Source: an uncultured Gammaproteobacteria bacterium
GTDB taxonomy: Bacteria > Patescibacteriota > Patescibacteriia > Magasanikbacterales > UBA922
DNA length: 64,000 nt
Direction of reading: 5' to 3'
Assembly: GCA_964345045.1 (NCBI GenBank)
Contig: CAYFPM010000003.1
Span: 134,038-198,037 of the forward strand
Part shown: one piece after another, positions 1 to 64,000 of the stretch
Layout: the number at the start of each line of letters is the position of its first letter
How positions within the stretch are numbered: position 1 is the first letter of the stretch
The notes under the pieces: generated by a model
Databases searched by the model: none
Seen by the model: only the letters and a program-made list of their open reading frames with translations
What the model was told of the DNA's origin: nothing
Position numbers and translations under genes: made by a program

Positions 1-3000
1 AGCATCCAAAGCTATTATTTTGTGTTTACCACTGGTGGCATCAAAGATAGTAGCTACTCCCCCACGCACTTTTACATCTCCAAAATTGTTATACTCACTA
101 ACCAAGTAGGCAAACCTGCGCAAATCTTTTTCTTCGTCAGAAGACAAACTCTTGGCATAATCTTCCAAATTATTATTGTGTTCTGCCAAGCCAGTTTTCC
201 AAGTATCAAATTTGCCAGCATAATCCTTTAGAGCTGGGATATCTTTGATATAAGCTTGTTGTACTTTTTCGTTCAAAATTACATCGGCTGTAGCAGTGTG
301 AGACATCCCTAGGTGACTGCCTTTTTCTATTTTTAGGTATTCTGGCAATTTGAATACTTCTCTTACTTCTGGTGCTTTTGCCCCAGCTTCGGCCGGAGAC
401 AAAGACTCTGCGGCTCCGGCAGCAACCCCGGTGGCAGTTGCTCTACTATCTGGCTGGGCAACTTCTTCTAACCCCAAACTCTGCAGTATTTTATGATATT
501 GTTGACTAGTTTCTTCGTTTAAGAAAGAGCCTAATTCTTGTACAGCATGTCTGGTACCATAACCAACGGCTGCCCCAATAGCTCCACCAGCCACAGCTCC
601 TGCATATTTTCTCCAGCCACCTGTAGTTTGTAAATTTTCAATTGTTTCTTGTCGTTCTTCTTGTAGTTTGTGAACATCGCTATGCAAAGCAGCAAGCAAA
701 GCTTCGGCGCGATCATCTTTTCTTCTTATTTCGTATCTTAGTTCATCTATTCTACGCAACACATTTTTGGCTCTTACCGACAAACTTGGGTGTTCTTCCA
801 ACAAACCAAGGTTAAGTGGTGTACGAATAACTCGCATATATTCTTCTAGAGCACTATCCGATGGCCTGGCTGCTTTATCTTTGGCTGCCACACTTATTAC
901 AGTTCCTTCTTTTATATCGTAACCAGATATCAATTCTTCGGCCGTGTTTATTTTATTAACTACTTCTGTTACAAAAGCTTTTTCTTTGGCTTTTTCATCT
1001 CTACTTTCTCCAATTTTATAACCTACATAACCACCAACAGCAGTCATGACTATGGCTCTAGCTTCTGGAAAAGCTGCAAATACAGAACCCATAGTTCCAC
1101 CAACCAACATAGACACTATTATAGTTTTGGCTTTGTTTTCTTCTGCCGAACTTGTTCGCCCTTCTGCTCCTCCTGTTCCGGTTAATGTACCAGTAGGATA
1201 GCCCAAAGCTTTTTCCAAAATTGCTACGAATTTTGGATTTTTCGACATAATGTCGGCAATTTTGTCTCTCTCTTGATTTTGAACGGTGTTAAGTTCTTTG
1301 ACCAAACTTTTTAATTTCTTTTCTTGGTGTTCCAATTCTGCGCCTTCGTATTCGGCGCCAATTTTGCCAGCCAAACCTTCTTTTAGTAAGAAAGCATTTA
1401 CATCCAAATCTTCATCTTTTTTATCATAAGAGTCATAACTCCCTTCTCTTAGACCTTGGCTAAGAAAAGCCGCAATCCCTCTAGAGCTTACCTGTCTAAT
1501 TTTTTCTTCTAGTCTGTGTTGGATTTCCAAAGCATTTTTTTCTTTTACTTCTTCTAGGGCTTCTTGGGTTTTTTCTTTGGCTTGTTTTTTGGCTTTTTCT
1601 TTTCTTTTTCTCAACCAACCAAAAGCTTTGTCTATACCTTTGGTTGCACCGGTAGCAGCTCCTACCAAACCACCAGAGAGGGCTCGTATACCCATACTAC
1701 CAATACCTGTTACCATTGTCATAGCTACACCAGCTCCCATACCTACAGCAGTTGGTGCCAAATTGGCGGCCATTAATTTGGCTCGCTCTAGTATAACCTT
1801 GCGTTTTCTCCACTTGCCTTCAAGCTTATCTTCCAGTGATTGATTTTCTCCATCTCCCAACAAATCATTTAATACTCTTAGTTCTTCTTTTTGCACCCAC
1901 CCACTTAGAGCATTAAAAACTTTTAGATACAATTTTTCTCGCCACTCTTTTTTGAACTCTTCTACAGTGTAACCAAACTTATCCAAATTTCTTTGCAAAC
2001 GTTCTGCTGCCACAGGATCCATATCCATAAATAATCCTTGCAATTCTAATTCTGGATGACTAATATTGCCACGACCGGTCAGAGGGTGGACGAAACACTC
2101 TTCCATTATAGAAGCGAGTCTTTCACGTCCAACTATACTAAAAAGTTCGTTCTCTGGTATATCTATTACTTTTTTCTCTCTTGGTTTTTCTCTTTCTAGT
2201 TGTGGTCTCTTGGCAGTCTCCCACCACATAGAAAACAATTCGGCCAACTCGTTTCCAGACATTTCCTTTACACCGGTATAGTTTTCTACTTGCTCTGGGG
2301 TATACATACTAAAACCGGCAGCAATAAGCGAAATCGGCAAACTATTATTATTGTTTATTTCTTCTGGAAAACTAACGCCATCGTCGTTTGGAGCTACTAC
2401 AACATAACTTTCGGAATCATTTGGGTCTTCGACAATTTTTAATTTTCTAAATTCTCTAAATACCAAACCAGCTCTACCTTCTGATTCGGCATGAGCTTCG
2501 AGAAGATCATGATATTTATCAATTGCCCAGCGATGTACTGTGTTTTCTAATAAACGAGTATCGTTGGTTAGATTATAAAGTGCTTCTAGATTACTTCTAT
2601 CTGCTTCTGGCAAATTTTCAAAATATCTACGGCCATAACGCAAATCTGAACTGTTTATTTTTAATCCTGCTACTTCTATAACATAACCAAGCGCTTCGTC
2701 GGCAGAAGCTCCGGGTGGATCTAGTCTTAGTCTGGCATTTCTATTTAACCAATTTTCAATATTTCTTTTTTGGGTTTCTCTATCCCCCATTTCGTACTGT
2801 CTTTTTGCTTCGTTACGTTTGGCTTCTGCCTCGGCAGAAGTATGCCACCATTCACGAAAGATATCAGCAACCTCGGAAGAATCAACTCCATAAATCGAAG
2901 TCAATGGATCTTGAAAATTTGAAGCTCCATTTCTTAACTCATTTTCTATAACAAGTGGGAGAAATCCACCCAAACCATCGTTGAGGTAATCAATTAAATA

Positions 3001-5766
3001 TTTTGGTTCACTACCAGCTGGAGTTTTTGGATCTATATAAACAGGCAAAGAATCTAAGTATCTCTTGTATGTTTCTATTGCGTCTCTTATTTCTGGGTTG
3101 GCTTCACCTTCTCTACCTTTCAAATGCTCCCCGTCTGCCCATTCTAAAAATGCTTTGGAAATTAAAGAACTGTCCAAACCAAGATTTTTTAAATCTCCTG
3201 GAATAAGTTCTTCTTTTAAGTCTATAAAATAGTATACTAATTCCCCTTTTGAGAATTCTGTACCATCAAACCCAAACTTTGCAATTTTGTTTTTTCCAGC
3301 GTGGTATAGTTCTATATTATTATCAAACCAAGCATTTACATGTGCTCTTTGTTCGGGTGAAATTGTTATTACTTCTTCTTCTATGGAGCCTAAATCATGA
3401 TCCTCGTCATCTACCAGACTCTCTCCAGCAGCAGCCGATTCTGCCGGAGCAGGTTCTGTTGTTTTATCAGCTGCAGAGCCAACATCAGGACGGCTTGCCT
3501 CCGCAGAGGTTCTTTTCCGCCCAGTATCTGCCAAAATTTTATTCTTTTTTTCTTCTACCCACTCTGTGACCAAAGCTTCTGCATCTTCTTTATCAAGTCC
3601 CAAAGCATAATCTTTTGTCCCGTTTTTTTTCCCTTTCTCAAGTGGTGTAATAATAAGAGATTTAAAAATATCTACACTAAGAGTGTCTTTTGTACCTTTT
3701 TGTTTTACAAGGAACTCATTACTGTTATTGTCTATAATAACTTCATATTCTGCTTCTAGATATTCTCTTACCTTGTTTTTCTTTTCTTCTGGGGACAATT
3801 CTTCTCCACCAAAAATCTCTTCTTTCAATGATTTACCCGGCACATGCTCTTGGTAATCCCCACCAGCTTCTACGACTTCTTTTACCCAAATACGAAAAGC
3901 TTTGCTTGCTTCGGCCTGATCTATACCTATTAAATCATCTTCCTGGTTTGTAAACCAGCCAGTACCAATAAAATCAGCTACTTCGGTCACGGTTTGTGCT
4001 CTATTTGTCCCATCTAACCAAAAATCCACTTGTCCATCATCCTTTTTTTCTACCTTAATATTATTATAAAAATAATCAAATAATTTTTGTTTTTCTTCTG
4101 GAGTTATATTTAGTTCTATTTCTTCTGCTTTTTCGTATTCTTTATAATTTGTCTTCCCCTCGGCCACATCTTTGGCCCATTCTCTAAACAAGGCTCCCAC
4201 ATCTACGCCACCTGCTGCTATGGCTTCAGACAAATCACTTGCTGTTTCATCTACACCTTTGCCCTCCCCCTCTTCTCCAAAATGAAACAAAAATTGTCCA
4301 TCCGCAGTTTTTTCTACTTTTACACTTCCATAAAATGCTTTGTATAATCTTTCTTTACTTTCTTCATCTTTGTCGGCCTCAGGGCTGGTAGTGGCAGCTA
4401 CTGCTGCTTCTGCTCCACCATAAGCAGGGTTCAATTTCTTCGCAAATGCTTCTATATTTTCTGCTGCAGCCATCCATCTTTTGCGGTCATAAAGAGACAT
4501 GTAATCTTTATCTTCATATTTTTTATAATCTTTTCCTTCTTCTGATTTTCCATACACAAACTTAAGTTTGCCTACTGTAGCTTTTAAATCATTAATCACC
4601 TTCACTTTGTCAATATTTGTTTCGTTATACAAATCATCAATTCCTTCGTAACCCGAAAAAGCGTCAAAAATTTCTTTGGCTCCTTCAATCTTAGCTATTG
4701 CTTTTTCTATATTTTCTGGAGAACATTCTTCATTGCTTACATCAGTCCATTTTTTAGGGTTATCTATCCCAAAGTTAAAACTATCCAAAGATTCTAAAGT
4801 ATAATGCCATGGTGTTATATATTCTTTATCTTCGTCTTTAAAGTCTTCGTGCAAAGAAGCTACATCAAAATTAATCCCAACTTCGTCAAGTAGTCTAGCG
4901 TCTTTTTCTGTAATTTTTTGAGAAATTTCGTATAAAGTATCTTCTAAGTCAGCATAGTCATCATGGTCTTCACCTTTTTCCTCCATTTCTTTTGAAACTC
5001 TTGTAAATTCTTTTATGTCTTCGGCCAAGTTTCGTATAGCTGAAATTTTATCTTTGTCAGCATTTTTCAAAGCTTTGTATCGGGCGATAAGCTGCTCTGC
5101 ATCATTTTTTTCTGAACCGGATAAATTTTCCGTAATTTGTTCTACTTCACCAATACTAGCTTCCCACTGTGCAGATTGTTCTACAAGCGTAGATAATCTT
5201 TTCAAAGGTTTGGCCAAATTATTTAACAAATCTATACCACTTATCAAAAAGTCATCATCATTTAAACCTTTTTCTAAAAGATCCAATTCTGATTCTTCTA
5301 TTTTTAAATTTTTTTTCAAGGTTTCTTGTACAGTACTCAAAGTTGCCTCTACTTTTTCTCCCTTTTGCTTTTTTTGCTCAGCTTTACCCGAAACTTTTTG
5401 TTCACGCCCTTCCAAAACTTTTTTAGCTTCTCCCATACTTCGCAAAACTTCGTCTGCTTTACTCAACTGTTCAGCCGCATGGCTTTCAAAGGCATCTTTA
5501 TTTCTTTCGGCAACCTGTTTCAATTTTTTTAACTTTTCTCCAACTACACCCAAGTATGTATCCAATTTATCTTTTCTTGCCTTTATCTCTATCAACGCTT
5601 TTTTCTTATCTAATTCTGCATCTAAATCTATCTTTGCAGCTTCAACAGATGCACCTGCCTCTTCTACTGCAGTTTGTAACTCATTTAATTTAGAACCAAA
5701 TTCGGCCCACATTTCTGTCATCTCTGGACCATTTGATGGATTGTTACTTTGACCAGGTTCGGCCAT
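1..5766 (-). CDS. Giant repeat-rich protein, N-terminal >=1,900 aa (partial; 3' end beyond window start)
   Basis: Stop-free minus-strand frame from ATG at 5766..5764 (MAEPGQSNNPSNGPEMTEMWAEF...) to the window edge, translated by eye. It is absent from the ORF track only because no stop lies in the window. Only short shadow ORFs occur on the + strand across 1..5760. The protein has repeated Trp-containing modules (..EWAD.., ..REWW.., ..KEWREK..), coiled-coil-like stretches and Gly-zipper hydrophobic segments (GMGAGVAMTMVTGIGSMG, VSMLVGGTMGSVFAAF). Confidence 0.6.
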   Translation of the reverse strand, partial: MAEPGQSNNPSNGPEMTEMWAEFGSKLNELQTAVEEAGASVEAAKIDLDAELDKKKALIEIKARKDKLDTYLGVVGEKLKKLKQVAERNKDAFESHAAEQLSKADEVLRSMGEAKKVLEGREQKVSGKAEQKKQKGEKVEATLSTVQETLKKNLKIEESELDLLEKGLNDDDFLISGIDLLNNLAKPLKRLSTLVEQSAQWEASIGEVEQITENLSGSEKNDAEQLIARYKALKNADKDKISAIRNLAEDIKEFTRVSKEMEEKGEDHDDYADLEDTLYEISQKITEKDARLLDEVGINFDVASLHEDFKDEDKEYITPWHYTLESLDSFNFGIDNPKKWTDVSNEECSPENIEKAIAKIEGAKEIFDAFSGYEGIDDLYNETNIDKVKVINDLKATVGKLKFVYGKSEEGKDYKKYEDKDYMSLYDRKRWMAAAENIEAFAKKLNPAYGGAEAAVAATTSPEADKDEESKERLYKAFYGSVKVEKTADGQFLFHFGEEGEGKGVDETASDLSEAIAAGGVDVGALFREWAKDVAEGKTNYKEYEKAEEIELNITPEEKQKLFDYFYNNIKVEKKDDGQVDFWLDGTNRAQTVTEVADFIGTGWFTNQEDDLIGIDQAEASKAFRIWVKEVVEAGGDYQEHVPGKSLKEEIFGGEELSPEEKKNKVREYLEAEYEVIIDNNSNEFLVKQKGTKDTLSVDIFKSLIITPLEKGKKNGTKDYALGLDKEDAEALVTEWVEEKKNKILADTGRKRTSAEASRPDVGSAADKTTEPAPAESAAAGESLVDDEDHDLGSIEEEVITISPEQRAHVNAWFDNNIELYHAGKNKIAKFGFDGTEFSKGELVYYFIDLKEELIPGDLKNLGLDSSLISKAFLEWADGEHLKGREGEANPEIRDAIETYKRYLDSLPVYIDPKTPAGSEPKYLIDYLNDGLGGFLPLVIENELRNGASNFQDPLTSIYGVDSSEVADIFREWWHTSAEAEAKRNEAKRQYEMGDRETQKRNIENWLNRNARLRLDPPGASADEALGYVIEVAGLKINSSDLRYGRRYFENLPEADRSNLEALYNLTNDTRLLENTVHRWAIDKYHDLLEAHAESEGRAGLVFREFRKLKIVEDPNDSESYVVVAPNDDGVSFPEEINNNNSLPISLIAAGFSMYTPEQVENYTGVKEMSGNELAELFSMWWETAKRPQLEREKPREKKVIDIPENELFSIVGRERLASIMEECFVHPLTGRGNISHPELELQGLFMDMDPVAAERLQRNLDKFGYTVEEFKKEWREKLYLKVFNALSGWVQKEELRVLNDLLGDGENQSLEDKLEGKWRKRKVILERAKLMAANLAPTAVGMGAGVAMTMVTGIGSMGIRALSGGLVGAATGATKGIDKAFGWLRKRKEKAKKQAKEKTQEALEEVKEKNALEIQHRLEEKIRQVSSRGIAAFLSQGLREGSYDSYDKKDEDLDVNAFLLKEGLAGKIGAEYEGAELEHQEKKLKSLVKELNTVQNQERDKIADIMSKNPKFVAILEKALGYPTGTLTGTGGAEGRTSSAEENKAKTIIVSMLVGGTMGSVFAAFPEARAIVMTAVGGYVGYKIGESRDEKAKEKAFVTEVVNKINTAEELISGYDIKEGTVISVAAKDKAARPSDSALEEYMRVIRTPLNLGLLEEHPSLSVRAKNVLRRIDELRYEIRRKDDRAEALLAALHSDVHKLQEERQETIENLQTTGGWRKYAGAVAGGAIGAAVGYGTRHAVQELGSFLNEETSQQYHKILQSLGLEEVAQPDSRATATGVAAGAAESLSPAEAGAKAPEVREVFKLPEYLKIEKGSHLGMSHTATADVILNEKVQQAYIKDIPALKDYAGKFDTWKTGLAEHNNNLEDYAKSLSSDEEKDLRRFAYLVSEYNNFGDVKVRGGVATIFDATSGKHKIIALDA

Positions 5767-6036
5767 ATATTTTTCGTTAAGAATTTGAATTTTATTATAA
5801 CAAAATTAATCTAAATAACAAAAAATCCAAGCTTAAATTATCTATAACTTGGACTCTTGTTTTTCATAAAAATATTTTTTCAGAAATTAGCTACTCCTAA
5901 TTGCTAAATAGATACTTTTATTTTTGTCGATGTCCCCGGGGCACCGCCTGCATCACACTTTCGTATTCCTTACGATTGTGCAAATTGGCGGTGCCCCTTT
6001 TGGGGAGCTAGCTTAGATCAAGCGCGGGTAGCGCGT

Positions 6037-7503
6037 TCAGGAGGCCTTAGCGACGTTCTTGGCCTGGAGCATCTCGATGGTCTTCTCGTACCACTTGGCG
6101 TCGAGCTTGCCTGCTTGACGCAGCTCATCGACCACGTCGTCGGGGTTGCGCCCGTTGAACTTGTCGCCTCGGACCATCGCCAGACGTAGCGCGTCGAGAT
6201 TGATCTCCTTGTCGGCCTTCTTCTTGGGCTTGGTGTCACCCTTGCCCTTGCCAGCCGGCTTGGAGCCACCCGAGTTGTCACCTCGCTTGTTGCCCTTGCT
6301 GCCGTTCCCGTTGCGGTTGAGGTTCCCCTTGTCGGCCTTGTCGGCCGGCTTGGATCCACCGCTGCCACGACGATCACGCTTGCCGGGCTGCCTACCCTGC
6401 TCGTTCATCTTGTCCACCTGATCCAGCATGCGCCGGAAGGCCGGGTGATTCTCGAGCGCGGCACGCATCTTGGTGTCAATGTCGACACCGAACGCGCCGT
6501 TCGTCGACGCACTCGCGATGGCGCGCCGCTTGTCGTTGGCAGCCTTGACCTTGGCCTGTTCGCGCAACATCTTGCTGATCTCACCAGGCTTCTCGATGAC
6601 CACGATCTCGCCGATGTGGTTCTGCTTGACCAGGTAGCCGTCCGCGTTCTTGAAGGGTCGATTGTCCTTCTCGAACTTGGCGATCTCATCATCGTTGGCC
6701 TGGCGAAGCTCCTTGTCGTACCCGGGAACCCAGGCCCACAAGATCTGGCTCTTCATGCCCTCGAGTACCCGAATCTTGTCCTTGTCATTCTCCTCTCGAG
6801 CTCGCCTGAGCTCCTTCTTGTACGCCTCATTGCCAGCGAAAATTGCCATCTCGCCGGATACCCCCTTGCGGAGCATATCCATGACCGTGAGGGTCTCGAG
6901 GCTGACGTGAGGCTTCTTCTCAGCCTCTGGCTTACCCTCGTTCTCCCTGTCGATCTCGATGTTCATTTCCTCGATCACGCGCTCGTAGGGAGGCACCCAG
7001 GCAGTCCAGTTACCGTTGTCGTTGCGCTGATCGAGCCTCCGAATTTGCAGGGGGGTCATAGCGTAGGCGATCGGGCAAAAAAGCCCGAACGTCTCCGGCG
7101 ACTTCAGAGCCCGGGGGTCATCCTTCGAAAGGATCTCCCCCGATACGTCGTAGAAGACATCGTTGACACCGATGTGGTAGCTGAGCCTAGCCTCGGTCTC
7201 CGGATCGATGAGAGCCGAACGAAGGTTTTTCGCAGCGGCTCCCTGGAGAACTCCCAGAGTTCCCGTGCTACCCGGACCGACGCTCACGATCCCCTTGGCG
7301 GGCATAGCACGTCCCACCGCAACCTTGTAGAACTGCATCAGGTACGTGGTGATGAGAGCGGCATCCCCCTGAGTATGCAGGAGTCCGATGTTCATCAGGA
7401 ACCGCAACTCCCGAACACGCGGCTCGGGGATGACGATCTCGTTCTTCACGGGCAACTGGATGGCGCTGAGGGTCTGGTTGGCGTTGTTGCTGTTGTCGGA
7501 CAT
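6037..7503 (-). CDS. Hypothetical protein encoded in a GC-rich island, with a Gly/Lys-rich basic low-complexity C-terminal segment
   Basis: 488-aa ORF with GC-rich codon usage unlike the rest of the window. A GGAGA Shine-Dalgarno sits 7 nt upstream of the ATG at 7503. The overlapping + ORF 6445..7566 has antisense-like L/V/D/R composition. No recognisable catalytic motif. Confidence 0.6.
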   Translation of the reverse strand: MSDNSNNANQTLSAIQLPVKNEIVIPEPRVRELRFLMNIGLLHTQGDAALITTYLMQFYKVAVGRAMPAKGIVSVGPGSTGTLGVLQGAAAKNLRSALIDPETEARLSYHIGVNDVFYDVSGEILSKDDPRALKSPETFGLFCPIAYAMTPLQIRRLDQRNDNGNWTAWVPPYERVIEEMNIEIDRENEGKPEAEKKPHVSLETLTVMDMLRKGVSGEMAIFAGNEAYKKELRRAREENDKDKIRVLEGMKSQILWAWVPGYDKELRQANDDEIAKFEKDNRPFKNADGYLVKQNHIGEIVVIEKPGEISKMLREQAKVKAANDKRRAIASASTNGAFGVDIDTKMRAALENHPAFRRMLDQVDKMNEQGRQPGKRDRRGSGGSKPADKADKGNLNRNGNGSKGNKRGDNSGGSKPAGKGKGDTKPKKKADKEINLDALRLAMVRGDKFNGRNPDDVVDELRQAGKLDAKWYEKTIEMLQAKNVAKAS

Positions 7504-7890
7504 TTGGAATTCTCCACTCGGCTAGACCCATCTGGTCAGCCGGCAGTTTGTGCGGCGCCCTATTGAGGGCAGCCGAGTGTTTTCGGTTGAAGGGCGAATT
7601 GCACACAAGGATCTTGCGATCAAGTGTGCCAAAGGGAAAAAATTGGTTATATATTTTCTCCCAACAAGCAAACGCTTATCCGCTGGGAGCTTTTGTAGAC
7701 TACAATTGTAGCCACCAAAAGTTCCCAGCGAATTTCGCTAATCTAAGCTAAATTTTAAAGAACAAATAACTTGCTCCAAAAGTACCTTTTTGTACTTTAT
7801 AGAACAGAGAATTATAGCACAAAAAAGCGCTTTTGTCAAGTATCCCCCTTACAAGACAAAAGCGCTTTTTAAAAAATATTTACCAAAAAA

Positions 7891-8214
7891 TCAAGCCATT
7901 TTAGCAAGGATATCCTTTACCCTTTCCGAAAAATCCTTCAAAACCTTGCCAAATTCCTCTTCAAAATTAGGAATAGCCCCATACCAAAAATTTTTCCACT
8001 CCTCTTCGGAGGCATCGTCCTTTTCTACCAACTCAGCAAATTCTTTTAATTGATCTTCGTTTAACTTGGGCATCATTTCTAGACCAAGTTTTTCTTCGAG
8101 CAAAGCTGTAATCTGTGGAACATAAAAACTAATCTGATCCTCACTCAAGTTGTCAAAACCCTGTTGATTCAAAAGCTCTCTAACATAGCCTGATAAAAAT
8201 GAAAATTGAGCCAT
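7891..8214 (-). CDS. Small acidic hypothetical protein (107 aa)
   Basis: Unopposed ORF, acidic composition, no recognisable motif. Confidence 0.5.
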   Translation of the reverse strand: MAQFSFLSGYVRELLNQQGFDNLSEDQISFYVPQITALLEEKLGLEMMPKLNEDQLKEFAELVEKDDASEEEWKNFWYGAIPNFEEEFGKVLKDFSERVKDILAKMA

Positions 8215-8256
8215 AAAATAAATTTAAAAATAATATTACTTTTTTGTTTTAATGAA

Positions 8257-8865
8257 TTAACTATGTTTTCTAAGCGTTAGCAAACTCATCAAGGCCAAAC
8301 CAACTACAAATCCAGCAGCAAAATTTACCGGCAAATTGGGTCTGGCCGGCCATTTGCTAGCCACCGGTTGATTGACCACCTTTATTGTAACATCTCCACC
8401 AACATATTCCCAACCTCGAGCAGACAAAGTGTCGGCAGCGGCTCCGGCATAGTCGATTGCTACTTGAGGATCAGTATCGTAGGCACTAATGTTTAAAATT
8501 CCAGTTCCATAAACTACAGAAGTTTGCACAGTTTTTTGCCATAATTTTCTTTTTTTTCTTTCTGTTATTCCGGCAAACTTGCTCTGGTCCAGAGAGTAGC
8601 CAGGCTGTACCATTACTTTTTCAAAAAAATCATTGGTCTTCATAACTTGGGCCACATTCTCCCCCACTCGCTCGGCCGATTTGACCACAGTATACGGATC
8701 CACACCAGTACGAGAACGAGAAATAATAAGTACTTGAGCATCGGCTCGGTACTCTAGTGGGAAAAGAAAACTAACCGCAACCGAAACAGCCCCTACAATC
8801 AGTCCAAAAACAAAAATCGCTTTCCATCTTTTTAACAAAAGATTCAATGGTGAATGATAAAACAT
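8257..8865 (-). CDS. Wzz/CpsC-like polysaccharide chain-length determinant family membrane protein
   Basis: N-terminal TM (AIFVFGLIVGAVSVAVSFLF), a ~130-aa extracytoplasmic domain, then a Pro-rich segment (WPARPNLPVNF) followed by a GxxxG-containing C-terminal TM (AAGFVVGLALMSLL). This is the classic Wzz/CpsC/YveK topology. Confidence 0.55.
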   Translation of the reverse strand: MFYHSPLNLLLKRWKAIFVFGLIVGAVSVAVSFLFPLEYRADAQVLIISRSRTGVDPYTVVKSAERVGENVAQVMKTNDFFEKVMVQPGYSLDQSKFAGITERKKRKLWQKTVQTSVVYGTGILNISAYDTDPQVAIDYAGAAADTLSARGWEYVGGDVTIKVVNQPVASKWPARPNLPVNFAAGFVVGLALMSLLTLRKHS

Positions 8866-8968
8866 ACTTTGAAAATTTTAAATTTTAAATTTTTAATTTT
8901 AAAACAATTATTTAGTTTTTGGTTCATGATTCACCACCAACTACAACCTACTCCCTACAACCTACCCC

Positions 8969-10039
8969 CTACTTTAATTCTATTTTCTCCACTGCTATAT
9001 CCAGCTCCTCTCCATCTCGCAACACAGTTACCATTATATTTTGGGGAGCAAACAAAATTTTTCTAGATAAGTTTTCTACTATTATAGATTCTTTTTGTAT
9101 TTTTGTAATCACATCTCCTACTCCTACAGTGGTAGAGCTATTTTTGGTATTGGAATAAGAAACATAAAATCCGTTTACCCTTTGTGGCAAATCATTTTTG
9201 TTTACAAAACCATCTACCATATAACCTTGCCATGGCAAAACAGTATACAAAGTTTTGCCATTTTCCAATATTTGCGCATATTGGTTTTCTACCAACCAAC
9301 CGGGAATCAATTTTTTTTCTTTGTTTGATACCCCTACCAAATCACCTTCTGCAGACACAGCAATTGTGCCTTCTTCCAAATCTTCCGACAGGTTATAAAA
9401 GAAATTGGGTTTCCAAATATTTTCTGATTTTGTTTGGGATAGAGAAACAGTATTTTCTAATACAGATGGGGACCAATCTCCGTTTTTGTACAACCAGACC
9501 AAAGCACCGGATTCCAGATTGTCCCAATTATAAAAAGAGACAAAAGAAAAACCATCACCAACAAATTTTAGATAAACAAACTTTGAAACCGGATCATAGA
9601 TTACTTTTTCTATTTCGTACTGATAACCTTGGTAGTCATAACCTTCCCAGTTTTTTTCTACTCCCAATCTATAATTTGGATCATACATCACTGCCCAACC
9701 ATCGGTACTAAACATTACTGCCGACATTGGTTTGGTATCTTTTCTATAAAAATTGTTATCTATTTTGTCTCTACTATCGTATACATTCCAAACTCTTTGA
9801 CGCAAAGCTCGTACAATAGCTGGATCCAAATTTTCTTCTGGTGGACGTACACTTTTTACAATGCTATTGGCAGTTTGTTCTGGAAAAAAACTAGGAACAA
9901 ACCACACAACCGTAGCCAAAGTAAGTGCCACACTAGTGAGTGCAGCTACAAATATAAAAAAGAAAACCCACGACAAAGACGGACTAGTTCTATTAATCTC
10001 TTCTTCTGAAATTTTTGGTGGCAAATGTGGAGCACTCAT
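8969..10039 (-). CDS. Membrane-anchored hypothetical protein (356 aa), large extracytoplasmic domain with a possible C-terminal PDZ-like segment
   Basis: Single N-terminal TM (VFFFIFVAALTSVALTLATVVWFV). C-terminus GDVITKI...VTVLRDGEELDIAVEKIE is PDZ-like. Otherwise no motif. Confidence 0.5.
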   Translation of the reverse strand: MSAPHLPPKISEEEINRTSPSLSWVFFFIFVAALTSVALTLATVVWFVPSFFPEQTANSIVKSVRPPEENLDPAIVRALRQRVWNVYDSRDKIDNNFYRKDTKPMSAVMFSTDGWAVMYDPNYRLGVEKNWEGYDYQGYQYEIEKVIYDPVSKFVYLKFVGDGFSFVSFYNWDNLESGALVWLYKNGDWSPSVLENTVSLSQTKSENIWKPNFFYNLSEDLEEGTIAVSAEGDLVGVSNKEKKLIPGWLVENQYAQILENGKTLYTVLPWQGYMVDGFVNKNDLPQRVNGFYVSYSNTKNSSTTVGVGDVITKIQKESIIVENLSRKILFAPQNIMVTVLRDGEELDIAVEKIELK

Positions 10040-10130
10040 ATTAAATTAAGCAAAAAACATTAAATCATTAAAGCACTAGATCATTAAATCAAACCGATTT
10101 AATGTTTTAATGATTTTATGTTTTTAGGTA

Positions 10131-10904
10131 CTAAACCCAACGAACAAAAAATAACAAAATTAGTATATATAATACCAGACTAGATCCCAAAAACCACAAT
10201 TGTTTTTTCCACACCACACCTCTAGCTCCAAAATGAAATCTTATCAAAAGCTGTAATACATACCAAACCCAAGTTACAAAAAAACCAGCCGCCAAGTAAC
10301 CAAAAGGCAACAGATGTACTACCCAAACCAACTCTATCATGACAAGAGCTGTTATAGAGATCCATAGCCAATTTCTTTTCCAAGAAAAAGAAAAATACAT
10401 TGACCAAATCATATAAGACAAATAAGCAAACAAAACCCCGGCCAAAATAGTTAACATCCAAAAAGGAACTTTGTTTTGGAAAAAAATATTAAGTGCAAAA
10501 AATGTAGTAACTAGAGCATACGCATCGAACACCCAAAGCACCATCATAAACCGACGAAAAGATTTTTTGCCAATATGTATTAGGGTTCCTTCTATCATCA
10601 TAGTGCGAAACAAAACATACATAGTCAAACCACCCAAGGCAATAAAAAGCCAAAACAAAAATCGCCATTCTACCAAACTCATTAATCCAACAAAAGAAAG
10701 AGCCGTAACAACCAAAACAGGCAAAGCTCTTTGGTGGTGGGGGTGACCTTTGTGAGCTATCCATTCACCAGCTGCCAAAAACAAAAGCCAAACTACCAAT
10801 GCCGCAAAAAATATTTTTATATCTGGAAAATGTTGAATTACAAATAGAGCCAAGCTACTACAAAGCCCCATTGCCCAAGCTAACCATTTTTGTTGTACGG
10901 TCAT
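10131..10904 (-). CDS. Polytopic integral membrane protein (>=7 predicted TM), hypothetical
   Basis: 257-aa ORF dominated by hydrophobic helices. No catalytic motif recognised. Confidence 0.55.
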   Translation of the reverse strand: MTVQQKWLAWAMGLCSSLALFVIQHFPDIKIFFAALVVWLLFLAAGEWIAHKGHPHHQRALPVLVVTALSFVGLMSLVEWRFLFWLFIALGGLTMYVLFRTMMIEGTLIHIGKKSFRRFMMVLWVFDAYALVTTFFALNIFFQNKVPFWMLTILAGVLFAYLSYMIWSMYFSFSWKRNWLWISITALVMIELVWVVHLLPFGYLAAGFFVTWVWYVLQLLIRFHFGARGVVWKKQLWFLGSSLVLYILILLFFVRWV

Positions 10905-10907
10905 AAA

Positions 10908-11372
10908 CTATTCCAAACTAGCTAGTTCCCCTTGTGCTTTTTGAATTAAATTTTTTATATTTGTATCTAGTACACCAGAGCTTGCTTCAACCTCGGATTT
11001 ATTTTTCATTTGGCTAACCTTTAGAAAAAATTCCAAATGCAATTCTCGCATAGAACCAGGCACGCGTATTGCAAAAATTTTTTCTTCGATTTTGTTGATA
11101 TTTTCGTTTTCCAACTCCTGCTGCAAATTTTCTAGCTCGGAAATATAATTTTGCAAAAGCTCTTTGGGAGCAAAAGTTACCGGTTCTGAAATAATTTCTC
11201 TTTTTTGAATCTGATAATTTTCTGTATCCAAAGTACTTTCTTTTTGACTAAAAAAAATAAAAAGCAAAATAACAATTGCCAATAGCAAAAAAATACTGGA
11301 AACCAATTTCCTTTTGTTCATACTTATTATAATTATAAGCTGAATTATAGCTCTTTTTGCTTTATTAAGCAA
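10908..11372 (-). CDS. Membrane-anchored hypothetical protein
   Basis: N-terminal TM (LVSSIFLLLAIVILLFIFF) then a coiled-coil-like region. The start may be the internal Met at ~11321. Confidence 0.45.
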   Translation of the reverse strand: MLNKAKRAIIQLIIIISMNKRKLVSSIFLLLAIVILLFIFFSQKESTLDTENYQIQKREIISEPVTFAPKELLQNYISELENLQQELENENINKIEEKIFAIRVPGSMRELHLEFFLKVSQMKNKSEVEASSGVLDTNIKNLIQKAQGELASLE

Positions 11373-11470
11373 AATTAGGTATAACTAATTCTAAATTATT
11401 TCTATAAAGGGAACAATATTTTTGCAACGAGATGGTAGATTAAGCCCCAAAGTGGTAAAATAAGACAACT

Positions 11471-11917
11471 ATGCCAACTTATGCTATAAACAAAAAAGCC
11501 AAATTTGACTACGAAATTCTAGATACTTTAGAGGCTGGTTTGGTATTGACCGGACAAGAAGTAAAATCTATCCGCACCGGCCATATCAATCTCAAAAGCG
11601 GTTTTATTAGCATTTATGGCGACAATGCCTATCTTACCAATGTGCATATTTCTAAATATAAATATGCTGGGCAGCTAAAAGACTACGAACCAGAACGCAG
11701 CCGTAAACTACTTTTAAAAGCCAAAGAATTGGCTTATTTAAGAGGAAAAAGCCAGGAAAAAGGCTTGACAATAGTACCACTTTCTGTATATACTAAGGGG
11801 CCTCATATTAAGGTAGAAATAGGAATTGGTCGTGGTAAAAAGAAGTATGATAAGAGAAGAACCATAAAAGACCGCGAAACCAAACGAGAGGTAGAGAGGA
11901 AAATGAAAGGAAATTAA
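11471..11917 (+). CDS. smpB: SsrA-binding protein SmpB
   Basis: 148 aa with typical SmpB sequence (KFDYEILDTLEAGLVLTGQEVKS...GKKKYDKRR...). tmRNA lies immediately downstream. Confidence 0.9.
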   Translation: MPTYAINKKAKFDYEILDTLEAGLVLTGQEVKSIRTGHINLKSGFISIYGDNAYLTNVHISKYKYAGQLKDYEPERSRKLLLKAKELAYLRGKSQEKGLTIVPLSVYTKGPHIKVEIGIGRGKKKYDKRRTIKDRETKREVERKMKGN

Positions 11918-11990
11918 TGTACGAAATACGAAAACTACGAAAATACTAAAATTTCGTAATTTCGTATGTTTCGTCATTTCGTACATAAAT

Positions 11991-12387
11991 GGGGATGACA
12001 GGGTTCGATAGACGGACCAAGGTACCTATAAGTGCATGTCGAGGAGGTGAGCTTTCCTCGTAAATACCGGCTCACACTTGATACGTGCAAACGCTATCAG
12101 CCGAATGAAGACTAGCTTGGCTCGCGCCTTTGCTATGCCAGCATTCGCACCTGTTGCCGCTTAATTGCCGCAACCATCGCACCCACGATACTCGATAGTG
12201 GTTCTGCGGTGTTAACTTATCGAGTGTAGGTGTATATACACCTGCCATTATGCACCGAAGTTCTCTGCAGGTAACCAATTACCATTTTTGACACTTTTTT
12301 GTTGGTAGTTGGTATCCTAAAGTGTCTAAACATGTAGATCTTCTAGCTACCCCGCTCTACACCCGGGTTCAAATCCCGGCATCTCCA
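11991..12387 (+). ncRNA. ssrA: tmRNA (ssrA), tag reading frame ANAISRMKTSLARAFAMPAFAPVAA*
   Basis: 5' end GGGGAUGACAGGGUUCGAUAGACGG pairs with the 3' acceptor CAUCUCC, followed by discriminator A. The tRNA-like T-arm is GGGUUCAAAUCCCGG. The resume codon GCA at 12087 lies ~97 nt from the 5' end, and the frame ends ..VAA then TAA at 12162..12164. Position directly after smpB fits. CCA is not encoded. Confidence 0.85.
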
Positions 12388-12462
12388 CGAAAAATGGCGC
12401 AGCCATTCAACAAAACCCAGCACGAAAGTGGTGGTTTTTTGATAAAAAATAAAGTCAAACAA

Positions 12463-12491
12463 TTGACAAAAACGCTAAATTATGCGATACT
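12463..12491 (+). promoter_or_regulatory. Sigma70-like promoter candidate (TTGACA-17-GATACT) upstream of infC
   Basis: TTGACA at 12463..12468 and a -10-like hexamer at 12486..12491. Confidence 0.35.
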
Positions 12492-12516
12492 TGTAGCAAT
12501 CAATAATATTCTAAAC

Positions 12517-13062
12517 ATGAGAATCTCTAGAAAAAAAAGACCAGAAAAACCGATTATCCCCCACTACAGGATAAACGAAAGAATAAACGTACCAGAAGTA
12601 CGAATTTTGGACTTGGAAGGTAACAATCTAGGAGTAATGCCCACCAACGAAGCCTTGGCAAAAGCCAAAGAACAAGAACTAGACCTAGTAGAAGTAAACC
12701 CAAAGGCACAACCTCCGGTTTGTAAAATAATCGATTTTACCAACTTCAAATACCAAAAAGAAAAAGAAGCCAAAAAACAAAAGGCCAAATCTCATGTAAG
12801 CGACACCAAAGGAATCCGCCTATCTGTAAGAATCGGTGACCACGATATGGAAATTCGCAAAAAACAAGCAGAAAAATTCCTAGATAGAGGTGACAAGATA
12901 AAAGTAGAAGTAATCCTAAGAGGTAGAGAAAACGCCAAACCCTCTATGGCCTTTGATGTAATCGAAAAATTTTACCAACTACTAGTAGAATCCAAAGGGG
13001 TAAAATACGAACAAGCCCCAGCCAAACAAGGAAACAAAGTTACCGCCCTAATTACCAAGTAA
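12517..13062 (+). CDS. infC: Translation initiation factor IF-3
   Basis: The ORF-track ORF 12322..13062 starts inside the tmRNA. The IF-3 homology (RINERINVPEVRILDLEGNNLGV...DLVEVNPKAQPPVCKIIDF...) begins near the ATG at 12517 (MRISRKKRPEK...). A non-ATG start nearby cannot be excluded, as is common for infC. Confidence 0.85.
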   Translation: MRISRKKRPEKPIIPHYRINERINVPEVRILDLEGNNLGVMPTNEALAKAKEQELDLVEVNPKAQPPVCKIIDFTNFKYQKEKEAKKQKAKSHVSDTKGIRLSVRIGDHDMEIRKKQAEKFLDRGDKIKVEVILRGRENAKPSMAFDVIEKFYQLLVESKGVKYEQAPAKQGNKVTALITK

Positions 13063-13095
13063 AAAACTAGGCTAAAATTAGCCACAGAAGACAGC

Positions 13096-13124
13096 TTGAC
13101 ACCTGTAGAAAAAGCTGGTATTAT
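13096..13124 (+). promoter_or_regulatory. Sigma70-like promoter (TTGACA-17-TATTAT) upstream of rpmI
   Basis: TTGACA 13096..13101, 17-nt spacer, TATTAT 13119..13124. Confidence 0.45.
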
Positions 13125-13224
13125 GTAGACCTATTGTAAATAGGCACATGGCCGATAGCCAATAGTTCATAAAATTTATACAAAGCCGATTGGCTACGAA
13201 CTATGGACTACGAACTAATATAAT

Positions 13225-13431
13225 ATGCCAAAAATCAAAACTCACAAGGCAACAGCCAAGAGATTTAAAGTAAAAAAATCAAAATCTGGTATCAAAGTTC
13301 TAAAAAGAACAGATGGCCAGGATCATTTTAATGCTCGTCAAACCGGTAAGAAAAAGAGAAACAAAAGATCAGACAAGACCCTAGCCAACGGAGCACATAA
13401 AACCATTATTAAATCTGTACCACACGCTTAA
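13225..13431 (+). CDS. rpmI: 50S ribosomal protein L35
   Basis: MPKIKTHKATAKRFKVKKSKSGIKVLKR... is typical L35. Sits in the conserved infC-rpmI-rplT context. Confidence 0.9.
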   Translation: MPKIKTHKATAKRFKVKKSKSGIKVLKRTDGQDHFNARQTGKKKRNKRSDKTLANGAHKTIIKSVPHA

Positions 13432-13521
13432 AAGAAGCCAAAGAGGCCAAAGAGGCCGGAGAAGCCTAAAAACATCTCCAGCATCTACGGCATCTATAGC
13501 TTCTCTAGCTTTTATAAAAAT

Positions 13522-13866
13522 ATGCCCAGAGTAAAACGTGGATTAATACACAACAAAAAAAGAAGTGCTCTTAAAAAGAGAACTAAAGGTTTTGGACAAG
13601 GCCGCAAAAGCTTGGTAAAACAAGCCAAAACAGCCGACACCAAAGCCGGCATGCACGCTTATCGCGATCGTCGTCGCAAAAAACGCGATTTTCGTCGCCT
13701 ATGGCAAGTTAGAATCAATGCTGCTGTTAGAATGTTCGATACTAGTTACAGCAAATTCATTGGTGGACTAAAGAAAAAAGACGTTGCCCTAGACAGAAAA
13801 GTACTATCCGAAATAGCAGAACAAGAGCCAAAAGTATTTGAAAAGATTGTAGATTTTGTAAAATAA
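13522..13866 (+). CDS. rplT: 50S ribosomal protein L20
   Basis: MPRVKRGLIHNKKRSALKKRTKGFGQGRKS...RDRRRKKRDFRRLWQVRINAA is typical L20. Confidence 0.9.
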   Translation: MPRVKRGLIHNKKRSALKKRTKGFGQGRKSLVKQAKTADTKAGMHAYRDRRRKKRDFRRLWQVRINAAVRMFDTSYSKFIGGLKKKDVALDRKVLSEIAEQEPKVFEKIVDFVK

Positions 13867-13988
13867 AATCAAGCAAAATACCCTAAAATAGGGGTTTGTA
13901 AAAAACAATCCACAGGCAAAAGCACAAAAGCCTTGACAAAAAAAAAATAATGTGCTATTTTGTCTAACAACATAAAGTAATAAATAAA

Positions 13989-14075
13989 GACCTTGATATC
14001 GGTTGGCGAAGGCGGGAGTGCCCCCTCCTTCACTCCATATGCCGCCGCCGACCGTTATCAGGGTCTTTTTTTGTT
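13989..14075 (+). terminator. Long hairpin followed by a T-run; intrinsic terminator after rplT
   Basis: GACCTTGATATCGGTTGGCG ... CGCCGACCGTTATCAGGGTC (G·U-tolerant 20-bp stem with a structured interior GGAGTG..CACTCC) followed by TTTTTTT. Confidence 0.6.
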
Positions 14076-14208
14076 TTTATAAAAACTTTCTCCTCCCCCT
14101 ATTAGGGGGAGTTAGAGGGGGTCTGATATAAGATTTGCCCTAGCTATGATGCACCGTAGTTGACATGATCCTCTTAGAAAGAAATCTTTAATGGTATAAT
14201 TATGCTCT

Positions 14209-14682
14209 ATGCTATTATCCAATAGACGTAATTACAACAAAAGCAACAAAATTACCGCTGTAAAATTCCCTATCTCTGTAAGAGCCAAAAATATCACAAA
14301 AAAGCTTCTAGGCAGCAAATCCGAAGAATCCCGCCAAAGTCTAAGTGACGGCCTATTAGACGAGCTGGCCGACATGGCCGAAATAGATATTGTGAACTTA
14401 AAAATCTCAAAGGCCAAACAATACCACAAAAAGAGAAATGGTCGCGTAGCCTTTAAGCAATATGGCTATTATAAACCTAGGAGTAAATACATCTACATAA
14501 ACAACCGTACCGCAGTCAGAGGCCAAATTTTGGCTCCTAAGACTTTTTTGGACACTCTCCTCCATGAATGGATGCACCACTATGACCATAGCAAATTAGG
14601 GCTAAATTCTATCCATACGGCTGGTTTCTATAGTCGGCTAAAAGATCTAAAAGAAAAACTAGGTTACTTTGATGCCACGTAA
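14209..14682 (+). CDS. YgjP/DUF45-like HExxH zinc-dependent hydrolase family protein
   Basis: LLHEWMHHYDHSKLGLNSIHTAGFYSRL matches the HExxH..(N/D)HS..F(W/Y) signature of the YgjP/M48-like family. Family-level call only. Confidence 0.55.
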   Translation: MLLSNRRNYNKSNKITAVKFPISVRAKNITKKLLGSKSEESRQSLSDGLLDELADMAEIDIVNLKISKAKQYHKKRNGRVAFKQYGYYKPRSKYIYINNRTAVRGQILAPKTFLDTLLHEWMHHYDHSKLGLNSIHTAGFYSRLKDLKEKLGYFDAT

Positions 14683-14687
14683 CAGTG

Positions 14688-14716
14688 TTGACAATTTTTG
14701 TAGAATCTTGTATTAT
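14688..14716 (+). promoter_or_regulatory. Sigma70-like promoter (TTGACA-17-TATTAT) upstream of a small basic ORF and tRNA-Asp
   Basis: TTGACA 14688..14693, 17-nt spacer, TATTAT 14711..14716. Confidence 0.45.
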
Positions 14717-14739
14717 ATTTGCACTTGTAAAAAAACATA

Positions 14740-14865
14740 TGGGAATTAGAAAAAGATTAAGAACCAAGTGGAAAAAAGAAAGAAAAGAAAATATCCGCAA
14801 GGTTAGCGCCCAAAGACTAAAAAAAGCGCAAAAACAAGCTGCCAAGCAAACAGAAGCTGCTTAGT
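14740..14865 (+). CDS. Small basic ORF (41 aa, MGIRKRLRTKWKKERKENIRKVSAQRLKKAQKQAAKQTEAA), possible ribosome-associated/leader peptide
   Basis: Short K/R-rich ORF just downstream of a consensus promoter. It is below the ORF-track size cutoff and has no homology support. Confidence 0.25.
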
Positions 14866-14902
14866 AGTTTAAAAACTAATAATATATTTTAAAAAGCTCT
14901 GC

Positions 14903-14976
14903 GGACCGGTAGTTCAACTGGTTAGAGCACCGCCCTGTCACGGCGGAAGTTGCGGGTTCGAGTCCCGTCCGGTCCG
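14903..14976 (+). tRNA. tRNA-Asp (GTC)
   Basis: GGACCGG|TA|GTTC..GAGC|A|CCGCC CTGTCAC GGCGG|AAGTT|GCGGG TTCGAGT CCCGT|CCGGTCC|G. Nearly collinear with E. coli tRNA-Asp. Anticodon GUC. CCA not encoded. Confidence 0.9.
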
Positions 14977-15002
14977 CTGAGCTTTTTATTTTTTGGATAA
15001 AC

Positions 15003-15031
15003 AAAAACCCTGGATTGAGTCCAGGGTTTTT
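15003..15031. terminator. Bidirectional intrinsic terminator (AAAAACCCTGGATTGAGTCCAGGGTTTTT)
   Basis: 8-bp GC-rich stem flanked by an A-run and a T-run, between convergent tRNA-Asp (+) and ppsA (-). Confidence 0.65.
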
Positions 15032-15059
15032 AAATTAAAAATTGTAAATTTACAATTAA

Positions 15060-18000
15060 CTAAATATCTCCCTCGTCACATACCTGCCAATGCTCTGGCA
15101 CATCGCATGGCGTAGGAAAGGCCTGGCACTGCCCAGCAGAGTTTTGCCTAGCATAGGTAATCACTTGTATACAGGTTCTGCCTTCGCGAATATCCCAGTG
15201 GTTAAGATTACGATCTGGCAAAGACAACTCATCTTTAAAACTAAAACTATCAATAATCTTGTCAAAAACCTCTCGCTCAGTTTGGGCATTGATTTCCAAA
15301 ATATCACCATTGTATTCGAGTTCAACTATAAAAATATCAACATCATTTTCTGGTAGTTTGTCTTGGTAAAATTCTCCATCTACACCTCCAACCGTTATTT
15401 TTTGCCTATCTGACTCTGGCACCGGGTGACTAACAATTTGTTTGAAAACACTTACAAACTCACCAGTGTCTTCGCTTTTCATACTTACTCCGCTATCCCA
15501 GTGTTGCACCTTCCATACACTGGGGTATTGCATAACAAAATCTGCAAAAGTACTTTCTGCGAGCGTAGTCATACGATTGGCGATTTCTTCGTCTTTTTGA
15601 CGCAAAGCTTCTTCGGCATCACGCCTTACTTTTTCGGTTAGACTTTCTCTTAATTCGGCAATAGACGGCTCGGCAGCTTGGCTACGAGAGACTTCGTCGT
15701 AGCCCGTAATACTGGCACACCCCCCACCCAGACCAATAAGACTAGCTCCTATCAAACCAATCGAAACTACCAAACTTAGATACTTCTTGTTGGTCTTTTT
15801 ACCGGTTTTGCCCAATGTCTTTTCTGTATGAGCAATTCTTTCTCTGGTAGAGACTACGGTATCTGGATTGAGCGAGATACTGTCTACTCCTTCTCGTACC
15901 AAAAATTCGGCAAACTCTGGGTAGTCGCTTGGGGCTTGGCCACAAATACCAATTTTTTTCTTGTACTTGTGAGCTACTTTTATTACATTTCTAATCAAAT
16001 TTTTTACTGATTCATTTTTTTCGTCGTAAATATGAGAGACCAAGGCAGAATCTCGGTCTACCCCCAAAGCAAGTTGAGTCAAATCGTTGGAACCAATACT
16101 AAAACCATCAAAAATCTTGGCAAACTCTTCGGCCAAAATTACATTTGAGGGGATCTCGCACATTACATAAACTTGCAAACCATTTGTCCCTCGCTTCAAA
16201 CCAAATTTGGACATAGTTGCCAAAACTTTTTCTCCTTCTTCTGGCGTACGACAAAACGGCACCATAGGGATTACATTATTCAATCCCCATTCTTCTCTTA
16301 CTTTTTTTATAGCTTCACATTCTATCTTAAAACCTTCTTTGTATTCTTTGGAGTAATAACGACTAGCTCCGCGCCAACCTAGCATCGGATTTTCTTCTTT
16401 TGGTTCAAATTCTTTTCCCCCAATTAGAGTGGCGTATTCATTGGTTTTGAAATCACTAAAACGAATAATACAATCATTGGGATAAACAGAGGCAGCCAAC
16501 CTGGCCATACCCTCGGCCAATTTTTCGACTGCATAATCTTTTTTCTTTTTGTAACCTTGAGTTATTTCGGCAATTTTTTTCTTGGCAGCTTTGTCTTTTA
16601 ATTTGTTGTAATTAATAAGAGCCAAAGGATGAATACGAATAAAGTTGGAAAAAATAAATTCTTCTCTGGCCAAACCAATGCCATCATTTGGCAAAAATGA
16701 CATAGCAAAAGCATTGTCCGGATCACCTACATTTAACATTATTTTTGTCTTGGTTTTCTTGGTCTTTTTTATCTCGGTTCTTTTTACTTCGAACGGTAGG
16801 ATCCCGCTATACACATACCCCTCGTCACCTTCGGCGCAACTAACAGTTACTTTTTTGCCGGTTTTTAAAGCTTTTCTGGCTCCCCGAGCGCCTACCAAGG
16901 CCGGTACCCCCAGCTCACGAGAGACAATGGCGGCATGGCTGGTTTTGCCGCCTTGTTCGGTAATAATAGCACTGGCGATTCTCATAATCGGCTCCCAGTC
17001 GGGATCAGTAATTCTAGTTACCAAAATTTCACCTTTTTTAAAGGATTTCATTTGCGCAGGTTTTTCGATTACTCGCACTTTGCCGGCTCCGATTTTTTGT
17101 CCTACGGCTGTTCCGGTCAGTAACACTTTGCCTTTTTTGTTTAATTTGTATTGCTCAATTACAGCGTGATTGGATCTGGCTTTTACAGTTTCTGGTCTGG
17201 CTTGTACAATGTATAGTTTGCCTGTGTTTCCATCCTTGGCCCATTCTATATCTTGAGGTTTTTTGTAATGATCTGCAATCTTCATGGCCCATTTGGAAAG
17301 TTGCATTATATCTTCTTCTGAAATAGAAAATTTATTGCGGTCACTCTTTTTCACTCCTACTTGCAAGGTTCCAGATTTTTTTCCATAAACAAGCTTAACC
17401 TCTTTGCTACCGAGCTGACGACTAATAATTGATTTTTTGCCTTTTTTAATTCCCTCTTTGAAAACATAAAATTGATCGGGTGTTACCCTGCCCTTCACCA
17501 CATATTCACCCAAACCATAAGAAGAGTTGATAAGTATAACTTTGTCAAAACCAGACTCGGTGTCCATAGTAAACATAACTCCACTAGAACCAATATCTGA
17601 TCGGATCATTTCTTGTACTGTGACTGACAAAGCTACATTCAAATGGTCGTAACCAAGACCTTCGCGATAAGAAATAGCTCGGTTGGTAAAAAGAGAAGCT
17701 ATACAATTTTTTACAGCTTTTAATAATTCTTTTTCTCCACGAACATTTAGATAAGTTTCTTGTTGACCGGCAAAACTGGCATCTGGGAGATCTTCGGCCG
17801 TAGCACTAGAGCGTACTGCCACGGAAACATTTTTCTTTTTACCGGATAATTTTTTGTAATCTGCCAAAATTTCTTTTTCAATTTGTTTTGGCAAGGCTGT
17901 TTTTTTTATTAGTTCTCTTATTTTTTTCCCGGCGGCAGACAAAGCTTTTACATCGGTTACGTCTAACCCACTAAGATATTTTTTTATTTTTTTATCAATT

Positions 18001-18209
18001 CCCCCATTTTCTAAAAATTGCCAATAAGCGGCAGCTGTTATGGCGAATCCATTTGGGATAGAGATTCCTTCTTTGGTAAGTTTGGAATACATTTCTCCAA
18101 GAGAGGCATTTTTGCCACCAACCAAAGAGACATCTTTTATTGAGATGTCTTTAAACCATAATGTTAGTTGCTCATTTCTTTTTTTTGTACTCTTTTTTGC
18201 TTTTGGCAT
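15060..18209 (-). CDS. ppsA: Phosphoenolpyruvate synthase (pyruvate, water dikinase) with an unusual ~270-aa C-terminal extension containing a transmembrane helix
   Basis: N-terminal ~780 aa carries the PEP-utilising-enzyme hallmarks: the mobile His domain GGKTSHAAIVSRELGVPALVG and the C-terminal PEP-binding ..IGICGQAPSDYPEFAEFLV. Then comes a TM segment (YLSLVVSIGLIGASLIGLGGGCA) and ~230 aa of unknown domain, ending ..CDVPEHWQVCDEGDI. Confidence 0.85.
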   Translation of the reverse strand: MPKAKKSTKKRNEQLTLWFKDISIKDVSLVGGKNASLGEMYSKLTKEGISIPNGFAITAAAYWQFLENGGIDKKIKKYLSGLDVTDVKALSAAGKKIRELIKKTALPKQIEKEILADYKKLSGKKKNVSVAVRSSATAEDLPDASFAGQQETYLNVRGEKELLKAVKNCIASLFTNRAISYREGLGYDHLNVALSVTVQEMIRSDIGSSGVMFTMDTESGFDKVILINSSYGLGEYVVKGRVTPDQFYVFKEGIKKGKKSIISRQLGSKEVKLVYGKKSGTLQVGVKKSDRNKFSISEEDIMQLSKWAMKIADHYKKPQDIEWAKDGNTGKLYIVQARPETVKARSNHAVIEQYKLNKKGKVLLTGTAVGQKIGAGKVRVIEKPAQMKSFKKGEILVTRITDPDWEPIMRIASAIITEQGGKTSHAAIVSRELGVPALVGARGARKALKTGKKVTVSCAEGDEGYVYSGILPFEVKRTEIKKTKKTKTKIMLNVGDPDNAFAMSFLPNDGIGLAREEFIFSNFIRIHPLALINYNKLKDKAAKKKIAEITQGYKKKKDYAVEKLAEGMARLAASVYPNDCIIRFSDFKTNEYATLIGGKEFEPKEENPMLGWRGASRYYSKEYKEGFKIECEAIKKVREEWGLNNVIPMVPFCRTPEEGEKVLATMSKFGLKRGTNGLQVYVMCEIPSNVILAEEFAKIFDGFSIGSNDLTQLALGVDRDSALVSHIYDEKNESVKNLIRNVIKVAHKYKKKIGICGQAPSDYPEFAEFLVREGVDSISLNPDTVVSTRERIAHTEKTLGKTGKKTNKKYLSLVVSIGLIGASLIGLGGGCASITGYDEVSRSQAAEPSIAELRESLTEKVRRDAEEALRQKDEEIANRMTTLAESTFADFVMQYPSVWKVQHWDSGVSMKSEDTGEFVSVFKQIVSHPVPESDRQKITVGGVDGEFYQDKLPENDVDIFIVELEYNGDILEINAQTEREVFDKIIDSFSFKDELSLPDRNLNHWDIREGRTCIQVITYARQNSAGQCQAFPTPCDVPEHWQVCDEGDI

Positions 18210-18454
18210 AGTTAGTTAGCAGAAGAGTTTTTGAAATATAATTCTGAAATTACTATTTTTGCAGCGAGGACGTTTGCGAGAGCAGAGCGAGCCTGCTTCC
18301 GCAGCAAAAAAATAATGATTTCAGAATATTTCGTAATTCAAACTTATTAAACTTAATTATAGCACACCTAAAATCTTTATTTTTTAACCATCTGGACAAA
18401 TAGTGGATAATGTTTTGGGGCTAAATTATAAATTTATTTACCCTTTTTAACCCT

Positions 18455-18709
18455 TTAATCGTACCTGAGTTTGAGATACAAAATAGATAATGATATTGCA
18501 AAAGCAATTATATTCATAATTATCATTGGGCCGTTGTTTATTGTTAGTCCATAAATAATCCAAAGAATTACCCCCATGATATAAATTATATATCGCCACA
18601 GCGAAAGATCATTTGTAGATTTTGTCTTCCAACTTTTTATAAATTGTGGCAACAAAGAAAAAACTACACAAATTCCTGCCAAGTACCCTATTAAATCAAC
18701 TTGTGCCAT
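18455..18709 (-). CDS. SemiSWEET/PQ-loop family small sugar transporter-like membrane protein (84 aa, 3 TM)
   Basis: Three TM helices in 84 aa with a PQ motif in TM1 (FSLLPQFIKSWKTKSTNDLSL), as in MtN3/SemiSWEET. Confidence 0.55.
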   Translation of the reverse strand: MAQVDLIGYLAGICVVFSLLPQFIKSWKTKSTNDLSLWRYIIYIMGVILWIIYGLTINNGPMIIMNIIAFAISLSILYLKLRYD

Positions 18710-18724
18710 ATTAGAAAAAAATAT

Positions 18725-20164
18725 TTAAACCACTTCCCTCACTTCCAAAAGATTTACATGCCCAGCATGACCAACCGGCTCTCCAGCTACAACTACTATT
18801 TTGTCACCATCTTTTACAATATTTTTCTTTTTCAAAAAAACCAAAGATCTTTCTACCAACTCTTCTATAGAATTGCAAGGCTCTAATATAAAAGGTTTAA
18901 CCCCCCAAGACAAATTGAGTTGATGCAAAACTCTGGGAGTGCTGGTACCAACCACTATAGGAATCTCTGGACGGTGTCTAGAAATAAGTCTCCCAGTCTC
19001 TCCAGAGATAGAGGCCGCCAAAATCAATTTGGCATCTACTTGCTCGGACAAAAGTCTTGATAATTGACTAATAATATCATCTATATGAAATTTTTTGTTA
19101 GAACCAACAGCTACCTCCAAATCATCGTAAACAGATTTTTCTGTCTCTTCTATTATGCTAGACATAGTCTCTACAGTCTGAATTGGGTATCTCCCGGTAG
19201 CAGTTTCGTTCGAAAGCATAAGAGCATCAGCATGATCAATTACAGCGTTGGCCACATCAGACACTTCTGCTCTAGTTGGCCTGGGATTTTGTTGCATAGA
19301 ATCTAGCATTTGGGTAGCCACAATCACCGGCTTGGCCGCATCGAGCGCTGCGTCTATTAGCCTTTTTTGTACCAGTGGCAAATCTTCTGCCGGGGTCTCT
19401 ATACCCAGATCCCCTCTGGCAATCATAATGCCATCGACAACTTCTAGTATCTCTTTAATATTTTCTACAGCTGCGGCTCTTTCTATCTTGGCAATTATTC
19501 TTATAGGTTGCCTATCTTTTATTCCCAGTTCTTTTTCGTATTCTTTTATTAGATAACGCAAATCTATGATATCTTTGGCTCTGGTTACAAAAGATAGGGC
19601 GATTATATCTACATCGTGTTCTACTCCAAACCGAGCGTCTCTTCTATCTTTTTCTGTAAGGGCACTAACATCCAAATTGGAATCCGGGATATTAATCCCT
19701 TTGTGCGAAGTTATTACACCACCTACTATAACTTCGGCTTCTATTTTTGTTCCATCTACTGATTTTACTTTTACTTCGGATTTTCCATCGTTCAAAAGTA
19801 TTCTTTCACCAGTTTTTACAAAATTATGCAAAACCCTATAATCTACTGGGATAATGTTTTCTCTATACTCAACCGAAGATGTATCAAAAAAAATTGTTTG
19901 TCCTTCCTTTAGATTTATTCCTTTTTCTGGCAACACTCCTACTCTTATTTTGGGTCCTTGCAAATCTTGCATTATACCAACTGGCTCTTCCAATTTGGTG
20001 GAGACTTTTCTTATATTTTTGATAAGTGTTTTGTGATTTTCGTAAGTGCCATGAGAAAAATTAAGTCTGGCCACATTCATACCCGCTTTTACCATTTTTT
20101 CCAAAACATCAAGACTTTCAGAGGCTGGACCAATGGTGCATACAATTTTTGTTCTTTTTTTCAT
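18725..20164 (-). CDS. pyk: Pyruvate kinase
   Basis: MKKRTKIVCTIGPASESLDVLEKMVKAGMNVARLNFSHG..., ..MIARGDLGIE.., ..MLDSM... Full-length canonical PK. Confidence 0.95.
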   Translation of the reverse strand: MKKRTKIVCTIGPASESLDVLEKMVKAGMNVARLNFSHGTYENHKTLIKNIRKVSTKLEEPVGIMQDLQGPKIRVGVLPEKGINLKEGQTIFFDTSSVEYRENIIPVDYRVLHNFVKTGERILLNDGKSEVKVKSVDGTKIEAEVIVGGVITSHKGINIPDSNLDVSALTEKDRRDARFGVEHDVDIIALSFVTRAKDIIDLRYLIKEYEKELGIKDRQPIRIIAKIERAAAVENIKEILEVVDGIMIARGDLGIETPAEDLPLVQKRLIDAALDAAKPVIVATQMLDSMQQNPRPTRAEVSDVANAVIDHADALMLSNETATGRYPIQTVETMSSIIEETEKSVYDDLEVAVGSNKKFHIDDIISQLSRLLSEQVDAKLILAASISGETGRLISRHRPEIPIVVGTSTPRVLHQLNLSWGVKPFILEPCNSIEELVERSLVFLKKKNIVKDGDKIVVVAGEPVGHAGHVNLLEVREVV

Positions 20165-20466
20165 AAGAAATATAAAAATTTTTCCAAATCTACTTTTTTG
20201 TTTTTACAAATTACACCTTCCTCTTGGAGCAATGATATTTTCTTTTTTATACCACCAGCATAGCCACCCAAACTACCATCGCTTCTCAATACTCTATGAC
20301 AAGGAATCACCACCAAATTTTTATTTCTTCCCAAAGCATTGCCAACGGCTCTGGCAGATTTTGGTTTGCCTATAGCTTTGGCCACATCCGAATAAATCAT
20401 TACTTTTCCTTTGGGAATTTTTTTTACAATTTCATAAACATCTTCTGTAAAATTTTTTCCCGACAT
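20161..20466 (-). CDS. MGMT-family protein (O6-alkylguanine-DNA alkyltransferase C-terminal DNA-binding domain)
   Basis: 101 aa with the ..VIPCHRVLRSDGSLGGY.. active-site PCHR motif. Domain-only protein, either Ogt C-domain-like or Atl-like. Confidence 0.75.
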   Translation of the reverse strand: MSGKNFTEDVYEIVKKIPKGKVMIYSDVAKAIGKPKSARAVGNALGRNKNLVVIPCHRVLRSDGSLGGYAGGIKKKISLLQEEGVICKNKKVDLEKFLYFL

Positions 20467-20469
20467 AAA

Positions 20470-20925
20470 TTAGTTATTGTTTACACTTTGTAACAAATCT
20501 TGTATTTGTTGAGTAGATATTTGAGAAATAATATCATTTAGCTGCAAACCTTGATTCAAAGCTGATCCAGACCCAACTCCGGATAACAAATTTCCATACT
20601 GTTCCCAAAAATTTTCTACAATTGGCGGTAAATAGTAAATAGCCAACAAAAGTGGAATTATAATAATTGCTAAACGCAAATAACTACCAAAAAGCATCCA
20701 GCCCATTCTTCTTTTAATTTTTCTATTTTGTTCGTAGATAACCTGAGACCACTTTATATTTTTTTCTATCAATTCTTGTAGGGTCTCATTTTTTGCTGTT
20801 GCTACAGTTTTGGGTTTTGTTGGCTCTTTTTCATCGTCATTTACTTCTACAGGCTTGTTAAACTCTATTTTGTTTTTAGATTTTTTATCCATTTCTGGAT
20901 TTTTTTCTTCTTTTTTCATAGTCAA
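20470..20925 (-). CDS. Hypothetical membrane protein (151 aa)
   Basis: Lys/Glu-rich N-terminus, one central TM (LRLAIIIIPLLLAIYYL). No motif. Confidence 0.45.
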   Translation of the reverse strand: MTMKKEEKNPEMDKKSKNKIEFNKPVEVNDDEKEPTKPKTVATAKNETLQELIEKNIKWSQVIYEQNRKIKRRMGWMLFGSYLRLAIIIIPLLLAIYYLPPIVENFWEQYGNLLSGVGSGSALNQGLQLNDIISQISTQQIQDLLQSVNNN

Positions 20926-20930
20926 AAAAT

Positions 20931-21401
20931 TTACTTCTTTTTATTTTTTTCTAGAGATCTAATTTCTTTTTTAAATTTGCCTACATCTTCGAAGGCTCTA
21001 TATATAGAAGCAAATCTAATATAGGCCACTTTATCAAACTTGATTAAATGTTTCATTACCAATTCTCCCAATTCTTGACTGGTCAGTTCTTTTTTCTTTT
21101 TCTTTTGGATATCTCTTTCTATAGAGTGTATCAAACGATCAAAACTTTCTCTAGTATAAGGTCTTTTTGTGAGTGATTCTATAATTCCTTTTGTTAGTTT
21201 CGTCCTAGCATAAGACTCTCTTTTACCGTCTCTTTTTACTACTACAATATCCAAAAGTTCCATTTCTTCTGTGGTAGAAAAACGATAATGACATTTTTCA
21301 CATTCACGTCTTCTTCTTATAGTCATACCATCTTGAGCTAATCTAGAATCAACTACACTGGTTTTTTTGGATCTACATACAGGACAATGCATATAACACA
21401 A
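20931..21401 (-). CDS. nrdR: Transcriptional repressor NrdR
   Basis: N-terminal zinc ribbon CPVCRSKKTSVVDSR...CEKCHYRFSTTE followed by the ATP-cone region (..VVKRDGKRESY..). The start is likely the internal MHCPVCR. Confidence 0.88.
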   Translation of the reverse strand: MCYMHCPVCRSKKTSVVDSRLAQDGMTIRRRRECEKCHYRFSTTEEMELLDIVVVKRDGKRESYARTKLTKGIIESLTKRPYTRESFDRLIHSIERDIQKKKKKELTSQELGELVMKHLIKFDKVAYIRFASIYRAFEDVGKFKKEIRSLEKNKKK

Positions 21402-21517
21402 AATAAGTGAAAAACTTAAATCAAAAATTAAGTTTGTATTCTGACTACATTATACAAGACAAAAGACAAATAAAAAAGGCCTCATTTAAGGCCAATTTTA
21501 AAATCAAGATTTGCTTG

Positions 21518-22804
21518 TTATAGTCCCATTTTTTTTCGTATAAAAGCCGGAATTTCCAAATCTTCTTCGTCATCTTTTTTATTTTCTTTGACAATCGGTT
21601 CTATATCATTCTTTTTTTCATCCAAGTTTGAATTATTTGTAGATGAACCGCTTACTGGTTTGCTACTAAACCCAACAAAAGGAGTCTTTTTCTCTGTAGA
21701 ATTTTCTTTTTCTTCTTCGGTTTTTTCTTCTTTTGATTTTAGTTGTTTTTTGCCAAACATCTGAGAACCGGAATAAAAAGGCTTTTTATTGTTTATATAA
21801 TCCATGCCGCTTTCTATATTTTCCGGCAAAGTAACCTTTCTTTCTCTATCTCGATCTTCAAAACCAGTAGCTATTACTGTTATTCGAATATCTTCTCCCA
21901 TTGACTCGTCTATCACAGCCCCAAAAATAACTTTGGCGTTGTCGTCTGCCGAGCTGGTAATAACTTTGGCAGCTTCTGATACTTCTTGCATACCCAGCCC
22001 GGTACCACCGGTAATCGTAAATAGAATTCCTCTGGCTCCGTCTATAGACAATTCCAAAAGTGGGCTAGAGATAGCTGCCTTGGCAGCTGTAGCAGCCCTG
22101 TCTTCTCCTGATCCAAGTCCAATCCCCATTAGAGATGAACCTGTATCGCTCATGATAGTTTTTACATCGGCAAAGTCTACATTGATAAGCCCCGGCACAG
22201 TAATAAGTTCTGAAATTCCCTGTACACCTTGACGCAAAACATCGTCTACAATTTTGAAAGCATCGAGTAAAGAAGTTTTTTTGTCTATGATTTGTAAAAC
22301 CCTATCGTTTGGAATGGTAATAATAGTATCTACATTTCTGGCCAAATTTTCGTAAGCTTCTTCGGCAATCCCATTTCTTTGGGGACCTTCGAAAGAAAAA
22401 GGTTTTGTTACCACGGCTACTGTAAGAGCTCCTAGATCTTTGGCAATTTCTGCAATTACAGGACTAGCTCCAGAACCGGTTCCGCCACCCAAGCCGCAAG
22501 TTATAAAAACCATGTCGGCATCTTTTAGAGATTCTCTAATTTCGTTTTGGGATTCTTCGGCGCTTCTTTTGCCCATTTCAGGATCCATACCGGCTCCCAA
22601 TCCTCTGGTAACGGTTTTACCTATATGAAGTTTTTTGCTGGCACTATTGTGGTGCAAAGCTTGCACATCGGTATTCATGGCCATAAATTCTACACCACGA
22701 ATTCCACTTTTTACCATTCTGTCTACAGCAGAACCACCGGAGCCTCCAACACCGATTACTTTTATTTTTGCGAATGTTTCAATTGCAGGTTTTACTTGAG
22801 GCAT
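21518..22804 (-). CDS. ftsZ: Cell division protein FtsZ
   Basis: [17 protein letters not shown]..., [18 protein letters not shown] (tubulin signature), and a C-terminal conserved peptide [11 protein letters not shown]. Confidence 0.95.
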
Positions 22805-23064
22805 ATCATTTTTATAAGTACTGAGTCCACAGATCTTATGTGATTTTTATAATTGAATAGTAATGAATACATTTTTTATTCAATATAAAAATTTTGGATA
22901 AAAAATGTATTTACTAACCATAGTTTATACTCTGATATCTTTAGTGTCAAGAATACAAATAAAAACTAATTGGAAAAAAATCAATCTAAGCATTCATAAC
23001 CTATGAATACATCTAAGATCTAAAAATGAAACAAAGGGGTCTAGGGGGCAGCCTTAGCGCCCAA

Positions 23065-23090
23065 CCAAAAAACCACTGTTTATCAGTGGC
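23065..23090 (-). terminator. Intrinsic terminator after ftsA (CCACTG-ATAAA-CAGTGG + T-run on the minus strand)
   Basis: Reverse complement reads GGCCACTGATAAACAGTGGTTTTTTGG immediately downstream of the ftsA stop. Confidence 0.5.
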
Positions 23091-23110
23091 CGACTCTAAC
23101 AAAAAAATCA

Positions 23111-24376
23111 TTATGGCATTAGCCACTCCCCTGCTTTTCTCAATTGATTCAAGATTTTTTTAGTACTAATTGGATTTTTGGAACTTGGTCTAGCAATCCC
23201 AGCTCTAGGATTATCGTTTAGTTTGGCTCCCCATTTTACCAAGCCAATCGCACTAGTAAATGATATATCATTAGATTGAGACGTAATACTAGGAATATCA
23301 ATTGGGTATCCAATAGAAGCTGGCAATTTTAATACGTCTTTAGAAAGATCAATTAAACCTCCAATTTTTGCTCCACCTCCTGTAAATACTATACCGGCAG
23401 GGAGAAGCCCACTTTTCCCTATTTTTATAAGTTCATCATTTATTTTTTCTAGTATCTCTGTAGCTCTAGCTTCTACAATTTGTGAAATATAATTTCTAGT
23501 AACAACTTCTTCTGATCCAAATGGGGACAAATCTACTTTCTCTCTTTTTGGAATATGAGAAGAAACACAATAACCATGCTCAATTTTTATTTTTTCTGCT
23601 ACATCTATAGAGGTACGCAAACCAATAGCCAAATCATTGGTAATATGTTCCGAACCAATTGGTAAAACGGCTGTATGGATAACATCACCAGATTCATAAA
23701 CTACCAAACTACTGGTAGAACCGCCTATATTTACCACCCCCACACCAATTTCTTTTTGTCGGCTAGTAACAACAGCATCGGCAGTAGCCAAGGCAGACAA
23801 GACAATATCATCTATATCAATTCCTGTACGATAAACTGATTTACTAACATTTTTTAGATGAGAAGAAATTCCATGAATAATTTGTGTATCCACTTCCAAT
23901 CTTAAACCTGTCATGCCCACCGGATCTTTTATACCATGTTGACCGTCTACAGTATAACTGCGAGGCATTACATGTAACATATCATAATTTAATGGTACAG
24001 CAATAGTTCTGGCTGCTTCTATTGCTCTTTCCACATCTTCTGGAGAAATTTCTCCATCAGCTTTGGCAACCGAAATAACTCCCCGACTATTTTCACTTAT
24101 TATATCTGTACCGGTAATTCCCACCCAGGTATTTTCAATTGGTACTCCAACTAGTCTTTCTATTTTTTCTAGAGCATGAGACACAGAAGAAATAGCTTCT
24201 TCTATACTAACAACAACCCCTTTTTGGATACCATAAGAAGGCACTTCTGCAGCACCAACTATTTGTAAACTAGCTCTACCATCTGCTTCGTATGTCAATT
24301 GACCTACAGCCACTCTAATAGCGGTAGAGCCAATATCTAGCCCCGTGATCATTTCTGTTTTTTTTCTTGCTACCAT
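23111..24376 (-). CDS. ftsA: Cell division protein FtsA
   Basis: Actin-like ATPase: ITGLDIGSTAIRVAVGQ..., ..VVNIGGSTSSLVVYESG.., ..GIVFTGGGAKIGGL... Placed upstream of ftsZ. Confidence 0.9.
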   Translation of the reverse strand: MVARKKTEMITGLDIGSTAIRVAVGQLTYEADGRASLQIVGAAEVPSYGIQKGVVVSIEEAISSVSHALEKIERLVGVPIENTWVGITGTDIISENSRGVISVAKADGEISPEDVERAIEAARTIAVPLNYDMLHVMPRSYTVDGQHGIKDPVGMTGLRLEVDTQIIHGISSHLKNVSKSVYRTGIDIDDIVLSALATADAVVTSRQKEIGVGVVNIGGSTSSLVVYESGDVIHTAVLPIGSEHITNDLAIGLRTSIDVAEKIKIEHGYCVSSHIPKREKVDLSPFGSEEVVTRNYISQIVEARATEILEKINDELIKIGKSGLLPAGIVFTGGGAKIGGLIDLSKDVLKLPASIGYPIDIPSITSQSNDISFTSAIGLVKWGAKLNDNPRAGIARPSSKNPISTKKILNQLRKAGEWLMP

Positions 24377-24732
24377 AAATTACTAAAATAAGGCCAAAAA
24401 ATCAGTACCCCCACAATTACAGCTCCAATAGATACTAATAGTACTGTGGCTGCCATTATATCTTTTATCACTCCAATCTGAATATGTAGCCTTGGCTTCA
24501 ATATATCTACAAACTTTTCTATAGCACTATTGATCATTTCCAAGGACAAAACAGCCAAAATCAATAATAACAGTACTATCATCTCACTTTTCTTGATACT
24601 TAAAGATAGCATAAAAAAAACAACAAGAAAAGCGAAAAATAGCTGGATACGAAAATTCTTCTCGTGCTTATAAACAAAAGAGATACCACGAAAAGCATCT
24701 TTAAAACTTTGTTTTAATTGTCTTTTTTTCAT
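24370..24732 (-). CDS. dgkA: Diacylglycerol/undecaprenol kinase DgkA family
   Basis: 120 aa, 3 TM, DAGK_prokar-like ..NFRIQLFFAFLVV...EMINSAIE... Confidence 0.75.
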   Translation of the reverse strand: MKKRQLKQSFKDAFRGISFVYKHEKNFRIQLFFAFLVVFFMLSLSIKKSEMIVLLLLILAVLSLEMINSAIEKFVDILKPRLHIQIGVIKDIMAATVLLVSIGAVIVGVLIFWPYFSNLW

Positions 24733-25184
24733 AAAAAAATATTAGAACCTTTAACATCTTTTACAAATTTGGCTAACAATTTTTCTTGTAATGGCAACAT
24801 TACCTTGGCGTCTCTTTTTTTTATGTGGTCATAACCTGCCAAGTGTAAAATTCCATGAACCAACATTCTAACTAATTCTTCTTCAAATTTTATTTTGTTT
24901 TCTTTGGCTTGTTTTTTTATTTGTGGGATTGATATAAATATATCTCCCCAATCTTTGTTATCAAATGCATCTCCTTCTTGCATAGCAAAAGCCAAAACAT
25001 CCGTAGTTTTGTCTTTGTTCCTATATGTTCTGTTCAAAGTTCTCATTCTCTTGTCCCCCACAAAATGTACACTAATCTCGGCTTCTTTGTGGTGTAAAGA
25101 TTGTAAAACCTTGTTTACTATATTTTCTACCCTTCTTTTGGCAATACCAACCTTGTCTATCGTTTGTAGAACATAGCATGGCAT
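24729..25184 (-). CDS. ybeY: rRNA maturation endoribonuclease YbeY
   Basis: Signature HGILHLAGYDH zinc-binding motif. 151 aa. Confidence 0.9.
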   Translation of the reverse strand: MPCYVLQTIDKVGIAKRRVENIVNKVLQSLHHKEAEISVHFVGDKRMRTLNRTYRNKDKTTDVLAFAMQEGDAFDNKDWGDIFISIPQIKKQAKENKIKFEEELVRMLVHGILHLAGYDHIKKRDAKVMLPLQEKLLAKFVKDVKGSNIFL

Positions 25185-25194
25185 AGGAATAACT

Positions 25195-26370
25195 TTATTC
25201 TATACTAGTAGTAACCGAATCTGCTGGCAAATTTGTTTCTAAATTTTCCAAATTAGTATCTTCTTGAAAAGAAGGACCCGTAAAAATATTTTCTCCTGTT
25301 GTACCTGGCAGGATAGCTTGTTCTGGCAAAGCCTCTCCCCCCAATTGCGGTCTAAAACTTTGATAAAACATTTGAAAAACTCTACGAAATGGGATGGTTT
25401 CGGCAGTACTACCAGGTTGATAAATAAGTACAAAAACTTTGTCTCCGGTAGTAACATAAGCTACCAAGTTATCTACTCTTCTTACCCCTTCTATACTAAA
25501 TCTATTTACAAATTTTGTTAAATCAGAAAAAGATTCTCCAGAAATATTATTGGCAAACCAACTAGCAAAATCTTCGTTTATCTCTTTGTAAAAAGTTCTT
25601 ATTTCTATATAGTCCCCGGTAATACTACTAAACAAAACATGTTTACCATCGGCATCTACTTCGGCGGCTTCCCAATTTAATGGATAGTAAACCCTATAGC
25701 CAAATGGTTGACTGATATATTCTCTAATTAAGCCTGAGTCAATTAGTCTAACTGGAGCAAAACCTCTTGGGTTGTACAAGTTTACCACTTCTTGACCATC
25801 GTAATAACCATCTTGGTCTGAATCCCAGATTCCACTGTCGGTATCAAATATTTCTTCTTCCAAATCAGACAAAGTATCGCTATCCAAATCAACGCTATCT
25901 GCCAAAATTATTCTAGGAAAAGTTAGTGGCCTCTCTGGAATAGTTGGAGTACTAGTAGGTGCTTCTAATTCTGGTTCTTCCACAATTGGTTCTTCTATTA
26001 TTGGCTCTGGTTCTATTATTGGTTCTGGTGAAACATCTTCTATTACAACTCTTTCGGTTGGAGTTGTTGTCTCGGTAGCACTATAAAAAAAGAAATACCA
26101 AGTACCTGCCCCTACAGCTAATAATAAAACTAATATTACCAAAAACATCCAAAGTCTACTTGGTTTGGAAACTGGAGTAGATTTTGACGCCATTGGTTTT
26201 TTCTTCTTGGGGATTTCTTTGATCTTTACTGGTTTTTCTTTTTTTTGTTTTGGCTTGTGATAAACCAAGGGGTCTTTACCACCATAAAAATCTTCTGGGA
26301 TAGTAGCCAGTTTTATGTTTTTTTCTTTAGGAGTTTTATCTGTTTTTTTCTCTTTCTTCTTACCAAACAT
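25195..26370 (-). CDS. Membrane protein with a thrombospondin-type-3-like Ca-binding Asp-rich motif (paralog 1 of 3), plus an extra C-terminal domain
   Basis: K-rich N-terminus, TM (LWMFLVILVLLLAVGAGTWYFFF), acidic repeats and DLDSDTLSDLEEEIFDTDSGIWDSDQDGYYDGQEVVNLYNPRG. The same motif family appears in the two adjacent genes. Confidence 0.6.
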   Translation of the reverse strand: MFGKKKEKKTDKTPKEKNIKLATIPEDFYGGKDPLVYHKPKQKKEKPVKIKEIPKKKKPMASKSTPVSKPSRLWMFLVILVLLLAVGAGTWYFFFYSATETTTPTERVVIEDVSPEPIIEPEPIIEEPIVEEPELEAPTSTPTIPERPLTFPRIILADSVDLDSDTLSDLEEEIFDTDSGIWDSDQDGYYDGQEVVNLYNPRGFAPVRLIDSGLIREYISQPFGYRVYYPLNWEAAEVDADGKHVLFSSITGDYIEIRTFYKEINEDFASWFANNISGESFSDLTKFVNRFSIEGVRRVDNLVAYVTTGDKVFVLIYQPGSTAETIPFRRVFQMFYQSFRPQLGGEALPEQAILPGTTGENIFTGPSFQEDTNLENLETNLPADSVTTSIE

Positions 26371-26375
26371 AAATA

Positions 26376-27389
26376 CTAATTTGTAAAGCCGGTAATGTCT
26401 TCTTCTGTTGGAGGTTCAAAGATTCTACCGTCACCAGCTGGGTTATAACCATTTTTCACTTCTACCCCATCCATATAAGTATCGCCATCCGTATCTGGAT
26501 TCAAGGGATCTGTCTTCCAAATAATTACTTCGTCTCCATCGCTTAGCTCATCGCCATCGGTATCCCAGTTGGCTGGGTCTGTCCCCAAAATTTGTTCTCT
26601 AGCATTGTCGAGATTGTCACTATCGGCATCAATTGCTTCTCCAAACAAAACAGAATCATCAAAACTAACTTCTTCGGTGTCTCTACCTGTTGTATCTATA
26701 TCGCCGACAGTTTGCCCTGGGGTAACGCCATCTTCAATAGTAGTTGTGCCGTTTGGCAAAATAGTTGTATCTTCCACAACAGGAGGAGTATCGTCAAAGT
26801 CAACTCCGCTACCACGAGGAGAGGTCTCGAGAAAATTATTTTGATTGGTAGTAGGCAGTGGAGTACTGGCTGGCTCACTTGTAAAAAAATAACTATAGGC
26901 GAACCAACCCAAACCTAAAATCCCTACTATAACCAAAATAACCACAACAAAAATCATTATCCCTTTGGCAGATTTAGGAGATTTTATATTGTTTTCCATT
27001 CCTTTCATAGGACTCATATCCTTTGGAGGAATATGCATAGCCGGAGCAGCTGGAGCACCTGGAGCCGGAGTTCCAGCCATGCTAGGCGTAGCCATTGGTT
27101 CGGCCATAGTAGGAGCAGAGGATTCTGGTCTATCTCCCCCTACTGGAGTAAGTCTGCCTGTTTCCATAGCAGTTGGGATATTGGCAGCAGCATTTTCTGC
27201 TTCAGCACTTGGAGGGGGATTAAAAGGAGCTGCTGCCGAAGACGAAGGTGTCGCAGCCGGGGCAGGTTCTTGGTTAGGAGGCGTTCCTCCACCAACGTCG
27301 GGGGTACCAGCAAAAATATCTTCTGGTTCTCCCAAAGGAAGATTGCTTGGTGGAACTCCACCAGGAGTTTGGTTGTTATCGTCAAACAT
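26376..27389 (-). CDS. Pro/Ala-rich membrane protein with a C-terminal TSP3-like Ca-binding motif (paralog 2 of 3)
   Basis: P/A-rich N-terminal half, TM (IMIFVVVILVIVGILGLGWFAY), and C-terminal DTDGDELSDGDEVIIWKTDPLNPDTDGDTYMDGVEVKNGYNPAGDG. Confidence 0.6.
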   Translation of the reverse strand: MFDDNNQTPGGVPPSNLPLGEPEDIFAGTPDVGGGTPPNQEPAPAATPSSSAAAPFNPPPSAEAENAAANIPTAMETGRLTPVGGDRPESSAPTMAEPMATPSMAGTPAPGAPAAPAMHIPPKDMSPMKGMENNIKSPKSAKGIMIFVVVILVIVGILGLGWFAYSYFFTSEPASTPLPTTNQNNFLETSPRGSGVDFDDTPPVVEDTTILPNGTTTIEDGVTPGQTVGDIDTTGRDTEEVSFDDSVLFGEAIDADSDNLDNAREQILGTDPANWDTDGDELSDGDEVIIWKTDPLNPDTDGDTYMDGVEVKNGYNPAGDGRIFEPPTEEDITGFTN

Positions 27390-27402
27390 AAGCTTGTAAT
27401 TA

Positions 27403-27855
27403 TTATTGATCTAATTTTCCTTCTCCATTTGGATTATAACCGCCATAGACTTCAAAACCATCGGCATAACCATCGCCATCTGTATCTGGGTTATTAGGAT
27501 CAGTCCCCCAAATATTTATTTCCAAATTATCCGACAAACCATCGGCGTCACTATCGAATTCATTGCTACTGGTTCCCAAATTTTCTTCTTCTTGATTAGA
27601 AATACCATCACCATCAAAGTCATCTTCGCTCACGCCAGAAAAAATTATTTCTTGTGGTTCTTCTTGACTAGAAATTAATTCATTTGGCTCAAGCGCTCTT
27701 TGTTTTTGTCTAAACCTAGAAAAAGAGAAAATAAAAACCAAAATTACAATAGAAACAACAAACAAAACCAAGGCCTTTTTTCTATTTTTATTTGGATCAA
27801 CCAATTCGTAATCTTCTATCTTTCTTTCTTCTAGTGGAAGATTCTCATTTTCCAT
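27403..27855 (-). CDS. Small membrane protein with a C-terminal TSP3-like Ca-binding motif (paralog 3 of 3)
   Basis: TM (ALVLFVVSIVILVFIFSF), then FDGDGISNQEEENLGTSSNEFDSDADGLSDNLEINIWGTDPNNPDTDGDGYADGFEVYGGYNPNGEG. Confidence 0.6.
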   Translation of the reverse strand: MENENLPLEERKIEDYELVDPNKNRKKALVLFVVSIVILVFIFSFSRFRQKQRALEPNELISSQEEPQEIIFSGVSEDDFDGDGISNQEEENLGTSSNEFDSDADGLSDNLEINIWGTDPNNPDTDGDGYADGFEVYGGYNPNGEGKLDQ

Positions 27856-27968
27856 ACATTTTGTTTATTATACCATTAAAACTCTTATTATAAAAAATCT
27901 CTCAATCCAACCTCCAACAACTACAACCTACCCACTACCCACTACTCACTACTCACTAAATACCTATT

Positions 27969-30900
27969 CTAAGAACAAAGATTATTTACACAACTAAGCC
28001 CGGTCTGACAAGCAGCATCTACACTACAAGCTCCTCCGCTAGCCACACTATTTGGAACTACACAAGACGATTGTCCTGACACAGTATTCCAAACACCACC
28101 GGCTACTGATTCACAATCGGATTGGTTAACACAGCCCACCAAATTTCCAGCTCTACAATCTGGAGTACAACTTTGACTTAGCGGCGGTTGAACAGCACTG
28201 GCATTGGCACAGCTAGTATTTATAAGTGTACAAACTCTACTGCGAGTACCAGAAACCGGACAACTTGTGGGGAAAGGTTGGCAATTCCAATCGGCGGCAG
28301 TACAAGCAACAACTGTATTGGGGCTGGTAGAACCTTGCGAAGTTGAACCAATAAGTTGGGAGAGAACTTCATTAAAACCACTTTTGATTTGTTCTACTGG
28401 AGTTATGGTATAACCACTATTGGTAGCACTTAAATTAAAGACTTGCCAATAACGAGCCAAAGAATTGGAGCTAGTTCCTGCAGCAGTAGTTATGTTAAAG
28501 TTTCTGGTAGGTTTGTATATAGACAATCCCGGATTTTGACCAACTCTAGATTCGTATATTTCTACTTGCAAATTACTATTTTCAAAATTAATTATTGGAA
28601 CAGAACTGATTTGACCTATACTTTCTACAAAAAAAGCATACGGTCTAGCATCAACCAACTCGGCAGTATCTATAGTAAAGGTTTGAGAAAAGGTTTTTTG
28701 TAAATTATTTCTACTATGAACCCAAACAGCTCCGTTCCCACCATTTGTCAAAGATGGACTACAACCAGACGGTACCCAATAACCAGCCGTATCTTGAGCT
28801 ATTCTACTACAAATCCCATTAGGGATTATACTTGTAGCAAAACCATAAGTAATTGGTTGTCGACGATTTGGGTTTGGATCATTAGAAAAACTTTCGTTGT
28901 AAAGAGCTCCTCCAAAGGTAACTCCTTCGTTATTTTCAGCTTCTGTCCAACGAACTACTACTCTTATGGTTCCTGGCGCTACAGCCGGAGAAACCAAAAT
29001 TTCGTGACCAACTGTTTGGCTATCACTGTTTACCGGATAGTTATAAACACTACCTTGCACTGTTTGGGTAACCGAATTATTAAACTCTACTCCATAAGTA
29101 CCACTACAAAGAGCATTTGATTCTAATCCTCCATCTACAATATTACCAGTGTTCAAAAATCTTTTTTGCGTAGTGTAAGATTGAGTAGATTGACCAGAGT
29201 ATAATTGCAAATTCATTTCTCCTCTGGCTACATAAAAACCAGCTTCTCTTACACGCAAATAAGCGTTAGTTGCCGTGGCCCAAGCTGTAGCATTAATAGC
29301 AGCTCCATCTTCTATCACATTTAAGATTGCCAAACTAGGAGCTACCCCACCTTGGCTAATATTTTTGCTACCACAAGGAATACAATTATCAATATAAGTA
29401 GTACAAGAATTTTGGCAAGCTCTTTGGCCAACATTTACTGTGAAAAAATTAGTTGGTTGATTGTAATTGCTACCAGTACACTGGGTTCTAACGTATCTTT
29501 GGGCATCTGGCTTGGTCACATCTGGATCAATCAAGATAAATCCGCCATCTACTTCACAGGCTTCGTAGACAGGTTGCCCAGCGGAATCAGTTGTAATAAT
29601 CTCTAATTCTCTATTCCCACAATATCCGGCAGCATCTACTGTAAGGACAGCATCACAACTATTGGAACAATATGTACAAGATTCATTATAACTTGGTATA
29701 CAAGCTACCCCATTTTGACTACCCAAATCACAAGCTTCTCCCGGATCAGTTACTCCATTGCCACAACCAACGCTTTGGCTAATAATGGCACTACTTTGGG
29801 CAGCAGCGCGAACCAAACATAAATTGCTACAAGCATCATTATTTATATTGTTTCCATCATCACATTCTTCGAACTGTGGTTGAACTACTCCGTCTCCACA
29901 GTATCCACCTGGTCCCTGACAATCAAAAGCACAAGAATTTTGTTGATCTATATGGTAGGTTGGGGTGTCCCCCGCCAAACAAGTATTATTAGCCCCACAA
30001 TCAGAATCTACCGCACACAAACGTAAACCTGTTTTCAAAATTGTACCTTGTGAACCAACTGTCCAAGCCCCTACACCACTAGCATGCAAATCATTAAGGG
30101 TAATAGTGGAACCAACATTGGTATTGGCTCTTACCCAAGACAATCCTCCATCTGTAGTTTTTAAAATATTGTTATTGACGTCAATTATATAACCATCAAA
30201 ATTATCTACAAAATACACTTTTTGTAAATTTGTATTAACTGGGGATTGTTGGATTTGCCAACTAGTTCCTCCATCTTTGGTAGACAAAATTATACCGCTA
30301 TCCCCCACGGCCCAACCATCTTGACTGTCTACAAAATAAACGCCTCGCATCAAATGGCTATTGCCAGGTTGCCCTGGGCTGTAATACTGATAAGAAAGGT
30401 TCCAAGTGTTTCCAGAATCTGTAGTTCTGTAAATAAAACCAGCCGCATTGTAAGTTTGGTTATTGTTGTCTGTAGTAGACCCACCAGAAGCTGCCCAACC
30501 TTCGGTAGCACTTACAAAATGAATTGAATTAAAATTATTTGGTAAAGCATTGCCTTGTGTCCAATTTCTTCCACCATCAATCGTTCTAAAAATTCTATTA
30601 CCAGAAGCCGACACCCAACCATTATTTCTATCAACAAAATTCATATCGAAATAAATATTTGGCAAAGTAAACGTACCACTACCCAAACGAGGGAAGGTGG
30701 TATTGCTTTGAACCCAAGTAGAACCACCGTCTATAGTTCTCCATACCAAATTATTATTGGAATCCAACAACCAACCGGTATTCACATCAACAAATTTGAT
30801 ACTGTTTACATTATGAGTATTGGCTATGGTTGGTAAATTTTGAGTTTGCCAAGTAACCCCACCGTCGTTGGTACGCAACAATGTACTATTGTTACCACCA

Positions 30901-33900
30901 GCCCAACCGTTTTGTTCATCTACAAAGTGTACCGCCGACAAAGCTTGGTTGGTGCCAGAAGTTTGTACTCCAAAACCATCCCTTTCTACACTACAAAAAC
31001 CTTTGGCATTGATCCCTTGGAAATTGGCAATTTCACAATATTCCACAGCTCTACCACCCACAATATCCGGTGAGCCACCATTACCACAATATTGTGGATG
31101 AGGGCCTCTACAATCCGATGCACAGTTGCCATAAGTACCATTTCTGGCTCCATCATCACACTGCTCGGTAGCAGGATCTACCCTACCGTCACCACAAACT
31201 CCACCAGCCTGGCAACTACCATACTGCAGTTGACATTGAGAATCACAAACTGCTTGAGCTACTTGTTGAGCCGGACAAGCTCCTATGACCGGATTTTGGA
31301 TTGTCCCCCCAACACATTGGGCTTTGGAAATATCTTTAAAAGCTTTGGCTTGGAACAGAGGAGCACATGTAAAATCAAGTTTGCTAGCAGGGTTTCTAGG
31401 AACTTTTGCTACATTGGTGCCACTATTTAAGCCTGGATGAAAAGTTGAATAATTTGCTCTACCAGTAGCAATTTGATTTACCAAAATATTTACACAATCA
31501 GCAGAAGTGTTACAACTAACAGCTGGCAAAACGGCTGGTGGTGTATTTGATTGGCTAGAGTCCGGATACATAACAGCATTAAGATACTGACATACTGTTT
31601 GGCCAGAACCCATTTCTACAGAAACATCTGGATTGAAAAGAGGCCGACCAGAAACTATAGAACCACTCGAACCTGGCACTGGATTTTCAAACAAACTAAT
31701 TGAACAATCTACATCTGTGTTACAAATTTGTGATTGATTGGTCCCTTGATAAGCACAAACTCCGGCAGTGGCCACCCCAGTAATACCTGTAGTTCCCAAT
31801 TGAGTTCGACCAGGAGGATCACACTGTTCAGTAGCTGGGTTGAGCACACCATCTCCACAAACAGCACTAAATGGACTTTGTACTTGGAATGGCGCCGAAC
31901 AAACTCTATTGGTACTAAAACTATTTGGATCAATAAATTCTTGGACTATATTACTTTGACTAGTAAAGTATTCTAGTTGAGCATGTACTGTATAATTTTG
32001 ATTTGAAACAGCAGAATATTCAAAAATATTAGAATCTCTTGGACAAACAAAACTAGAAGATTGTTCATCCCAACAAGTTTGATTATCTATTAGAGAACAG
32101 GTATTGCCTGCACCTGGGCAATCGGCATCACTACCACAACCTTGTGGGACAGTTTGGCTACAGACACCAAGAGCAGTACAAGTATTGCCTACCCCAGGAC
32201 AATCTAGATTAGATACACAGCTAGTAGAGATACCCTGCGCACAAACACCACAACTACTCCACTTGTTAACTGGATCTGTTTTGAGTCCTCCAACTTGACT
32301 CCCTAGTAGACCCCAAGAAGGCCATTTGGAAGTAGAATAACCCGGAATATAACTACCCGAACTCAAAGTTGGAACATTTATATTGCCAGAAGCATCTCTT
32401 AGAGAACTTAATTTTTGCTGAGCTTCTCTTATACTATGCAATCTTTCCCAGTCTCTTATGAATTTGGTTTTTGAAGATGAACAAATTCCATTGGTATTTG
32501 GAAGTGGAGTACCATCTACGTCTTTACAGTCAAAATTATCTGCACACTGCACGCTGGAAATAGGCAAAGCCCCTGTTTCGCCCACCCTAGTGGTAGCGGC
32601 AGAAACAGTATTTGCCAAACAATACCCAACATCACTAATATTGATATTGAATTCCAAACCATTTAACAATTGATCAAAAACTTCTCGGGTACTTTCGCTA
32701 GCATTTTGATTTATACTAAACAAATAAACATTGTTAAATATGCCTCCACCAGAACTTTGATTTAGAGCATTAACATAGTAATTGTCACCATCGGTGATAG
32801 CTTCGTAACCTGCAATTCTTACATCTCTAAAATCACTTGGGACAAAGCCTAACTCCGGTTGTTTTTCGTACCATTGTCTAACACTATCTCTACCTGTATT
32901 TTGGAAAATTTGAATACCAACTACGTCTTCATTAGTATCGTTAAAAAATAACATTTGTTTAAGCAATCCGGTTCTTTGTATCTGGCTGGTAGAAGCTAGG
33001 GCCCCCTGACAAGTATTGAGCTGGCCACTACAATCTGTATCGGCAAAACAACTAGTGTTGGTTCTAGAACAAGTTCCGGCAGTCACCAAATTACCAAATA
33101 CAAATGGTTTCAAATAAGGAAGGTCGTCGCTAGTATCTCCAGAAGCTCCGGCATCGGCACAATAGCTGGTTCCAAAATTAAAGTACTGTCCGTTTACTCC
33201 ACCAGTTCCAGCAGCTACATTGGCAGCAGGCAAAGCCGTTCCATCGAAAACTCCGGCAGCGTCCACACCATCATTATTAACATTAGCTCCAAAAGGAACC
33301 CCTTCTTCAAATGGAAAATATGCTACCGGTGGCCAAGGTCTTTCACAAAACAAAGCGGTTAGATCTGTTTTGCCAGAAAAAACTTCTCCCGCTTGATTGG
33401 TTTGTGTATCCGAATCAAAAGTAACCGTGGCATTGGCAGAAGCAGTTCTAGAACCTTCTAAATTATTAGAAGCAATTTTGATAATTGAAGTGTCGGTTGG
33501 AGATAAGCTTGGAGTACAAGCACTAACATCGTACTGACAAGTAGTTACATTACAACTAAGATTGCCTCCTGTGTAATTTCTACCAGGGATAGCACTACAT
33601 TGTGTGGCTCTAAGCAAAGGTCCATCACAATCTTCGCCAACATCGAGCACCCCATTGCCACAAGTGGCCGGAGGCACTGTACTTGGGATAGAAAAAATTT
33701 GGTCACCCTGTGGTTGCCAATCCCAAGACCATTCATATTGGCCTGGTATAGATACAATACTTTGATCATTGGTACTAACTGCATTAGCTACAAACACAGT
33801 ACTGGTGTTTGGGGCAGAGAAAATATATTTATTTGGCAAAATTCCAACTGAATTTAATTTACAAATATCTGTACCTGTTCTAAACAAAATACTATCATCT

Positions 33901-36900
33901 AATCTTGTTACATTTGAATCTGGAGAACCAATCCCCACTCCTCTTAAGTCCTTGATACCAGAAACTCCGCCTCTTAGAACTACAGCATAACTAGTATTTT
34001 CTTCGAGTACACTATTTATAGACAAAATCCCATCTGTCCCTACTACATTGCCAACTGTATCATAAGCCGGAGTAGCATTGGTTTCAAAAGTGACATCGCC
34101 GGCACACCACACAACTACGTTTGGATCATTGGTTCCAGAAGCATGGACTACTCCAAACCATAATCTAGCAAAAAAAGTTTTAATACCTTGCCATAATTTG
34201 TGCCACAAACTTTTTGGAGCCAAATCTGTAGCAATATCATTTAGAGCCAAAGTTCTATTAACCAAATTAGTTACATCAAATTCTCCAGCTGGACAGTTAC
34301 CTTGATTTTGTCCAGCAGTAGTTTTGTCTGCCAAAGCTTGTACCTCTCCAGATCTTATAACTCTTTTTTCAATCGTAACTTCATCCAAAAGACCATTATA
34401 TAAAGAAGTATAATTAACAGCTCCTGCACTAGAGACATTTACATTCGCTCCAATATTTAATGAATAGGTTGCAGAATTGGCGACTCCGTTTATCGGATTA
34501 TTATTGTAAGCAGCGATATTGGTAGAATCTTCTAACAAACCATCTATATACAATCTCATTTCACCGTCTCTATCCAAAGACAAGGCCACATGATGCCATC
34601 TATCATCGGCCAAATTAGAATTGGCAGTAACAGTAGCACACGCCGGAGTTTGACCATTTTGACAAATTTGACCATTTGGAACTCCATTTTGTAAATCAAG
34701 TACCCACCTGTTTGTAGAATAACCTTGAGAAGCTATAGTCTCGATCTGAGCAGTGCTGCTTGTTTTGATCCAACCATGAACTGTAAAGTCGGCAGTAGCA
34801 AAATCATAGGCCGGGACAACGCTATTTGGGGTAGCCGTATCTGGCAAACTTTGTAATCTATCCACCAAGCCATCAAAATAATAAGCACTGCTTACAATTC
34901 CTGTATCCGTGGTTACACCACCTACGTCACTCAAATTGTTTATATAAGCGTTATCTGCATTGCTGCTATTGCCTACATTTTGACTTTGGGTATAACCTTT
35001 GGCCAAAAATAAATTTCTATTTAATGTATCTTCGTCAAGAACAGTATCGAAGGTAATACTAATTGCAGTGTTTCTACACACGGGAGCAGCCAAGGCTGGT
35101 GTAGCCGCATTGGCAAATCCTTGACCATCGGCTGGGTAAGAAGAACTTCTGGTAGGCCTGTTGTAACAACAAGAATTAGTGCCTACACCATCGGTAGCAT
35201 TTGGACAATCATTAAATCTAAAAGTATTAACTCCTGAAACGTTTACCGTTCTTGGTTCGGCAAACTCGGTAAATCCACATTGCAAAGCATAATTACCCGT
35301 GCCTGTTATCTGATCGGCAAGAGGCAAAGTAATTACCGATTGACTGGTCGCATCCAAAGTTGCAATAGCAGTGGCATCAACAGTAGTTTCTTGATTACCA
35401 GTTTGTGGATTGGTGTTTCCTTGACCAATGGCTTCTACTACTTGGATTGGATTTTGACCCAAAGATTGCAAGTTGGCAATCTCTACAGCAGTGTATTCAC
35501 ACCAACTTGTTTCTCCCAAACCAACAACGCCATCACCACAAACAGAGGCTGTAGAATATCTAGAAACAGAAGATCCAGACAAAGTACAATCAACATTACA
35601 ATCTTCGTCTGTAATATCGTTACAACGCAAACGACCGGCTCCAACATCTGGTACATCGGTATTACAAATATTTTGCAATAAACATCTGTTGCTACAAGAG
35701 CTTATAGGAGCATTTGTTACAATTCCCCTACCAGGCTGAGTCGGATCGTATACAACGACAACATTAGATCCTCCACTAGAGACCACTTCACACTCTTCGC
35801 CAAATTCTATCAACCCATTACCACATACACTAGAAGCATCGGTACATTCTAGGCTGGCTCCGGCAGTAAGGTTGCCAATATTCAAACTGGCATTGACCGG
35901 ATCATCACACCAAGCTTGAGACAGTTGACTACCCAAATGTACACAAGAGTTAGAACAATATTCACTAGACTCGGCACCAGCACCACTAATTTCACAATCT
36001 TCACCAGCTTCTAGTAACCCATCTCCCCCACAAAAGGTTCCTGGGACCCCTGCAAAAGTATCGAAAGATGGAGTACCTTGATTGGTACAAGTAGCTGAAC
36101 AATTTTGCGCATTTGGAGCGGCAGGATCACATTCTTCTCCAAAAAGAGGTTCTACAATCCCATTGCCACATTGATTGGCGCCTGTCCCTACCGTGCCATT
36201 ACCCGGACGCAAACAGCTTAGATTACAACTAATCCCTGGTATTTCTGCTGTATTTGTACCTGGCACATTAGCGGCCACATCACAATCTTCGCCAGCTTCC
36301 ACTACACCATTACCACAAATAGAGCTTGGATTACTTTGGTGAGTAGCACTATCTATATCCGAACCTCCCGGCAAACAACCGTTGGTACAATTATTTTTTG
36401 GCAAAGCTGCTGTAGAAAAATTAGATACAGTGGCTATATTGGTATCGGCCACATTCCATTGCCATCCAAAACTCCAAGGATTTAGATCTTGTCCTTCTAC
36501 ATTACAACTATCTGGATTGGTTCTTGGTATTACGGTGTATTTAGTTTTTTGACCAATTACCAAAGCTGTAAAAGGATCTGGAGAAATTCTGGCATTGTCT
36601 GCCACACAAATTTCTCCAGTGGCTTTGGTTTTGAAAATCCAATTGGTAGGAGTAAGGGATGGCCCAAACGAAGTAATACCTCCGGCAGCATTTACACTAG
36701 CTACCGACAAAATTGCACCGGTTAATTCTGCATAGTACCAAGTATCGGGTTGCAAAACTGCTCCTGCCGTCGGACGGGCGTGCAGTTCTTTTCGGTTGGA
36801 TAATTGTTGGTCAACTGTAAACGGCACTCGATTATTTCTGTTTACCGTATTCGAAGTACAATTGGCGCGATCTGTACAAGTATAAACATTGAGACCATTT

Positions 36901-39900
36901 TGATAACGTCTGTCATCCATGTCTCGATTGAACTTGGCTCCCAAGGTAGCATTGGCACAAGCTTCGCTACAGTTTGGCCAAAATTCTATAGCTCTTGGGG
37001 TACCAAGATCTACAGTCAAATCGCTTACCACAGTTCCAATGTTGCTATTTTGTAATTGAGAACGACTTTCTTTTTCCAAAGTAAACGCAGTCAATCTACC
37101 ATCTAGATAATAATTATCTGGAACTCCAACAGGATTGGCGGAAAGCATACCAATCAAAATATCTCCACCAATATTTCTTACTGTAGTTGCCCCGGCATTA
37201 CCTTCTCCCACCATATAAAGTGGAGAGTTTTGAGTAACATTTCTCCACCACATACGCCAGTTAGTTCCGTTTTGGGTTATTTGAATTTCAAACTCATCAA
37301 AAAATTCTGTATCCGGAATATACCAAACCAATGGATTATTAGCATCTTGAGCAATATGATAATTACTAGAAGGTGTAGTATTGTTGTAACCTCTCTGTAT
37401 ACTTTGCCCAGTGTTTACATCGAGTGAGCTTGGGATTACCCAATTACCATTACCAATATTGGTTGGCAAAGCTTGAGACCAATTTTGGATTCTAGAGGTA
37501 ATAACAGTCATGGAAAAATTAGGCGTATCATTTTTGAAAAATCTAAAATCTCGACGACGTTGGTTTTGGCCTCTGTTACCAAAAGTTTGCAACCTTACAC
37601 TGTAGTCGCCTTTGGCTGCCACCATTTTTACTTTTTGAGCACTAGCGGCTCCGGCACCAAATTGCCAACCGTTGGCAACACTAACAGGATCATCATTATT
37701 CAAAACCATTCTAATAGTCATGGTGGCACTATTGGTGTAATCAAAAGTATAGATATTACTTGGATCTGGAATAACAATAGGATTGCCACCTACAGGTACA
37801 TCTAATGGAACCCCAGCCAAAGCCGCAAAATCAGACACCGTAGAATTACCAGTCCCAGCAGTAACTCCACCCGGTAAGCTAGCTTCTATTTGCACACTTT
37901 GAGGGGCAGTGGATCTAAATGCTCTGGCAGTAGCTCTAGAATCTCTATAACCATTGCCTGGAGCAATACTAACAGTAACTGCACTAGCAAGTGGATTGGT
38001 AGCTGCAGCTACACGCCAATTCCAACCCAAACCATCTACGTTAAGCACAGCACAAGTTTGGTCTCCTCTACCCCATAGTTTGTAATAAAGTGGTTGATTA
38101 TCTGAAACCGGATAAGCCGGATCAAGCACAGTTCCCAATCTATCGGTAACATGCGCTGGGGGTTCTATACCAGCTCCGGTTAGGGCACACATATTATTTG
38201 GCCCACCGGTTTTAAATTCAAAACAATAAGCTGTTCCAGAACCACAATTTCTAGTTGCTTGTAATGGTTGATTGACAATTCGACTACTACCAAATTCTGT
38301 TATCACTTCTTGAGATTGAATAGAGGATCCTAGTTCAACTCGGTACCAAGTATCTGGTTGCAAATTATTAGTGTTGTTTAATGGAGCTGGTCTAATAGTC
38401 AAAACTCGGCTGGTGTAATTTAGATTAACTTGATTGCTAATATCTATTTTGTTTCCTCCTGAACAATCGATTCTTCCATTGGAAGCTTCGGCACAAGTAA
38501 ACAAAGAAACATTGCCTGCAAAAGAATTTGGATCCATGTCCATATTAAACATAACGGCTATGTCTCTGTTTAGACAAACATCATCTCCTTGTTGCCAACC
38601 ATCCCATGGAGTTGGAGATGGAAAAGCTACGGCTCTGTTGCCAATCCATCTTTCTTGATTACAAGCTTCTAACACCAGTGGAACACTAGCTATACGGCCA
38701 GTAGTAAACCGCCATACATAACCACCATCACGAACTTCTCCTGGACAACTAAAGCTCGCTGGACGAAATACTCCGGCCGAAGGTCCTTCGGTACAACATC
38801 TTTGACCAGCTGGGATTTGGTTGGAAGGGATATCTCTACAGTCGGTCACTGTATATTCTACAGAATTACTAACTTGTAAATTATTTCCCGAACCTGCGGT
38901 TACTACAATTGGACCAGTTTGCATAGAATAACCATTTTGAACTGGAATTGGGGTAGTCACCGTATCGCCGGCTGTCAAAGAGTTGGCTACTGTAATTTGG
39001 TTACCACTGGTAGATAACCAAGTATTTAATTCTGTATTGGTAAGAGGATTGGCTGTAAGACTATTTCTGCCCCAAAAACGAACAGTGGGACTATTGGAAA
39101 AATTAACTCCAGTAATAGTAAGGGGGTTCACACCACCAACCGGCAAAAGCGGAGCCGGACCACTGTTTGGATTAACTGCACAGATACTAGGCAATGGAGC
39201 GCCATTGTTTACGTTTATAACACTTGTAGCGTTTGGCACACTTTGGATATTGGTATCGCCACTTTCAACAATTACATTATAACCACCAATTGCTAAATTG
39301 GCCGGTAATTCCATAATAATTTGGGTATCTTGCCAAGCTAAAGAACCACAGACTGTTGGCAAATTGGCAACAGTACAACCAGCCCCCGGACAAGTGGTAG
39401 TTCCTTGTGCCAAATAAATTGTTCCCGGAGATTGACCAAATCGACTACCGGTAATAGTAACAAAACTACCCGGAGTAGAAGAGCTAGGATTAATTGCTTC
39501 GATCACCGGAGTTTGATTTTGTAAAGTTGTTAATATTTGAAATGGAATGCCATTGCTATCTTCTCCGCTGGCAGAAGTAACAATCACGCCTACTCTACCG
39601 GGTTGTATATTGGCAGGGATAGTAGCGTCTATTTGGGTAGCCGACCAACTGGAAACCTGAGATTGTACTCCCCCAAAATTCAATTGTGCTCCACTAGCAG
39701 GGCCAAAAGATTTTCCAATAGCGGTAACATTGGTGCCAGCTATAGCGGCAGTAGCTCCGACCGGAGTAGTTTGACCAGGAGAAACTCTTACACTACACAA
39801 ACTTGGACGAACCAGACTATTGTCTTTTCTAAAAAATCCTTGTCTTGGCCCAGATCTAGAACCACGACCATCGGCAGTAGTGTCTGACAAATTGCCTCCA

Positions 39901-41546
39901 CCGGCTCTTGTAACTCTAATTACACTGTCACTATTATTTGGCAAAGCAGCGTCGTTTGGTGGGACTTCTACTATTATCCAACTATCTGTCCAAACATCTT
40001 CGGTTCCACATTGAGCCAAACTAGCCGGTACCCACTGATCCGGAGATCCATCGGTATCAGTATCTATTCCAAATTCTACAGTACCATTGGCGTCACCAAA
40101 AAATTGACCAAGAATTGTAACCCAGTTGCCACCAGCGCCATCCCAAAGATTTACATCGGTAATAAGTGGGACAGCTGCACATTGGCCAGTAGTTTGCCCT
40201 GGTGGAATTACACATCTACCAGAAGCACAATCAGCATTTTGAGTACAGCCAGCATTTTGTCTACATCCAGGATTTGTACCAAAACCAGTACCAAACTGAC
40301 AAGATTGATCTACGACAGTAAATTGAAAAGTTTGGCTGCTAAGATTACCATCTATATCGTAAACTTCTAACAAACCATCGTAAGTAACATTGGTAGCAGC
40401 ATTGGCTGCTAAAACTAGTTGATAATTATAAGTATAAGGATTGGAGGCAGTTGCTGCAGAGCCATTTGAAATAAGTGGGGCATCGTAATTTTCTATTACA
40501 GTTCCCCCACCTTGTGGAGTTAATCTAACATGAGCATACCCAATACCATTGTCGTCCGACAAATCTGCCCCGATTAAATATGTTTGCCCCCTTGGCAAAG
40601 CTGGAGCGCCACCATACTGAACTCCATTGTATGTAACAGTATTGTTTGGGATAGTCGGAACCACCGAATCCATTACTACATTAGTGTTTACTTGGAAGGT
40701 AGTAGCTGTTGGGAAATTGCCACATTGGGTAGTAGTTTGCAAAGAATTTCCTCCAGCCGATTGCAGATTTGGTTGTACGCTAATGCTGTAATTACCGGCA
40801 GACAAAGTAGCATTGATAGGCGCAGCTTCTAGCACTGTTCTAGCTGTATCTAAATATGCAAAATTAAATTCACTATTAACATTGGCTCCATCACGCAAAA
40901 TAGTTAGAACACTATCTGCAGCTGTAGCAGCCGACACAGATTGACTAAAAATTGCCCGGACTGAAAAATTATTTATGTCCACAGTTCCATTGTTTGGCGC
41001 GCTTGGAGTAATCGTTCTTACTACGAATTGTTGGCTACTATTGCCAGTACACGGGTTGAATCCTCCACCAGGCCCTCCTCCGGCTCCACACTGAGTAGGA
41101 TTGGCAGCCGCATAAGCAGGGTCACTACAATTGGCCACTACCCCCGTACCTGTAGCTGCTCCCAACTGAGTCAGTACAAATTGAGTTATAGCAAAAGCAG
41201 ATAAGATTATGACCAAACCAATACTGCCATTTATCATTATTTTCTTGGCTTGAGAAACTTTTTCTTCGTTACCTCCGGCGGTCATATATGTATAGCCCCC
41301 GTAAATCATGATTACCAAAGCAATAATCCCTAGTAATCCAAGAGCTACTCGAATAATTCTGGCAATCGTTACTCGGATATCTTGGCCTCCTAGACCTGTA
41401 CTTTGACTAACTCTACCCAAACCAAAAACATTGTTGGTCTGTGTTTGAGCCAAAACATCATTGGCAAAAAGAAAACCTAGACCAACAAAAAAGGTTAGCC
41501 CCAAAAAGATAAATATTTTTTTTAATTTTATACTTTTGTTTATCAT
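27969..41546 (-). CDS. Giant (4,525 aa) multidomain surface protein: N-terminal T4SS-pilin-like (VirB2/TrbC-topology) membrane module, Ig-like regions, LamG/ConA-like lectin domain, Cys-rich CG(N/D)G..GE(E/D)CD repeats, six-blade BNR/Asp-box propeller, Cys-rich C-terminus
   Basis: Single uninterrupted ORF. N-term: signal/anchor + helix(ALGLLGIIALVIMIYGGYTYM)-TAGGNEEK-helix(GSIGLVIILSAFAITQFVL). LamG-like ..RWHHVALSLDRDGEMRLYIDGLL.. (~34,350..34,900). Cys-rich repeats such as CGNGVVEAGEDCD, CGNGLIEFGEECE, CGDGRVDPATEQCDDGARNG, YCGDGVVQPQFEECDDGNN (~29,700..36,400). Asp-box repeats TNDGGVTW, TIDGGSTW, TIDGGRNW, TTDSGNTW, TKDGGTSW, TTDGGLSW (~30,250..30,880). Confidence 0.85.
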   Translation of the reverse strand: MINKSIKLKKIFIFLGLTFFVGLGFLFANDVLAQTQTNNVFGLGRVSQSTGLGGQDIRVTIARIIRVALGLLGIIALVIMIYGGYTYMTAGGNEEKVSQAKKIMINGSIGLVIILSAFAITQFVLTQLGAATGTGVVANCSDPAYAAANPTQCGAGGGPGGGFNPCTGNSSQQFVVRTITPSAPNNGTVDINNFSVRAIFSQSVSAATAADSVLTILRDGANVNSEFNFAYLDTARTVLEAAPINATLSAGNYSISVQPNLQSAGGNSLQTTTQCGNFPTATTFQVNTNVVMDSVVPTIPNNTVTYNGVQYGGAPALPRGQTYLIGADLSDDNGIGYAHVRLTPQGGGTVIENYDAPLISNGSAATASNPYTYNYQLVLAANAATNVTYDGLLEVYDIDGNLSSQTFQFTVVDQSCQFGTGFGTNPGCRQNAGCTQNADCASGRCVIPPGQTTGQCAAVPLITDVNLWDGAGGNWVTILGQFFGDANGTVEFGIDTDTDGSPDQWVPASLAQCGTEDVWTDSWIIVEVPPNDAALPNNSDSVIRVTRAGGGNLSDTTADGRGSRSGPRQGFFRKDNSLVRPSLCSVRVSPGQTTPVGATAAIAGTNVTAIGKSFGPASGAQLNFGGVQSQVSSWSATQIDATIPANIQPGRVGVIVTSASGEDSNGIPFQILTTLQNQTPVIEAINPSSSTPGSFVTITGSRFGQSPGTIYLAQGTTTCPGAGCTVANLPTVCGSLAWQDTQIIMELPANLAIGGYNVIVESGDTNIQSVPNATSVINVNNGAPLPSICAVNPNSGPAPLLPVGGVNPLTITGVNFSNSPTVRFWGRNSLTANPLTNTELNTWLSTSGNQITVANSLTAGDTVTTPIPVQNGYSMQTGPIVVTAGSGNNLQVSNSVEYTVTDCRDIPSNQIPAGQRCCTEGPSAGVFRPASFSCPGEVRDGGYVWRFTTGRIASVPLVLEACNQERWIGNRAVAFPSPTPWDGWQQGDDVCLNRDIAVMFNMDMDPNSFAGNVSLFTCAEASNGRIDCSGGNKIDISNQVNLNYTSRVLTIRPAPLNNTNNLQPDTWYRVELGSSIQSQEVITEFGSSRIVNQPLQATRNCGSGTAYCFEFKTGGPNNMCALTGAGIEPPAHVTDRLGTVLDPAYPVSDNQPLYYKLWGRGDQTCAVLNVDGLGWNWRVAAATNPLASAVTVSIAPGNGYRDSRATARAFRSTAPQSVQIEASLPGGVTAGTGNSTVSDFAALAGVPLDVPVGGNPIVIPDPSNIYTFDYTNSATMTIRMVLNNDDPVSVANGWQFGAGAASAQKVKMVAAKGDYSVRLQTFGNRGQNQRRRDFRFFKNDTPNFSMTVITSRIQNWSQALPTNIGNGNWVIPSSLDVNTGQSIQRGYNNTTPSSNYHIAQDANNPLVWYIPDTEFFDEFEIQITQNGTNWRMWWRNVTQNSPLYMVGEGNAGATTVRNIGGDILIGMLSANPVGVPDNYYLDGRLTAFTLEKESRSQLQNSNIGTVVSDLTVDLGTPRAIEFWPNCSEACANATLGAKFNRDMDDRRYQNGLNVYTCTDRANCTSNTVNRNNRVPFTVDQQLSNRKELHARPTAGAVLQPDTWYYAELTGAILSVASVNAAGGITSFGPSLTPTNWIFKTKATGEICVADNARISPDPFTALVIGQKTKYTVIPRTNPDSCNVEGQDLNPWSFGWQWNVADTNIATVSNFSTAALPKNNCTNGCLPGGSDIDSATHQSNPSSICGNGVVEAGEDCDVAANVPGTNTAEIPGISCNLSCLRPGNGTVGTGANQCGNGIVEPLFGEECDPAAPNAQNCSATCTNQGTPSFDTFAGVPGTFCGGDGLLEAGEDCEISGAGAESSEYCSNSCVHLGSQLSQAWCDDPVNASLNIGNLTAGASLECTDASSVCGNGLIEFGEECEVVSSGGSNVVVVYDPTQPGRGIVTNAPISSCSNRCLLQNICNTDVPDVGAGRLRCNDITDEDCNVDCTLSGSSVSRYSTASVCGDGVVGLGETSWCEYTAVEIANLQSLGQNPIQVVEAIGQGNTNPQTGNQETTVDATAIATLDATSQSVITLPLADQITGTGNYALQCGFTEFAEPRTVNVSGVNTFRFNDCPNATDGVGTNSCCYNRPTRSSSYPADGQGFANAATPALAAPVCRNTAISITFDTVLDEDTLNRNLFLAKGYTQSQNVGNSSNADNAYINNLSDVGGVTTDTGIVSSAYYFDGLVDRLQSLPDTATPNSVVPAYDFATADFTVHGWIKTSSTAQIETIASQGYSTNRWVLDLQNGVPNGQICQNGQTPACATVTANSNLADDRWHHVALSLDRDGEMRLYIDGLLEDSTNIAAYNNNPINGVANSATYSLNIGANVNVSSAGAVNYTSLYNGLLDEVTIEKRVIRSGEVQALADKTTAGQNQGNCPAGEFDVTNLVNRTLALNDIATDLAPKSLWHKLWQGIKTFFARLWFGVVHASGTNDPNVVVWCAGDVTFETNATPAYDTVGNVVGTDGILSINSVLEENTSYAVVLRGGVSGIKDLRGVGIGSPDSNVTRLDDSILFRTGTDICKLNSVGILPNKYIFSAPNTSTVFVANAVSTNDQSIVSIPGQYEWSWDWQPQGDQIFSIPSTVPPATCGNGVLDVGEDCDGPLLRATQCSAIPGRNYTGGNLSCNVTTCQYDVSACTPSLSPTDTSIIKIASNNLEGSRTASANATVTFDSDTQTNQAGEVFSGKTDLTALFCERPWPPVAYFPFEEGVPFGANVNNDGVDAAGVFDGTALPAANVAAGTGGVNGQYFNFGTSYCADAGASGDTSDDLPYLKPFVFGNLVTAGTCSRTNTSCFADTDCSGQLNTCQGALASTSQIQRTGLLKQMLFFNDTNEDVVGIQIFQNTGRDSVRQWYEKQPELGFVPSDFRDVRIAGYEAITDGDNYYVNALNQSSGGGIFNNVYLFSINQNASESTREVFDQLLNGLEFNINISDVGYCLANTVSAATTRVGETGALPISSVQCADNFDCKDVDGTPLPNTNGICSSSKTKFIRDWERLHSIREAQQKLSSLRDASGNINVPTLSSGSYIPGYSTSKWPSWGLLGSQVGGLKTDPVNKWSSCGVCAQGISTSCVSNLDCPGVGNTCTALGVCSQTVPQGCGSDADCPGAGNTCSLIDNQTCWDEQSSSFVCPRDSNIFEYSAVSNQNYTVHAQLEYFTSQSNIVQEFIDPNSFSTNRVCSAPFQVQSPFSAVCGDGVLNPATEQCDPPGRTQLGTTGITGVATAGVCAYQGTNQSQICNTDVDCSISLFENPVPGSSGSIVSGRPLFNPDVSVEMGSGQTVCQYLNAVMYPDSSQSNTPPAVLPAVSCNTSADCVNILVNQIATGRANYSTFHPGLNSGTNVAKVPRNPASKLDFTCAPLFQAKAFKDISKAQCVGGTIQNPVIGACPAQQVAQAVCDSQCQLQYGSCQAGGVCGDGRVDPATEQCDDGARNGTYGNCASDCRGPHPQYCGNGGSPDIVGGRAVEYCEIANFQGINAKGFCSVERDGFGVQTSGTNQALSAVHFVDEQNGWAGGNNSTLLRTNDGGVTWQTQNLPTIANTHNVNSIKFVDVNTGWLLDSNNNLVWRTIDGGSTWVQSNTTFPRLGSGTFTLPNIYFDMNFVDRNNGWVSASGNRIFRTIDGGRNWTQGNALPNNFNSIHFVSATEGWAASGGSTTDNNNQTYNAAGFIYRTTDSGNTWNLSYQYYSPGQPGNSHLMRGVYFVDSQDGWAVGDSGIILSTKDGGTSWQIQQSPVNTNLQKVYFVDNFDGYIIDVNNNILKTTDGGLSWVRANTNVGSTITLNDLHASGVGAWTVGSQGTILKTGLRLCAVDSDCGANNTCLAGDTPTYHIDQQNSCAFDCQGPGGYCGDGVVQPQFEECDDGNNINNDACSNLCLVRAAAQSSAIISQSVGCGNGVTDPGEACDLGSQNGVACIPSYNESCTYCSNSCDAVLTVDAAGYCGNRELEIITTDSAGQPVYEACEVDGGFILIDPDVTKPDAQRYVRTQCTGSNYNQPTNFFTVNVGQRACQNSCTTYIDNCIPCGSKNISQGGVAPSLAILNVIEDGAAINATAWATATNAYLRVREAGFYVARGEMNLQLYSGQSTQSYTTQKRFLNTGNIVDGGLESNALCSGTYGVEFNNSVTQTVQGSVYNYPVNSDSQTVGHEILVSPAVAPGTIRVVVRWTEAENNEGVTFGGALYNESFSNDPNPNRRQPITYGFATSIIPNGICSRIAQDTAGYWVPSGCSPSLTNGGNGAVWVHSRNNLQKTFSQTFTIDTAELVDARPYAFFVESIGQISSVPIINFENSNLQVEIYESRVGQNPGLSIYKPTRNFNITTAAGTSSNSLARYWQVFNLSATNSGYTITPVEQIKSGFNEVLSQLIGSTSQGSTSPNTVVACTAADWNCQPFPTSCPVSGTRSRVCTLINTSCANASAVQPPLSQSCTPDCRAGNLVGCVNQSDCESVAGGVWNTVSGQSSCVVPNSVASGGACSVDAACQTGLSCVNNLCS

Positions 41547-41550
41547 GCTT

Positions 41551-43638
41551 TTAGATTACAGGACTTAGCTGTTGCAGTCTGTTTATACACGTTTGAATAT
41601 CTGGTTGGATTAGGTCTCCTGGACTAACGGCTTGTACACAAGCAGTGTCTGTGTCTCTTACTCCATTTACAGCAGCACAATTAGCATTACAATTTACTAC
41701 ACCGGTTACAGGATCTGTGTTACAAACACATTGTGGAGAAGTCCCTCCTGGCCCCACCGGACCACGACCAGGATAAACACAATTTTGGTTAACACTTTTT
41801 ACCGTACTCGGAATACTAGTAAAGTAATAAGCATTAATTCCATTTGGTTTGAATAATCTATGATCAACTATAACTTGTGTTTTACCGTTTATTAGATTTC
41901 CTCTGGCTCTATAAGCTAGTGGTGGAACTGGTGGTTGAGTGTTGGCTGGGATACCATACTCGGTAATAGCGATACCAGAGAGAGTTCCCATCCACATAGG
42001 ATGACTAAAGTTAATTTGTACAGGCACGTCGTCTGGAACATTTTGTCCATCTATTGCAGGGCTAATAGTTTCTATATTTGGGGCAGTTCTATCTATAGTA
42101 TTTTCTACTACAAAATCCCAAAGATAATTATCCGGAGCGTCTTCGTTTGGTGGGCTGGTCAAAGCACCGATTCTTTTGAAAGTATCGCTTGGCATAGTTG
42201 GTTTGCCATCTGGGATTCCATCGGCGTTTCCATCCAAAACATTGTCGGCAAAATCAACCACACCACTAAATGGGATTGCTTCGAAACTACCACTACCTGG
42301 ATTCAACAGATTACCGGTACGAATAAGAATGTTGTGATTTTGGTTGGAACAGTTTGGATTGGCAGCTGGACAAGTGATTTGTAAACAATACATGGGATCA
42401 CCACAACTATTGGCTCCGCAAGCAATGTCTGGCACAAATTCTACTGTTTGGTAAGAGTTACTTACTTTCCATTCTCCGGTTACATTTTGATCACCAAAAA
42501 TTATATTATAAAAACCTGGATTTTGTGCCAAACCAGTTACAGAAATTGGATTAATCGGTTCGTCGAAATTGATTTGAACAATAGTATTTCTAGGTACAGT
42601 AGCTCCAAGCGGTGGATAAACACTAGAAACAATTGGAGGATCTGTATCTAAAAAAGTACCGGTTTCAAATATCCAAACATATCTGCCTCCCCTATCGTTT
42701 ACAAAAGCACTGGTACTGCCATCGGCCTTCAAAATATTACCTGTAAGTTCTACTTGGTATTCTTCTATATCCACATCACTACCCAGTGGGCTAAGTGGCC
42801 TAAACACAAAAGTTAGATAATCACTAGTATTTGGTCCTTCTGGAGTAGACAAAGCAATCATGTCGAGTGCTCCCCCAGGATTGCCAGTAGCTTTGTCGAG
42901 AAGAGCTACTACTACGTTTCTAGTATCTATATGATCACAATCATTGTTCCAATCAAAATTCGGTTGACCAGTATTAATACAATCTCCAAAGATATTATTG
43001 TTGTTGCTGTCCAAAATTACACTGGCCGGATCAATTGGCTCGTTAAAAGTAACCGTAATGTTGGTATTTCTGGCTACGTCTTTTTGGTCACGAAATGGAT
43101 AATGGTCTCTAATTACTCTACCTAGCGATCCACTGCCGGCAAAAGATTGAGCAGAAGGAGCACCAAGACTGGCCGAACCTACACCGGTAGTAGCTCCGGT
43201 AGCAGCGGCTAATCTGGTAATAAGAAATTGCACGATAGCAAAAGCAGATAAGATTATGGCCAAACCAATAGTAGCGTTTATAATTATTTTTTTACCGGTA
43301 GCGATTTTTTCTTCGTTACCTCCGGCTGTCATTATGGTATAACCGGCATAAATAATAAGTACAAGCGCTATTATTCCAAGCAAGCCCAAAGCAGCTCTAA
43401 TTATCCTGGCGATAACTAGTCTAATATCTTCTTGTCCCAAACCAGTGGCAGGGGCTACTTGATCCAAACCAAATACATTGGTAGATCCACCAGGGACAGG
43501 CGGGCTAGCCGGAGCAGTCTGAGCCAAAGCAACATCCGCAAACATTAAAAATGAAACAAAAAAAACTGCTACCAAAACAAAAATTTGCATGGCAACAGTC
43601 TTTTTGGAATTTTTTTTCATGCGAATCCACGGAAGCAT
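41551..43638 (-). CDS. 695-aa surface protein, paralogous over its N-terminal ~110 aa to the giant protein (same T4SS-pilin-like two-helix module), divergent Ig-like extracellular region
   Basis: N-terminal ..TNVFGLDQVAPATGLGQEDIRLVIARIIRAALGLLGIIALVLIIYAGYTIMTAGGNEEKIATGKKIIINATIGLAIILSAFAIVQFLITRLAAATG is ~75% identical to the corresponding region of 27969..41546. It sits 4 nt upstream of the giant gene on the same strand. Confidence 0.8.
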   Translation of the reverse strand: MLPWIRMKKNSKKTVAMQIFVLVAVFFVSFLMFADVALAQTAPASPPVPGGSTNVFGLDQVAPATGLGQEDIRLVIARIIRAALGLLGIIALVLIIYAGYTIMTAGGNEEKIATGKKIIINATIGLAIILSAFAIVQFLITRLAAATGATTGVGSASLGAPSAQSFAGSGSLGRVIRDHYPFRDQKDVARNTNITVTFNEPIDPASVILDSNNNNIFGDCINTGQPNFDWNNDCDHIDTRNVVVALLDKATGNPGGALDMIALSTPEGPNTSDYLTFVFRPLSPLGSDVDIEEYQVELTGNILKADGSTSAFVNDRGGRYVWIFETGTFLDTDPPIVSSVYPPLGATVPRNTIVQINFDEPINPISVTGLAQNPGFYNIIFGDQNVTGEWKVSNSYQTVEFVPDIACGANSCGDPMYCLQITCPAANPNCSNQNHNILIRTGNLLNPGSGSFEAIPFSGVVDFADNVLDGNADGIPDGKPTMPSDTFKRIGALTSPPNEDAPDNYLWDFVVENTIDRTAPNIETISPAIDGQNVPDDVPVQINFSHPMWMGTLSGIAITEYGIPANTQPPVPPLAYRARGNLINGKTQVIVDHRLFKPNGINAYYFTSIPSTVKSVNQNCVYPGRGPVGPGGTSPQCVCNTDPVTGVVNCNANCAAVNGVRDTDTACVQAVSPGDLIQPDIQTCINRLQQLSPVI

Positions 43639-43709
43639 GGGACCAATGGACTCATCTACCCAAATGAATGGTGTAGATCCTTCATAAAAATTATGAAGGT
43701 GAATAATTA

Positions 43710-44159
43710 TTAGTTTTTGTTTAACTCTTTGGAAACCATTTCTTTGACTCTGTTTCCGTCTGCCAATCCTTTGACTTCTTGCATTACAGTCCCCATTACC
43801 TTGCCCATATCAGCCGGGCTACTAGCTCCTAATTTTTCTACAGTATTTTTTACCACTTCTGCCAATTTTTCATCAGACATTTGCTCTGGCAAATAGGCAG
43901 CTAATATTTCTACCTCTTGCTTGGCTTGGTCTGCGAGATCGTCTCTTCCTCCGGCGGCATATTCTTTGATAGCGTCTTGCAATTGTTTGACTTGTTTGGC
44001 TACCACAGTTTGTATACCGGCATCATCCAATTCTTTTTGATCTACTATTTCTTGATTTTTGATTGCACTCAAAAGCAATCTAATTGTAGATAATTTTGCT
44101 TTTTCTCCAGATTTCATGGCCTCTTTTTGGGCTGTTTGCAAATCTTGTCTTATGGACAT
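43710..44159 (-). CDS. GatB/YqeY domain protein
   Basis: 149 aa with the YqeY-like pattern (..LLLSAIKNQEI...ILAAYLPEQ...MGKVMG.V...). Confidence 0.8.
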   Translation of the reverse strand: MSIRQDLQTAQKEAMKSGEKAKLSTIRLLLSAIKNQEIVDQKELDDAGIQTVVAKQVKQLQDAIKEYAAGGRDDLADQAKQEVEILAAYLPEQMSDEKLAEVVKNTVEKLGASSPADMGKVMGTVMQEVKGLADGNRVKEMVSKELNKN

Positions 44160-44171
44160 AGCTTGTGTTTT

Positions 44172-44423
44172 TTAACGTCTGCCAAATCTTTTTTCTTCTG
44201 GTGGCATCTTACCGATCTTTCTTAGGTAAGCAGTCTTTGAGTCTTGTTTGGCTTTACTGACAGTCTTTTTTCTGTTTACATTCTTACTTTTGGTAGGAAC
44301 GTGAAATTGAATCTTTTTGGCTTGCAAAATCTTACCTGATTTTTGCCATTGTCTTTTTACACGACGAATAAAACCTTCAAAAGATTCTCCTTTTTTTCTT
44401 TTAATTTCGGACACATGATTCAC
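44172..44423 (-). CDS. rpsU: 30S ribosomal protein S21
   Basis: 83 aa, basic. VSEIKRKKGESFEGFIRRVKRQWQKSGKI..VPTKSKNVNRKKTVSKAK parallels E. coli S21 ([27 protein letters not shown]..). Confidence 0.7.
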   Translation of the reverse strand: MNHVSEIKRKKGESFEGFIRRVKRQWQKSGKILQAKKIQFHVPTKSKNVNRKKTVSKAKQDSKTAYLRKIGKMPPEEKRFGRR

Positions 44424-44490
44424 CTCCCGGGTGATTTAGTTAAATAATAAGATAATGCCATTATATAGCAAAAAATCTATTTAGTCAAAC

Positions 44491-45945
44491 CTACTGTTGA
44501 GTTCTTTTTATTATTTTTAGAAGTTCATTTTTGGCCTTTTTCTGATCTACAATTTCTTGATTTCCAGATTCCATATCACGAATTATCACAGTTCCGTCCT
44601 GAACTTCTTTTTGACCCAGTATAAGCGCATGGGTAACCTCAAATTTATTGGCTTGTTCCAGTTGGGTTTTTAGAGATGATTTGGCCAAATTGTGGTGGAC
44701 AAAAATATCTTCTTGTCGCAAATCTTCTATCATACGAAGAGCTCTTCTTCTGGCTTGCTCACCCAGTTGCGCAAAATAAATTTTTGAAATTCCATCATCT
44801 TTTAATTTTTCTCCACTTTGTTCTTCGGCTCTTCTTATAGCGGATACAGCTCTTTCCATACCAATAGCAAAACCACAGGCCGGAACTTGCTTGCCACCTA
44901 TCTGCTCTACCAAACCATCGTATCTACCTCCCCCACCAAGTGAACTTTGTGAACCTTCTTGTTGATTTTCGTCTACCAATTCAAATACTGTATCGGAATA
45001 ATAGTCCAAACCTCTTACCAAAGTTGGTTTTAGATTGTATGGAACTTCCAATTCATCCAGATATTCCAAAACTTTCATAAAGTAATCTTTGGATTCTTCG
45101 CTTAGCCAATCAATTATTTGTGGAGCTTCTTCCAAAACAGCGATATCATTTTCATCTTTGGAATCCAATACTCGCAAAGGATTTTTGTTAATTCTTTTTC
45201 TTGATTCTTCGGACAAGTAACTTCTTTTGCTACGCAAATAACCTACCAATTCTATAATATATCTTTCTCTATCTTCTTTTGTACCGATACTATTTATGTG
45301 TACCTGAGCAGAGATCCCCAAATCTTTCAAAAAATTGTAAGCCATTACCACCAACTCAGCGTCTATGGCTGGGTGTCTTTCGCCAAGAACATCGCAATCG
45401 AACTGATGGAACTGTCGGTATCTACCAGCTTGTGGTCTGTCGTGACGAAACATAGGACCCATGTGCCACAGTTTTACCGGTTGTGGCCAGCTTTGCATAC
45501 CATGACCAATGTAGGCTCTGGCCATAGGCGCAGTCCCTTCTGGACGCAAGGCTACCTTGCTGCCATCTTTGTCTTCAAATACATACATCTCTTTGTCTAC
45601 AATATCGGTTCCCTTACCAACACTGCGAATAAACAAAGGAGCTTCTTCTACAATTGGAGTTTCTATATAACCATAACCATAAGCTTTGGTAATATTCATA
45701 GCAGTCATCCACATTTTTTTCCAGTACAATTCTTCTCTTGGAACTATGTCTTTCATCCCACGCAAAAGAGTTGGGACTTTGGGAGATCTGGTTGTTTTGG
45801 GGCTGAATTTTTCGGCAGTCTTTTTGGCAACTGTTTTTTTTGTAACAACTTTTTTCTTAGCTGGTTTTTTGGCAGTTGTTTTTTTTGCTGCAACTTTTTT
45901 CTTGGTTACAGTTTTTTTTGCAGTGGTCTTCTTTTTGGCTGGCAT
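44491..45945 (-). CDS. hisS: Histidine--tRNA ligase with a ~45-aa Lys/Ala/Thr-rich N-terminal extension
   Basis: Class II aaRS motifs (..GMKDIVPREELYW.., ..FRHDRPQAGRYRQFHQFDCDVLG.., ..GGGGRYDGL..) plus an anticodon-binding C-terminus. The N-terminal KKTTAKKTVTKKKVAAKK.. tail is histone-H1-like. Confidence 0.9.
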   Translation of the reverse strand: MPAKKKTTAKKTVTKKKVAAKKTTAKKPAKKKVVTKKTVAKKTAEKFSPKTTRSPKVPTLLRGMKDIVPREELYWKKMWMTAMNITKAYGYGYIETPIVEEAPLFIRSVGKGTDIVDKEMYVFEDKDGSKVALRPEGTAPMARAYIGHGMQSWPQPVKLWHMGPMFRHDRPQAGRYRQFHQFDCDVLGERHPAIDAELVVMAYNFLKDLGISAQVHINSIGTKEDRERYIIELVGYLRSKRSYLSEESRKRINKNPLRVLDSKDENDIAVLEEAPQIIDWLSEESKDYFMKVLEYLDELEVPYNLKPTLVRGLDYYSDTVFELVDENQQEGSQSSLGGGGRYDGLVEQIGGKQVPACGFAIGMERAVSAIRRAEEQSGEKLKDDGISKIYFAQLGEQARRRALRMIEDLRQEDIFVHHNLAKSSLKTQLEQANKFEVTHALILGQKEVQDGTVIIRDMESGNQEIVDQKKAKNELLKIIKRTQQ

Positions 45946-45977
45946 ATGGTAAATTACTTTAACTAGTTCAAATTAAT

Positions 45978-46589
45978 TTATAAATTATATTCTGGCTTTT
46001 GAAAAGTGGTCACCCGGTCTAGTGGCCATCCTCTAAACCAAGCTCTACCTACAATATCTTCTTCTGAAATTGCTCCAAATCTACGAGAATCAAAACTGGC
46101 ATCTCTATTGTCTCCCAAAACAAAATATTCTTCTTCTCCAACTGTAACAGTGATAGAACCAGGCGTATCCTCTACCAAATAATTTTCTTCTATTACCAAC
46201 CCTTGGGGATATTCTGAATTATAAATAATTACTTGACCTTCTTCTATTTTGACTCTGTCTCCCGGCACACCTACAACTCTTTTTAGATAAAAATCTTTGT
46301 GTTCGATAGGAGCTTCAAAAACTACGACTTCCCCTCTTTGTGGTTCTCTAAATCTGTAGGTTATCTCATCTATAATTAGATATTCTTTTTCCATAAAAGT
46401 TGGCTCCATGGATTGCCCTTTTACATAAAATGGTTTGAACAAAAAATGTCTAACCAAAAAAATAGTTAGCCCGGCCAATATGGCAACTTTTGTTAATTCC
46501 AAAAAAAATAGACCGATCATCCCCAAAACGCTTTTTTCTAGATCTTCGGTATTTTTGTTTATTTCATTGTTGGAATTTTCGTTATTCAT
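45978..46589 (-). CDS. lepB: Signal peptidase I
   Basis: N-terminal TM, catalytic Ser box (GQSMEPTF), ..VVGVPGDRV.., Lys box region (..YFVLGDNRDASFDSRRFG..). Confidence 0.9.
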   Translation of the reverse strand: MNNENSNNEINKNTEDLEKSVLGMIGLFFLELTKVAILAGLTIFLVRHFLFKPFYVKGQSMEPTFMEKEYLIIDEITYRFREPQRGEVVVFEAPIEHKDFYLKRVVGVPGDRVKIEEGQVIIYNSEYPQGLVIEENYLVEDTPGSITVTVGEEEYFVLGDNRDASFDSRRFGAISEEDIVGRAWFRGWPLDRVTTFQKPEYNL

Positions 46590-46739
46590 ACGAATTATTT
46601 TTTATTATAAAACAAATACTTTGCTTATACAAACAAAAGATTCCTCCTCGGAATCTTTATCTACCTACCAAATCAAAAGTATTTATTTTCATAATTTTTT
46701 TCTGGAAACAACCGTATTCTGTTTTCATTATAGTCAGTG

Positions 46740-46813
46740 TGGATCCAAGAAGATTCGAACTTCTGACCTCTACAATGTCAATGTAGCGCTCTAACCAACT
46801 GAGCTATGGATCC
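46740..46813 (-). tRNA. tRNA-Val (GAC)
   Basis: Reverse complement GGATCCA|TA|GCTCAGTTGGTTAGAGC|G|CTACA TTGACAT TGTAG|AGGTC|AGAAG TTCGAAT CTTCT|TGGATCC|A. Anticodon GAC. Confidence 0.88.
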
Positions 46814-46831
46814 TTAAAAGGATCTTGTTGT

Positions 46832-46960
46832 GGGCGATCGAGCCAGCCTCCGGCTCCTGCCCGCCAGTCGCTTGGGCTTCAGACCATGGCAGGCGGGGAT
46901 CACCCGTAGGGTGAGAATTGAACCCTGAACCTCGTCATTGATTTGCGATAACAATCTTTT
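46832..46960 (-). pseudogene. tRNA-Ile 3'-half fragment/pseudogene with a ~75-nt GC-rich insertion
   Basis: 13-nt GTGGGCGATCGAG (the tRNA-Ile 3' acceptor/T-stem, on +) is duplicated at 46832..46844 and 46977..46989. The copy at 46832 continues with the related ..GAGAATTGAACCCTGAACCTCGTCATT.. but is interrupted by a GC-rich insert (CCAGCCTCCGGCTCCTGCCCGCCAGTCGCTTGGGCTTCAGACCATGGCAGGCGGGGATCACCCGTAGGGT) and lacks a 5' half. Confidence 0.55.
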
Positions 46961-46977
46961 AACAAAACAACAATCTG

Positions 46978-47051
46978 TGGGCGATCGAGGAATTGAACCT
47001 CGGACCTCGTCATTATCAGTGACGCGCTCTAACCATCTGAGCTAATCGCCC
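46978..47051 (-). tRNA. tRNA-Ile (GAT)
   Basis: Reverse complement GGGCGAT|TA|GCTCAGATGGTTAGAGC|G|CGTCA CTGATAA TGACG|AGGTC|CGAGG TTCAATT CCTCG|ATCGCCC|A. Anticodon GAU. Confidence 0.88.
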
Positions 47052-47143
47052 GTGTAAACGTGGGAAAAGTATAGCTTACTCAAGTTTATTTGTCAACAAT
47101 AAAACCCGCTCCTACATATGTTGGAACGGGTTTATGCTCTTGT

Positions 47144-47467
47144 TTAGATGTTTAGGTTCTCGACAGCACTTGTGTCTACATCGTCGCTCATACTTGGAGC
47201 AGCGCTTTGTGGGGCGCGTCCACCTTCTGGTTCATTGATTTTCAAGTTAACGCGAGCGTTATTCTTGGCACCAACGATTTTTAGAAGTGTACGAATAGAG
47301 CGAGCGGTTTGACCTTGACGACCGATAACGTAACCCATGTCACTTGGATTGATATCCAAAGTGATAAGTACGCCACGTTCGTCAACTGTTCTGGTAGTTT
47401 TTACATCGTCTGGATTGTTTACAATCGCTTTGACAACGTAATCCACGAACTGTTGATCGCTTTCCAT
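47144..47467 (-). CDS. KH-domain RNA-binding protein (KhpA/YlqC-like)
   Basis: ..VIGRQGQTARSIRTLLKIVGAK.. GxxG KH motif. 107 aa. Typical neighbour of rpsP. Confidence 0.75.
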   Translation of the reverse strand: MESDQQFVDYVVKAIVNNPDDVKTTRTVDERGVLITLDINPSDMGYVIGRQGQTARSIRTLLKIVGAKNNARVNLKINEPEGGRAPQSAAPSMSDDVDTSAVENLNI

Positions 47468-47712
47468 AATTTCTAACTTTTACTGTATAACGAACTGTCG
47501 ACATGTCCAAAACTCAGTGTCCGGACCAGTTCTTGTGGAAATAAGTATAACACAAAATTTGTTGTCTGTCAATTTGGCCGATCTGGCTGTTGATAAACAA
47601 TTTTTTAGTATTATTCGACCCCCCCTGACCTCCCCTTTGGAAGGGGAGGAACTAACTAAGGGACTCCTTTTATAAATAAAAAACGCCTCTGTTTGAGGAC
47701 GTTTTTTTATTT

Positions 47713-48249
47713 TTAAGCTTCCTTTTTTTCTTCAGTTTTTTCTGCTGGTTTTTCTTCTTTCACCTCGCCAGAGCCTTCGGCGTCGGCGGGTTCTTTTGCT
47801 TCTTCGGTAGGAGCTTCAGAAGCTTCGGCTTCTTCTGTAGCTTTGGCTTCAGCAGCAGCTTTTTCGGCCTCTTCTGCAGCTTTGGCTTCTTCCTCTGCAG
47901 CCTTGGCAGCTTCGGCAGCTTGTTTTTTGGCTTCTTCGTCTGCAGCTTTTTTCTCATCAATCTTAGCTTGTCTTTTTTTGCTAATAGCGACTGATTTCTT
48001 TTTGTTGCCGGAAACGATTCCTTGGCTTAGTAGTAAATTGTGAACTGTCTCAGATGCTTGGGCACCATTTTTGATCAATTCTTTTATTTTTTCTACTTTT
48101 AGATCTATAACTTTTGGATTGGCTACTGGATTGTAAATTCCTAGTATTTCCAAAGCACGGCCTTGGGTATCTTTTATTTTTTCACTGGCAACCAAGCGAT
48201 AAGACGGGCTTTTTTTCTTACCAATTCTTTGTAATCTAATCATTAACAT
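47713..48249 (-). CDS. rpsP: 30S ribosomal protein S16 with a ~95-aa Ala/Glu/Lys-rich C-terminal tail
   Basis: N-terminal MLMIRLQRIGKKKSPSYRLVASEKIKDTQGRALEILGIYNP is canonical S16. The tail is low-complexity (AEEEAKAAEEAEKAAAEAKA..) and contains the EPADAEGSGEVKEE repeat unit. Confidence 0.88.
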   Translation of the reverse strand: MLMIRLQRIGKKKSPSYRLVASEKIKDTQGRALEILGIYNPVANPKVIDLKVEKIKELIKNGAQASETVHNLLLSQGIVSGNKKKSVAISKKRQAKIDEKKAADEEAKKQAAEAAKAAEEEAKAAEEAEKAAAEAKATEEAEASEAPTEEAKEPADAEGSGEVKEEKPAEKTEEKKEA

Positions 48250-48505
48250 AATTTTTTTGTGAAGTTATCAATAAATTAATTTATTGACGGTTGTAATCCA
48301 TTTGGGTTTGTGAATCCCACTGGATTGAGAGCGACGCTACTATACCTTATATATATGTAAATGTCAAGAGAATGACTCCTAAATCAAAAAACCACCATAA
48401 CTGGTGATCTTTTGATTGGGGCCGAGATTCTAGAGTACTCGGCGAAAAAACTCCTTCTCTAGCGAAGCTCTGCTAAAGGTGCCCAGGGGGTGGGCTTTTT
48501 GTGGG

Positions 48506-48766
48506 TCAGTCCGCAGCGTCCTCGCTGCTTTCCGGGGCGATCTCGTCGACCCCCTCATCAGACAAGGAAGCCTCGTCGTCGAGTCGTTGCATCTCATAGA
48601 AGAGACCAGCAGCCAGGGCGTGAGCTGCTTTGGTCGATTCTTCGACCATCTTGGCTAGACGCCTAGCCTCTTCAGGAGTTTTAACTTCCCATGGTTTAGG
48701 CAAAACTACCTCCTGGTTCGATCCTACGATCGAAGTTAAGGGTCCTCTTGTCTTGCGACACCTCAA
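48506..48766 (-). CDS. Hypothetical small acidic protein in the moderate-GC accessory block (true start uncertain, possibly internal MVEEST..)
   Basis: ORF in the compositionally distinct 48.3..50.07-kb block. No homology recognised. Confidence 0.3.
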   Translation of the reverse strand: MRCRKTRGPLTSIVGSNQEVVLPKPWEVKTPEEARRLAKMVEESTKAAHALAAGLFYEMQRLDDEASLSDEGVDEIAPESSEDAAD

Positions 48767-48904
48767 CCGTTGGTCTTCCAGGGGGGCTAAGCTTGCGGAC
48801 TAAATTGTGGGGAACCTACTTACCTCGCAAGGTGTTCGGTGTGTGTCCTCTCAGGACTCTTCGTCTTGCGACTCCGAATCCTCTAAGATTTCAGCCCAAA
48901 GACC

Positions 48905-49078
48905 CTAGTTGAGTCTATGAGCCTCGAGGTTTTCCAGTTCGAGTGCCTGGCTAATGAGGAGTAATGCGACCTCCTCGCTAGCAGCCACGAGATCTTCTCG
49001 GGCATCTTCAAAAGCCCGATTTTGCTCCTCTCTCGACAGCTCACCAAAGCGTTTCGGATGTTGGGTGTTGTTGCTCAT
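48905..49078 (-). CDS. Small hypothetical protein (57 aa, MSNNTQHPKRFGELSREEQNRAFEDAREDLVAASEEVALLLISQALELENLEAHRLN)
   Basis: GGAGA Shine-Dalgarno 6 nt upstream of the ATG at 49078. Below the ORF-track size threshold. Helical acidic protein; an antitoxin/RHH-like function is speculative. Confidence 0.35.
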   Translation of the reverse strand: MSNNTQHPKRFGELSREEQNRAFEDAREDLVAASEEVALLLISQALELENLEAHRLN

Positions 49079-49223
49079 CTTCAATCTCCTTCCAGAATTT
49101 GATTATTCTTAGATAGACTAAAGTAGAGCTGTCGAACAAAGCAATATACAACAAAAGGCCTCCTTTGTCAAGATCCCCCCACAAACAGTTGCTAAAATAA
49201 GCCAAATATGCTAGCGTTAAGAT

Positions 49224-49571
49224 ATGACTACCGATGAGCAACAAGCTCGTATCAAAAAAAGACTGCGTCATTTGAGGCTGCAACAACGAAACGGTCCCGC
49301 TCCAGAATCTGCCTCTCCAGAAACCATAGCAACCATTTCGGATGCCCTAGACCATGCAGTCGCAGTAACCGTGGAACGAAGCCTGGCAGAACATGGACGG
49401 ACGTCCCCATACGGTTCTGCCCAAGAGACCATGGAAGAAATCCTCGACGAATTGGCCGAGGAACCCGCCGACGCCGAAGGCTCTGGCGTGGTGAAAGAAG
49501 AACGAGATCCTACCGCCGATCTGGACGACGAATATCGTCGGCAACCTTCAAGTGGGGGAAAGAAAAAGTGA
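49224..49571 (+). CDS. Hypothetical protein (115 aa) carrying the EPADAEGSGVVKEE repeat unit
   Basis: ORF in the moderate-GC block. Contains a 42-nt segment nearly identical to one in rpsP and related to one in smc. Confidence 0.4.
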   Translation: MTTDEQQARIKKRLRHLRLQQRNGPAPESASPETIATISDALDHAVAVTVERSLAEHGRTSPYGSAQETMEEILDELAEEPADAEGSGVVKEERDPTADLDDEYRRQPSSGGKKK

Positions 49572-49768
49572 AGAACCTCAAGGCAGCAGTGAAATATCTT
49601 CCTTTGTTAGTAGTGGGGATTATGGCAATAGCCATTTTCATCCCCCTACTCCTCACAAAAGCCTTGCAAAGAGCACTCTTGGACATTTTGAAAGTCATCT
49701 GCCATCTGGATCCCACAATGTATCTATACGGTGTTCTGATCTTTCTCTTCCCAAATGAATGGGACTAA
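49568..49768 (+). CDS. Small membrane protein (66 aa, 2 TM)
   Basis: Overlaps the stop of the upstream ORF by 4 nt. Hydrophobic helices LPLLVVGIMAIAIFIPLLL and YLYGVLIFLF. Confidence 0.35.
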   Translation: MKNLKAAVKYLPLLVVGIMAIAIFIPLLLTKALQRALLDILKVICHLDPTMYLYGVLIFLFPNEWD

Positions 49769-50074
49769 GTAGTCAAACCTGCCATCTACAATCGGGGCAA
49801 GAAGGAAGGAGACCGATGGCACAATCAAAAAACAGCTTTGTAAAAGGCTGTTTTTTGTTTTTAGAATAGACTTTCTAGTCTAGTTCCTCCCCTGCCAAGG
49901 GGAGGGCAGGTGGGGTTTGACACAAGCTGGCTCCATAGTCCCAGAGGGCTATGGAGCCTATATGCTAAAATCATAGACCAAGCAAAATAGCTCCACAGGG
50001 CTACGCCACTATGGAGCTGGCCGGAGATCCTTCATCCCGACTTTGGTCGGGATTCAGGATGACGTGGTGTAAAA

Positions 50075-53000
50075 CTATTTAGACTCCTCTACCACCTTCT
50101 CTGCTTGCTCTAGCTTGACCGAAAGCAGATGACTAATCCCGTCGTTACCCATAGTTACTCCGTAGAGTGCATCGGTAGCGTGCATGGTAGCGCGGTTGTG
50201 AGTAATAAGAATAAATTGAGAACTCTTGGCCAACTCTTTGAGAATCTTCGTAAATCTTAGAGTGTTGGCTTCGTCTAGAGCGGCCTCTACCTCGTCTAGT
50301 ATTACAAACGGTGGTGGATTGGTATGGAGGATAGCACAGATAAGAGCAATCGAAGTCATCGTGCGCTCTCCACCAGAGAGAGCTGCCAAATTTTTGATTT
50401 TTTTGCCTGGCGGACAAGCATTAACCTCGATCCCAGTCAGAATCTTCTTTCTTCTTTTTTTCTTTGGCTCATCTTCCAGTTCTTCATCTTCTTCACTCTC
50501 TTCTTTTACCACGCCAGAGCTTTCAGCGGAGGCGGGTGCTTCCACCCCATATACTTCAACTAAATCTGCTTTACCTCCTTCAAACAACAGACTAAAGTAT
50601 CTCTGAAATTCTTTTTTGATTTCTTTAAAACCTTTGGCGCGGCGTTTTTTCATTATCTCATCTAGCTCTACTACCAACTTTTCCAAATCTTTCATAGCTT
50701 TTTCTAGGTCGTCTAGCTGGCTGGTTAGGCCTTCGTGACGTTCGGCTGTTTCTTTGTACTCGGCTACGACTTCTTCGTCAATCCCACCAATAAGAGAAAG
50801 TTTGTATTTTAATTTTTGAATTTGGGTTTGCAATTCTTCTAGTTTTTCTAATTCAACTAATGGCGGTTGTCTTTTTACAATCGATTCAATTGAAAAATGT
50901 AATTCTTGATAAACTTCGTTTAACAAGTCTTCTTGCTTGGTTTCTATTTTGGCCAGAGATACTCTACCATCGTTTCGTTTGTTACTTATGTCGTTAAGTT
51001 TGTTTTGCTCGGCTTGCATAGCATCTTGCAAAGCAAAAATTCTTTCTTTTTTCTTTTCTTCTTCTTCATTAAACTCGGAAATTTTATTTTTAATTCCCAA
51101 AATTTTGTTCTCTAACTCGTTTATTTTTTTGCCCAAATCATCTTTTTGCACAGAGATATCTTTCATAGCTGCCGAGTAGTCGCTCTCGCTCATGGTAGAA
51201 AGATTCATTTCTTGTTCCAAAGAAGCAATTTCCGAATCAATTTCTTTTTTTTGATCACTAATGTATTGTTGTTTTTTTAATTCTACTTCGGTGTTGGTTT
51301 GCAAATCACGAAGCAAATCTTGCATTCTTTCATAATCAATTTCGGTTCTGTCCAATTCTCTTTTTGTTTCTTCTATTTTTTCGGTGTGATCCATTAACTC
51401 TCCCTGCATCATATGTGGCGCATGAGCTTGTGAAAAACTAAGTCCGGTAGTTCTTTTTCTACGGAAACCACCTTTCATACTACCACTAGTTTCTAATATG
51501 TCCCCGTCTAGGGTTACCATGCGGATTCTGCCAATCCCGATTTCTCTAGCCACATCTATACTCTCTACAATAATAGTGTTGCCAAAAACATAAGAAAAAA
51601 TATTTTCAAATCTTTTGTCAAAACTGGCCAAGTCTGTAGCCAAACCATGCACCCCCGGATGAGCCAAGTATCTGTCTATATCGTGTGGTACAAATCTAGG
51701 TTTAATTTTGCTAATTGGCAAAAATGTGGCAACTCCCAATTGATTATCACGAAGATATCTAATTCCTTGTTTGGCCACTTCGTCGTCGGCTACTACTACA
51801 GAAGACAGATGTGCTCCTGCCGCTACGTCCATAGCCAATTGATACTTCTCGGCCACTTCGGCTAGTTGAGCTACTGCTCCAAAAACTCTGCCAAATCTAT
51901 TTTGCTCTTCTAGTATAGCTTGTACTGCCCGGAGGCCGGTAAGCTGAAAAAAGTTTTGCTCACTTTTGGCAGTAGCGAGCGAGGACTCCAAACTAGATAA
52001 TTTGGATTTCAATTCTGTTTTGTTTATACCAAGCTCTTCTACTTCGCTTTTTTTACCAGCAATTTCTGTATGCAAATTTTGCAAGTGATCATTTACTTGC
52101 TTTAATTCTTTTTCTATTTTTTGTTGTTCGGTTTTAAGAGAAGTTATTTTGTTTTCTAGCCAACTAATATTGTGCTTGCCGGCTTTGCTGTACTCTACTT
52201 GCATCTTGCCGGTAAGAGCAGCATGATCTCTTTCCAAAGCATTTTTTTCTTGAGTTAATTCTTGAAAAGAACTTTGAAGTTCATTGTAAATTTCTTGCCG
52301 AGAAGATTCTTTGGCCAGATCAGATAATTCTAATTGAATTTTTTCTAACTTACCTTGCGAATCTGTATAATCACTTTCGATTGTTTTTAGGTTGTTTTGA
52401 ATTTCGTCTAGCTGAGTTTGATTGTGACTCCACAAAGTAGCGTAGTAAGACTCTTGAGATTCGCGCAAAGTGTTTTCTACTTCGTGTCTTTCTTCCAGCT
52501 TTTTTACTTGTCGAGACAAACTCTTTAGGCGAGGAGAAACTTCGTTCAAAAGGGCTTCGGCTTGGGTAATATTTTCTTTGGTTCGAGAAAGTTTGAGAAT
52601 TGCTTGATGACGTTTGATCTGGAATTCTTTTATACCAAAAGCTTCATCAAAAAAATCTTTTCTCTCGGCCGGACTTTGAAGTAGCATTTTGTCTATCATC
52701 CCCTGCCCTACCACACTATAAGATCCTTGGCCAAACTGGGCCTTGGCCAAAAGTAACTGCAAATCCAACAATCTAACCTGGTGGCCATTGATAATATATT
52801 CACCATCTCCCTCACGATAAACCTTTCTTTCTATAACCAATTCTTCTTGGTCTATTGGCAATGTAGCATCACTATTATCTATAATCATTTTTACACTGGC
52901 AAATCCCATTTTTCCTTTGGCAGCCGAACCACCAAATATAATGTCTTCGCTCTTCTTACCACGCAGCATTTTCATGCTTTGCTCACCCAGCACCCAGCGA

Positions 53001-53149
53001 ATAGCATCGGCCACATTGGATTTGCCACTACCGTTTGGCCCTACTATAGCCGTAATGCTTTGGGAGGCCTTGGTACCAGGCATAAATGCCAAAACAGTCT
53101 TTTCGGCAAAAGACTTGAATCCTTGTATTTCTAGACTCTTTAGGTACAT
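50075..53149 (-). CDS. smc: Chromosome partition protein SMC (with an in-frame acidic insertion near the C-terminal head)
   Basis: N-terminal Walker A (GPNGSGKSNVADAI), long coiled coils, hinge region, and the C-terminal signature ..LSGGERTMTSIALICAIL.. with Walker B FVILDEVEAALD. An ..APASAESSGVVKEESEEDEELEDEPKKKRRKK.. insertion lies before the signature motif. Confidence 0.92.
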   Translation of the reverse strand: MYLKSLEIQGFKSFAEKTVLAFMPGTKASQSITAIVGPNGSGKSNVADAIRWVLGEQSMKMLRGKKSEDIIFGGSAAKGKMGFASVKMIIDNSDATLPIDQEELVIERKVYREGDGEYIINGHQVRLLDLQLLLAKAQFGQGSYSVVGQGMIDKMLLQSPAERKDFFDEAFGIKEFQIKRHQAILKLSRTKENITQAEALLNEVSPRLKSLSRQVKKLEERHEVENTLRESQESYYATLWSHNQTQLDEIQNNLKTIESDYTDSQGKLEKIQLELSDLAKESSRQEIYNELQSSFQELTQEKNALERDHAALTGKMQVEYSKAGKHNISWLENKITSLKTEQQKIEKELKQVNDHLQNLHTEIAGKKSEVEELGINKTELKSKLSSLESSLATAKSEQNFFQLTGLRAVQAILEEQNRFGRVFGAVAQLAEVAEKYQLAMDVAAGAHLSSVVVADDEVAKQGIRYLRDNQLGVATFLPISKIKPRFVPHDIDRYLAHPGVHGLATDLASFDKRFENIFSYVFGNTIIVESIDVAREIGIGRIRMVTLDGDILETSGSMKGGFRRKRTTGLSFSQAHAPHMMQGELMDHTEKIEETKRELDRTEIDYERMQDLLRDLQTNTEVELKKQQYISDQKKEIDSEIASLEQEMNLSTMSESDYSAAMKDISVQKDDLGKKINELENKILGIKNKISEFNEEEEKKKERIFALQDAMQAEQNKLNDISNKRNDGRVSLAKIETKQEDLLNEVYQELHFSIESIVKRQPPLVELEKLEELQTQIQKLKYKLSLIGGIDEEVVAEYKETAERHEGLTSQLDDLEKAMKDLEKLVVELDEIMKKRRAKGFKEIKKEFQRYFSLLFEGGKADLVEVYGVEAPASAESSGVVKEESEEDEELEDEPKKKRRKKILTGIEVNACPPGKKIKNLAALSGGERTMTSIALICAILHTNPPPFVILDEVEAALDEANTLRFTKILKELAKSSQFILITHNRATMHATDALYGVTMGNDGISHLLSVKLEQAEKVVEESK

Positions 53150-53257
53150 AAATAAAAGAAGCTTGAACAGCCAGAGAGGCCAAAAAGGCCTAAAATTCTT
53201 GAAAAAACTCTATTTTTAGGTATATAGATAATTTATCTTGGCTAAATTATACTAGAC

Positions 53258-53286
53258 TTGACAGTTATGAACAAGTCCGTTATACT
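53258..53286 (+). promoter_or_regulatory. Consensus sigma70-like promoter (TTGACA-17-TATACT) upstream of nrnA
   Basis: TTGACA 53258..53263, 17-nt spacer, TATACT 53281..53286. ~128 nt upstream of the nrnA ATG. Confidence 0.5.
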
Positions 53287-53413
53287 CATTAGCTTGATCA
53301 AACTTAACCAGTAAACAGTAAACTAAAAATAGTAAATAGAGTTTAGATGCGGATTCTAAATTTAATAAAAAACTCCATTTACAGTTTACTATTTACAATT
53401 TACCAAAAATACA

Positions 53414-54403
53414 ATGCACCGAATCGCTAGGCAAATTTATCACACGATAAACCAAGCCAACAAAATCATGCTAATTCCTCACCCCAATCCAGACGGGGAT
53501 GCTTTGGGTTCGGTATCTGCCTTTATGCAATATCTAAGGAGCCTCGGCAAAAGTCATGTGGTTTATTGCAAGACCAAGGCTTCACCAAAACTTAATTTTT
53601 TACCTCACACAGACTACCTTACTTACGACCCAAATATCTGGACAGACTACCAACCAGATTTGCTAGTAGTTTTTGATACTGGAGATCTCAACTATGCCGG
53701 GATAAAAGAACTTATTGAAAAATTAGACAAAAAACCAAAAATAGTAAATTTTGATCACCACAATACCAATGTAATGTTTGGCGATTTGAATATGGTACAA
53801 AAGACTGCTAGTTCTACTACCGAAGTTTTATACGATTTTTTTCGCTACAATAATATCAAAATAAATGCCGAAACTTCCACCTGCCTTTTGACCGGACTTA
53901 TGACTGATACTGATAATTTTACCAACGGCGCTACCACTATCAAATCTATGTCGATTGCCAGTGACCTTATTAACAAAGGTGGCAATGCCGAATTGATTCG
54001 TGGTTGGGTTTTCAAAGACAAATCAATCAATGCTCTTAAACTTTGGGGGGCGGTTCTCTCTAGACTAGAAAAACACGAAAAGCACGATATTGCCCATACT
54101 TATCTTACCCAAAAAGATTTGAAAAAATATAATGTAACAGACGACGAAGCCGAAGGAATTGCCAACTTTATGAATTCTCTAAAAGATGGTCGAGCCGCTC
54201 TAATTCTAAAAGAAATTTCTGACAAAGAAGTAAAGGGTAGTTTTCGTACTACAAGAGACGATACCGATGTCTCTATATGGGCCAAAGCTCTAGGCGGAGG
54301 GGGCCACAAAAAAGCTGCCGGTTTTACCATCCTTGGCAGTATTGAACACGCCTTGGAACAAGTTTTTTCTGTTATCGAATTATCCGAACAAACAGAAGCC
54401 TAA
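53414..54403 (+). CDS. nrnA: DHH-family phosphoesterase, NrnA-like (oligoribonuclease/pAp phosphatase)
   Basis: DHH motifs (..LIPHPNPDGDALGS.., ..FDHHNTN..) and the DHHA1 C-terminal GGGGHKKAAGF. Confidence 0.82.
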   Translation: MHRIARQIYHTINQANKIMLIPHPNPDGDALGSVSAFMQYLRSLGKSHVVYCKTKASPKLNFLPHTDYLTYDPNIWTDYQPDLLVVFDTGDLNYAGIKELIEKLDKKPKIVNFDHHNTNVMFGDLNMVQKTASSTTEVLYDFFRYNNIKINAETSTCLLTGLMTDTDNFTNGATTIKSMSIASDLINKGGNAELIRGWVFKDKSINALKLWGAVLSRLEKHEKHDIAHTYLTQKDLKKYNVTDDEAEGIANFMNSLKDGRAALILKEISDKEVKGSFRTTRDDTDVSIWAKALGGGGHKKAAGFTILGSIEHALEQVFSVIELSEQTEA

Positions 54404-54660
54404 AAATGATTTTGACTACGCAACTACGTTTTGCTAGACTTCAATAGTTCTTGGTTCAAGAACCATAAAAACATAAAATCATGAAAACCAGCCTTCGGCT
54501 GATCACCCGAAGGGGGGCATTAAAACAAAAAATAAACTCTAATATTTGATTCTTCAAACTAATTTTTTACTATTTACTGTTTACAGCTTACTGATTACTA
54601 CAACTAATCCACTTCAAACTTACTACAAACTACTCCCTACTCACTAACACCTAAAATAGT

Positions 54661-55260
54661 ATGACTGCTCAAAACCCAACCTCACAATACCTAATTCCAA
54701 CCGTAATCGAAAAAACTAGTCATGGCGAAAGAGCTTATGATATTTATTCTCGCCTGCTAAAAGACAGAATTATTTTTCTTGGTAGCGCTATAGACGATGC
54801 CGTGGCCAATACTATTATTGCCCAATTACTTTTTTTAGAAAATCAAGATCCAGACAAAGATATTAAACTATATATCAATTCTCCTGGAGGTTCTGTAACA
54901 TCTGGCATGGCTATCTACGACACCATGCAATATGTGAAACCAAATGTATCTACTATCTGCGTAGGGATGGCTGCTAGTATGGGTTCTGTACTTCTAGCTG
55001 CTGGAGAAAAAGGCAAAAGATTCTGCCTACCAAATTCCGAAGTTATGATCCATCAAGTTCTTGGTGGTACCCAAGGTCAAGCTAGTGATATCAAAATCCA
55101 TGCTGAAAGAATTTTGAAAATGAAAAATGAACTTAACGCTATACTTGCCAAACACACTGGCCAAGACGTAAAAAAGATCGAAAAAGATGGTGATCGTGAT
55201 TACTTTATGAGTTCCAGAGAAGCTATGGAGTATGGTTTGGTAGATAAAGTTATAGAATAA
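54661..55260 (+). CDS. clpP: ATP-dependent Clp protease proteolytic subunit
   Basis: ..[20 protein letters not shown].. (catalytic Ser), ..[16 protein letters not shown].., ..MIHQV.. (His). 199 aa. Confidence 0.95.
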
Positions 55261-55344
55261 ATATAACAAGATGGAAGATGGAAATCCGAAATCTTAAATG
55301 TATTAAATAAATTAAAAGATACAAGAGACAAGAAACAAAAATAT

Positions 55345-55701
55345 ATGGAGGGAAGAAAATTTGATTTAGAAGAAAGAACTTTGGAGTTCTCCAAAAGGAT
55401 TATTTCAATGACAAACGCATTGCTTAGCAATGACACTAACAGAATACTAAAAAATCAATGTGTTAGGTCGGCTACTTCTGTAGGTGCAAATTATAGAGAA
55501 GCAAATGACGCACTGGGAGATAAGGACTTTTTACATAGGATTGGTATATCTAGAAAAGAAGCCAAAGAGACTACTTATTGGATTGATCTAATTATAGAAA
55601 ATAATATTTCAATGAAAGAAAGAATTTTGCCCTTGAGACAAGAAAGTGTAGAATTAACCAAAATATTATCTACTATATTAAAGAATAAGAAGAAAAAATA
55701 A
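55345..55701 (+). CDS. Four-helix-bundle protein of the 23S rRNA intervening-sequence protein family
   Basis: 118 aa. ..SATSVGANYREANDA..GDKDFLHRIGISRKEAKETTYWIDL.. matches the helix-2 NIAEG-like / helix-3 pattern of PF05635/TIGR02436 proteins. Confidence 0.65.
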   Translation: MEGRKFDLEERTLEFSKRIISMTNALLSNDTNRILKNQCVRSATSVGANYREANDALGDKDFLHRIGISRKEAKETTYWIDLIIENNISMKERILPLRQESVELTKILSTILKNKKKK

Positions 55702-55741
55702 TTTGTATCTTGTTTCTTTGTTATTTGAATTTAAAAAATAA

Positions 55742-55775
55742 AGACCCGGCCAAAAGGCCGGGCTTTAATTTTTAT
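55742..55775 (+). terminator. Intrinsic terminator (GACCCGGCC-AAAA-GGCCGGGC + T-run)
   Basis: GC-rich 8-bp stem followed by TTTAATTTTTATTT, directly after the four-helix-bundle gene. Confidence 0.65.
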
Positions 55776-55779
55776 TTGA

Positions 55780-56300
55780 GGGGTTGCCCCCAAAATACTG
55801 CACCCAAGAAGGTGTGTCGTAGGAGAAGACGAGCCTAAGCCTGTACTACCCTATAACACACCCCCATGCTTGTCGTGGGCACAGAAGGAAATTTATTTCT
55901 TCAAGTGTTAAATTCTTCTTGAGAATAAACTTTCTTCTATGCCTTTATCCGTCAGAATCTCTTATAACTAAGAAATTCAGTTCGGAAGGGGAGTGAGTGG
56001 CTTGCAGTTGTCGTGGGCTATTATCGTAGAGCCCAGACTTGACAGCGCCAAAAGCGCCGGTCCTGCATTAAGAGATGGGTATTCGGCCCCAGTCTCAAGC
56101 CACTCACTCCCCTGTTCAAGTGAAAGCACCTAGGTGTCTCCACTCGGGTAACGCTTACGCATTCCCTAACTCCCTTCTTTATCCACACATTGAAAAACAG
56201 TTGTCTCTTGCCCAGGTGGGCTAGTCTGTCAATCGATCATGGTTTGCCGAGTCAGGCAAGCTTGTTTTAGCAACTCGCTTGCTGAGCCGACCCCACAGAA
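55780..56300. ncRNA. Unassigned structured noncoding region (candidate ncRNA), strand unknown
   Basis: ~520 nt with no ORF, elevated GC, and bracketed by terminators on both sides. It contains an 18-bp perfect stem (AGGGGAGTGAGTGGCTTG 55988..56005 pairing with CAAGCCACTCACTCCCCT 56097..56114). Nested hairpins lie inside it (TGGGCT..AGCCCA, GCGC-CAAAA-GCGC). TTGTCGTGGGC is repeated at ~55872 and ~56012. Confidence 0.35.
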
Positions 56301-56304
56301 TACC

Positions 56305-56330
56305 ACAAAAAAGACCCTGTGTCAAGGGTC
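56305..56330 (-). terminator. Intrinsic terminator after the VanW-family gene (GACCCT-TGACAC-AGGGTC + TTTTTT on the minus strand)
   Basis: Hairpin at 56313..56330 with a T-run on the minus strand at 56305..56312, 30 nt beyond the stop at 56362. Confidence 0.6.
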
Positions 56331-56361
56331 TATTGTGGAAAGGTTTATTTTTTGGCTAATT

Positions 56362-58359
56362 TTAGGTATTTTCTTCTGCTTCTGGAATAGCAATACTCCC
56401 ATCGGGATTGAAGATATTTTGCTCTTCTGGAGCACAACTAGTACTGCCATCTGGTAATTCTTGGCATTTGTTGAGCTCTGCTACCCCTACCAAACAAATT
56501 TCTGGCAGTGGCCGGTAGTAACTTTCAAAAACTTGCTCTTCTTTGGTGCCATCTGGTAATTCTCGTACATAGGTAAAAGCGGCTTCGGCTCCAGTATAGG
56601 CGTGTTGGCACTCTCTTTCTCCAGGAGCTAGTTTGGTGGTCTCTATAATCTTGGTCTCTCCATGCGGAATCCAACGTTTTACAATTGGTTTTTCATAATA
56701 ACCTTCTCTACCATCACTAGTCCCCCACAAAATAAAATTGAGTCGACTATTTGCCAAATCCATTTCTGTTTGGATCAAAATATAATTATCTGTATCATTT
56801 TTAAACTTAAAATCCGGAGCCGGTTCGTAAATAGTAGCATCAGTTCCTGGCAAACCATTTTGCAAATCATTGTAATAACCCACTACCAAAGAATGATTCC
56901 TGCGCTGGGTAATTGGCAAGCCACTATTCATAGCCATACGAAACAGAGTAGTTCCAATTTGGCACAGCCCTCCACCAATCTCTGGTTTTATTTCATCTCC
57001 TTTTATTACCAATTCTGGCAAATAACCCCCTTCTAGAGTATATGGCTGAGTATGTTCTATGGTAGAAAATTCTTCTCCCGGCTTTACCAAAATTCCATTC
57101 AATTTGTTAACTGCGTTTCTAATATTTTTTATTCTATTCGATGGACTACCAGAAAAATCCGATACCCCGATTCCCAAAATTTCGGTAATTCCCAAATCAT
57201 TGGCCTCGCCAGTGCTGACACTAGGTTCTACCAAATCTACTACAACAGTAATATTTTTGCCCACACCTTCGTTGTGACTAGCTCTTTGGTAGATTACCTC
57301 ATTTATTAATTTGGAAGTTTCTTCTATATTTAATTTTATACCTGGTCTTGATCCTTGAAATTCTTTGACCTCTTTATTTTGTTCTATTTCAAACTTGGCA
57401 TCTCGGGCTTCTCTATCTATTTTATTTCCTACTACAGAATTAAGATAAATCTCCAAATCATCGTGGTCAAAACCAAAAGCATATTCGCCTTCTGTTTTCT
57501 CTTGGACTTCCAACCAATCTTTGAAAATATTTTTTTTCAAAACCCAACTTTCAGAAAAACCGGTCTGAGGATCTTTGTAAGACAAATTTATAGAACCCAA
57601 AGCAAAAATCTTTGGTAAGCTTTTCAAAACTTGATCCAAATTTTTTGAATCTACTTTTGGATTGGTTGTTTTTTGTTCTATCTCCACTACAGCTGGTTGC
57701 AAGATAGACCAACTATTTCTTATCTCCGACAAAGCTTCTTCGTAAGCAAATTCCAATCCAGGGGTAGAACTAACTAGATTGTATTCCAAAGGATCTGTGC
57801 TAATAATATCCACCCCAGCATCCACTGCCGGAGTTTCGTACTCTCCAAATTTGTCTGCCAATTCTTGTTTCAAGGCTTCTTCATTTATATATACGTTTTG
57901 CAATACCAAGTCTTTGTCTTGTAAAAAAACACCTGAAAAGATATTAAATCCTGTGATTATTGGATTTTTACTTTTGCCTAGTGTGATTAATCTATCAACT
58001 TCTTTTTCTATGTCCAAACTAGCAAATTCTACAACAGTACCTTCTGTAGCTACCACCGGATATATGAGGATATCTTGTTTTTTTCCATTATAAGCAAAAT
58101 TAAATTGCAAACCTTCGTTAGTCAATTTTTCACTCATGTCTTGCAAAAATCTGGTCAACTCTTCTTTTTCCATTCCCCCAATCGACAAACTTCCAATATA
58201 TATGCCCGGATTAACTTTTTCCTTGTAACTAGAAGCATAGAAAAAAGAACCACCAAATACCAACAAAAATAATACTGCCGTAAAAATGGCAAAAAATCCA
58301 AAAAACTTCCAATCTCTATTGGACTTTTTTACTCTTTCTTTTATAAAATTTTCATCCAT
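56362..58359 (-). CDS. VanW-family protein (membrane-anchored, with N-terminal accessory domains)
   Basis: N-terminal TM (FFGFFAIFTAVLFLLVFGGSFFY). C-terminal VanW-like core ..GGGLCQIGTTLFRMAMNSGLPITQRRNHS... 665 aa. Confidence 0.72.
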   Translation of the reverse strand: MDENFIKERVKKSNRDWKFFGFFAIFTAVLFLLVFGGSFFYASSYKEKVNPGIYIGSLSIGGMEKEELTRFLQDMSEKLTNEGLQFNFAYNGKKQDILIYPVVATEGTVVEFASLDIEKEVDRLITLGKSKNPIITGFNIFSGVFLQDKDLVLQNVYINEEALKQELADKFGEYETPAVDAGVDIISTDPLEYNLVSSTPGLEFAYEEALSEIRNSWSILQPAVVEIEQKTTNPKVDSKNLDQVLKSLPKIFALGSINLSYKDPQTGFSESWVLKKNIFKDWLEVQEKTEGEYAFGFDHDDLEIYLNSVVGNKIDREARDAKFEIEQNKEVKEFQGSRPGIKLNIEETSKLINEVIYQRASHNEGVGKNITVVVDLVEPSVSTGEANDLGITEILGIGVSDFSGSPSNRIKNIRNAVNKLNGILVKPGEEFSTIEHTQPYTLEGGYLPELVIKGDEIKPEIGGGLCQIGTTLFRMAMNSGLPITQRRNHSLVVGYYNDLQNGLPGTDATIYEPAPDFKFKNDTDNYILIQTEMDLANSRLNFILWGTSDGREGYYEKPIVKRWIPHGETKIIETTKLAPGERECQHAYTGAEAAFTYVRELPDGTKEEQVFESYYRPLPEICLVGVAELNKCQELPDGSTSCAPEEQNIFNPDGSIAIPEAEENT

Positions 58360-58361
58360 AC

Positions 58362-58883
58362 TTAATCTTCTACCACTGTAACCGGTATTCTGGCGTTACT
58401 TTGTTTTTTGGGAATTTTTATAATCAAAATACCATTTTTATAATCGGCTCTGGCCAAATCTCCTTTTACATCTACCGGCAAAACTACTGTTCTAGAAAAA
58501 GGTCCCCAAAAACATTCTTCGTGAAAACATTCTGTTTTTTCATTCAATTCCAGAGGTCTTTTTCTTGTACCTCTTATAGTCAAAAGATCGTTGTGTACAT
58601 ACACTTCTATTTTTTCCGAATCAGCTCCGGCCATGGTAGAGACAACAATTACGTTTTCTTTGTCTTCGGCAACATCTACAGACAATTGACCTTCTTCTAC
58701 AGGTTCGTTCCAATTTGAATTTTGTGATGACAAAACCGAAGGGCTAGAGTCGCCTTCTTTCATAGAGTCTAATATTAACTCAAAAACATCCGGGTCTGAA
58801 TTCTTTTCTTGGAACATATACCAAAAGTTAGCAATGCTTTTATGTTTTTTTGCTTTATTGCTTTCTTGACCTAAGTATAGCAA
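58362..58883 (-). CDS. Hsp20/alpha-crystallin family small heat-shock protein
   Basis: ACD core (..LSVDVAEDKENVIVVSTMAGADSEKIEVYVHNDLLTIRGTRK...ADYKNGILIIKIPKK..). The start is possibly the internal Met (MFQEKNS..). Confidence 0.82.
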   Translation of the reverse strand: MLYLGQESNKAKKHKSIANFWYMFQEKNSDPDVFELILDSMKEGDSSPSVLSSQNSNWNEPVEEGQLSVDVAEDKENVIVVSTMAGADSEKIEVYVHNDLLTIRGTRKRPLELNEKTECFHEECFWGPFSRTVVLPVDVKGDLARADYKNGILIIKIPKKQSNARIPVTVVED

Positions 58884-59017
58884 AAAATATATGTAAGCAA
58901 AAGAAAAAAGAGTCTATCTAACCTTAAATTAATAAATACAACACTAAAATCAATATTTTAGGGTATTTAGTAATTTATAGTCTTTTAGACTCTTTTTAAG
59001 ATAACTCAATATATCAG

Positions 59018-59104
59018 CGGAGGGACAGGGATTCGAACCCTGGGTGGGCGTTAACCCACAACGGTTTTCAAGACCGCCGCCTTAAACCGCTCAGCCATCC
59101 CTCC
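59018..59104 (-). tRNA. tRNA-Ser (TGA), long variable arm
   Basis: Reverse complement GGAGGGA|TG|GCTGAGCGGTTTAAGGCG|GCGGT CTTGAAA ACCGT|TGTGGGTTAACGCCCACC|CAGGG TTCGAAT CCCTG|TCCCTCC|G. Anticodon UGA. Confidence 0.85.
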
Positions 59105-59170
59105 GCTGATAGATCGATTATTAAAAAATGCAGCTTGCCTTCACCTTTTAAAGGTTCAGCGTACCACAGG

Positions 59171-59257
59171 CGGAGAGGGCGGGATTCGAACCCGCGGACC
59201 GGTTTCCCGGTCAACACATTAGCAGTGTGCCCCTTTCGACCACTCAGGCACCTCTCC
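59171..59257 (-). tRNA. tRNA-Ser (GCT), long variable arm
   Basis: Reverse complement GGAGAGG|TG|CCTGAGTGGTCGAAAGGG|GCACA CTGCTAA TGTGT|TGACCGGGAAACCGGTC|CGCGGGTTCGAATCCCGC|CCTCTCC|G. Anticodon GCU. Confidence 0.85.
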
Positions 59258-59516
59258 ATGGTTCATGATACAAACATTGTTTATAGCATAAACTATTCAG
59301 AAGCAATATAGAAAAAGGATCCCCTGAAGTCTATCCCGATTGACGCAAAGCGCTATCGGGAACCACCCAGCTTGCCTCTCTATTATTACAATTGACACTT
59401 AACTATTGACCTTTGACAATATAAACAAAAGTTAAATGTCAGGTGTCAAATATCAGATGTTAAGTATCAGGTATGATTTCAAAGCTCTGTCATTCTATAG
59501 GAAAACCAGGCTTTCG

Positions 59517-60215
59517 TCAACCTCTTGCCAAAGTAAAACCGTGTACAACCTCTACCCCTCCTAGAGTTAAGACTCTGGCAGCTTCTTGCATAGTACTGCC
59601 AGTAGTATATACGTCGTCTACCAATAAGATTCTTTTGCCCTCTAGGTTTACTCCCTCCTCTATGGCAAAAGCTTCTTTTACATTTTTTGCCCTATTTTCT
59701 TTGTCCAATTTGGCCTGAATTTGGGTTTCTTTTTGTCTTTTTAATGCTCCCAAAACCGGTCTCCCCAAATTATTGCCCACAATTTTGGCCAAAAATTCTG
59801 CTTGGTTAAAACCTCTTTCGGCCAATCTCTTTTTGTGCAAAGGAATAGGTACTACAAAATCTATTTCAAAACCAAAATTATTATTGGCAAAATACAAATC
59901 CAAAATACTCTCTATGGGAGAGAGTAGATCTTCTATATAATTATATTTCAAAGCATGTATTATCTTGGATACAGTATCACCTTCTCTATAAACAAATACA
60001 GCTCTTTCGGATTGCAAAAAAGATTTTTCTTGACAATTATCACAACAAGTTCCATCTATATTTTCTTTGTGACAAATTGGGCAAGCTGCTAAATCTATTA
60101 TTTTTAGTTTTGAAAAACAACTATCACAAAGCCAAACTCCTTCTTTGTTACAACCCAGGCAATTTATTGGAAAAATATAATCCTTTAAATTTTTGAAAAC
60201 CCCTCCTAAATTCAT
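59517..60215 (-). CDS. comFC: ComF family protein (ComFC-type phosphoribosyltransferase-domain competence protein)
   Basis: N-terminal 4-Cys zinc finger (CLGCNKEGVWLCDSC...CPICHK) plus a PRTase fold with the PRPP-binding loop (RILLVDDVYTTGSTMQEAARVL). Confidence 0.82.
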   Translation of the reverse strand: MNLGGVFKNLKDYIFPINCLGCNKEGVWLCDSCFSKLKIIDLAACPICHKENIDGTCCDNCQEKSFLQSERAVFVYREGDTVSKIIHALKYNYIEDLLSPIESILDLYFANNNFGFEIDFVVPIPLHKKRLAERGFNQAEFLAKIVGNNLGRPVLGALKRQKETQIQAKLDKENRAKNVKEAFAIEEGVNLEGKRILLVDDVYTTGSTMQEAARVLTLGGVEVVHGFTLARG

Positions 60216-60220
60216 ATTTC

Positions 60221-60805
60221 TTAATTATCCCAATACAAGCCATCTATTTTCCAATCATTTCCGACTCTCACCAATTCTACCCTACCGGTACGGTAACTAG
60301 TTTCCACACCGAGGGCAGCAGATGTTCTTACCTGAGCTCCTACAGATACTTCGGCGTCATTTTCTGTAATTTCGGTAACACTCGTAGATATTACATTGGT
60401 AGTTACACCCAAATATTCTTGTCCTTCTTCTATAGTTTGAGTTTGTAGCCATCTAGCCATAGTCTCTGTAGAGAGAGCCAAGGCATCTTCTATATGTTTG
60501 TTATCATTTTGGTTGGAATAACTACCAAATCTTTCTACAAATATTTTTGATAACTGTTTTACATAAATCTCTTCCGGAGGTAAATCCGGAGTAATAAGAT
60601 TGAATTGTCCTTGTCCCGGGGCAAGAGTTCCGTTTTGAGATGCTCTTGAACCTGTCTGCGTTCCAATAATTCCATTGCCCTCCAAATCAGTTTCTGTATC
60701 AAACTTTGGTTCTCTAATAAATACTACCCAAACAAAAATCAAAATAACGGCCAAGGCTATCCCCGCCCACATAAAAATTTTTTTTCTTAAATCCATCATA
60801 TTCAT
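60221..60805 (-). CDS. Bitopic membrane protein (194 aa), candidate VirB8-like T4SS component
   Basis: Short cytoplasmic N-terminus, one TM (IFMWAGIALAVILIFVWVVFI), ~160-aa extracytoplasmic domain. Size, topology and position directly after a VirB4-family ATPase match the VirB8-like proteins of Gram-positive-type T4SS. No sequence motif confirms it. Confidence 0.35.
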   Translation of the reverse strand: MNMMDLRKKIFMWAGIALAVILIFVWVVFIREPKFDTETDLEGNGIIGTQTGSRASQNGTLAPGQGQFNLITPDLPPEEIYVKQLSKIFVERFGSYSNQNDNKHIEDALALSTETMARWLQTQTIEEGQEYLGVTTNVISTSVTEITENDAEVSVGAQVRTSAALGVETSYRTGRVELVRVGNDWKIDGLYWDN

Positions 60806-60897
60806 TAAAACATTAAATAGTTCATAGTTAGTGGTTCATAGCCAATCGGTCTACTTGAATTATATGAACCATTGGCTATTGGCCATGAACTACTTTC

Positions 60898-62757
60898 TTA
60901 TCCTACTTGCTGTTCAAATTCTTTTTTAGCTTTTTCTATTTCAAGTAATTGTTTTGGATCGGTGGTGATTAATTGATCTTCGGTATACGAAGCTACTACT
61001 TTTATAGCAGCATGTTTTAGGCCAGCAAAAAATATTCCTTCTCCAACAGCACTCTCGAGTAGTAGATATTTTTCTCCTTGGGTCAACAAAAAAGTTTTTT
61101 GAATCAGATCTATAGAAGCGGCCGACTGACGCAGTAACAACTGCAAGGCAGAGTTAGTTACAATAGCTTGACCATAAGGTGATCGCAAAAAATCATTTAC
61201 ATCTTGGGTAATGGTAGTTACTCCCAAATAATACTTACGAGATCTTTTTACCAAAGCGTAGATAAATTTGGCACTGTCTTCGTGTTGTAGTAGCCACCAA
61301 GCCTCGTCTATAACCAAAATTCTTTTTTTATGTTCGGATCGAACTACATTCCAAATATAATTTACCAAAGTATAGATAGCCATAGGCCGGAGCTCGTCTT
61401 CCAAATCTCTTACACTAAAAACTACCAATTTGTTATTCATGGTTACGGTAGTTGGTGAATTGAATAGTCCGGCAAAAGTACCAGTGGTATATTTTTGTAA
61501 CTTCAAAACCAAATCTCCTGCTCCTTGCATACCTTCTAAAACATCTAACAAATCTTGCATAATCGGGGGTTCGGCAGTAGAGAGATCTGTAGAAGGAGTA
61601 ATATCTTTTTTGGCAAAAGTTTCGAGTAAGGCTCTATCCATTATAGAATCTTCTTCGGCAGTTAATCTGCCAAACATAATACGGATAAGACCTTTTAGGG
61701 TGATAACCGCGCTACGAATAATATCTTCGGTAGATACTTCTTGCCCTACCGGTCGTGGCAAGTCAAAAGGATTTACCTTACTTGGAGAAGACAAAGAAAT
61801 ATTTACATAAGTTCCACCAACTGCATCCGAGAGGTGTCTGTATTCCATTTCTGGATCGATTACAATTACTTCGGTGCCTAGCATCAAGCTTCTCAAAATT
61901 TCTAGTTTAACAGCATAAGATTTACCAGCACCAGAAGTAGCAAATACTACCATGTTGGCATTTTGCAAACTAAATCTATCGAAAAGAATCAGACTATTGT
62001 TGTGCCTGTTTATACCGTATAAAATTCCACTATCGCTAGTAAGTTCACTCGAAATAAAAGGAAAAGAAGAAGCAATTGGACTAGAATTCATGTTGAAAGA
62101 AACTTGCAGTTCATCTATACCTAGTGGCAAAGTAGAAGTAAAACCTTGTTCAGCCTGAAACAAAACATCTTTGGTATTTATAAGCTTGGCACCAAAAATA
62201 TTTTCTATGTCTTCTGTAGTTTTGTCTAATTCTTTTTTGTCTTTTGAATAAATTGTGACATAAAAAGCATACTGAAAAAAATGTTCTGTTCCTTGTGTCA
62301 AAGAATCTCTCAATTGCTCTATGTCTCGCAAAGCTGTTTCACGAATTGGATCGCGCGGAGCTCCTTTTTCGGCATCGGCACTTATCTGAGCTTCTAGTTC
62401 ACCTACTTTTTTCTTTAGCTGTTTCAAGATTATGCCGGATTTTACAGGGTAGAAAAACATGGATATATCCATGGTGTTGTTCATGTTTAGTATAGGAGCA
62501 CTCCAACCTACAGATATATAACGAGGGTAGCTAACCACAAAAATAGTGCGTAAAAAAACATTCCCCAACTGCAAAAAGCTAGATTCAACTTTTAGCGCCG
62601 AAGGAGCAATTAAATCTCGGACAGTTACAGTTCCCTCTCGAAAAGTTCGCTCTTCTTCCAAAGTTATTAGACTTTTGTCTATTTCTTTTTGCTTTTTCTG
62701 TTTGGCATCTTTTGGATCAACACCTCTTTTGCTAGTTGTAATTGGCTTAAAGGCCAT
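60898..62757 (-). CDS. VirB4/TraC/PrgJ-family T4SS ATPase
   Basis: Walker A ..VVFATSGAGKSYAVK.. and the hallmark Walker B ..RILVIDEAWWLL.. (DEAW). 619 aa. Confidence 0.78.
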   Translation of the reverse strand: MAFKPITTSKRGVDPKDAKQKKQKEIDKSLITLEEERTFREGTVTVRDLIAPSALKVESSFLQLGNVFLRTIFVVSYPRYISVGWSAPILNMNNTMDISMFFYPVKSGIILKQLKKKVGELEAQISADAEKGAPRDPIRETALRDIEQLRDSLTQGTEHFFQYAFYVTIYSKDKKELDKTTEDIENIFGAKLINTKDVLFQAEQGFTSTLPLGIDELQVSFNMNSSPIASSFPFISSELTSDSGILYGINRHNNSLILFDRFSLQNANMVVFATSGAGKSYAVKLEILRSLMLGTEVIVIDPEMEYRHLSDAVGGTYVNISLSSPSKVNPFDLPRPVGQEVSTEDIIRSAVITLKGLIRIMFGRLTAEEDSIMDRALLETFAKKDITPSTDLSTAEPPIMQDLLDVLEGMQGAGDLVLKLQKYTTGTFAGLFNSPTTVTMNNKLVVFSVRDLEDELRPMAIYTLVNYIWNVVRSEHKKRILVIDEAWWLLQHEDSAKFIYALVKRSRKYYLGVTTITQDVNDFLRSPYGQAIVTNSALQLLLRQSAASIDLIQKTFLLTQGEKYLLLESAVGEGIFFAGLKHAAIKVVASYTEDQLITTDPKQLLEIEKAKKEFEQQVG

Positions 62758-62789
62758 AAAATATTAAATTTGAAATTTTAAATTCGACA

Positions 62790-63476
62790 TTAGGTTGTCT
62801 CAATTTGAAGATCTCTTATGTCTCCCAGTTGTTCGGCAAAAGCAATGTCGGGATTATAAGTTGAATAATATAATTCTATCAAACTTTGGGTATCCATTCT
62901 AACTACGTTCAATCCAATCCCCTGCAAACCACTATCTACCTGCCTTATTCTAGCTTCTAGATCTTCTTTTCTTTGCATAAATCTTTCTGTTTTTAGCCGA
63001 ACTGTTAAAGCGGGTTTTAGAATTTCTTGAAACCTGGCAAAAAAAGATTTTTTCTTGTTGCTAATAGGATCGTATGGAACAACTACATAAAATTTCTTAG
63101 TCATAATTTGTCCAATATCTACCAATTCTTGAACAAAAGCACGGTAGTCGGCAATTTGGATACGCAATAATTCATTTTGCATAGTTTTTTCTGTCTCGGC
63201 CAATTTGTCCAGATACGGTTGCATTTGCAATCTTCTTGATTGCACTACTATCTGAATTGGAAAATCTAGTGAATTCAAAAATCCAACATAAGAAGAAATC
63301 AAAGCATTTTGTTCATCTTCGGATTTTAGAGCAAAGTTAATACTGGAAACCATCAAAACTGCGCGAAGCGTCCCATCTTTTAGCACCACTGTATTTTCTT
63401 TTACTTCTGCTATCGGCAAGTGGGTTTGGGTAGCCGGTTTTTTGCTTTTGGTTTTTTTTACTTTTTTATCTTTCAT
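62790..63476 (-). CDS. Hypothetical protein (~228 aa) upstream of the VirB4-family ATPase; T4SS-associated by position
   Basis: The ORF-track ORF 62790..63641 overlaps the upstream gene by 163 nt. The internal Met (MKDKKVKKTKSKK..., ~63476) abuts the upstream stop instead. Basic N-terminus, then a globular domain. Confidence 0.45.
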   Translation of the reverse strand: MKDKKVKKTKSKKPATQTHLPIAEVKENTVVLKDGTLRAVLMVSSINFALKSEDEQNALISSYVGFLNSLDFPIQIVVQSRRLQMQPYLDKLAETEKTMQNELLRIQIADYRAFVQELVDIGQIMTKKFYVVVPYDPISNKKKSFFARFQEILKPALTVRLKTERFMQRKEDLEARIRQVDSGLQGIGLNVVRMDTQSLIELYYSTYNPDIAFAEQLGDIRDLQIETT

Positions 63477-63478
63477 AA

Positions 63479-63907
63479 TTATTCTTCTCCTTGGTAATAC
63501 CCCCCGGTATTTACAATCAAAGATAAATCTTGAATTCTTTTTCTTTTGGCTCTTTTTACTGGGATTTGTTCTATTTCTTTTATCTCTGGAGCTTTTTTTC
63601 TTAGGTAGTCCAAATCTTTGTTGGAATAATCTTTGCGCCAAATTCGTAAACTTGGTTTTTTGGCTGTTTGAAATACGTTTAACAAAAAGTAATGAAAGTC
63701 TTGCCCTTTAACTTTTACAAAAGCAAAAGTCAAACTAAGTCCACCAACTACTGCCAAAACGGTAGCAAAGAGTGCCAAATCTCCGTAGCGAAAAGCCAAA
63801 AAGCAAGTTAGACCACCGGCCAACAAAATCAAAAATTGGCGAACTGTAATCGGTCCAAATATTTTGGTTTCTACATCTATAAATTGTGGCACTACAAATT
63901 GTTGCAT
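63479..63907 (-). CDS. Small two-TM membrane protein, PrgI/TcpE/VirB3-like candidate
   Basis: 142 aa. Two adjacent TM helices (FLILLAGGLTCFLAFRY / LALFATVLAVVGGLSLTFAFV) near the N-terminus and a basic cytoplasmic tail. Immediately upstream of the VirB4-like operon, as in Gram-positive T4SS loci. Confidence 0.4.
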   Translation of the reverse strand: MQQFVVPQFIDVETKIFGPITVRQFLILLAGGLTCFLAFRYGDLALFATVLAVVGGLSLTFAFVKVKGQDFHYFLLNVFQTAKKPSLRIWRKDYSNKDLDYLRKKAPEIKEIEQIPVKRAKRKRIQDLSLIVNTGGYYQGEE

Positions 63908-64000
63908 TTTAAAAAATTTAAAGTCTAAAGTCTAAAATCATAAATATTATTTTATCACACTAGACAAATATATTCATTTAAACTAATTCTTTATTTACAT

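What the first reader, a model, noticed from the sequence alone, without database searches (positions are those of the whole stretch)
5930..7640. Compositionally foreign GC-rich (~60%) single-gene island in an AT-rich genome
A ~1.7-kb segment shifts abruptly from the ~35% GC background to ~60% GC. It contains one 488-aa gene (6037..7503, minus) with GC3-rich codon usage, its own Shine-Dalgarno, and a Gly/Lys-rich basic C-terminal region (..GKRDRRGSGGSKPADKADKGNLNRNGNGSKGNKRGDNSGGSKPAGKGKGDTKPKKKADK..). This is the signature of very recent horizontal acquisition from a high-GC donor (an actinobacterial or viral source is possible), or of an assembly chimera. The protein has no motif I can place; a capsid or structural protein is among the speculative options.
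Basis: seen in the sequence. Interest (0 to 1): 0.6.

Follow-up and report, generated by a model that had tools for sequence, protein, structure and literature searches.

The report
GC-rich orphan gene cassette, RNA-framed
A real 1.9-kb GC-rich single-gene cassette sits in an AT-rich candidate-phyla-radiation (Magasanikbacteria-like) bacterial genome. Its GC-richness and its RNA hairpin "frame" are conserved in the only three relatives known, so it is neither an assembly error nor a simple fresh import from a high-GC donor.

Summary
Window 5931-7640 is 59% GC against 38.5% elsewhere, and the 488-aa ORF (6037..7503, minus) has GC3 0.81 against 0.19-0.36 in host genes.

- The protein is an orphan: no Pfam, NCBIfam, PHROG, PADLOC or PDB match, and only three relatives among 1.8 billion representative proteins.
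- All three relatives show the same anatomy in independent assemblies: a GC3-rich gene (0.83-0.90) with abrupt AT-richer flanks. This rules out a chimera.
- No homolog lies in a GC-rich genome, which argues against a recent high-GC donor.
- The two nearest sibling genomes lack the cassette at the syntenic site, so it is gained or lost as a unit.

The unit is a complete transcription unit: a consensus sigma-70 promoter, a highly structured leader, a Shine-Dalgarno site, the ORF, a conserved ~70-nt 3' hairpin and a terminator-like hairpin. A 22-bp 5' hairpin covaries, and a long-range helix pairs the leader with the 3' UTR in all three loci that have both ends.

My best reading (confidence about 0.45) is an autonomous, moron-like cassette. 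Its GC-rich, structure-framed mRNA encodes a basic-tailed, probably nucleic-acid-binding protein. The function is unknown.

The parts
7811..7839 (-). Perfect consensus sigma-70 promoter: TTGACA, 17 nt, TATAAT, with an extended -10 TG.
   Evidence: 12 of 12 matches. L004 has a near-identical promoter, TTGACAAATGCCTTTTTTTGTGATATAAT, about 40 nt upstream of the same conserved motif.
7750..7764 (-). Conserved A/U-rich leader motif TGTTCTTTAAAATTT, immediately 5' of helix P1.
   Evidence: Present in the window, L002 and L004. No other copy in the window.
7736..7751 (-). 5' strand of the long-range helix P1, which pairs with 6007-6025.
   Evidence: duplex of -21.1 kcal/mol, with 0 of 2000 shuffles as stable. 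Equivalent helices occur in L002 and L004, where cognate partners beat non-cognate ones. The 10-nt core was also found as inverted repeat I24.
7678..7733 (-). P2: long 5' hairpin with 28-nt arms. The basal 22 bp are conserved, and the apex tolerates insertions of 0, about 55 and about 190 nt in the different loci.
   Evidence: (I1); 92% of cells paired, 7 of 22 pairs changed on both sides among 3 sequences, 0 of 500 shuffles as high.
7504..7677 (-). Remainder of the structured leader, GC-rich from about 7625, with the Shine-Dalgarno GGAG at 7512-7515.
   Evidence: (leader MFE -103 kcal/mol, z = -7.4).
6037..7503 (-). 488-aa orphan protein gene with GC3 0.81. It has a conserved core (aa ~12-370), a Gly/Lys/Arg-rich tail (aa 372-434, nt 6202-6390) and a window-specific three-helix C-terminal domain (aa 435-488).
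6007..6025 (-). 3' strand of the long-range helix P1, starting 14 nt after the stop codon.
5933..6006 (-). P3: three-tier 3' hairpin of about 74 nt. The abrupt GC-to-AT boundary lies at its foot.
   Evidence: -44.6 kcal/mol, z = -7.2. Equivalent hairpins directly after the gene in L001, L002 and L004 have z = -5.6 to -7.4.
5820..5853 (-). Terminator-like hairpin (TCCAAGC...GCTTGGA) followed by a U-run, separating the cassette from the promoter of the giant downstream gene (5821..5794).
   Evidence: Read directly from the sequence; promoter. The loop is too long for the terminator scan. L004 has an analogous hairpin plus T-run at about 2350-2390.

Best explanation
The island is an autonomous, self-contained expression cassette. 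In anatomy it is 'moron-like': its own promoter, one gene, its own terminator-like hairpin, and foreign composition. It belongs to a very rare family (four loci known). The window's host is Magasanikbacteria-like; the other three lie on short AT-richer metagenome contigs whose hosts are unidentified.

The cassette is gained or lost as a unit, and here it sits between the DUF5663 gene and a giant coiled-coil protein gene. Its GC-richness is an intrinsic, conserved property of the transcribed body (proximal leader + ORF + 3' hairpin), not the fading trace of a recent high-GC donor.

Proposed mechanism (inferred):
- A consensus promoter drives a transcript whose two ends are brought together by a 13-16-bp leader/3'-UTR helix (P1).
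- Next to P1 lie a 22-25-bp 5' hairpin (P2) and a ~70-nt 3' hairpin (P3).
- Together with the GC-rich, over-structured coding region, this makes a nuclease-resistant and/or RNase III-processed mRNA, analogous to rRNA or phage T7 processing stalks.
- The mRNA encodes a protein with a Zn-ribbon-like CxxC...C...C motif (degenerate in the window copy) and a polycationic disordered tail, most likely a nucleic-acid-binding protein that may act on its own RNA.

Shown: the composition, the coding status, recurrence in 4 assemblies, absence in siblings, the promoter and SD, and the conserved, covarying P1/P2/P3.
Inferred: that the structures act at the RNA level, that selection on RNA keeps the GC high, and what the protein does.
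For: (a) All four family members have GC3 0.81-0.90 and GC2 about 0.40, whatever the flank GC (0.26-0.51), at 27-45% pairwise identity.
(b) No homolog in any GC-rich genome, phage or plasmid.
(c) A sharp compositional boundary lies inside a co-inherited unit. The AT-rich promoter, motif, P1 and P2 are more conserved (84% mean column identity in the P2 arms) than the protein (27-35%).
(d) P2: 7 of 22 pairs carry double compensatory changes among 3 sequences, 92% of cells are paired, 0 of 500 shuffles reach this, and slid controls collapse.
(e) P1: -17 to -21 kcal/mol in 3 of 3 loci, p <= 0.0005, with cognate partners more stable than non-cognate ones.
(f) P3 is present in 4 of 4 loci, z = -5.6 to -7.4. 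Leaders have z = -5.8 to -7.4.
(g) The sense strand folds better than the antisense strand in 10 of 10 hairpin or leader elements, as expected for RNA.
(h) The coding sequence folds more stably than synonymous-codon shuffles: z = -3.95, -4.80 and -4.81 in 3 of 4 members, against -1.2 to -2.2 for host genes.
(i) Consensus promoter and SD are present.
(j) The cassette is absent at the syntenic site in L005 and L006.
(k) No recombinase or phage gene lies in the roughly 12 kb upstream that was scanned with Pfam; the 5.8 kb downstream is one giant coiled-coil ORF.
Against: - Only four members exist, and only three have both ends, so the covariation statistics rest on very few sequences.
- Inverted repeats that covary are also expected for DNA sites bound by one protein, such as terminal or recombination repeats.
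- Selection on mRNA structure strong enough to hold GC3 about 50 points above the genome has no precedent and is hard to reconcile with weak selection in small-genome symbionts.
- L001 shows no excess folding of the coding sequence (z = -1.4).
- There is no expression data.
- The protein function is a guess based on Cys motifs and a basic tail. The AF2 models are uninformative (pLDDT 40-43).
- Other, unrelated GC-rich genes lie at comparable positions in related MAGs (L010, L012). Ordinary import of GC-rich DNA therefore does happen in this neighbourhood.
Confidence: 0.45

Rival explanations
1. Repeated, relatively recent horizontal import from an unsampled GC-rich reservoir (a host bacterium, virus or plasmid of the community) into a permissive intergenic hotspot. 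On this view the high GC is simply not yet ameliorated. This is a refined version of the first reader's idea.
For: The cassette is absent from siblings L005 and L006 at the syntenic site. Codon usage is extreme and donor-like. Unrelated GC-rich genes occupy similar positions in L012 (downstream of Wzz) and L010, one with a MopE metal-binding motif.
Against: Zero homologs occur in GC-rich contexts among 15 billion proteins, whereas 4 occur in AT-rich contexts. The four copies are deeply diverged, which would require at least 4 separate imports from a diverse but invisible reservoir. The AT-rich consensus promoter, leader motif and P2 are conserved with the cassette. L002 and L004 share a homologous downstream gene.
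Confidence: 0.22
2. A DNA-level mobile or invertible element. P1 would be a pair of inverted repeats, P2 and P3 would be DNA hairpin or cruciform ends, and the orphan Zn-ribbon protein would be its own novel transposase, recombinase or homing nuclease.
For: A single gene is flanked by inverted repeats and subterminal hairpins. Presence/absence varies among relatives. The position immediately upstream of a large coiled-coil protein gene recurs in the window, L002 and L004. Relatives carry a CxxC...C...C motif around a conserved LDxRNxxG.
Against: No transposase, integrase, HNH or RuvC domain was detected by Pfam, NCBIfam, PHROGs or PADLOC. Conserved sequence (motif, promoter, P3) extends outside the inverted repeats, so they are not terminal. 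There is no second copy or solo end in 64 kb. The family is vanishingly rare for a transposon. The orientation is the same in all three loci. G-U pairs and the sense-over-antisense stability bias favour RNA. No target-site duplication was seen.
Confidence: 0.15
3. Assembly chimera or misjoin that placed a foreign 1.7-kb GC-rich fragment into the contig.
For: Both junctions are compositionally abrupt. The gene occurs on one contig only in the protein collection.
Against: AT-rich host sequence continues on both sides in syntenic order. The same gene-plus-hairpin-plus-AT-flank anatomy appears in three other assemblies from different projects. The conserved leader spans the GC/AT transition.
Confidence: 0.02

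Closest known systems
Phage 'morons' (autonomous single-gene transcription units with foreign composition; Hendrix and colleagues, cited from my own knowledge)
   Same: One gene with its own sigma-70 promoter and terminator-like hairpin, inserted between two resident genes, with nucleotide composition sharply different from the neighbours and present or absent among relatives.
   Different: It is not in a prophage: no phage genes were found nearby and there are no PHROG hits. The composition contrast is conserved across deeply diverged copies. The conserved, covarying RNA frame (P1/P2/P3) is not a moron feature.
RNase III processing stalks of rRNA operons and phage T7 early mRNAs
   Same: A strong promoter, a body richer in GC than the AT-rich genome, a long-range helix joining sequences 5' and 3' of the mature RNA, and dsRNA hairpins of at least 20 bp at the ends.
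   Different: The enclosed RNA is clearly protein-coding (GC3/GC2 contrast, conserved ORF). P1 is only 13-16 bp. No cleavage data exist, and there is no Rfam match.
Classical horizontally acquired genomic islets or ORFan islands
   Same: Atypical GC and codon usage, an orphan protein, and absence from sibling genomes.
   Different: There is no identifiable donor lineage, no tRNA/att/integrase association, host-type promoter and SD, and no amelioration despite 27-45% protein divergence among copies.
IS200/IS605-type hairpin-ended elements and integron attC cassettes
   Same: A single ORF with structured, imperfect-palindrome DNA at or after its end.
   Different: There is no Y1/TnpB or integrase domain and no R''/R' (GTTRRRY) core. 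The cassette carries its own promoter, is not multi-copy, and its inverted repeats are internal to the conserved unit.
Gag-like proteins that bind and package their own UTR-framed mRNA (Arc, PEG10)
   Same: A protein with a polybasic region, with Cys motifs in relatives, is encoded by an mRNA with conserved structured 5' and 3' UTRs.
   Different: The resemblance is conceptual only. No sequence or fold similarity could be shown.

Membership tests
Recently acquired high-GC genomic island | Composition and codon usage deviate from the host genome. | tested here: met
   59% against 38.5% GC; GC3 0.81 against 0.19-0.36; inverted synonymous codon choice.
Recently acquired high-GC genomic island | Absent from close relatives at the syntenic site. 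| tested here: met
   L005 and L006 go directly from DUF5663/Wzz to the giant gene, with only a small 60-66-aa ORF between.
Recently acquired high-GC genomic island | Homologs exist in a donor lineage of matching (high) GC. | tested here: not met
   Only 3 relatives among 1.84 billion representatives, all on short contigs with AT-richer flanks. None in the GTDB representatives, IMG/VR, phages or plasmids.
Recently acquired high-GC genomic island | Mobility hallmarks: integrase or transposase, a tRNA or tmRNA 3'-end target, flanking direct repeats. | tested here: not met
   Neighbours are DUF5663, Wzz, unknowns and IF3. The tmRNA gene is 4.3 kb away with host genes between. No convincing flanking direct repeat was found.
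Assembly chimera | The junctions are unique to one assembly and not reproducible. | tested here: not met
   The same anatomy is found in L001, L002 and L004 from other assemblies.
Assembly chimera | A coverage break or a lack of junction-spanning reads. | not testable with these tools
   No read data are available.
Phage moron | Own promoter and own terminator flanking a single gene. | tested here: met
   Promoter 7839..7811. Hairpin plus U-run at 5820-5853, seen in the sequence. The same layout occurs in L004.
Phage moron | Located within a prophage or phage genome. | tested here: not met
   No phage genes were found in the flanks, and there is no phage or IMG/VR homolog.
Integron gene cassette | An attC site with R''/L''-L'/R' cores (RYYYAAC...GTTRRRY), a promoterless ORF and an intI nearby. 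| tested here: not met
   The 3' hairpin lacks the core motifs. The cassette has its own promoter. No integrase was detected in the neighbours scanned.
IS200/IS605, TnpB or other insertion sequence | A recognisable transposase or nuclease domain. | tested here: not met
   Pfam, NCBIfam, PHROGs and PADLOC give no hit for any of the 4 members.
IS200/IS605, TnpB or other insertion sequence | Multiple copies or solo ends in the genome. | tested here: inconclusive
   No second copy of the leader motif in the 64-kb window. The rest of the genome is not available.
Invertible DNA segment (hix/Hin type) | Inverted repeats flanking the segment, a serine or tyrosine recombinase, and both orientations observed. 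| tested here: not met
   Inverted repeats are present, but there is no recombinase domain and the orientation is the same in all three loci.
RNase III-type processing stalk | A long-range helix pairing 5' and 3' flanks of the RNA, plus a dsRNA hairpin of at least 20 bp. | tested here: met
   P1 is 13-16 bp in 3 of 3 loci. P2 is 22-25 bp with covariation.
RNase III-type processing stalk | Actual endonucleolytic cleavage in the stem. | not testable with these tools
   This needs 5'/3'-end mapping or an in vitro assay.
Any Rfam RNA family | A covariance-model match. | tested here: not met
   No gathering-level hit in the island, and only chance-level hits at E<=1.

The most novel reading that the evidence does not exclude
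The cassette could make an RNA, or an RNA-protein particle, meant to work outside the normal AT-rich translational economy of the cell. One version: an mRNA framed and protected by P1/P2/P3, bound by its own polybasic protein, and delivered by the episymbiotic CPR cell into a GC-rich host bacterium. Its GC-rich codon usage (AAG 98%, TAC 100%) would be the native usage there. That would be a bacterial analogue of Arc/PEG10-type self-mRNA transfer, or of T-DNA genes adapted to the recipient. A milder version: this is the first protein-coding gene whose GC content is actively held about 20 points (about 50 points at GC3) above its genome by selection on mRNA structure.
Probability: 0.05. Interest if true: 0.95.

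Novelty: new variant of a known kind. Interest (0 to 1): 0.62.

Why it matters
If the GC-richness is actively maintained, this is a natural counter-example to the rule that foreign composition marks recent transfer and then ameliorates. It would also be a rare case of a bacterial mRNA enclosed by a covarying 5'-3' helix and terminal hairpins. That gives a tractable handle on RNA stability and processing in CPR bacteria, where almost nothing is known.

The protein is a true orphan, with 4 loci among 15 billion proteins, and probably binds nucleic acid. The position of the cassette next to giant surface-type proteins in episymbionts makes a role in host interaction conceivable.

If instead it is a repeated import, it reveals an unsampled GC-rich gene reservoir and an insertion hotspot in Magasanikbacteria and Uhrbacteria genomes.

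Tried and rejected
Protein identification:
- Pfam, PHROGs, NCBIfam and PADLOC scans of all four members gave only chance-level hits.
- PDB sequence and profile searches found nothing.
- AlphaFold2, alone and with the 4-sequence alignment, gave pLDDT 40 and 43. A Foldseek search of the PDB with that model was meaningless, with best E = 0.7.

Searches for more family members:
- Word-indexed homolog searches, run three times (the last two with profiles, the third of the tail-trimmed core), returned only the window's own protein and P0003.
- GTDB-representative and IMG/VR scans with peptide patterns found none.
- tblastn against phages and plasmids found none.
- A DNA-pattern scan of IMG/VR for the leader motif gave 3 chance hits with no GC-rich body and no P2.

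RNA analyses that failed or were dropped:
- Rfam in gathering and E-value mode gave no family.
- RNAalifold on a MAFFT alignment of the 3' hairpins failed because the two subgroups are too diverged to align automatically. I folded each one singly instead.
- RNAduplex on whole leaders gave meaningless extended duplexes. I redid it on short segments.
- Whole-CDS folding with shuffles timed out and was replaced by 150-nt windows.

Ideas considered and rejected:
- The long antisense ORF (6445..7566, +) as a second gene. Rejected because an open antisense frame is the automatic result of avoiding TTA/CTA/TCA codons, and its extent is not conserved in L001, L002 or L004.
- A CCHC 'zinc knuckle' on the reverse strand of the L001 leader. 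I judged it a chance match.
- Homology between the window's giant downstream protein and the L004 downstream protein. It was not detectable, although the L002 and L004 downstream proteins are homologous.

Literature searches on CPR GC-rich islands and on Magasanikbacteria found nothing relevant.
Full report
OBSERVATION. The composition profile shows an abrupt rise from about 0.31-0.37 GC to 0.57-0.63 between about 5930 and 7640. The segment 5931-7640 is 59.2% GC and the rest of the window is 38.5%. The ORF 6037..7503 (-) is 488 aa. Its GC1/GC2/GC3 are 0.60/0.39/0.81, while 18 host ORFs have GC3 0.19-0.36 and a similar GC2. Synonymous choice is inverted: AAG 98% against host AAA 82%, GAG 94% against GAA 79%, TAC 100%, ATC 85%. 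This period-3 pattern, together with intact homologous ORFs elsewhere, shows it is a genuine coding gene. GGAG lies 8 nt upstream of the ATG. The Gly/Lys/Arg-rich segment is aa 372-434 (net charge +12). A 54-aa helical domain follows it, and that domain is the only confidently modelled part of the protein.

HOST AND CONTEXT. The window carries a tmRNA gene and tRNAs and giant ORFs: a 4525-aa ORF and an ORF of more than 1922 aa that runs off the window start and begins at 5766. Its IF3 is 69% identical to that of a Candidatus Magasanikbacteria MAG, and the next best hits are Magasanikbacteria/Uhrbacteria-type MAGs. The host is therefore a CPR/Patescibacteria bacterium. The local gene order, all on the minus strand, is: giant coiled-coil protein, island, DUF5663 (107 aa), Wzz-like, a 356-aa protein, a membrane protein, a 154-aa protein. 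tmRNA and IF3 then follow on the plus strand. No recombinase or phage gene was detected in these neighbours.

THE PROTEIN IS AN ORPHAN. It gives no significant match in Pfam, PHROGs, NCBIfam, PADLOC or the PDB, whether searched as a single sequence or as a profile. An exhaustive HMMER scan of 1.84 billion cluster representatives returned the window's own protein and just three relatives:
- P0001 is the window's own protein. It was called 66 residues too short, because conservation with the homologs starts at residue ~12.
- P0002 is 46% identical.
- P0003 is 27% identical.
- P0004 is a fragment. Its full-length version was recovered on L004 by the metagenome scan.
Nothing turned up in the GTDB representatives, IMG/VR, phages or plasmids. 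Relatives share a conserved core that includes a CxxC-x6-8-C-x-LDxRNxxG-x6-C motif and a second CGxC motif. The window copy has lost all but one of these cysteines. All members end in a polycationic, low-complexity tail of variable composition. AlphaFold2 models were uninformative (pLDDT 40 and 43), and a Foldseek search gave nothing.

THE SAME ANATOMY RECURS. All relatives sit on short metagenome contigs: L001 from an ENA assembly, L002 from a Logan assembly, and L003/L004 from Hainich groundwater (0.2 um fraction). Each contig shows a GC-rich gene followed by a long hairpin and then an abrupt drop to AT-richer sequence. GC3 is 0.81, 0.87, 0.90 and 0.83 in the four genes and GC2 is 0.39-0.40. 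Flank GC ranges from 0.26 to 0.51, and pairwise protein identity is only 27-45%. Four independent assemblies with different flanks exclude a chimera. The four copies are deeply diverged, none has ameliorated, and no copy occurs in a GC-rich genome despite far better sampling of such genomes. Together these points argue against a recent import from an actinobacterial-type donor.

PRESENCE/ABSENCE. In the two closest representative genomes the syntenic site has no island. In L006, Wzz is followed after 193 bp by a 1441-aa E/K-rich giant protein. In L005, the DUF5663 gene is followed after 416 bp by a 1451-aa giant protein. Both intergenic stretches hold only a small 60-66-aa ORF. The cassette is therefore gained or lost as a unit. 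In L002 and L004 it also lies directly upstream of a coiled-coil protein gene, and those two downstream proteins are homologous to each other (E = 3e-6). They are not detectably homologous to the window's giant protein. The upstream neighbour in L004, read by eye as an AAA-type ATPase gene and not scanned, differs from the window's.

A COMPLETE, STRUCTURE-FRAMED TRANSCRIPTION UNIT. A perfect extended-10 consensus promoter lies at 7839..7811. L004 has an almost identical one at the same distance from a conserved A/U-rich motif, TGTTCTTTnAAAATTT. Three structural elements follow.

(i) P2 is a long 5' hairpin (window 7678-7733, I1). Its basal 22 bp are conserved in the window, L002 and L004, while its apex carries 0, about 55 or about 190 extra nt. 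On the trimmed arms, 92% of cells pair and 7 of 22 pairs changed on both sides among only three sequences. No shuffle out of 500 reached this, and slid registers collapse to 32-49% pairing.

(ii) P1 is a long-range helix. It pairs the leader just 5' of P2 (7736-7751) with the 3' UTR (6007-6025) across about 1.7 kb. Duplex energies are -21.1, -20.8 and -17.2 kcal/mol in the three loci (p <= 0.0005 against shuffles). Cognate partners are more stable than non-cognate ones, and the sequences show an A-U to G-C exchange and a paired 1-nt deletion.

(iii) P3 is a three-tier hairpin of 65-75 nt placed 0-4 nt after the 3' strand of P1 in the three loci that have P1 (L001 lacks its 5' end), with the same architecture but divergent sequence in all four. 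Its energy is -38 to -45 kcal/mol and z = -5.6 to -7.4.

The whole leaders fold with z = -5.8 to -7.4. In all 10 hairpin or leader elements the sense strand folds better than the antisense strand. This is expected for RNA, where G-U pairs are tolerated, and not for symmetric duplex-DNA sites. The coding regions also fold more stably than synonymous-codon-shuffled versions that keep the protein and the codon usage. The z-scores are -3.95, -1.42, -4.80 and -4.81, against -1.2 to -2.2 for three host genes. A hairpin with a U-run at 5820-5853 separates the cassette from the giant gene's own promoter (5821..5794). No Rfam family matches.

INTERPRETATION. The key fact is a sharp compositional boundary inside a co-inherited unit. 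The AT-rich promoter, motif, P1 and P2 are better conserved among loci than the protein. Yet the proximal leader, the ORF and P3 stay at 60-64% GC in hosts of different GC. This favours an intrinsic, maintained GC-richness. My best guess for the cause is selection on a very stable, end-protected and/or RNase III-processed mRNA, analogous to rRNA and T7 processing stalks. In that case the protein's Cys motifs and basic tail suggest that it binds nucleic acid, possibly its own RNA. I give this reading about 0.45.

The rivals are as follows.
- Repeated import from an unsampled GC-rich reservoir into a hotspot (0.22). This is supported by unrelated GC-rich genes at comparable positions in L012 and L010, one of which carries MopE motifs.
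- A DNA-level mobile or invertible element whose orphan protein is its own enzyme (0.15).
- An assembly chimera (0.02).

Anatomically the closest named concept is the phage 'moron' (cited from my own knowledge), but the cassette is not in a prophage, and morons have no conserved RNA frame. The integron attC, IS200/IS605 and Hin-type inversion models each fail at least one defining feature that I tested.

VERDICT. The compositional island is real, reproducible and unusual. It is a rare, orphan, autonomous gene cassette of CPR-type genomes, with conserved GC-richness and a covarying RNA frame. It is neither an artefact nor a simple fresh high-GC import. Its function is unknown. The main limits are the tiny family (four loci, three with both ends), the lack of expression data and the lack of a usable protein model.

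Noticed in passing
window 47752-47806 and 49448-49502: A 55-nt inverted repeat (87% complementary; the 35-nt core has 1 mismatch) flanks a 1.64-kb stretch that includes the window's only other stretch above 50% GC (0.51-0.54 at 48.3-49.1 kb). That stretch holds only small ORFs, plus a promoter-like TTGACA-17-TATATT read by eye near 49.15 kb. The repeat encodes the same C-terminal peptide, PADAEGSG(E/V)VKEE, on two ORFs: one whose N-terminus resembles ribosomal protein S16, with a long A/E/K-rich extension (47713..48249, -), and ORF 49224..49571 (+). A similar peptide occurs in a large ORF that reads like an SMC protein (50075..53149). It could be an invertible or duplicated segment.
   Followed up: partly
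L012 254-1450 (-); L010 715-2217 (-) and 2414-3370 (-); L009 200-1300: Related Magasanikbacteria/Uhrbacteria-type MAGs carry other, unrelated GC-rich segments (0.60-0.74 against 0.46-0.47) within about 5-8 kb of infC. L012 has a 369-aa membrane-anchored coiled-coil protein right downstream of the Wzz-like gene, with its own TTGACA-17-TATAGT promoter. L010 has a MopE-motif lipoprotein and an OMP-like protein. L009 has a GC-rich stretch with no long ORF. This may be an insertion hotspot for GC-rich DNA.
   Followed up: partly
L005 4590-4775 (-) and L006 4385-4565 (-): Both sibling genomes have a small lysine-rich ORF of 60-66 aa, predicted coiled-coil, immediately upstream of the giant protein gene. 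The window has no counterpart; the GC-rich cassette occupies that position.
   Followed up: no
L004 ~752-933 (apex of hairpin P2); L005 ~4860-4930: The apex of the conserved 5' hairpin in L004 carries an insertion of about 190 nt that is GC-rich and itself a nested palindrome. L005 has a long palindrome with a GC-rich core in the empty-site intergenic region. Both look like small palindromic (MITE-like) insertions.
   Followed up: no
window 7305-7503 (N-terminal 66 codons of the ORF): The public protein record for this gene (P0001, 422 aa) starts at Met67. Conservation with the three homologs begins at residue ~12, and a GGAG precedes the ATG at 7503, so the database start is probably 66 codons too late.
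   Followed up: yes
L003 1-130: The 786-bp Hainich contig that gave P0004 matches L004 only from about nt 130 onward. Its first ~130 nt are unrelated, so it is a low-coverage chimeric contig or a rearranged or truncated second copy of the gene.
   Followed up: no
L001 1-134, reverse strand: The GC-rich proximal leader of the L001 copy encodes, on the opposite strand, a perfect C-x2-C-x4-H-x4-C 'zinc knuckle' pattern (CWHCGGTPHRRVEC). I judged this a chance match in GC-rich sequence, because antisense ORFs are not conserved among the loci.
   Followed up: partly
window 12322-12550: The mechanical ORF for IF3 (12322..13062) overlaps the tmRNA gene (11991-12390). The IF3 domains start at residue 84, so the true start is downstream.
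   Followed up: no
window 27969-41546 (-) and 1-5766 (-): The window holds a 4525-aa ORF and an E/K-rich coiled-coil ORF of more than 1922 aa that runs off the window start. The sibling genomes L005 and L006 carry giant E/K-rich proteins of 1451 and 1441 aa at the position syntenic to the second one.
   Followed up: no

Follow-up and report, generated by a model that had tools for sequence, protein, structure and literature searches.

Three families of single-pass proteins with TSP3-like repeats between pilin-domain giant genes and ybeY–dgkA–ftsA in Patescibacteria

Three adjacent genes, here called A, B, and C, lie in the window (the whole 64-kb stretch of DNA that was analysed) between a pair of genes for large surface proteins and the ybeY–dgkA–ftsA genes, and each encodes a protein with one transmembrane (TM) helix and a small module of tandem DxDxDGxxDxxE repeats of the thrombospondin type 3 (TSP3) kind. 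A, B, and C form three separate orthologue families of long standing, and Magasanikbacteria, Uhrbacteria, and their relatives share the order giant–TSP3 gene(s)–C–ybeY–dgkA–ftsA–ftsZ, the arrangement being kept across ~150 uncultured Patescibacteria genomes. The explanation that we prefer, and to which we give about an even chance, is that the three proteins are calcium-stiffened, membrane-proximal partners of giant proteins bearing a VirB2-like pilin domain. Patescibacteria (CPR) presumably live attached to other cells, and their surface machinery is mostly unannotated; three "hypothetical proteins" here become defined families with predicted folds, set in a fixed cluster with two pilin-domain-anchored giant proteins and ftsA/ftsZ throughout a class-level lineage. 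The repeat itself is ordinary and already known; the architectures of A, B, and C and their conserved cluster appear to be undescribed so far.

Table 1. Features of the A–B–C region and its neighbours (positions in the window)
Feature	Position	Strand	Basis or remarks
Gene A	27403-27855	-	ORF, 150 aa
TM helix of A, residues 24-50	27706-27786	-	Kyte-Doolittle maximum 2.97; AF2 helix 23-53
TSP3 module of A, residues 79-148, three repeats of 22-23 residues	27412-27621	-	Pfam, motif scan, AF2 model
Gene B	26376-27389	-	ORF, 337 aa
Conserved N-terminal predicted-cytoplasmic peptide of B, NLPLGEPEDIFAG, residues 16-28	27306-27344	-	Family alignment
TM segment of B, within residues 137-170	26880-26981	-	Kyte-Doolittle maximum 3.05; Lys-rich N-flank
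TSP3 module of B, residues 254-323, three repeats	26421-26630	-	Pfam, BLASTP to A, motif scan
Gene C	25195-26370	-	ORF, 391 aa
Conserved N-terminal predicted-cytoplasmic peptide of C, IPEDFYGGKDP, residues 24-34	26269-26301	-	Family alignment
TM helix of C, residues 72-98	26077-26157	-	Hydrophobicity; AF2 helix 72-98
TSP3 module of C, residues 161-203, two repeats	25762-25890	-	BLASTP to A, B; hhalign to A family; invariant Asp/Glu columns
PsbP-like alpha/beta domain of C, residues 205-345	25336-25758	-	AF2 pLDDT >90; Foldseek
695-aa protein, upstream partner of giant	41551-43638	-	N-terminal T4SS_pilin domain, Big_5 repeats
Giant gene, 4525 aa	27969-41546	-	N-terminal VirB2-like T4SS_pilin domain; Big_5, Laminin_G_3, BNR/YCF48-like repeats
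Promoter-like site, TTTATA-16 nt-TATAAT, TG upstream	27867-27894	-	Consensus scan only; in 113-nt gap before A
ybeY	24729-25184	-	Directly after C, 10-nt gap
dgkA	24370-24732	-	Overlaps ybeY
ftsA	23111-24376	-	Overlaps dgkA
Terminator-like hairpin and T-run, just after ftsA	23071-23091	-	Consensus scan only

A first-pass annotation of this DNA had placed three same-strand genes (150, 337, and 391 aa) directly 3′ of the giant pair and had assigned one TM helix to each product. Both points are borne out: the ORF coordinates agree, all on the minus strand, and each protein has one strongly hydrophobic segment (residues 24–50 in A, 137–170 in B, and 66–98 in C), which in A and C is a helix in the AlphaFold2 (AF2) models. 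The motif peptides quoted there are likewise all found in the three translated genes. Its word "paralogous" holds in part: BLASTP likeness among the three (A/B, 54% identity over 70 aa, E 5e-21; A/C, 50% over 48 aa, E 7e-8; B/C, 40% over 43 aa, E 1e-8) is limited to the repeat module of ~45 to 70 aa, so the term fits the module and not the entire proteins. In ~80 species-level genomes, each family has its characteristic length, repeat number (three, three, and two), and extra features.

The repeats follow one another at a spacing of 22 to 23 residues, with three in A, three in B, and two, not three, in C, where a globular domain of ~140 aa comes after them. When all six frames of the 64-kb window are scanned with the strict motif D.D.D[x]..[DN]..E, exactly eight occurrences are found (3+3+2), and their confinement to A, B, and C indicates that the motif is not generic acidic low complexity. 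The Pfam family TSP3_bac (PF18884, gathering cut-off of 25 bits) matches A in three stretches (52.6 bits, E 3.9e-14) and B (35.6 bits, E 8.2e-9), both above the cut-off. The C protein of the window has no match to it at E ≤ 0.1, and only 4 of 51 C orthologues match, weakly; an hhalign comparison of the C and A families places them in register (probability 98.9%, E 3.5e-17). A register that fails to hold across homologues had been posed as a possible refutation, and the Asp/Glu columns are in fact invariant in both families: among 51 C sequences, the invariant columns include D161, D163, D165, D169, E171, E172, D183, D185, D187, D191, G192, and E194, and among 32 A sequences, they include D101, D103, D105, E112, D124, D126, G127, D128, G129, D132, and E135. 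An artefact, in which acidic low-complexity ORFs or fortuitous motif matches pass for real related genes, is extremely improbable. The linkers of B and C are partly biased in composition (Pro/Ala-rich and Lys-rich), but hundreds of full-length homologues, the in-register invariant columns, the Pfam E-values, confident AF2 models, and the absence of the motif from the rest of the window together refute such an artefact.

The repeats carry 12-residue loops of the EF-hand type: positions 1, 3, 5, and 12 hold ligands and position 6 a Gly, as read in DSDADGLSDNLE and DTDGDGYADGFE of A, DTDGDELSDGDE of B, and DSDQDGYYDGQE of C. A, B, and C also carry a characteristic E-V-x-x-G-Y-N-P-x-G cap. A canonical EF-hand helix-loop-helix was considered and rejected: the AF2 model of A (pLDDT of 97 to 98 across residues 78 to 148) consists of loop-plus-short-helix units (helices H87-93, H109-116, and H132-137), with a short helix after each loop and no entering helix, and none of the three proteins has an EF-hand Pfam match. 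Sequence comparison turned up a single solved relative (E 7e-4), region B of the Staphylococcus aureus protein Bap (PDB 7C7R and 7C7U), which is also the best structural match to the A module, the model superposing on 7c7u with an rmsd of 0.9 Å over 43 columns at 46% identity; the Foldseek E-value of this match is only 0.1 because the match is short. In Bap, the DxDxDG "EF-hand 2/3" loops mediate the response to extracellular calcium (PMC7785521). From the loop consensus and the structural match to these calcium-responsive loops, we infer that the loops of A, B, and C may bind calcium, and the earlier reading as a TSP3-like calcium repeat gains support from the TSP3_bac scores of A and B, the register shared by the C and A families, and the modelled superposition on Bap. 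The settings differ: the Bap loops form part of a large adhesin anchored to the wall and govern amyloid-type aggregation, whereas here a small membrane protein has little more than the module as its predicted ectodomain.

The Asp-rich DxDxDG calcium-loop chemistry and the tandem layout are also common to the type 3 repeats of eukaryotic thrombospondin/COMP, although neither Pfam TSP_3 (PF02412) nor an OmpA domain is matched by A, B, or C at E ≤ 0.1. The comparison with OmpA-like proteins that had been drawn for these genes is not apt, given the missing OmpA domain and the cysteine-free sequences of all three modules. OmpA-linked TSP3 repeats carry intra-repeat disulfides (Dai et al. 2017, cited in 10.1101/2023.11.21.568195), and the lack of cysteines rules out a disulfide-dependent TSP3 variant here. 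The TSP3_bac proteins CglD and MtsD of Myxococcus share with A, B, and C the 22- to 23-residue DxDxDGxxDxxE...TDP repeat. Membership in those families (NCBIfam NF033765 and NF047639) was rejected, with best scores of 36 bits versus 800 and 29 bits versus 400, from repeat regions only; in contrast with CglD and MtsD, the proteins described here are short and single-pass, have two to three repeats, lack VWA and other CglD domains, and bear the E-V-x-x-G-Y-N-P-x-G cap, with conserved, predicted-cytoplasmic peptides in B and C as well.

Protein A is the simplest of the three: a short N-terminus and one TM/signal-anchor helix, flanked on both sides by basic residues, lead to three TSP3 repeats that close the protein (...GYNPNGEGKLDQ). 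An A orthologue occupies the same position in most related loci, and many orthologues begin with a short signal-anchor, one homologue having a lipobox-like LLTGC. Protein B, with 975 homologues at E ≤ 1e-3, runs from a conserved, predicted-cytoplasmic peptide through a Pro/Ala-rich linker of ~110 aa, the TM segment, and an acidic/Thr-rich linker to three TSP3 repeats (...GYNPAGDGRIFEPPT). In an alignment of 79 orthologues, the N-terminal consensus is "MFDDq....P.NLP.gEPeDiF" (the NLPxGEPEDIF peptide), and this peptide is kept in the distant loci L090, L091, and L092. The Lys/Arg-rich flanks that precede the TM segments of B and C suggest an N-in, C-out orientation.

Protein C, for which there are 191 full-length homologues and 774 clusters (50% identity) in a profile search at E ≤ 1e-30, likewise begins with a conserved, predicted-cytoplasmic peptide (IPxxFYGG), in which P25, F28, G30, and P34 are invariant in 51 sequences; 133 of 162 C-like ORFs contain the motif. 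A Lys-rich linker, the TM helix, a Thr/Pro/Glu-rich linker, and the two repeats are followed by a PsbP-like domain, an LPEQ motif, and a low-complexity tail. Going by its model, the domain is a PsbP-type alpha-beta-alpha sandwich: the best Foldseek match in the PDB is CyanoP (2xb3; E 1.6e-5, TM-score by target of 0.52), the top CyanoP and PsbP matches span E-values of 1.6e-5 to 1e-3 and TM-scores by target of 0.45 to 0.54, and plant PsbP, BT_1490, Tsi3, and SciW come next. At the level of sequence, the C protein of the window matches neither Pfam PsbP (PF01789) nor PsbP_2 (PF18933); 7 of 51 orthologues have weak PsbP matches (best E 0.0036), and the orthologue in L175 reaches 24.3 bits against PsbP_2 (cut-off of 27). 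The same fold is predicted, with high confidence, for residues 205 to 345 of C as for PsbP/CyanoP, Tsi3, and the SciW/DUF1795 chaperones, and in the solved matches PsbP, Tsi3, and SciW, this PsbP/Mog1-type fold binds other proteins. C differs from PsbP in scoring below the Pfam thresholds, in coming from a non-photosynthetic organism, and in the position of the domain after the TM helix and the two repeats; we found no description of this architecture.

Both large upstream proteins begin with the domain of the VirB2-like pilins of the Patescibacteria type IV secretion system (PF18895), and a gene for a VirB4-like ATPase lies ~19 kb upstream of the pair in the window. A pair of the 695-aa/giant type is also present in L091, L092, and L175. 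Passages of a text on these pilins deal with small pilins and pilin arrays, and in those passages neither giant fusions nor TSP3 neighbours are mentioned (10.1101/2025.01.22.634366).

A lack of synteny with giant genes in related genomes, the second refutation that had been posed, is not what is seen: a giant-like ORF stands upstream in 93 of the 94 loci having at least 5 kb of upstream sequence. At least one gene for a TSP3 single-pass protein lies between the giant and C in 122 of 126 loci, with a median gap of 12 nt from the giant to the first such gene; downstream of C, YbeY is encoded in 125 of 134 loci (median gap of 2 nt) and FtsA in 118 of 119. For these counts, ORFs were started at their first start codons, so that gaps may be underestimated, and some loci are duplicates from different collections. 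The FtsA proteins are 41 to 66% identical to that of the window, showing that the lineages are well diverged. Since the block is joined as tightly to ybeY–dgkA–ftsA as to the giants, synteny alone cannot separate the two ties.

In the window, the gaps are 113 nt from the 4525-aa giant to A, 13 nt from A to B, 5 nt from B to C, and 10 nt from C to ybeY. The first of these is the largest and holds the promoter-like site, which speaks against a tie to the giants. The proposal that the three proteins are co-expressed accessory or anchoring subunits of the same surface structure, made alongside the calcium-module reading, may hold, but three observations qualify it: the block runs more tightly into ybeY–dgkA–ftsA, a promoter-like site precedes A, and the module also occurs in unrelated CPR envelope proteins, L,D-transpeptidases among them. 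A different assignment, which we regard as unlikely, would make B and C bitopic proteins of the ybeY–dgkA–ftsA unit and tethers in division or envelope growth, their conserved peptides, on long disordered linkers, binding FtsA/FtsZ and their calcium modules engaging the wall zone, with the giants as mere neighbours. Short gaps and then overlaps run from A through ftsA, and the first terminator-like site downstream of A outside coding regions on that strand is the hairpin after ftsA. However, this site and the promoter are consensus matches only (the scan found 21 promoter-like sites versus 17.5 expected), and in most other genomes the giant is just ~12 nt from the first TSP3 gene. A short conserved peptide, a long Pro- or Lys-rich linker, and a TM segment recall tethers of the ZipA/FtsN type; NLPLGEPEDIFAG and IPEDFYGGKDP resemble the C-terminal peptide of the FtsZ of the same genome, but loosely. 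The presence of the TSP3 module on peptidoglycan L,D-transpeptidases would also suit a role at the wall.

Three variant loci favour the tie to the giants. In L091, pilin-domain genes are followed by B and then C, without ybeY or dgkA, and ftsA lies ~7 kb away from B–C, beyond clpP, secDF, a Wzy-like gene, and a prepilin peptidase gene; B and C there have stayed with the pilin-domain genes. In L090, B–C–ybeY is followed not by ftsA but by a gene for a Big_5 protein of >1245 aa in which the pilin domain is weak. In L176, within an unrelated neighbourhood, a 117-aa TSP3 lipoprotein-like gene begins 26 nt after the gene for a 1164-aa FG-GAP surface protein.

Adjacency to the giants could also reflect shared ancestry, with A, B, and C being generic calcium-binding envelope proteins that have no specific partner and ride on a slowly rearranging chromosomal backbone of this CPR class (lepB–hisS ... 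ybeY–dgkA–ftsA–ftsZ–nrdR); this we think somewhat unlikely. The entire backbone is conserved, down to unrelated housekeeping genes (nrdR, pyruvate kinase), and lepB–hisS comes before the cluster in L090 as it does in the window. The TSP3 module is moreover a general CPR envelope element, widespread across many protein contexts and also fused to YkuD L,D-transpeptidases, and the gene for a stand-alone TSP3 protein in L009 is flanked by 8.8 kb upstream and 10 kb downstream that contain no giant gene. On the other hand, lineages as far apart as these FtsA proteins indicate usually do not keep their gene order outside operons, and the order past nrdR does differ between loci; the constant 3/3/2 repeat numbers and the invariant predicted-cytoplasmic peptides suggest specific roles under constraint, and the association with large surface proteins survives in the three variant or independent contexts.

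If A, B, and C are indeed membrane-proximal partners of the giants, they would be anciently separated single-pass envelope proteins with the N-terminus inside and the C-terminus outside, each displaying a small cysteine-free module (two to three calcium loops of the bacterial TSP3/EF-loop type) just outside the membrane, which calcium would fold and stiffen. A would be anchor and module alone; B would add a cytoplasmic peptide of the PEDIF type, held on a long tether rich in Pro; and C would add the cytoplasmic IPxxFYGG peptide and an extracellular, probably protein-binding PsbP-like domain. The two upstream surface proteins (695 and 4525 aa) would be anchored by a VirB2-like pilin hairpin and most likely co-transcribed and produced together with A, B, and C, and the trio might form a membrane-proximal, calcium-dependent base that contacts the giants and holds or organises them, with the peptides of B and C as the handle of the complex on a putative cytoplasmic partner. 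A combined version is distinctly improbable in our view: B and C would act as transmembrane couplers, their peptides binding FtsA/FtsZ while the calcium modules and the PsbP-like domain hold the giants outside the cell, so that the apparatus is placed or inherited in step with division. FtsA and FtsZ are proposed as partners because NLPxGEPEDIF and IPxxFYGG loosely resemble the FtsZ tail and because the genes share one tightly packed string; such couplers, if real, would join the divisome physically and directly to a structure for host contact in ultra-small episymbiotic bacteria.

Should the trio form a calcium-dependent base, its ~70-aa modules and ~140-aa PsbP-like domain would offer expressible handles on otherwise intractable 4500-aa proteins, attachment should depend on calcium, and the conserved peptides of B and C could be tested directly against FtsA and FtsZ; as a syntenic neighbour only, it would be an ordinary case of a known repeat. 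Cellulosome dockerins, with their small duplicated ~22-residue loop-and-helix calcium units and calcium-dependent docking on large extracellular assemblies, provide an analogy to the mechanism only, and Dockerin (PF00404) was rejected as an assignment for A, B, and C, with no Pfam match at E ≤ 0.1. The giant proteins of Omnitrophota are accompanied by TSP3 and dockerin repeats (10.1101/2023.11.21.568195); there, the giant protein itself contains the repeats, whereas here they belong to small membrane proteins encoded apart from it.

Behind a 695-aa gene and a 4525-aa giant gene, the window carries three small genes, which we call A, B, and C. Each encodes a protein with a single strongly hydrophobic segment, modeled as a long helix in A and C. 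The genes are tightly packed: A lies 113 nt from the giant, 13 nt separate A from B, 5 nt separate B from C, and 10 nt separate C from ybeY, with overlaps between ybeY and dgkA and between dgkA and ftsA further downstream. The G+C content of the window is 39%. The metagenome-assembled genomes closest to it bear the names Candidatus Magasanikbacteria or Patescibacteria, and its placement among Magasanikbacteria-like Patescibacteria is based on such names of homologous records.

Features of the window, with coordinates and order on the coding strand
Feature	Coordinates	Strand	Position
695-aa gene	41551-43638	-	first in 5'-3' order on the minus strand
T4SS_pilin hairpin of 695-aa protein	43222-43431	-	
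4525-aa giant gene	27969-41546	-	follows 695-aa gene
T4SS_pilin hairpin of 4525-aa protein	41175-41372	-	
Gene A, 150 aa	27403-27855	-	follows giant
Gene B, 337 aa	26376-27389	-	follows A
B N-terminal peptide NLPLGEPEDIFAG	27306-27344	-	
Gene C, 391 aa	25195-26370	-	follows B
C N-terminal peptide IPEDFYGGKDP	26269-26301	-	
ybeY, dgkA, ftsA, ftsZ, nrdR		-	after C, in that order
FtsZ C-terminal peptide region	21518-21700	-	
151-aa ORF	20470-20925	-	between nrdR and a pyruvate kinase gene
665-aa VanW protein	56362-58359	-	
Hsp20 gene	58362-58883		directly upstream of 665-aa VanW gene, by coding strand
VirB4-like ATPase	60898-62757	-	
283-aa ORF	62790-63641	-	adjoins VirB4-like ATPase

The thrombospondin-type-3-like repeat that the first-pass annotation saw in all three proteins is real, and it belongs to a family already in Pfam, the bacterial TSP3 repeat (TSP3_bac, PF18884); the motif as such has therefore been described before. 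Against a curated cutoff of 25 bits, A reaches 52.6 bits, spread over three stretches, and B reaches 35.6 bits; C has no match to this Pfam entry. The long motif described in that annotation is also present; it joins the tail of the next-to-last repeat (GTDPxNP) to the last repeat with its conserved cap (DTDGDGYxDGxEVxxGYNPxG). A scan of all six frames of the 64-kb window finds the strict motif D.D.D[x]..[DN]..E eight times and no more, always inside A, B, and C (3 + 3 + 2) and with a spacing of 22 to 23 residues. A 51-protein profile of the C family matches the final two repeats of a 32-protein A-family profile in the same register (hhalign probability 98.9%, E 3.5e-17), which identifies the C repeats as a diverged version of the module. 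Both families keep the acidic ligand positions without exception. AlphaFold2 predicts the A module as three units of a loop plus a short helix (pLDDT 97 to 98). The loops match the 12-residue EF-loop consensus (D1, D3, D5, G6, E12) and would probably bind calcium; because they have no entering helix and no cysteine, they belong neither to the canonical EF-hands nor to the disulfide-stabilized thrombospondin/OmpA type. Membership in the OmpA-like, eukaryotic TSP_3, dockerin, CglD, and MtsD groups was not supported.

By sequence, the only solved relative found was the region of Staphylococcus aureus Bap that bears tandem DxDxDG loops (7c7r/7c7u; E 7e-4), which is also the best structural match of the A module (rmsd 0.9 Å over 43 columns, 46% identity; the Foldseek E value is only 0.1 because the match is short). 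Mutagenesis has shown that these loops mediate the response of Bap to extracellular calcium (PMC7785521). In P0143, P0156, and about 12 other homologous proteins from other Patescibacteria, the module, here capped by GYSP or GYDP, precedes a YkuD L,D-transpeptidase domain; its presence on peptidoglycan enzymes marks it as a general extracytoplasmic building block.

The three proteins had been described as paralogous, which holds for the repeat module and not for the proteins as wholes: BLASTP similarity is confined to the module (A/B, 54% identity over 70 aa; A/C, 50% over 48 aa; B/C, 40% over 43 aa). Recent tandem duplication is likewise ruled out, since A, B, and C each constitute an orthologue family of their own, whose features stay constant in about 80 species-level genomes. 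(i) The C family comprises 191 full-length homologues at 38 to 51% identity, none with a precomputed Pfam domain, and a profile search of 50% identity clusters returned 774 representatives at E ≤ 1e-30. Behind its N-terminal peptide (MFGxKK...IPxxFYGGxDP, with P25, F28, G30, and P34 invariant in the family alignment) come a basic linker and the TM helix, then a Thr/Pro-rich linker leading to two repeats, and finally a globular domain, an LPEQ motif, and a low-complexity tail. Residues 205 to 345, the globular domain, are predicted with pLDDT above 90 to adopt a PsbP/CyanoP fold (Foldseek E 1.6e-5, TM-score by target about 0.5; next matches BT_1490, Tsi3, and SciW), and C orthologues give PsbP and PsbP_2 sequence matches, all subthreshold. 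(ii) The B family (975 homologues at E ≤ 1e-3) has an N-terminal consensus, MFDDq...P.NLP.gEPeDiF, common to 79 positional orthologues, then a cytoplasmic linker rich in Pro, the TM helix, and three repeats whose last residues read GYnP.GpGklFeppt. (iii) Orthologues of A are 115 to 190 aa long, end in GYNPxGxGKL, and mostly have only a short signal anchor ahead of their three repeats. We found no published description of the peptide-linker-TM-TSP3x3 or peptide-TM-TSP3x2-PsbP-like architecture. In four loci (L121, L124, L158, and L168), two C-like genes, each with TSP3 and PsbP-like parts, stand in tandem, and our script called no separate gene of the A or B type; the set may have been remodeled through duplication of C in some lineages.

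Gene order is conserved far beyond the window. Among 80 species-representative genomes located by the C profile, almost every sufficiently long locus has the order giant, A (three motifs), B (three), C (two), YbeY, DgkA, FtsA, FtsZ, NrdR, and the same order recurs in 80 more divergent metagenome loci retrieved with a C-ectodomain alignment and in other loci, including one whose TSP3 protein bears the name Candidatus Uhrbacteria. That the trio is an artefact is hardly credible. In the pooled set of 163 loci, which includes some duplicates, FtsA is 41 to 66% identical to that of the window. A giant-like ORF lies upstream in 93 of the 94 loci with at least 5 kb of upstream sequence; at least one single-pass TSP3 gene immediately precedes C in 122 of 126 (two such genes in 88 loci, one in 20, and none in 3); YbeY directly follows C in 125 of 134; and FtsA lies downstream in 118 of 119. 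Median gaps are 12 nt from the giant to the first TSP3 gene and 2 nt from C to ybeY, possibly underestimates because they were measured from first-start-codon ORFs. In loci where the N termini can be seen, two large genes lie paired upstream and encode a 640- to 900-aa protein and a giant, each starting with a VirB2-like T4SS_pilin domain. Most loci are cut within the giant gene ahead of its N terminus, and a home-made pilin-domain HMM matched only four ORFs; giants were therefore identified by BLASTP to the giant protein of the window.

The proposal that A, B, and C are coexpressed accessory or anchoring subunits of the giants clearly survives the check on this linkage, whose absence would have told against it, although synteny does not prove it: the block is at least as tightly tied to ybeY-dgkA-ftsA, and with both sides conserved almost everywhere, synteny fails to separate the two ties. 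The only sizeable gap of the block in the window, before A, holds a sequence that matches a sigma-70-type promoter well, extended -10 element included, and the first terminator-like hairpin in a noncoding stretch of the same strand comes after ftsA; as consensus matches, these calls carry low weight. B and C could be division-linked tethers that bind FtsA or FtsZ: the N-terminal peptides of B (EPEDIFAG) and C (IPEDFYGG) are loosely alike, the sole such pair among the ORFs of the window, and, judged by sequence, both loosely recall the FtsZ C-terminal peptide of this genome. Only three loci are informative between the two ties. L091 lacks YbeY and DgkA; its genes with pilin domains still adjoin a B-like gene and a C-like ORF, whereas about 7 kb with several unrelated genes intervene before ftsA. 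L090 reads lepB-hisS-rpsU, B-like, C-like, ybeY, and then a Big_5 protein of >1245 aa that weakly matches the pilin domain (E 0.005); the large gene is shifted in position with adjacency kept. At L176 (6481-10354), which is unrelated to the main block and has neither ybeY nor ftsA in its neighborhood, a 117-aa lipoprotein-like TSP3 protein begins 26 nt after a 1164-aa FG-GAP repeat surface protein that itself has a weak eukaryote-type TSP_3 match. We regard division-linked tethers as unlikely. The C-like protein of L090 (9367-11046) also has a Lys/Glu-rich, coiled-coil-like cytoplasmic insert of roughly 250 aa between its N-terminal peptide (MPDEFF) and TM helix.

A specific tie is weakened by the fusion of the same module to YkuD enzymes in other CPR bacteria, and the stand-alone homologue at L009 has no giant nearby. 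Generic calcium-binding proteins of the wall zone, kept in place by inherited synteny, are a possible explanation, though one we lean against. Our preferred reading, in which we have about even confidence, takes the three as envelope proteins, probably cotranscribed, with a predicted N-in/C-out topology. Their small modules, folded by calcium, would sit just outside the membrane and, with the PsbP-like, putatively protein-binding domain of C, would form a membrane-proximal partner set of two pilin-anchored surface proteins, the N-terminal peptides of B and C linking this set to something cytoplasmic.

The two large proteins begin with nearly identical VirB2-like hairpins (…ARIIRxALGLLGIIALVxxIYxGYTxMTAGGNEEK…), a case of pilin domains fused to surface proteins of great size with Ig-like/lectin-like parts. 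In its retrieved passages, the CPR T4SS survey (10.1101/2025.01.22.634366) deals with PF18895 proteins in the form of small pilins and arrays of pilins and makes no mention of such fusions. In the Omnitrophota giants, TSP3 and dockerin repeats lie inside the giant (10.1101/2023.11.21.568195), whereas in the window TSP3 repeats are on separate small proteins. The CPR Pam pilus system is unrelated: its preprint mentions neither thrombospondin, PF18895, VirB2, TrbC, nor giant proteins, and calcium appears there only as a medium ingredient (10.64898/2026.03.03.709456). Literature on Patescibacteria and thrombospondin, PF18884, and Magasanikbacteria or Uhrbacteria surface proteins yielded nothing on the A, B, and C genes, and we found no description of the fixed set or of its cluster with pilin-domain giants and ftsA/ftsZ.

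About 19 kb upstream of the pilin-domain genes lies the gene of a VirB4-like ATPase that has TraG P-loop, AAA_10, and DUF87 domains, and the adjoining 283-aa ORF weakly matches the N-terminal part of TraC; together they could represent a split or two-gene VirB4. The 665-aa protein encoded beside an Hsp20 gene combines VanW and PG_binding_4 domains and is therefore wall associated. The 151-aa ORF has no Pfam match, and several related loci have an unannotated ORF of similar size at its position. The run assemblies ERR2281802 and ERR2281803 contain an identical trio of gene calls (150, 337, and 391 aa). A 15-billion-protein collection holds the exact B protein (P0207, 100% identical) and lacks exact A and C, which, given those gene calls, is probably a matter of indexing.

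Follow-up and report, generated by a model that had tools for sequence, protein, structure and literature searches.

How a short GC-rich sequence comes to be read in the same frame in three unrelated genes of the AT-rich genome of an ultra-small (CPR) bacterium is the question raised by this locus. In the 64,000-nt stretch of DNA that we analysed (the window), the first-pass annotation had reported a 42-nt repeat in frame in the genes for ribosomal protein S16 and SMC and in the small ORF115, and had held a 28-nt exact match between the S16 and ORF115 copies to be beyond chance. Both claims stand. A pattern search allowing up to three mismatches returned exactly two copies, in rpsP and ORF115 (Table 1), where none were expected from 100 dinucleotide-preserving shuffles; as had been noted, the two differ at a single site, position 29 (A/T), so their first 28 nt are identical. 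The third copy is present as proposed, matching the ORF115 copy at 35 of 42 positions and the S16 copy at 34; its coordinates, given as about 50503–50546, are corrected in Table 1. All three copies lie within ORFs and share one reading frame, giving EPADAEGSGEVKEE in S16, EPADAEGSGVVKEE in ORF115 and APASAESSGVVKEE in SMC, the last, as claimed, just before the ABC signature motif (about 35 residues ahead of LSGGE). A profile built from 10 copies found no others in the 64 kb.

Table 1. Positions of the repeat copies and of the features around them in the window.
Feature	Position	Strand	Remarks
rpsP (ribosomal protein S16), with long Ala/Glu/Lys-rich tail	47713..48249	-	PF00886 homologues
smc	50075..53149	-	Synteny and Pfam assignments
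Element copy 1	47752..47793	-	rpsP (S16) C-terminal tail, 12 codons short of the stop; inverted-repeat arm
Element copy 2	49461..49502	+	Within ORF115; 41/42 identical to copy 1; opposite inverted-repeat arm
Element copy 3	50498..50539	-	SMC acidic loop just upstream of the ABC signature motif; 35/42
GC-rich island (about 52–56%) between smc and rpsP	48250..50074		Composition; synteny in relatives
ORF115, orphan ORF in the GC-rich island	49224..49571	+	No recognisable RBS
Second inverted-repeat arm	47618..47688	-	Downstream of rpsP; terminator tail and GC hairpin TAGTTCCTCCCCTTCCAAAGGGGAGG (47629–47654)
Second inverted-repeat partner	49845..49916	+	Downstream of ORF115 and a 66-aa ORF; hairpin 49881–49906
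Putatively invertible segment between the inverted 42-mers (1667 nt)	47794..49460		Contig L014

The element is compositionally atypical and foreign-looking in its host: its GC3 is 0.57, compared with 0.23 and 0.08 in the flanking parts of the S16 tail and 0.28 in the host genes. Codon choice within the element is about 1.7–2 sd less likely than random synonymous draws. Misassembly of the window can be rejected, as the region 46877–53083, which takes in the S16 and ORF115 copies, is 100% identical in contigs that two assembly pipelines produced from three sibling samples (L001, L002, L003, L015 and L022).

When public genomes and metagenomes were scanned with exact patterns, near-identical copies (83–95%) turned up in frame in further genes: the hinge of L7/L12 at the same site in three genomes (L004, L006 and L009; 36–38/42), the C-terminal tail of RpoC (L005), an unknown protein (L012) and an N-terminal extension of S9 (L013), where the copy matches that in S16 at 39/42 positions. 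Another copy lies antisense inside a Phage_int_SAM_1 (integrase-like) ORF (L007, L008 and L010), where it is read as FTSPEPSAAAG. The family is sparse, with only two matches to a 26-nt pattern among 185,579 species genomes. The 3' arm and the purine tract that ends the element (RAARGARGA) are nearly invariant across copies, and an upstream stretch of 12–15 nt (CCCGCCnnCGCY), outside the search pattern, is conserved among those recovered; in rplL, ascertainment by the search pattern accounts for part of the conservation at nucleotide level. The element's rare GC-ending codons are kept in AT-rich hosts. Same-site copies in the L7/L12 hinge of three genomes and in the S16 tail of several fit vertical inheritance with nucleotide-level constraint equally as well as mobility.

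The 42-mer folds into an imperfect hairpin of 12 bp with the purine tract after it (minimum free energy -15.3 kcal/mol, z = -2.6), and the fold extends to the family: over 10 copies, 90.8% of cells were paired, compared with 31–42% in slid controls. A change from C–G to U–A affects one stem pair in three of the copies, and variation through G–U is seen at three pairs; the observed covariation score was reached by 57 of 500 shuffles and lends weak support. A Gly/Ser change in the peptide goes together with a synonymous change in an Ala codon, by which a base pair is restored. The purine tract holds a Shine–Dalgarno-like GAGGUGA, and the element has no match in Rfam.

The S16 and SMC genes of relatives give the copies a relative age. 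In the S16 tails of L019 (two tandem copies) and L020, CCCGCCTCCGCTGAA-GCTCCGGCGGAC stands at the same relative position (nhmmer E = 2e-4); this variant equals the SMC copy give or take a 1-nt indel, and the shifted frame in which it is read gives SAEAPADKEE. Most S16 orthologues lack the element. Since the S16 tails of some relatives have a diverged version in the matching place, the S16 copy is probably old and not a recent insertion. The first-pass annotation had reasoned that a diverged segment at the same position in orthologues would mean an ancient shared peptide; the segment is indeed there in some relatives, but the frame shift means that the peptide is not shared. The SMC orthologues of L019, L021 and L023 lack the element, and the SMC copy is probably lineage-specific. 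It had been taken for an insertion, but the loop is no longer than in the orthologues, so the element looks like a replacement within a variable acidic loop and not a clean insertion. The ORF115 copy is probably recent.

What was suggested of the repeat by analogy with known in-frame elements, namely that it is a palindromic nucleotide-level repeat, thus agrees with its occurrence in unrelated genes of different genomes. A uniform reading frame does not extend to the whole family, the copy in the integrase-like gene being antisense and the S16-tail variant of the relatives frame-shifted. Across the family, the entity that is conserved and copied is a DNA or RNA sequence and not a peptide.

The data show a family of repeats with hairpin potential, the genes in which it sits and a single contig with a recombinant junction (described below). 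We favour, with moderate confidence, the reading that the 42-mer belongs to an RPE/REP-like, low-copy family of hairpin repeats that is tolerated in disordered coding segments and also serves as a recombination substrate. Its members would be imperfect palindromes, short and GC-rich, in which the purine tract follows a hairpin of about 30 nt, and they would be scattered over the mostly AT-rich genomes of uncultured, Patescibacteria-like (CPR-like) bacteria. Inside genes, copies would persist only where a frame is free of stops and the peptide that it adds to a disordered loop, tail or linker does no harm, this peptide being acidic and Gly/Ser-containing in the usual sense frame and Ser/Pro/Ala-rich in the single antisense case. 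The S16 copy would be an old resident, the SMC copy an older lineage-specific acquisition and the ORF115 copy would have been derived recently from that in S16, possibly through an inverted duplication of the rpsP 3' end together with its terminator and second hairpin region. Copying may take place at the hairpin, by gene conversion or template switching, or may depend on an unseen trans-acting enzyme.

No mobilising enzyme came to light: no transposase, recombinase or invertase was found among the ORFs scanned or inspected in the 64 kb, and the flanks of 10 copies show neither target-site duplications, which had been proposed as a check, nor a common target. The element's boundaries are fuzzy, without sharp common ends, and its sole symmetry is the internal hairpin. 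We rejected a MITE, which would have terminal inverted repeats and target-site duplications. We also rejected a diversity-generating retroelement, whose template and variable repeats would be about 100 nt or more and differ at adenines; here a 42-nt repeat with a single A/T difference lies in unrelated genes and not in a C-type lectin target, and no RT-like ORF was seen.

Three known systems invite comparison. The Rickettsia palindromic elements (RPEs) reportedly lie in frame in conserved protein-coding genes, as Ogata and colleagues are said to have described in 2000. RPEs are mentioned in PMC1779305 and PMC10969869. Like them, our element is palindromic and selfish-looking, sits in frame in conserved genes of a reduced AT-rich genome, is translated as an extra tolerated peptide segment and has no known transposase. 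RPEs are about 100–150 bp long, number tens of copies per genome and occur in Rickettsia only, whereas the present element is 36–42 nt long, low-copy, GC-rich and common to different uncultured genomes, and seems to replace disordered sequence instead of adding a surface loop. Its size, the want of homology to RPE-1 to RPE-8 and its Magasanikbacteria/Patescibacteria-related host place it outside the RPEs, to which it is analogous only. REP and REPIN sequences are mobilised by RAYTs, which are IS200/IS605-like Y1 transposases. REPs, too, are imperfect palindromes (20–40 nt) that form hairpins in single-stranded DNA or RNA, but they are extragenic and high-copy, with a conserved GTAG 5' motif and a flanking RAYT gene, none of which was seen here: all copies are inside ORFs, there are three in the 64 kb, and no Y1 transposase was found among the window ORFs scanned or inspected. 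In yeast mitochondria, GC clusters lie in frame within the coding sequence of var1. Such clusters are likewise short, recombinogenic GC-rich hairpin repeats of an AT-rich genome that spread by an unknown mechanism and occasionally come to lie in frame inside coding sequence; hairpin-forming repeats are found in other organelle genomes as well, e.g., the RHEs of sponge mtDNA (PMC2800124). GC clusters and RHEs are organellar and high-copy, whereas our element is bacterial and low-copy and sits in nuclear-type housekeeping genes.

The hairpin with its purine tract could instead be a functional mRNA motif, a shared cis-acting element selected in mRNAs for the transcription and translation machinery (rpsP, rpsI, rplL and rpoC) and occasionally copied elsewhere. 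It might bind a protein or an RNase, make translation pause or mark mRNAs for co-regulation. The element is in sense orientation in 7 of 8 independent gene contexts, stem positions 3, 5 and 6 keep their pairing via G–U, which works on the sense RNA strand only, and the pair 15–19 shows a double change; the near-invariance of the 3' arm and purine tract and the constant position, both in rplL across three diverged genomes and in several S16 tails, point the same way. Yet an RNA tag of this kind accounts poorly for the antisense copy in the integrase-like gene, for the copies in an ORFan and in smc and for the lack of the element in most S16 orthologues, the Rfam search and the covariation statistics give it little help, and the 7:1 sense bias could merely reflect the frames that give tolerable peptides. 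We regard this alternative as unlikely.

The surroundings of the ORF115 copy bear on its history. Between smc and rpsP, a relative (L021) has a gap of 200 nt, and the interval differs in other relatives; by this synteny, the 1.8-kb GC-rich island is evidently inserted. It has no plasmid match. ORF115 has no Pfam family above threshold and, among 1.84e9 representatives, no homologue but itself and the chimera P0121. Beyond the 42-mers lies a second inverted pair, its arms 59/74 identical and found only twice in the window; a terminator-like site (49826–49857) precedes the hairpin on the ORF115 side. A history without any mobile family is conceivable: a segmental duplication in inverted orientation, taking in the 3' end of rpsP, would have made the ORF115 copy, and the copies in SMC and other genomes would be acidic low-complexity linkers that became alike by ectopic gene conversion among GAA/GCN-rich tails. 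The second pair, downstream on both sides in the same order, is consistent with such a history, as are the fuzzy element ends, the unchanged SMC loop length and the Ala/Glu/Lys-rich disordered character of all host sites. The similarities to the S9 extension and to L7/L12 hinges elsewhere, the antisense copy in an unrelated gene and the GC-rich codons in AT-rich hosts are left unexplained, and we consider a purely local origin quite unlikely.

On the hairpin-repeat reading that we prefer, the inverted S16 and ORF115 copies may also recombine through their 28 shared bases and flip the segment between them. This segment holds the S16 body, its promoter-like site (48367–48339), the 5' part of ORF115 and two small ORFs with good RBSs (48506–48703 and 48905–49078, both on the minus strand); the inverted arms are 42–55 nt long at a spacing of 1641–1667 nt. 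Inversion would give S16 the 22 C-terminal residues of ORF115 in return for its own last 12; the two products would remain in frame, and each would retain a terminator. Contig L014, from a fourth sample (ERR2281801), has the junction expected of this event: its positions 1–506 match window 48997–49502 (plus strand) and positions 465–4392 match 47793–43866 (minus strand), an exact ORF115-5'/repeat/S16-tail junction, encoded as P0121, with the S16-side variant at position 29 and 3 SNPs relative to the window. The suggestion that the element recombines gains support from this contig. The three sibling samples have the standard orientation, and a search for the reciprocal junction found none on record. 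The inversion may be a real population polymorphism, seen in a single MEGAHIT contig that could be a chimeric assembly, the 28-nt exact repeat being near the likely minimum k, as judged from the "k127" in the contig name. The inverted state is plausibly viable, because khpA has its own promoter-like site and there is a terminator on each side.

Chanin et al. (bioRxiv 10.1101/2023.03.11.532203, "Intragenic DNA inversions expand bacterial coding capacity") described intragenic and partial-intergenic invertons, in which inverted repeats within coding sequence recode proteins by inversion and keep the frame, as proposed here. The 42-mers could accordingly be sites of a dedicated invertase, forming a regulated phase-variation switch for the C-termini of S16 and ORF115. 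Flanking inverted repeats, apparently both orientations among sibling-sample assemblies, in-frame fusions, near-identical arms of the kind that repeated recombination would homogenise and an imperfect palindrome like many recombinase core sites would all suit a programmed switch. Yet those invertons were detected from reads in both orientations and ascribed to invertases, whereas we have one junction on one contig, no serine or tyrosine recombinase domain in the scanned ORFs and none evident in the 64-kb ORF list, and arms that belong to a dispersed repeat family occurring singly in other genomes, where such inversion is impossible; the swapped tails, too, are without evident function. We think a programmed inverton distinctly improbable. 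Selection for a short linear peptide motif, PAxAEGSGEVKEE, whose nucleotide similarity would reflect recent common origin, draws on the same frame in seven contexts and on exposed disordered positions throughout, and is largely refuted and barely credible in view of the antisense and frame-shifted readings, the pair-restoring synonymous change coupled to Gly/Ser and the conserved rare codons.

If confirmed, these observations would mean that essential conserved genes of the smallest known bacteria are open to selfish or structural DNA, with disordered tails and linkers as landing pads for tiny hairpin repeats; the unusual tails and inserts seen in CPR ribosomal proteins would become easier to understand, and inversion would provide a simple way, independent of enzymes, to recode the ends of proteins. 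Such repeats can also break or mis-join metagenome assemblies within rpsP, rplL and rpoC, which serve as phylogenomic and binning markers. More tentatively, Patescibacteria may harbour an undescribed class, of at least two families, of GC-rich hairpin elements of about 30–42 nt in disordered segments of essential genes (the S16 and RpoC tails, the SMC loop, the L7/L12 hinge and the S9 extension among them), which would move between genes and genomes without an enzyme of their own and act as portable recombination sites able to flip DNA and swap protein termini, giving intragenic invertons without a dedicated invertase, or alternatively as an RNA-level tag on the mRNAs of the expression machinery; we hold this to be possible but doubtful. 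A different hairpin element (GGACAGGTC..GACCTGTCC), 27/31 of it common to both copies, occupies the same two host sites in relatives, the S16 tail in L023 and the SMC loop in L021.

The unit GAACCCGCCGACGCCGAAGGCTCTGGCG(A/T)GGTGAAAGAAGAA occurs at two sites of the window, in the S16 tail and in ORF115, an orphan ORF between smc and the S16 gene rpsP, and a related copy lies in smc (see the table of features). No match to the 42-mer was expected in shuffled sequence. Among the inverted pairs that a repeat finder reported for the window, none is longer than that of the S16 and ORF115 copies (I1), and the same tool joined the ORF115 copy to that in smc (I2). The reading frame is identical in the three copies, and the 42-nt repeat reported in frame in three genes by the first-pass annotation is real; the smc copy was rightly placed close to the ABC signature, its exact position being 50498-50539 (-) instead of about 50503-50546. 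The codons of the element are atypical of its host: GC3 is 0.57, compared with 0.28 genome-wide and with 0.23 and 0.08 in the flanking parts of the tail, and the likelihood of the codon choice is about 1.7 to 2 sd below that of random synonymous draws. Misassembly had been named as a possible source of the copies, but is ruled out for this region by five contigs that match positions 46877-53083 at 100% identity and come from Logan and ENA assemblies of three sibling samples (PRJEB17505).

In the fold of the unit (-15.3 kcal/mol, z=-2.6), positions 3-32 make an imperfect 12-bp hairpin, and a purine tract with a Shine-Dalgarno-like GAGGUGA follows it. Across 10 copies, 90.8% of the cells are paired, compared with 31-42% in slid controls. 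Three independent copies have U-A in place of C-G at pair 15-19, a switch that ties a synonymous Ala change to a Gly/Ser change in the peptide, while three other pairs vary through G-U only. A shuffle control was weak (57/500), and we therefore regard the hairpin as conserved and selection on it as unproven. A terminator function was dropped, as no U-tract follows the hairpin on either strand; diversity-generating retroelements, CRISPR spacer capture and parS, dif or uptake sequences were dropped on anatomy, and Campbell-type integration because it would yield direct, not inverted, repeats.

Further copies came from exact-pattern scans that covered 185,579 species genomes as well as JGI and ENA metagenomes. 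Each lies at a linker, loop or tail of the host protein, and the upstream 12-15 nt were also conserved though the pattern did not require them. A match to a eukaryotic HCN-channel N-terminus (L011) covers the 3' half of the pattern only and was judged a chance hit, since a pattern this long had been expected in advance to give about one. Two pattern scans of viral collections and a blastn search against phages gave no real hits and thus no sign of a phage vector; querying a 5.8-billion protein index with the three peptides in tandem returned nothing usable. No orthologue is common to the window and the loci of these hits (L004-L013), so the divergence of the element cannot be compared with that of the hosts for these genomes. 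Between two higher-GC contigs (L007 9463-9527 and L012 114-176), the similarity around the element reaches 65 nt at 81%; the unit common to some copies is thus longer than 42 nt and its ends are not sharp.

Locations of the element, its relatives and the surrounding features (window positions unless a locus is named)
Feature	Location	Strand	Details
S16 copy	47752-47793	-	ORF 47713-48249; peptide EPADAEGSGEVKEE
ORF115 copy	49461-49502	+	ORF 49224-49571; peptide EPADAEGSGVVKEE
SMC copy	50498-50539	-	ORF 50075-53149; peptide APASAESSGVVKEE, acidic loop before LSGGE; 35/42 identical to ORF115 copy
Island	48250-50074		two small ORFs with good ribosome-binding sites, structured spacer, ORF115, 66-aa membrane ORF
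Second inverted pair	47618-47688 and 49845-49916		59/74 identical; unique in window
L7/L12 hinge	L004, L006, L009		same site in three diverged genomes
RpoC C-terminal tail	L005
S9 N-terminal extension	L013		39/42 vs S16 copy
Unknown protein	L012
177-aa ORF with Phage_int_SAM_1 domain	L007, L008, L010	antisense	read as FTSPEPSAAAG
Second hairpin element TGAAGGGACAGGTCGCGACCTGTCCGTACAG, S16 tail	L023 3486-3516
Second hairpin element TGAAGGGACAGGTCGCGACCTGTCCGTACAG, SMC pre-signature loop	L021 7380-7410

Whether the segment is a lineage-specific insertion has different answers for the two conserved hosts. The peptide is missing in most of the 120 closest S16 homologues, but in four of them (P0007, P0008, P0022 and P0026) SAEA(P/T)(P/A)DKE precedes the stop by 4-12 residues. 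The DNA of three was retrieved: the tail is encoded by CCCGCCTCCGCTGAA-GCTCCGGCGGAC in the contigs of P0026 (L019, where it stands in two tandem copies) and P0008 (L020), and only a degenerate remnant, GCTGAGGCTCCAGCGGAC, is left in that of P0022 (L021). This variant is the element itself, offset from the SMC copy by a 1-nt indel and hence in a shifted reading frame (nhmmer E=2e-4). Given its presence at the same tail position, the S16 site is probably old, and what persists is the nucleotides, not the peptide. The SMC orthologues of L019, L021 and L023 lack the element and have loops of similar length (28-35 residues); the SMC copy is thus lineage-specific, as the insertion idea had it, and looks like a replacement rather than a net insertion. 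A different GC-rich hairpin, GGACAGGTC..GACCTGTCC, occurs both in L023, in the S16 tail (SEGTGRDLSVQ), and in L021, in the SMC loop (EGTDLDLSVQ), with 27 of 31 nt in common. Both sites also host the element of the window, here in different CPR genomes, which suggests that small hairpin repeats colonise these disordered coding segments recurrently in this clade.

The S16 homologues place the organism among Magasanikbacteria-like Patescibacteria (CPR). As the gene order clpP-DHH-smc-rpsP-khpA-lepB-hisS is kept in relatives and only 200 nt separate smc from rpsP in L021, the interval 48250-50074 is an insertion; it is also GC-rich (52-56% vs ~37-40%). Accessory insertions seem to concentrate between smc and rpsP, as at a hotspot. 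None of the island ORFs, ORF115 included, has a Pfam or PHROG family, no plasmid matched the island, and at neither the gathering nor the E<=1 threshold did Rfam give a match over 47500-50200. Positions 48704-48904 (-), the spacer that separates the two small ORFs, have an unusually good fold (-69 kcal/mol, z=-2.85) with no Rfam match and, by reading of the sequence, two similar hairpins with GCAA loops. Upstream of rpsP, one relative has a HicA-like toxin gene with a partner ORF (L020 1841-2402), and others have M23 peptidase or DUF2207 genes.

Besides itself, ORF115 has a single relative among 5.8e9 or 1.84e9 proteins, the chimera P0121, made up of ORF115 residues 1-86, EPADAEGSGEVKEE and the S16 tail KPAEKTEEKKEA. 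In its contig L014 (sample ERR2281801, MEGAHIT 'k127'), positions 1-506 equal window 48997-49502 (+) and positions 465-4392 equal 47793-43866 (-), continuing into khpA, lepB and hisS. This junction is the one expected from inversion of the segment 47794-49460 by crossover in the first 28 nt, in agreement with a recombining element, one of the options originally offered. It was seen once, in one contig, and L014 could itself be a chimeric assembly, since an exact repeat of 28 nt is near the minimum k that the contig name makes likely for that assembly. No reciprocal chimera of S16 body and ORF115 tail is on record, exact look-ups of four variants giving no match, nor did an exact look-up of the 1024-aa SMC. 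L014 differs from the window by 3 SNPs whereas all other contigs are identical to it, which makes it a distinct haplotype. Two of its SNPs are T-to-G changes 4 nt apart (46793 and 46797) in the tRNA-Val gene (46739-46813 -), and the third is in hisS (45372). The arms of the second inverted pair are found downstream on either side. Both orientations should be viable, as each side of the segment has a terminator-like site and khpA a promoter-like site of its own; after inversion, S16 would lose neither its folded domain nor the greater part of its tail.

We lean, at slightly better than even, towards a hairpin repeat similar to RPEs, REPs or GC clusters that survives in harmless frames and is copied between genes and genomes. 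The peptides would be tolerated within disordered segments, copying would proceed at the hairpin, by template switching or gene conversion, or else through a trans-acting enzyme encoded elsewhere, and the two youngest copies, being inverted, would recombine with each other. The likeness to RPEs proposed at first extends to the palindrome and to further in-frame copies in other genes and genomes, but among the ORFs of the 64-kb window that were scanned or inspected, none could be recognised as a recombinase or transposase that would account for mobility. Alternatively, the element could be an RNA-level cis element common to mRNAs of the expression machinery, with which a 7:1 sense bias and the tolerance of G-U in the stems are consistent. 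Other rivals are a purely local inverted duplication with gene conversion among acidic tails and a programmed inverton served by an unseen invertase. The antisense and frame-shifted copies largely refute a functional peptide cassette. Palindromic repeats in frame and inversions within genes are each of a known kind. The novelty of the repeat lies in the combination of a very small element, essential genes of CPR bacteria, presence in several genomes and recurring host sites, and possibly in its action as an enzyme-independent, tail-swapping inverted repeat; no description of such a combination was found in the searchable literature.

Other GC-rich or structured spots were seen in the window. 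A second, stronger island (6001-7600, ~60% GC vs ~37%) looks like foreign DNA and contains an orphan 488-aa ORF (6037-7503 -), without Pfam or PHROG family, that has a Gly/Lys/Asn-rich low-complexity region near its C-terminus. Between tRNA-Val and tRNA-Ile, an 87-nt GC-rich stretch (46827-46913) is structured (-40 kcal/mol; whole spacer 46814-46976, -55.7 kcal/mol, z=-2.0), and Logan contigs L015 and L022 both stop within it, at 46877. A strong GC-rich hairpin (13998-14050, -30 kcal/mol) stands in AT-rich surroundings between rplT and a 157-aa ORF without Pfam family. A gene of the 23S rRNA-intervening-sequence protein family (PF05635; 55345-55701 +) adjoins clpP, and the tmRNA (11991-12390) adjoins a putative smpB ORF (11471-11917), assigned from the sequence without a Pfam scan. 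The giant 4525-aa ORF at 27969-41546 has positional counterparts in relatives with weak T4SS-pilin Pfam hits.
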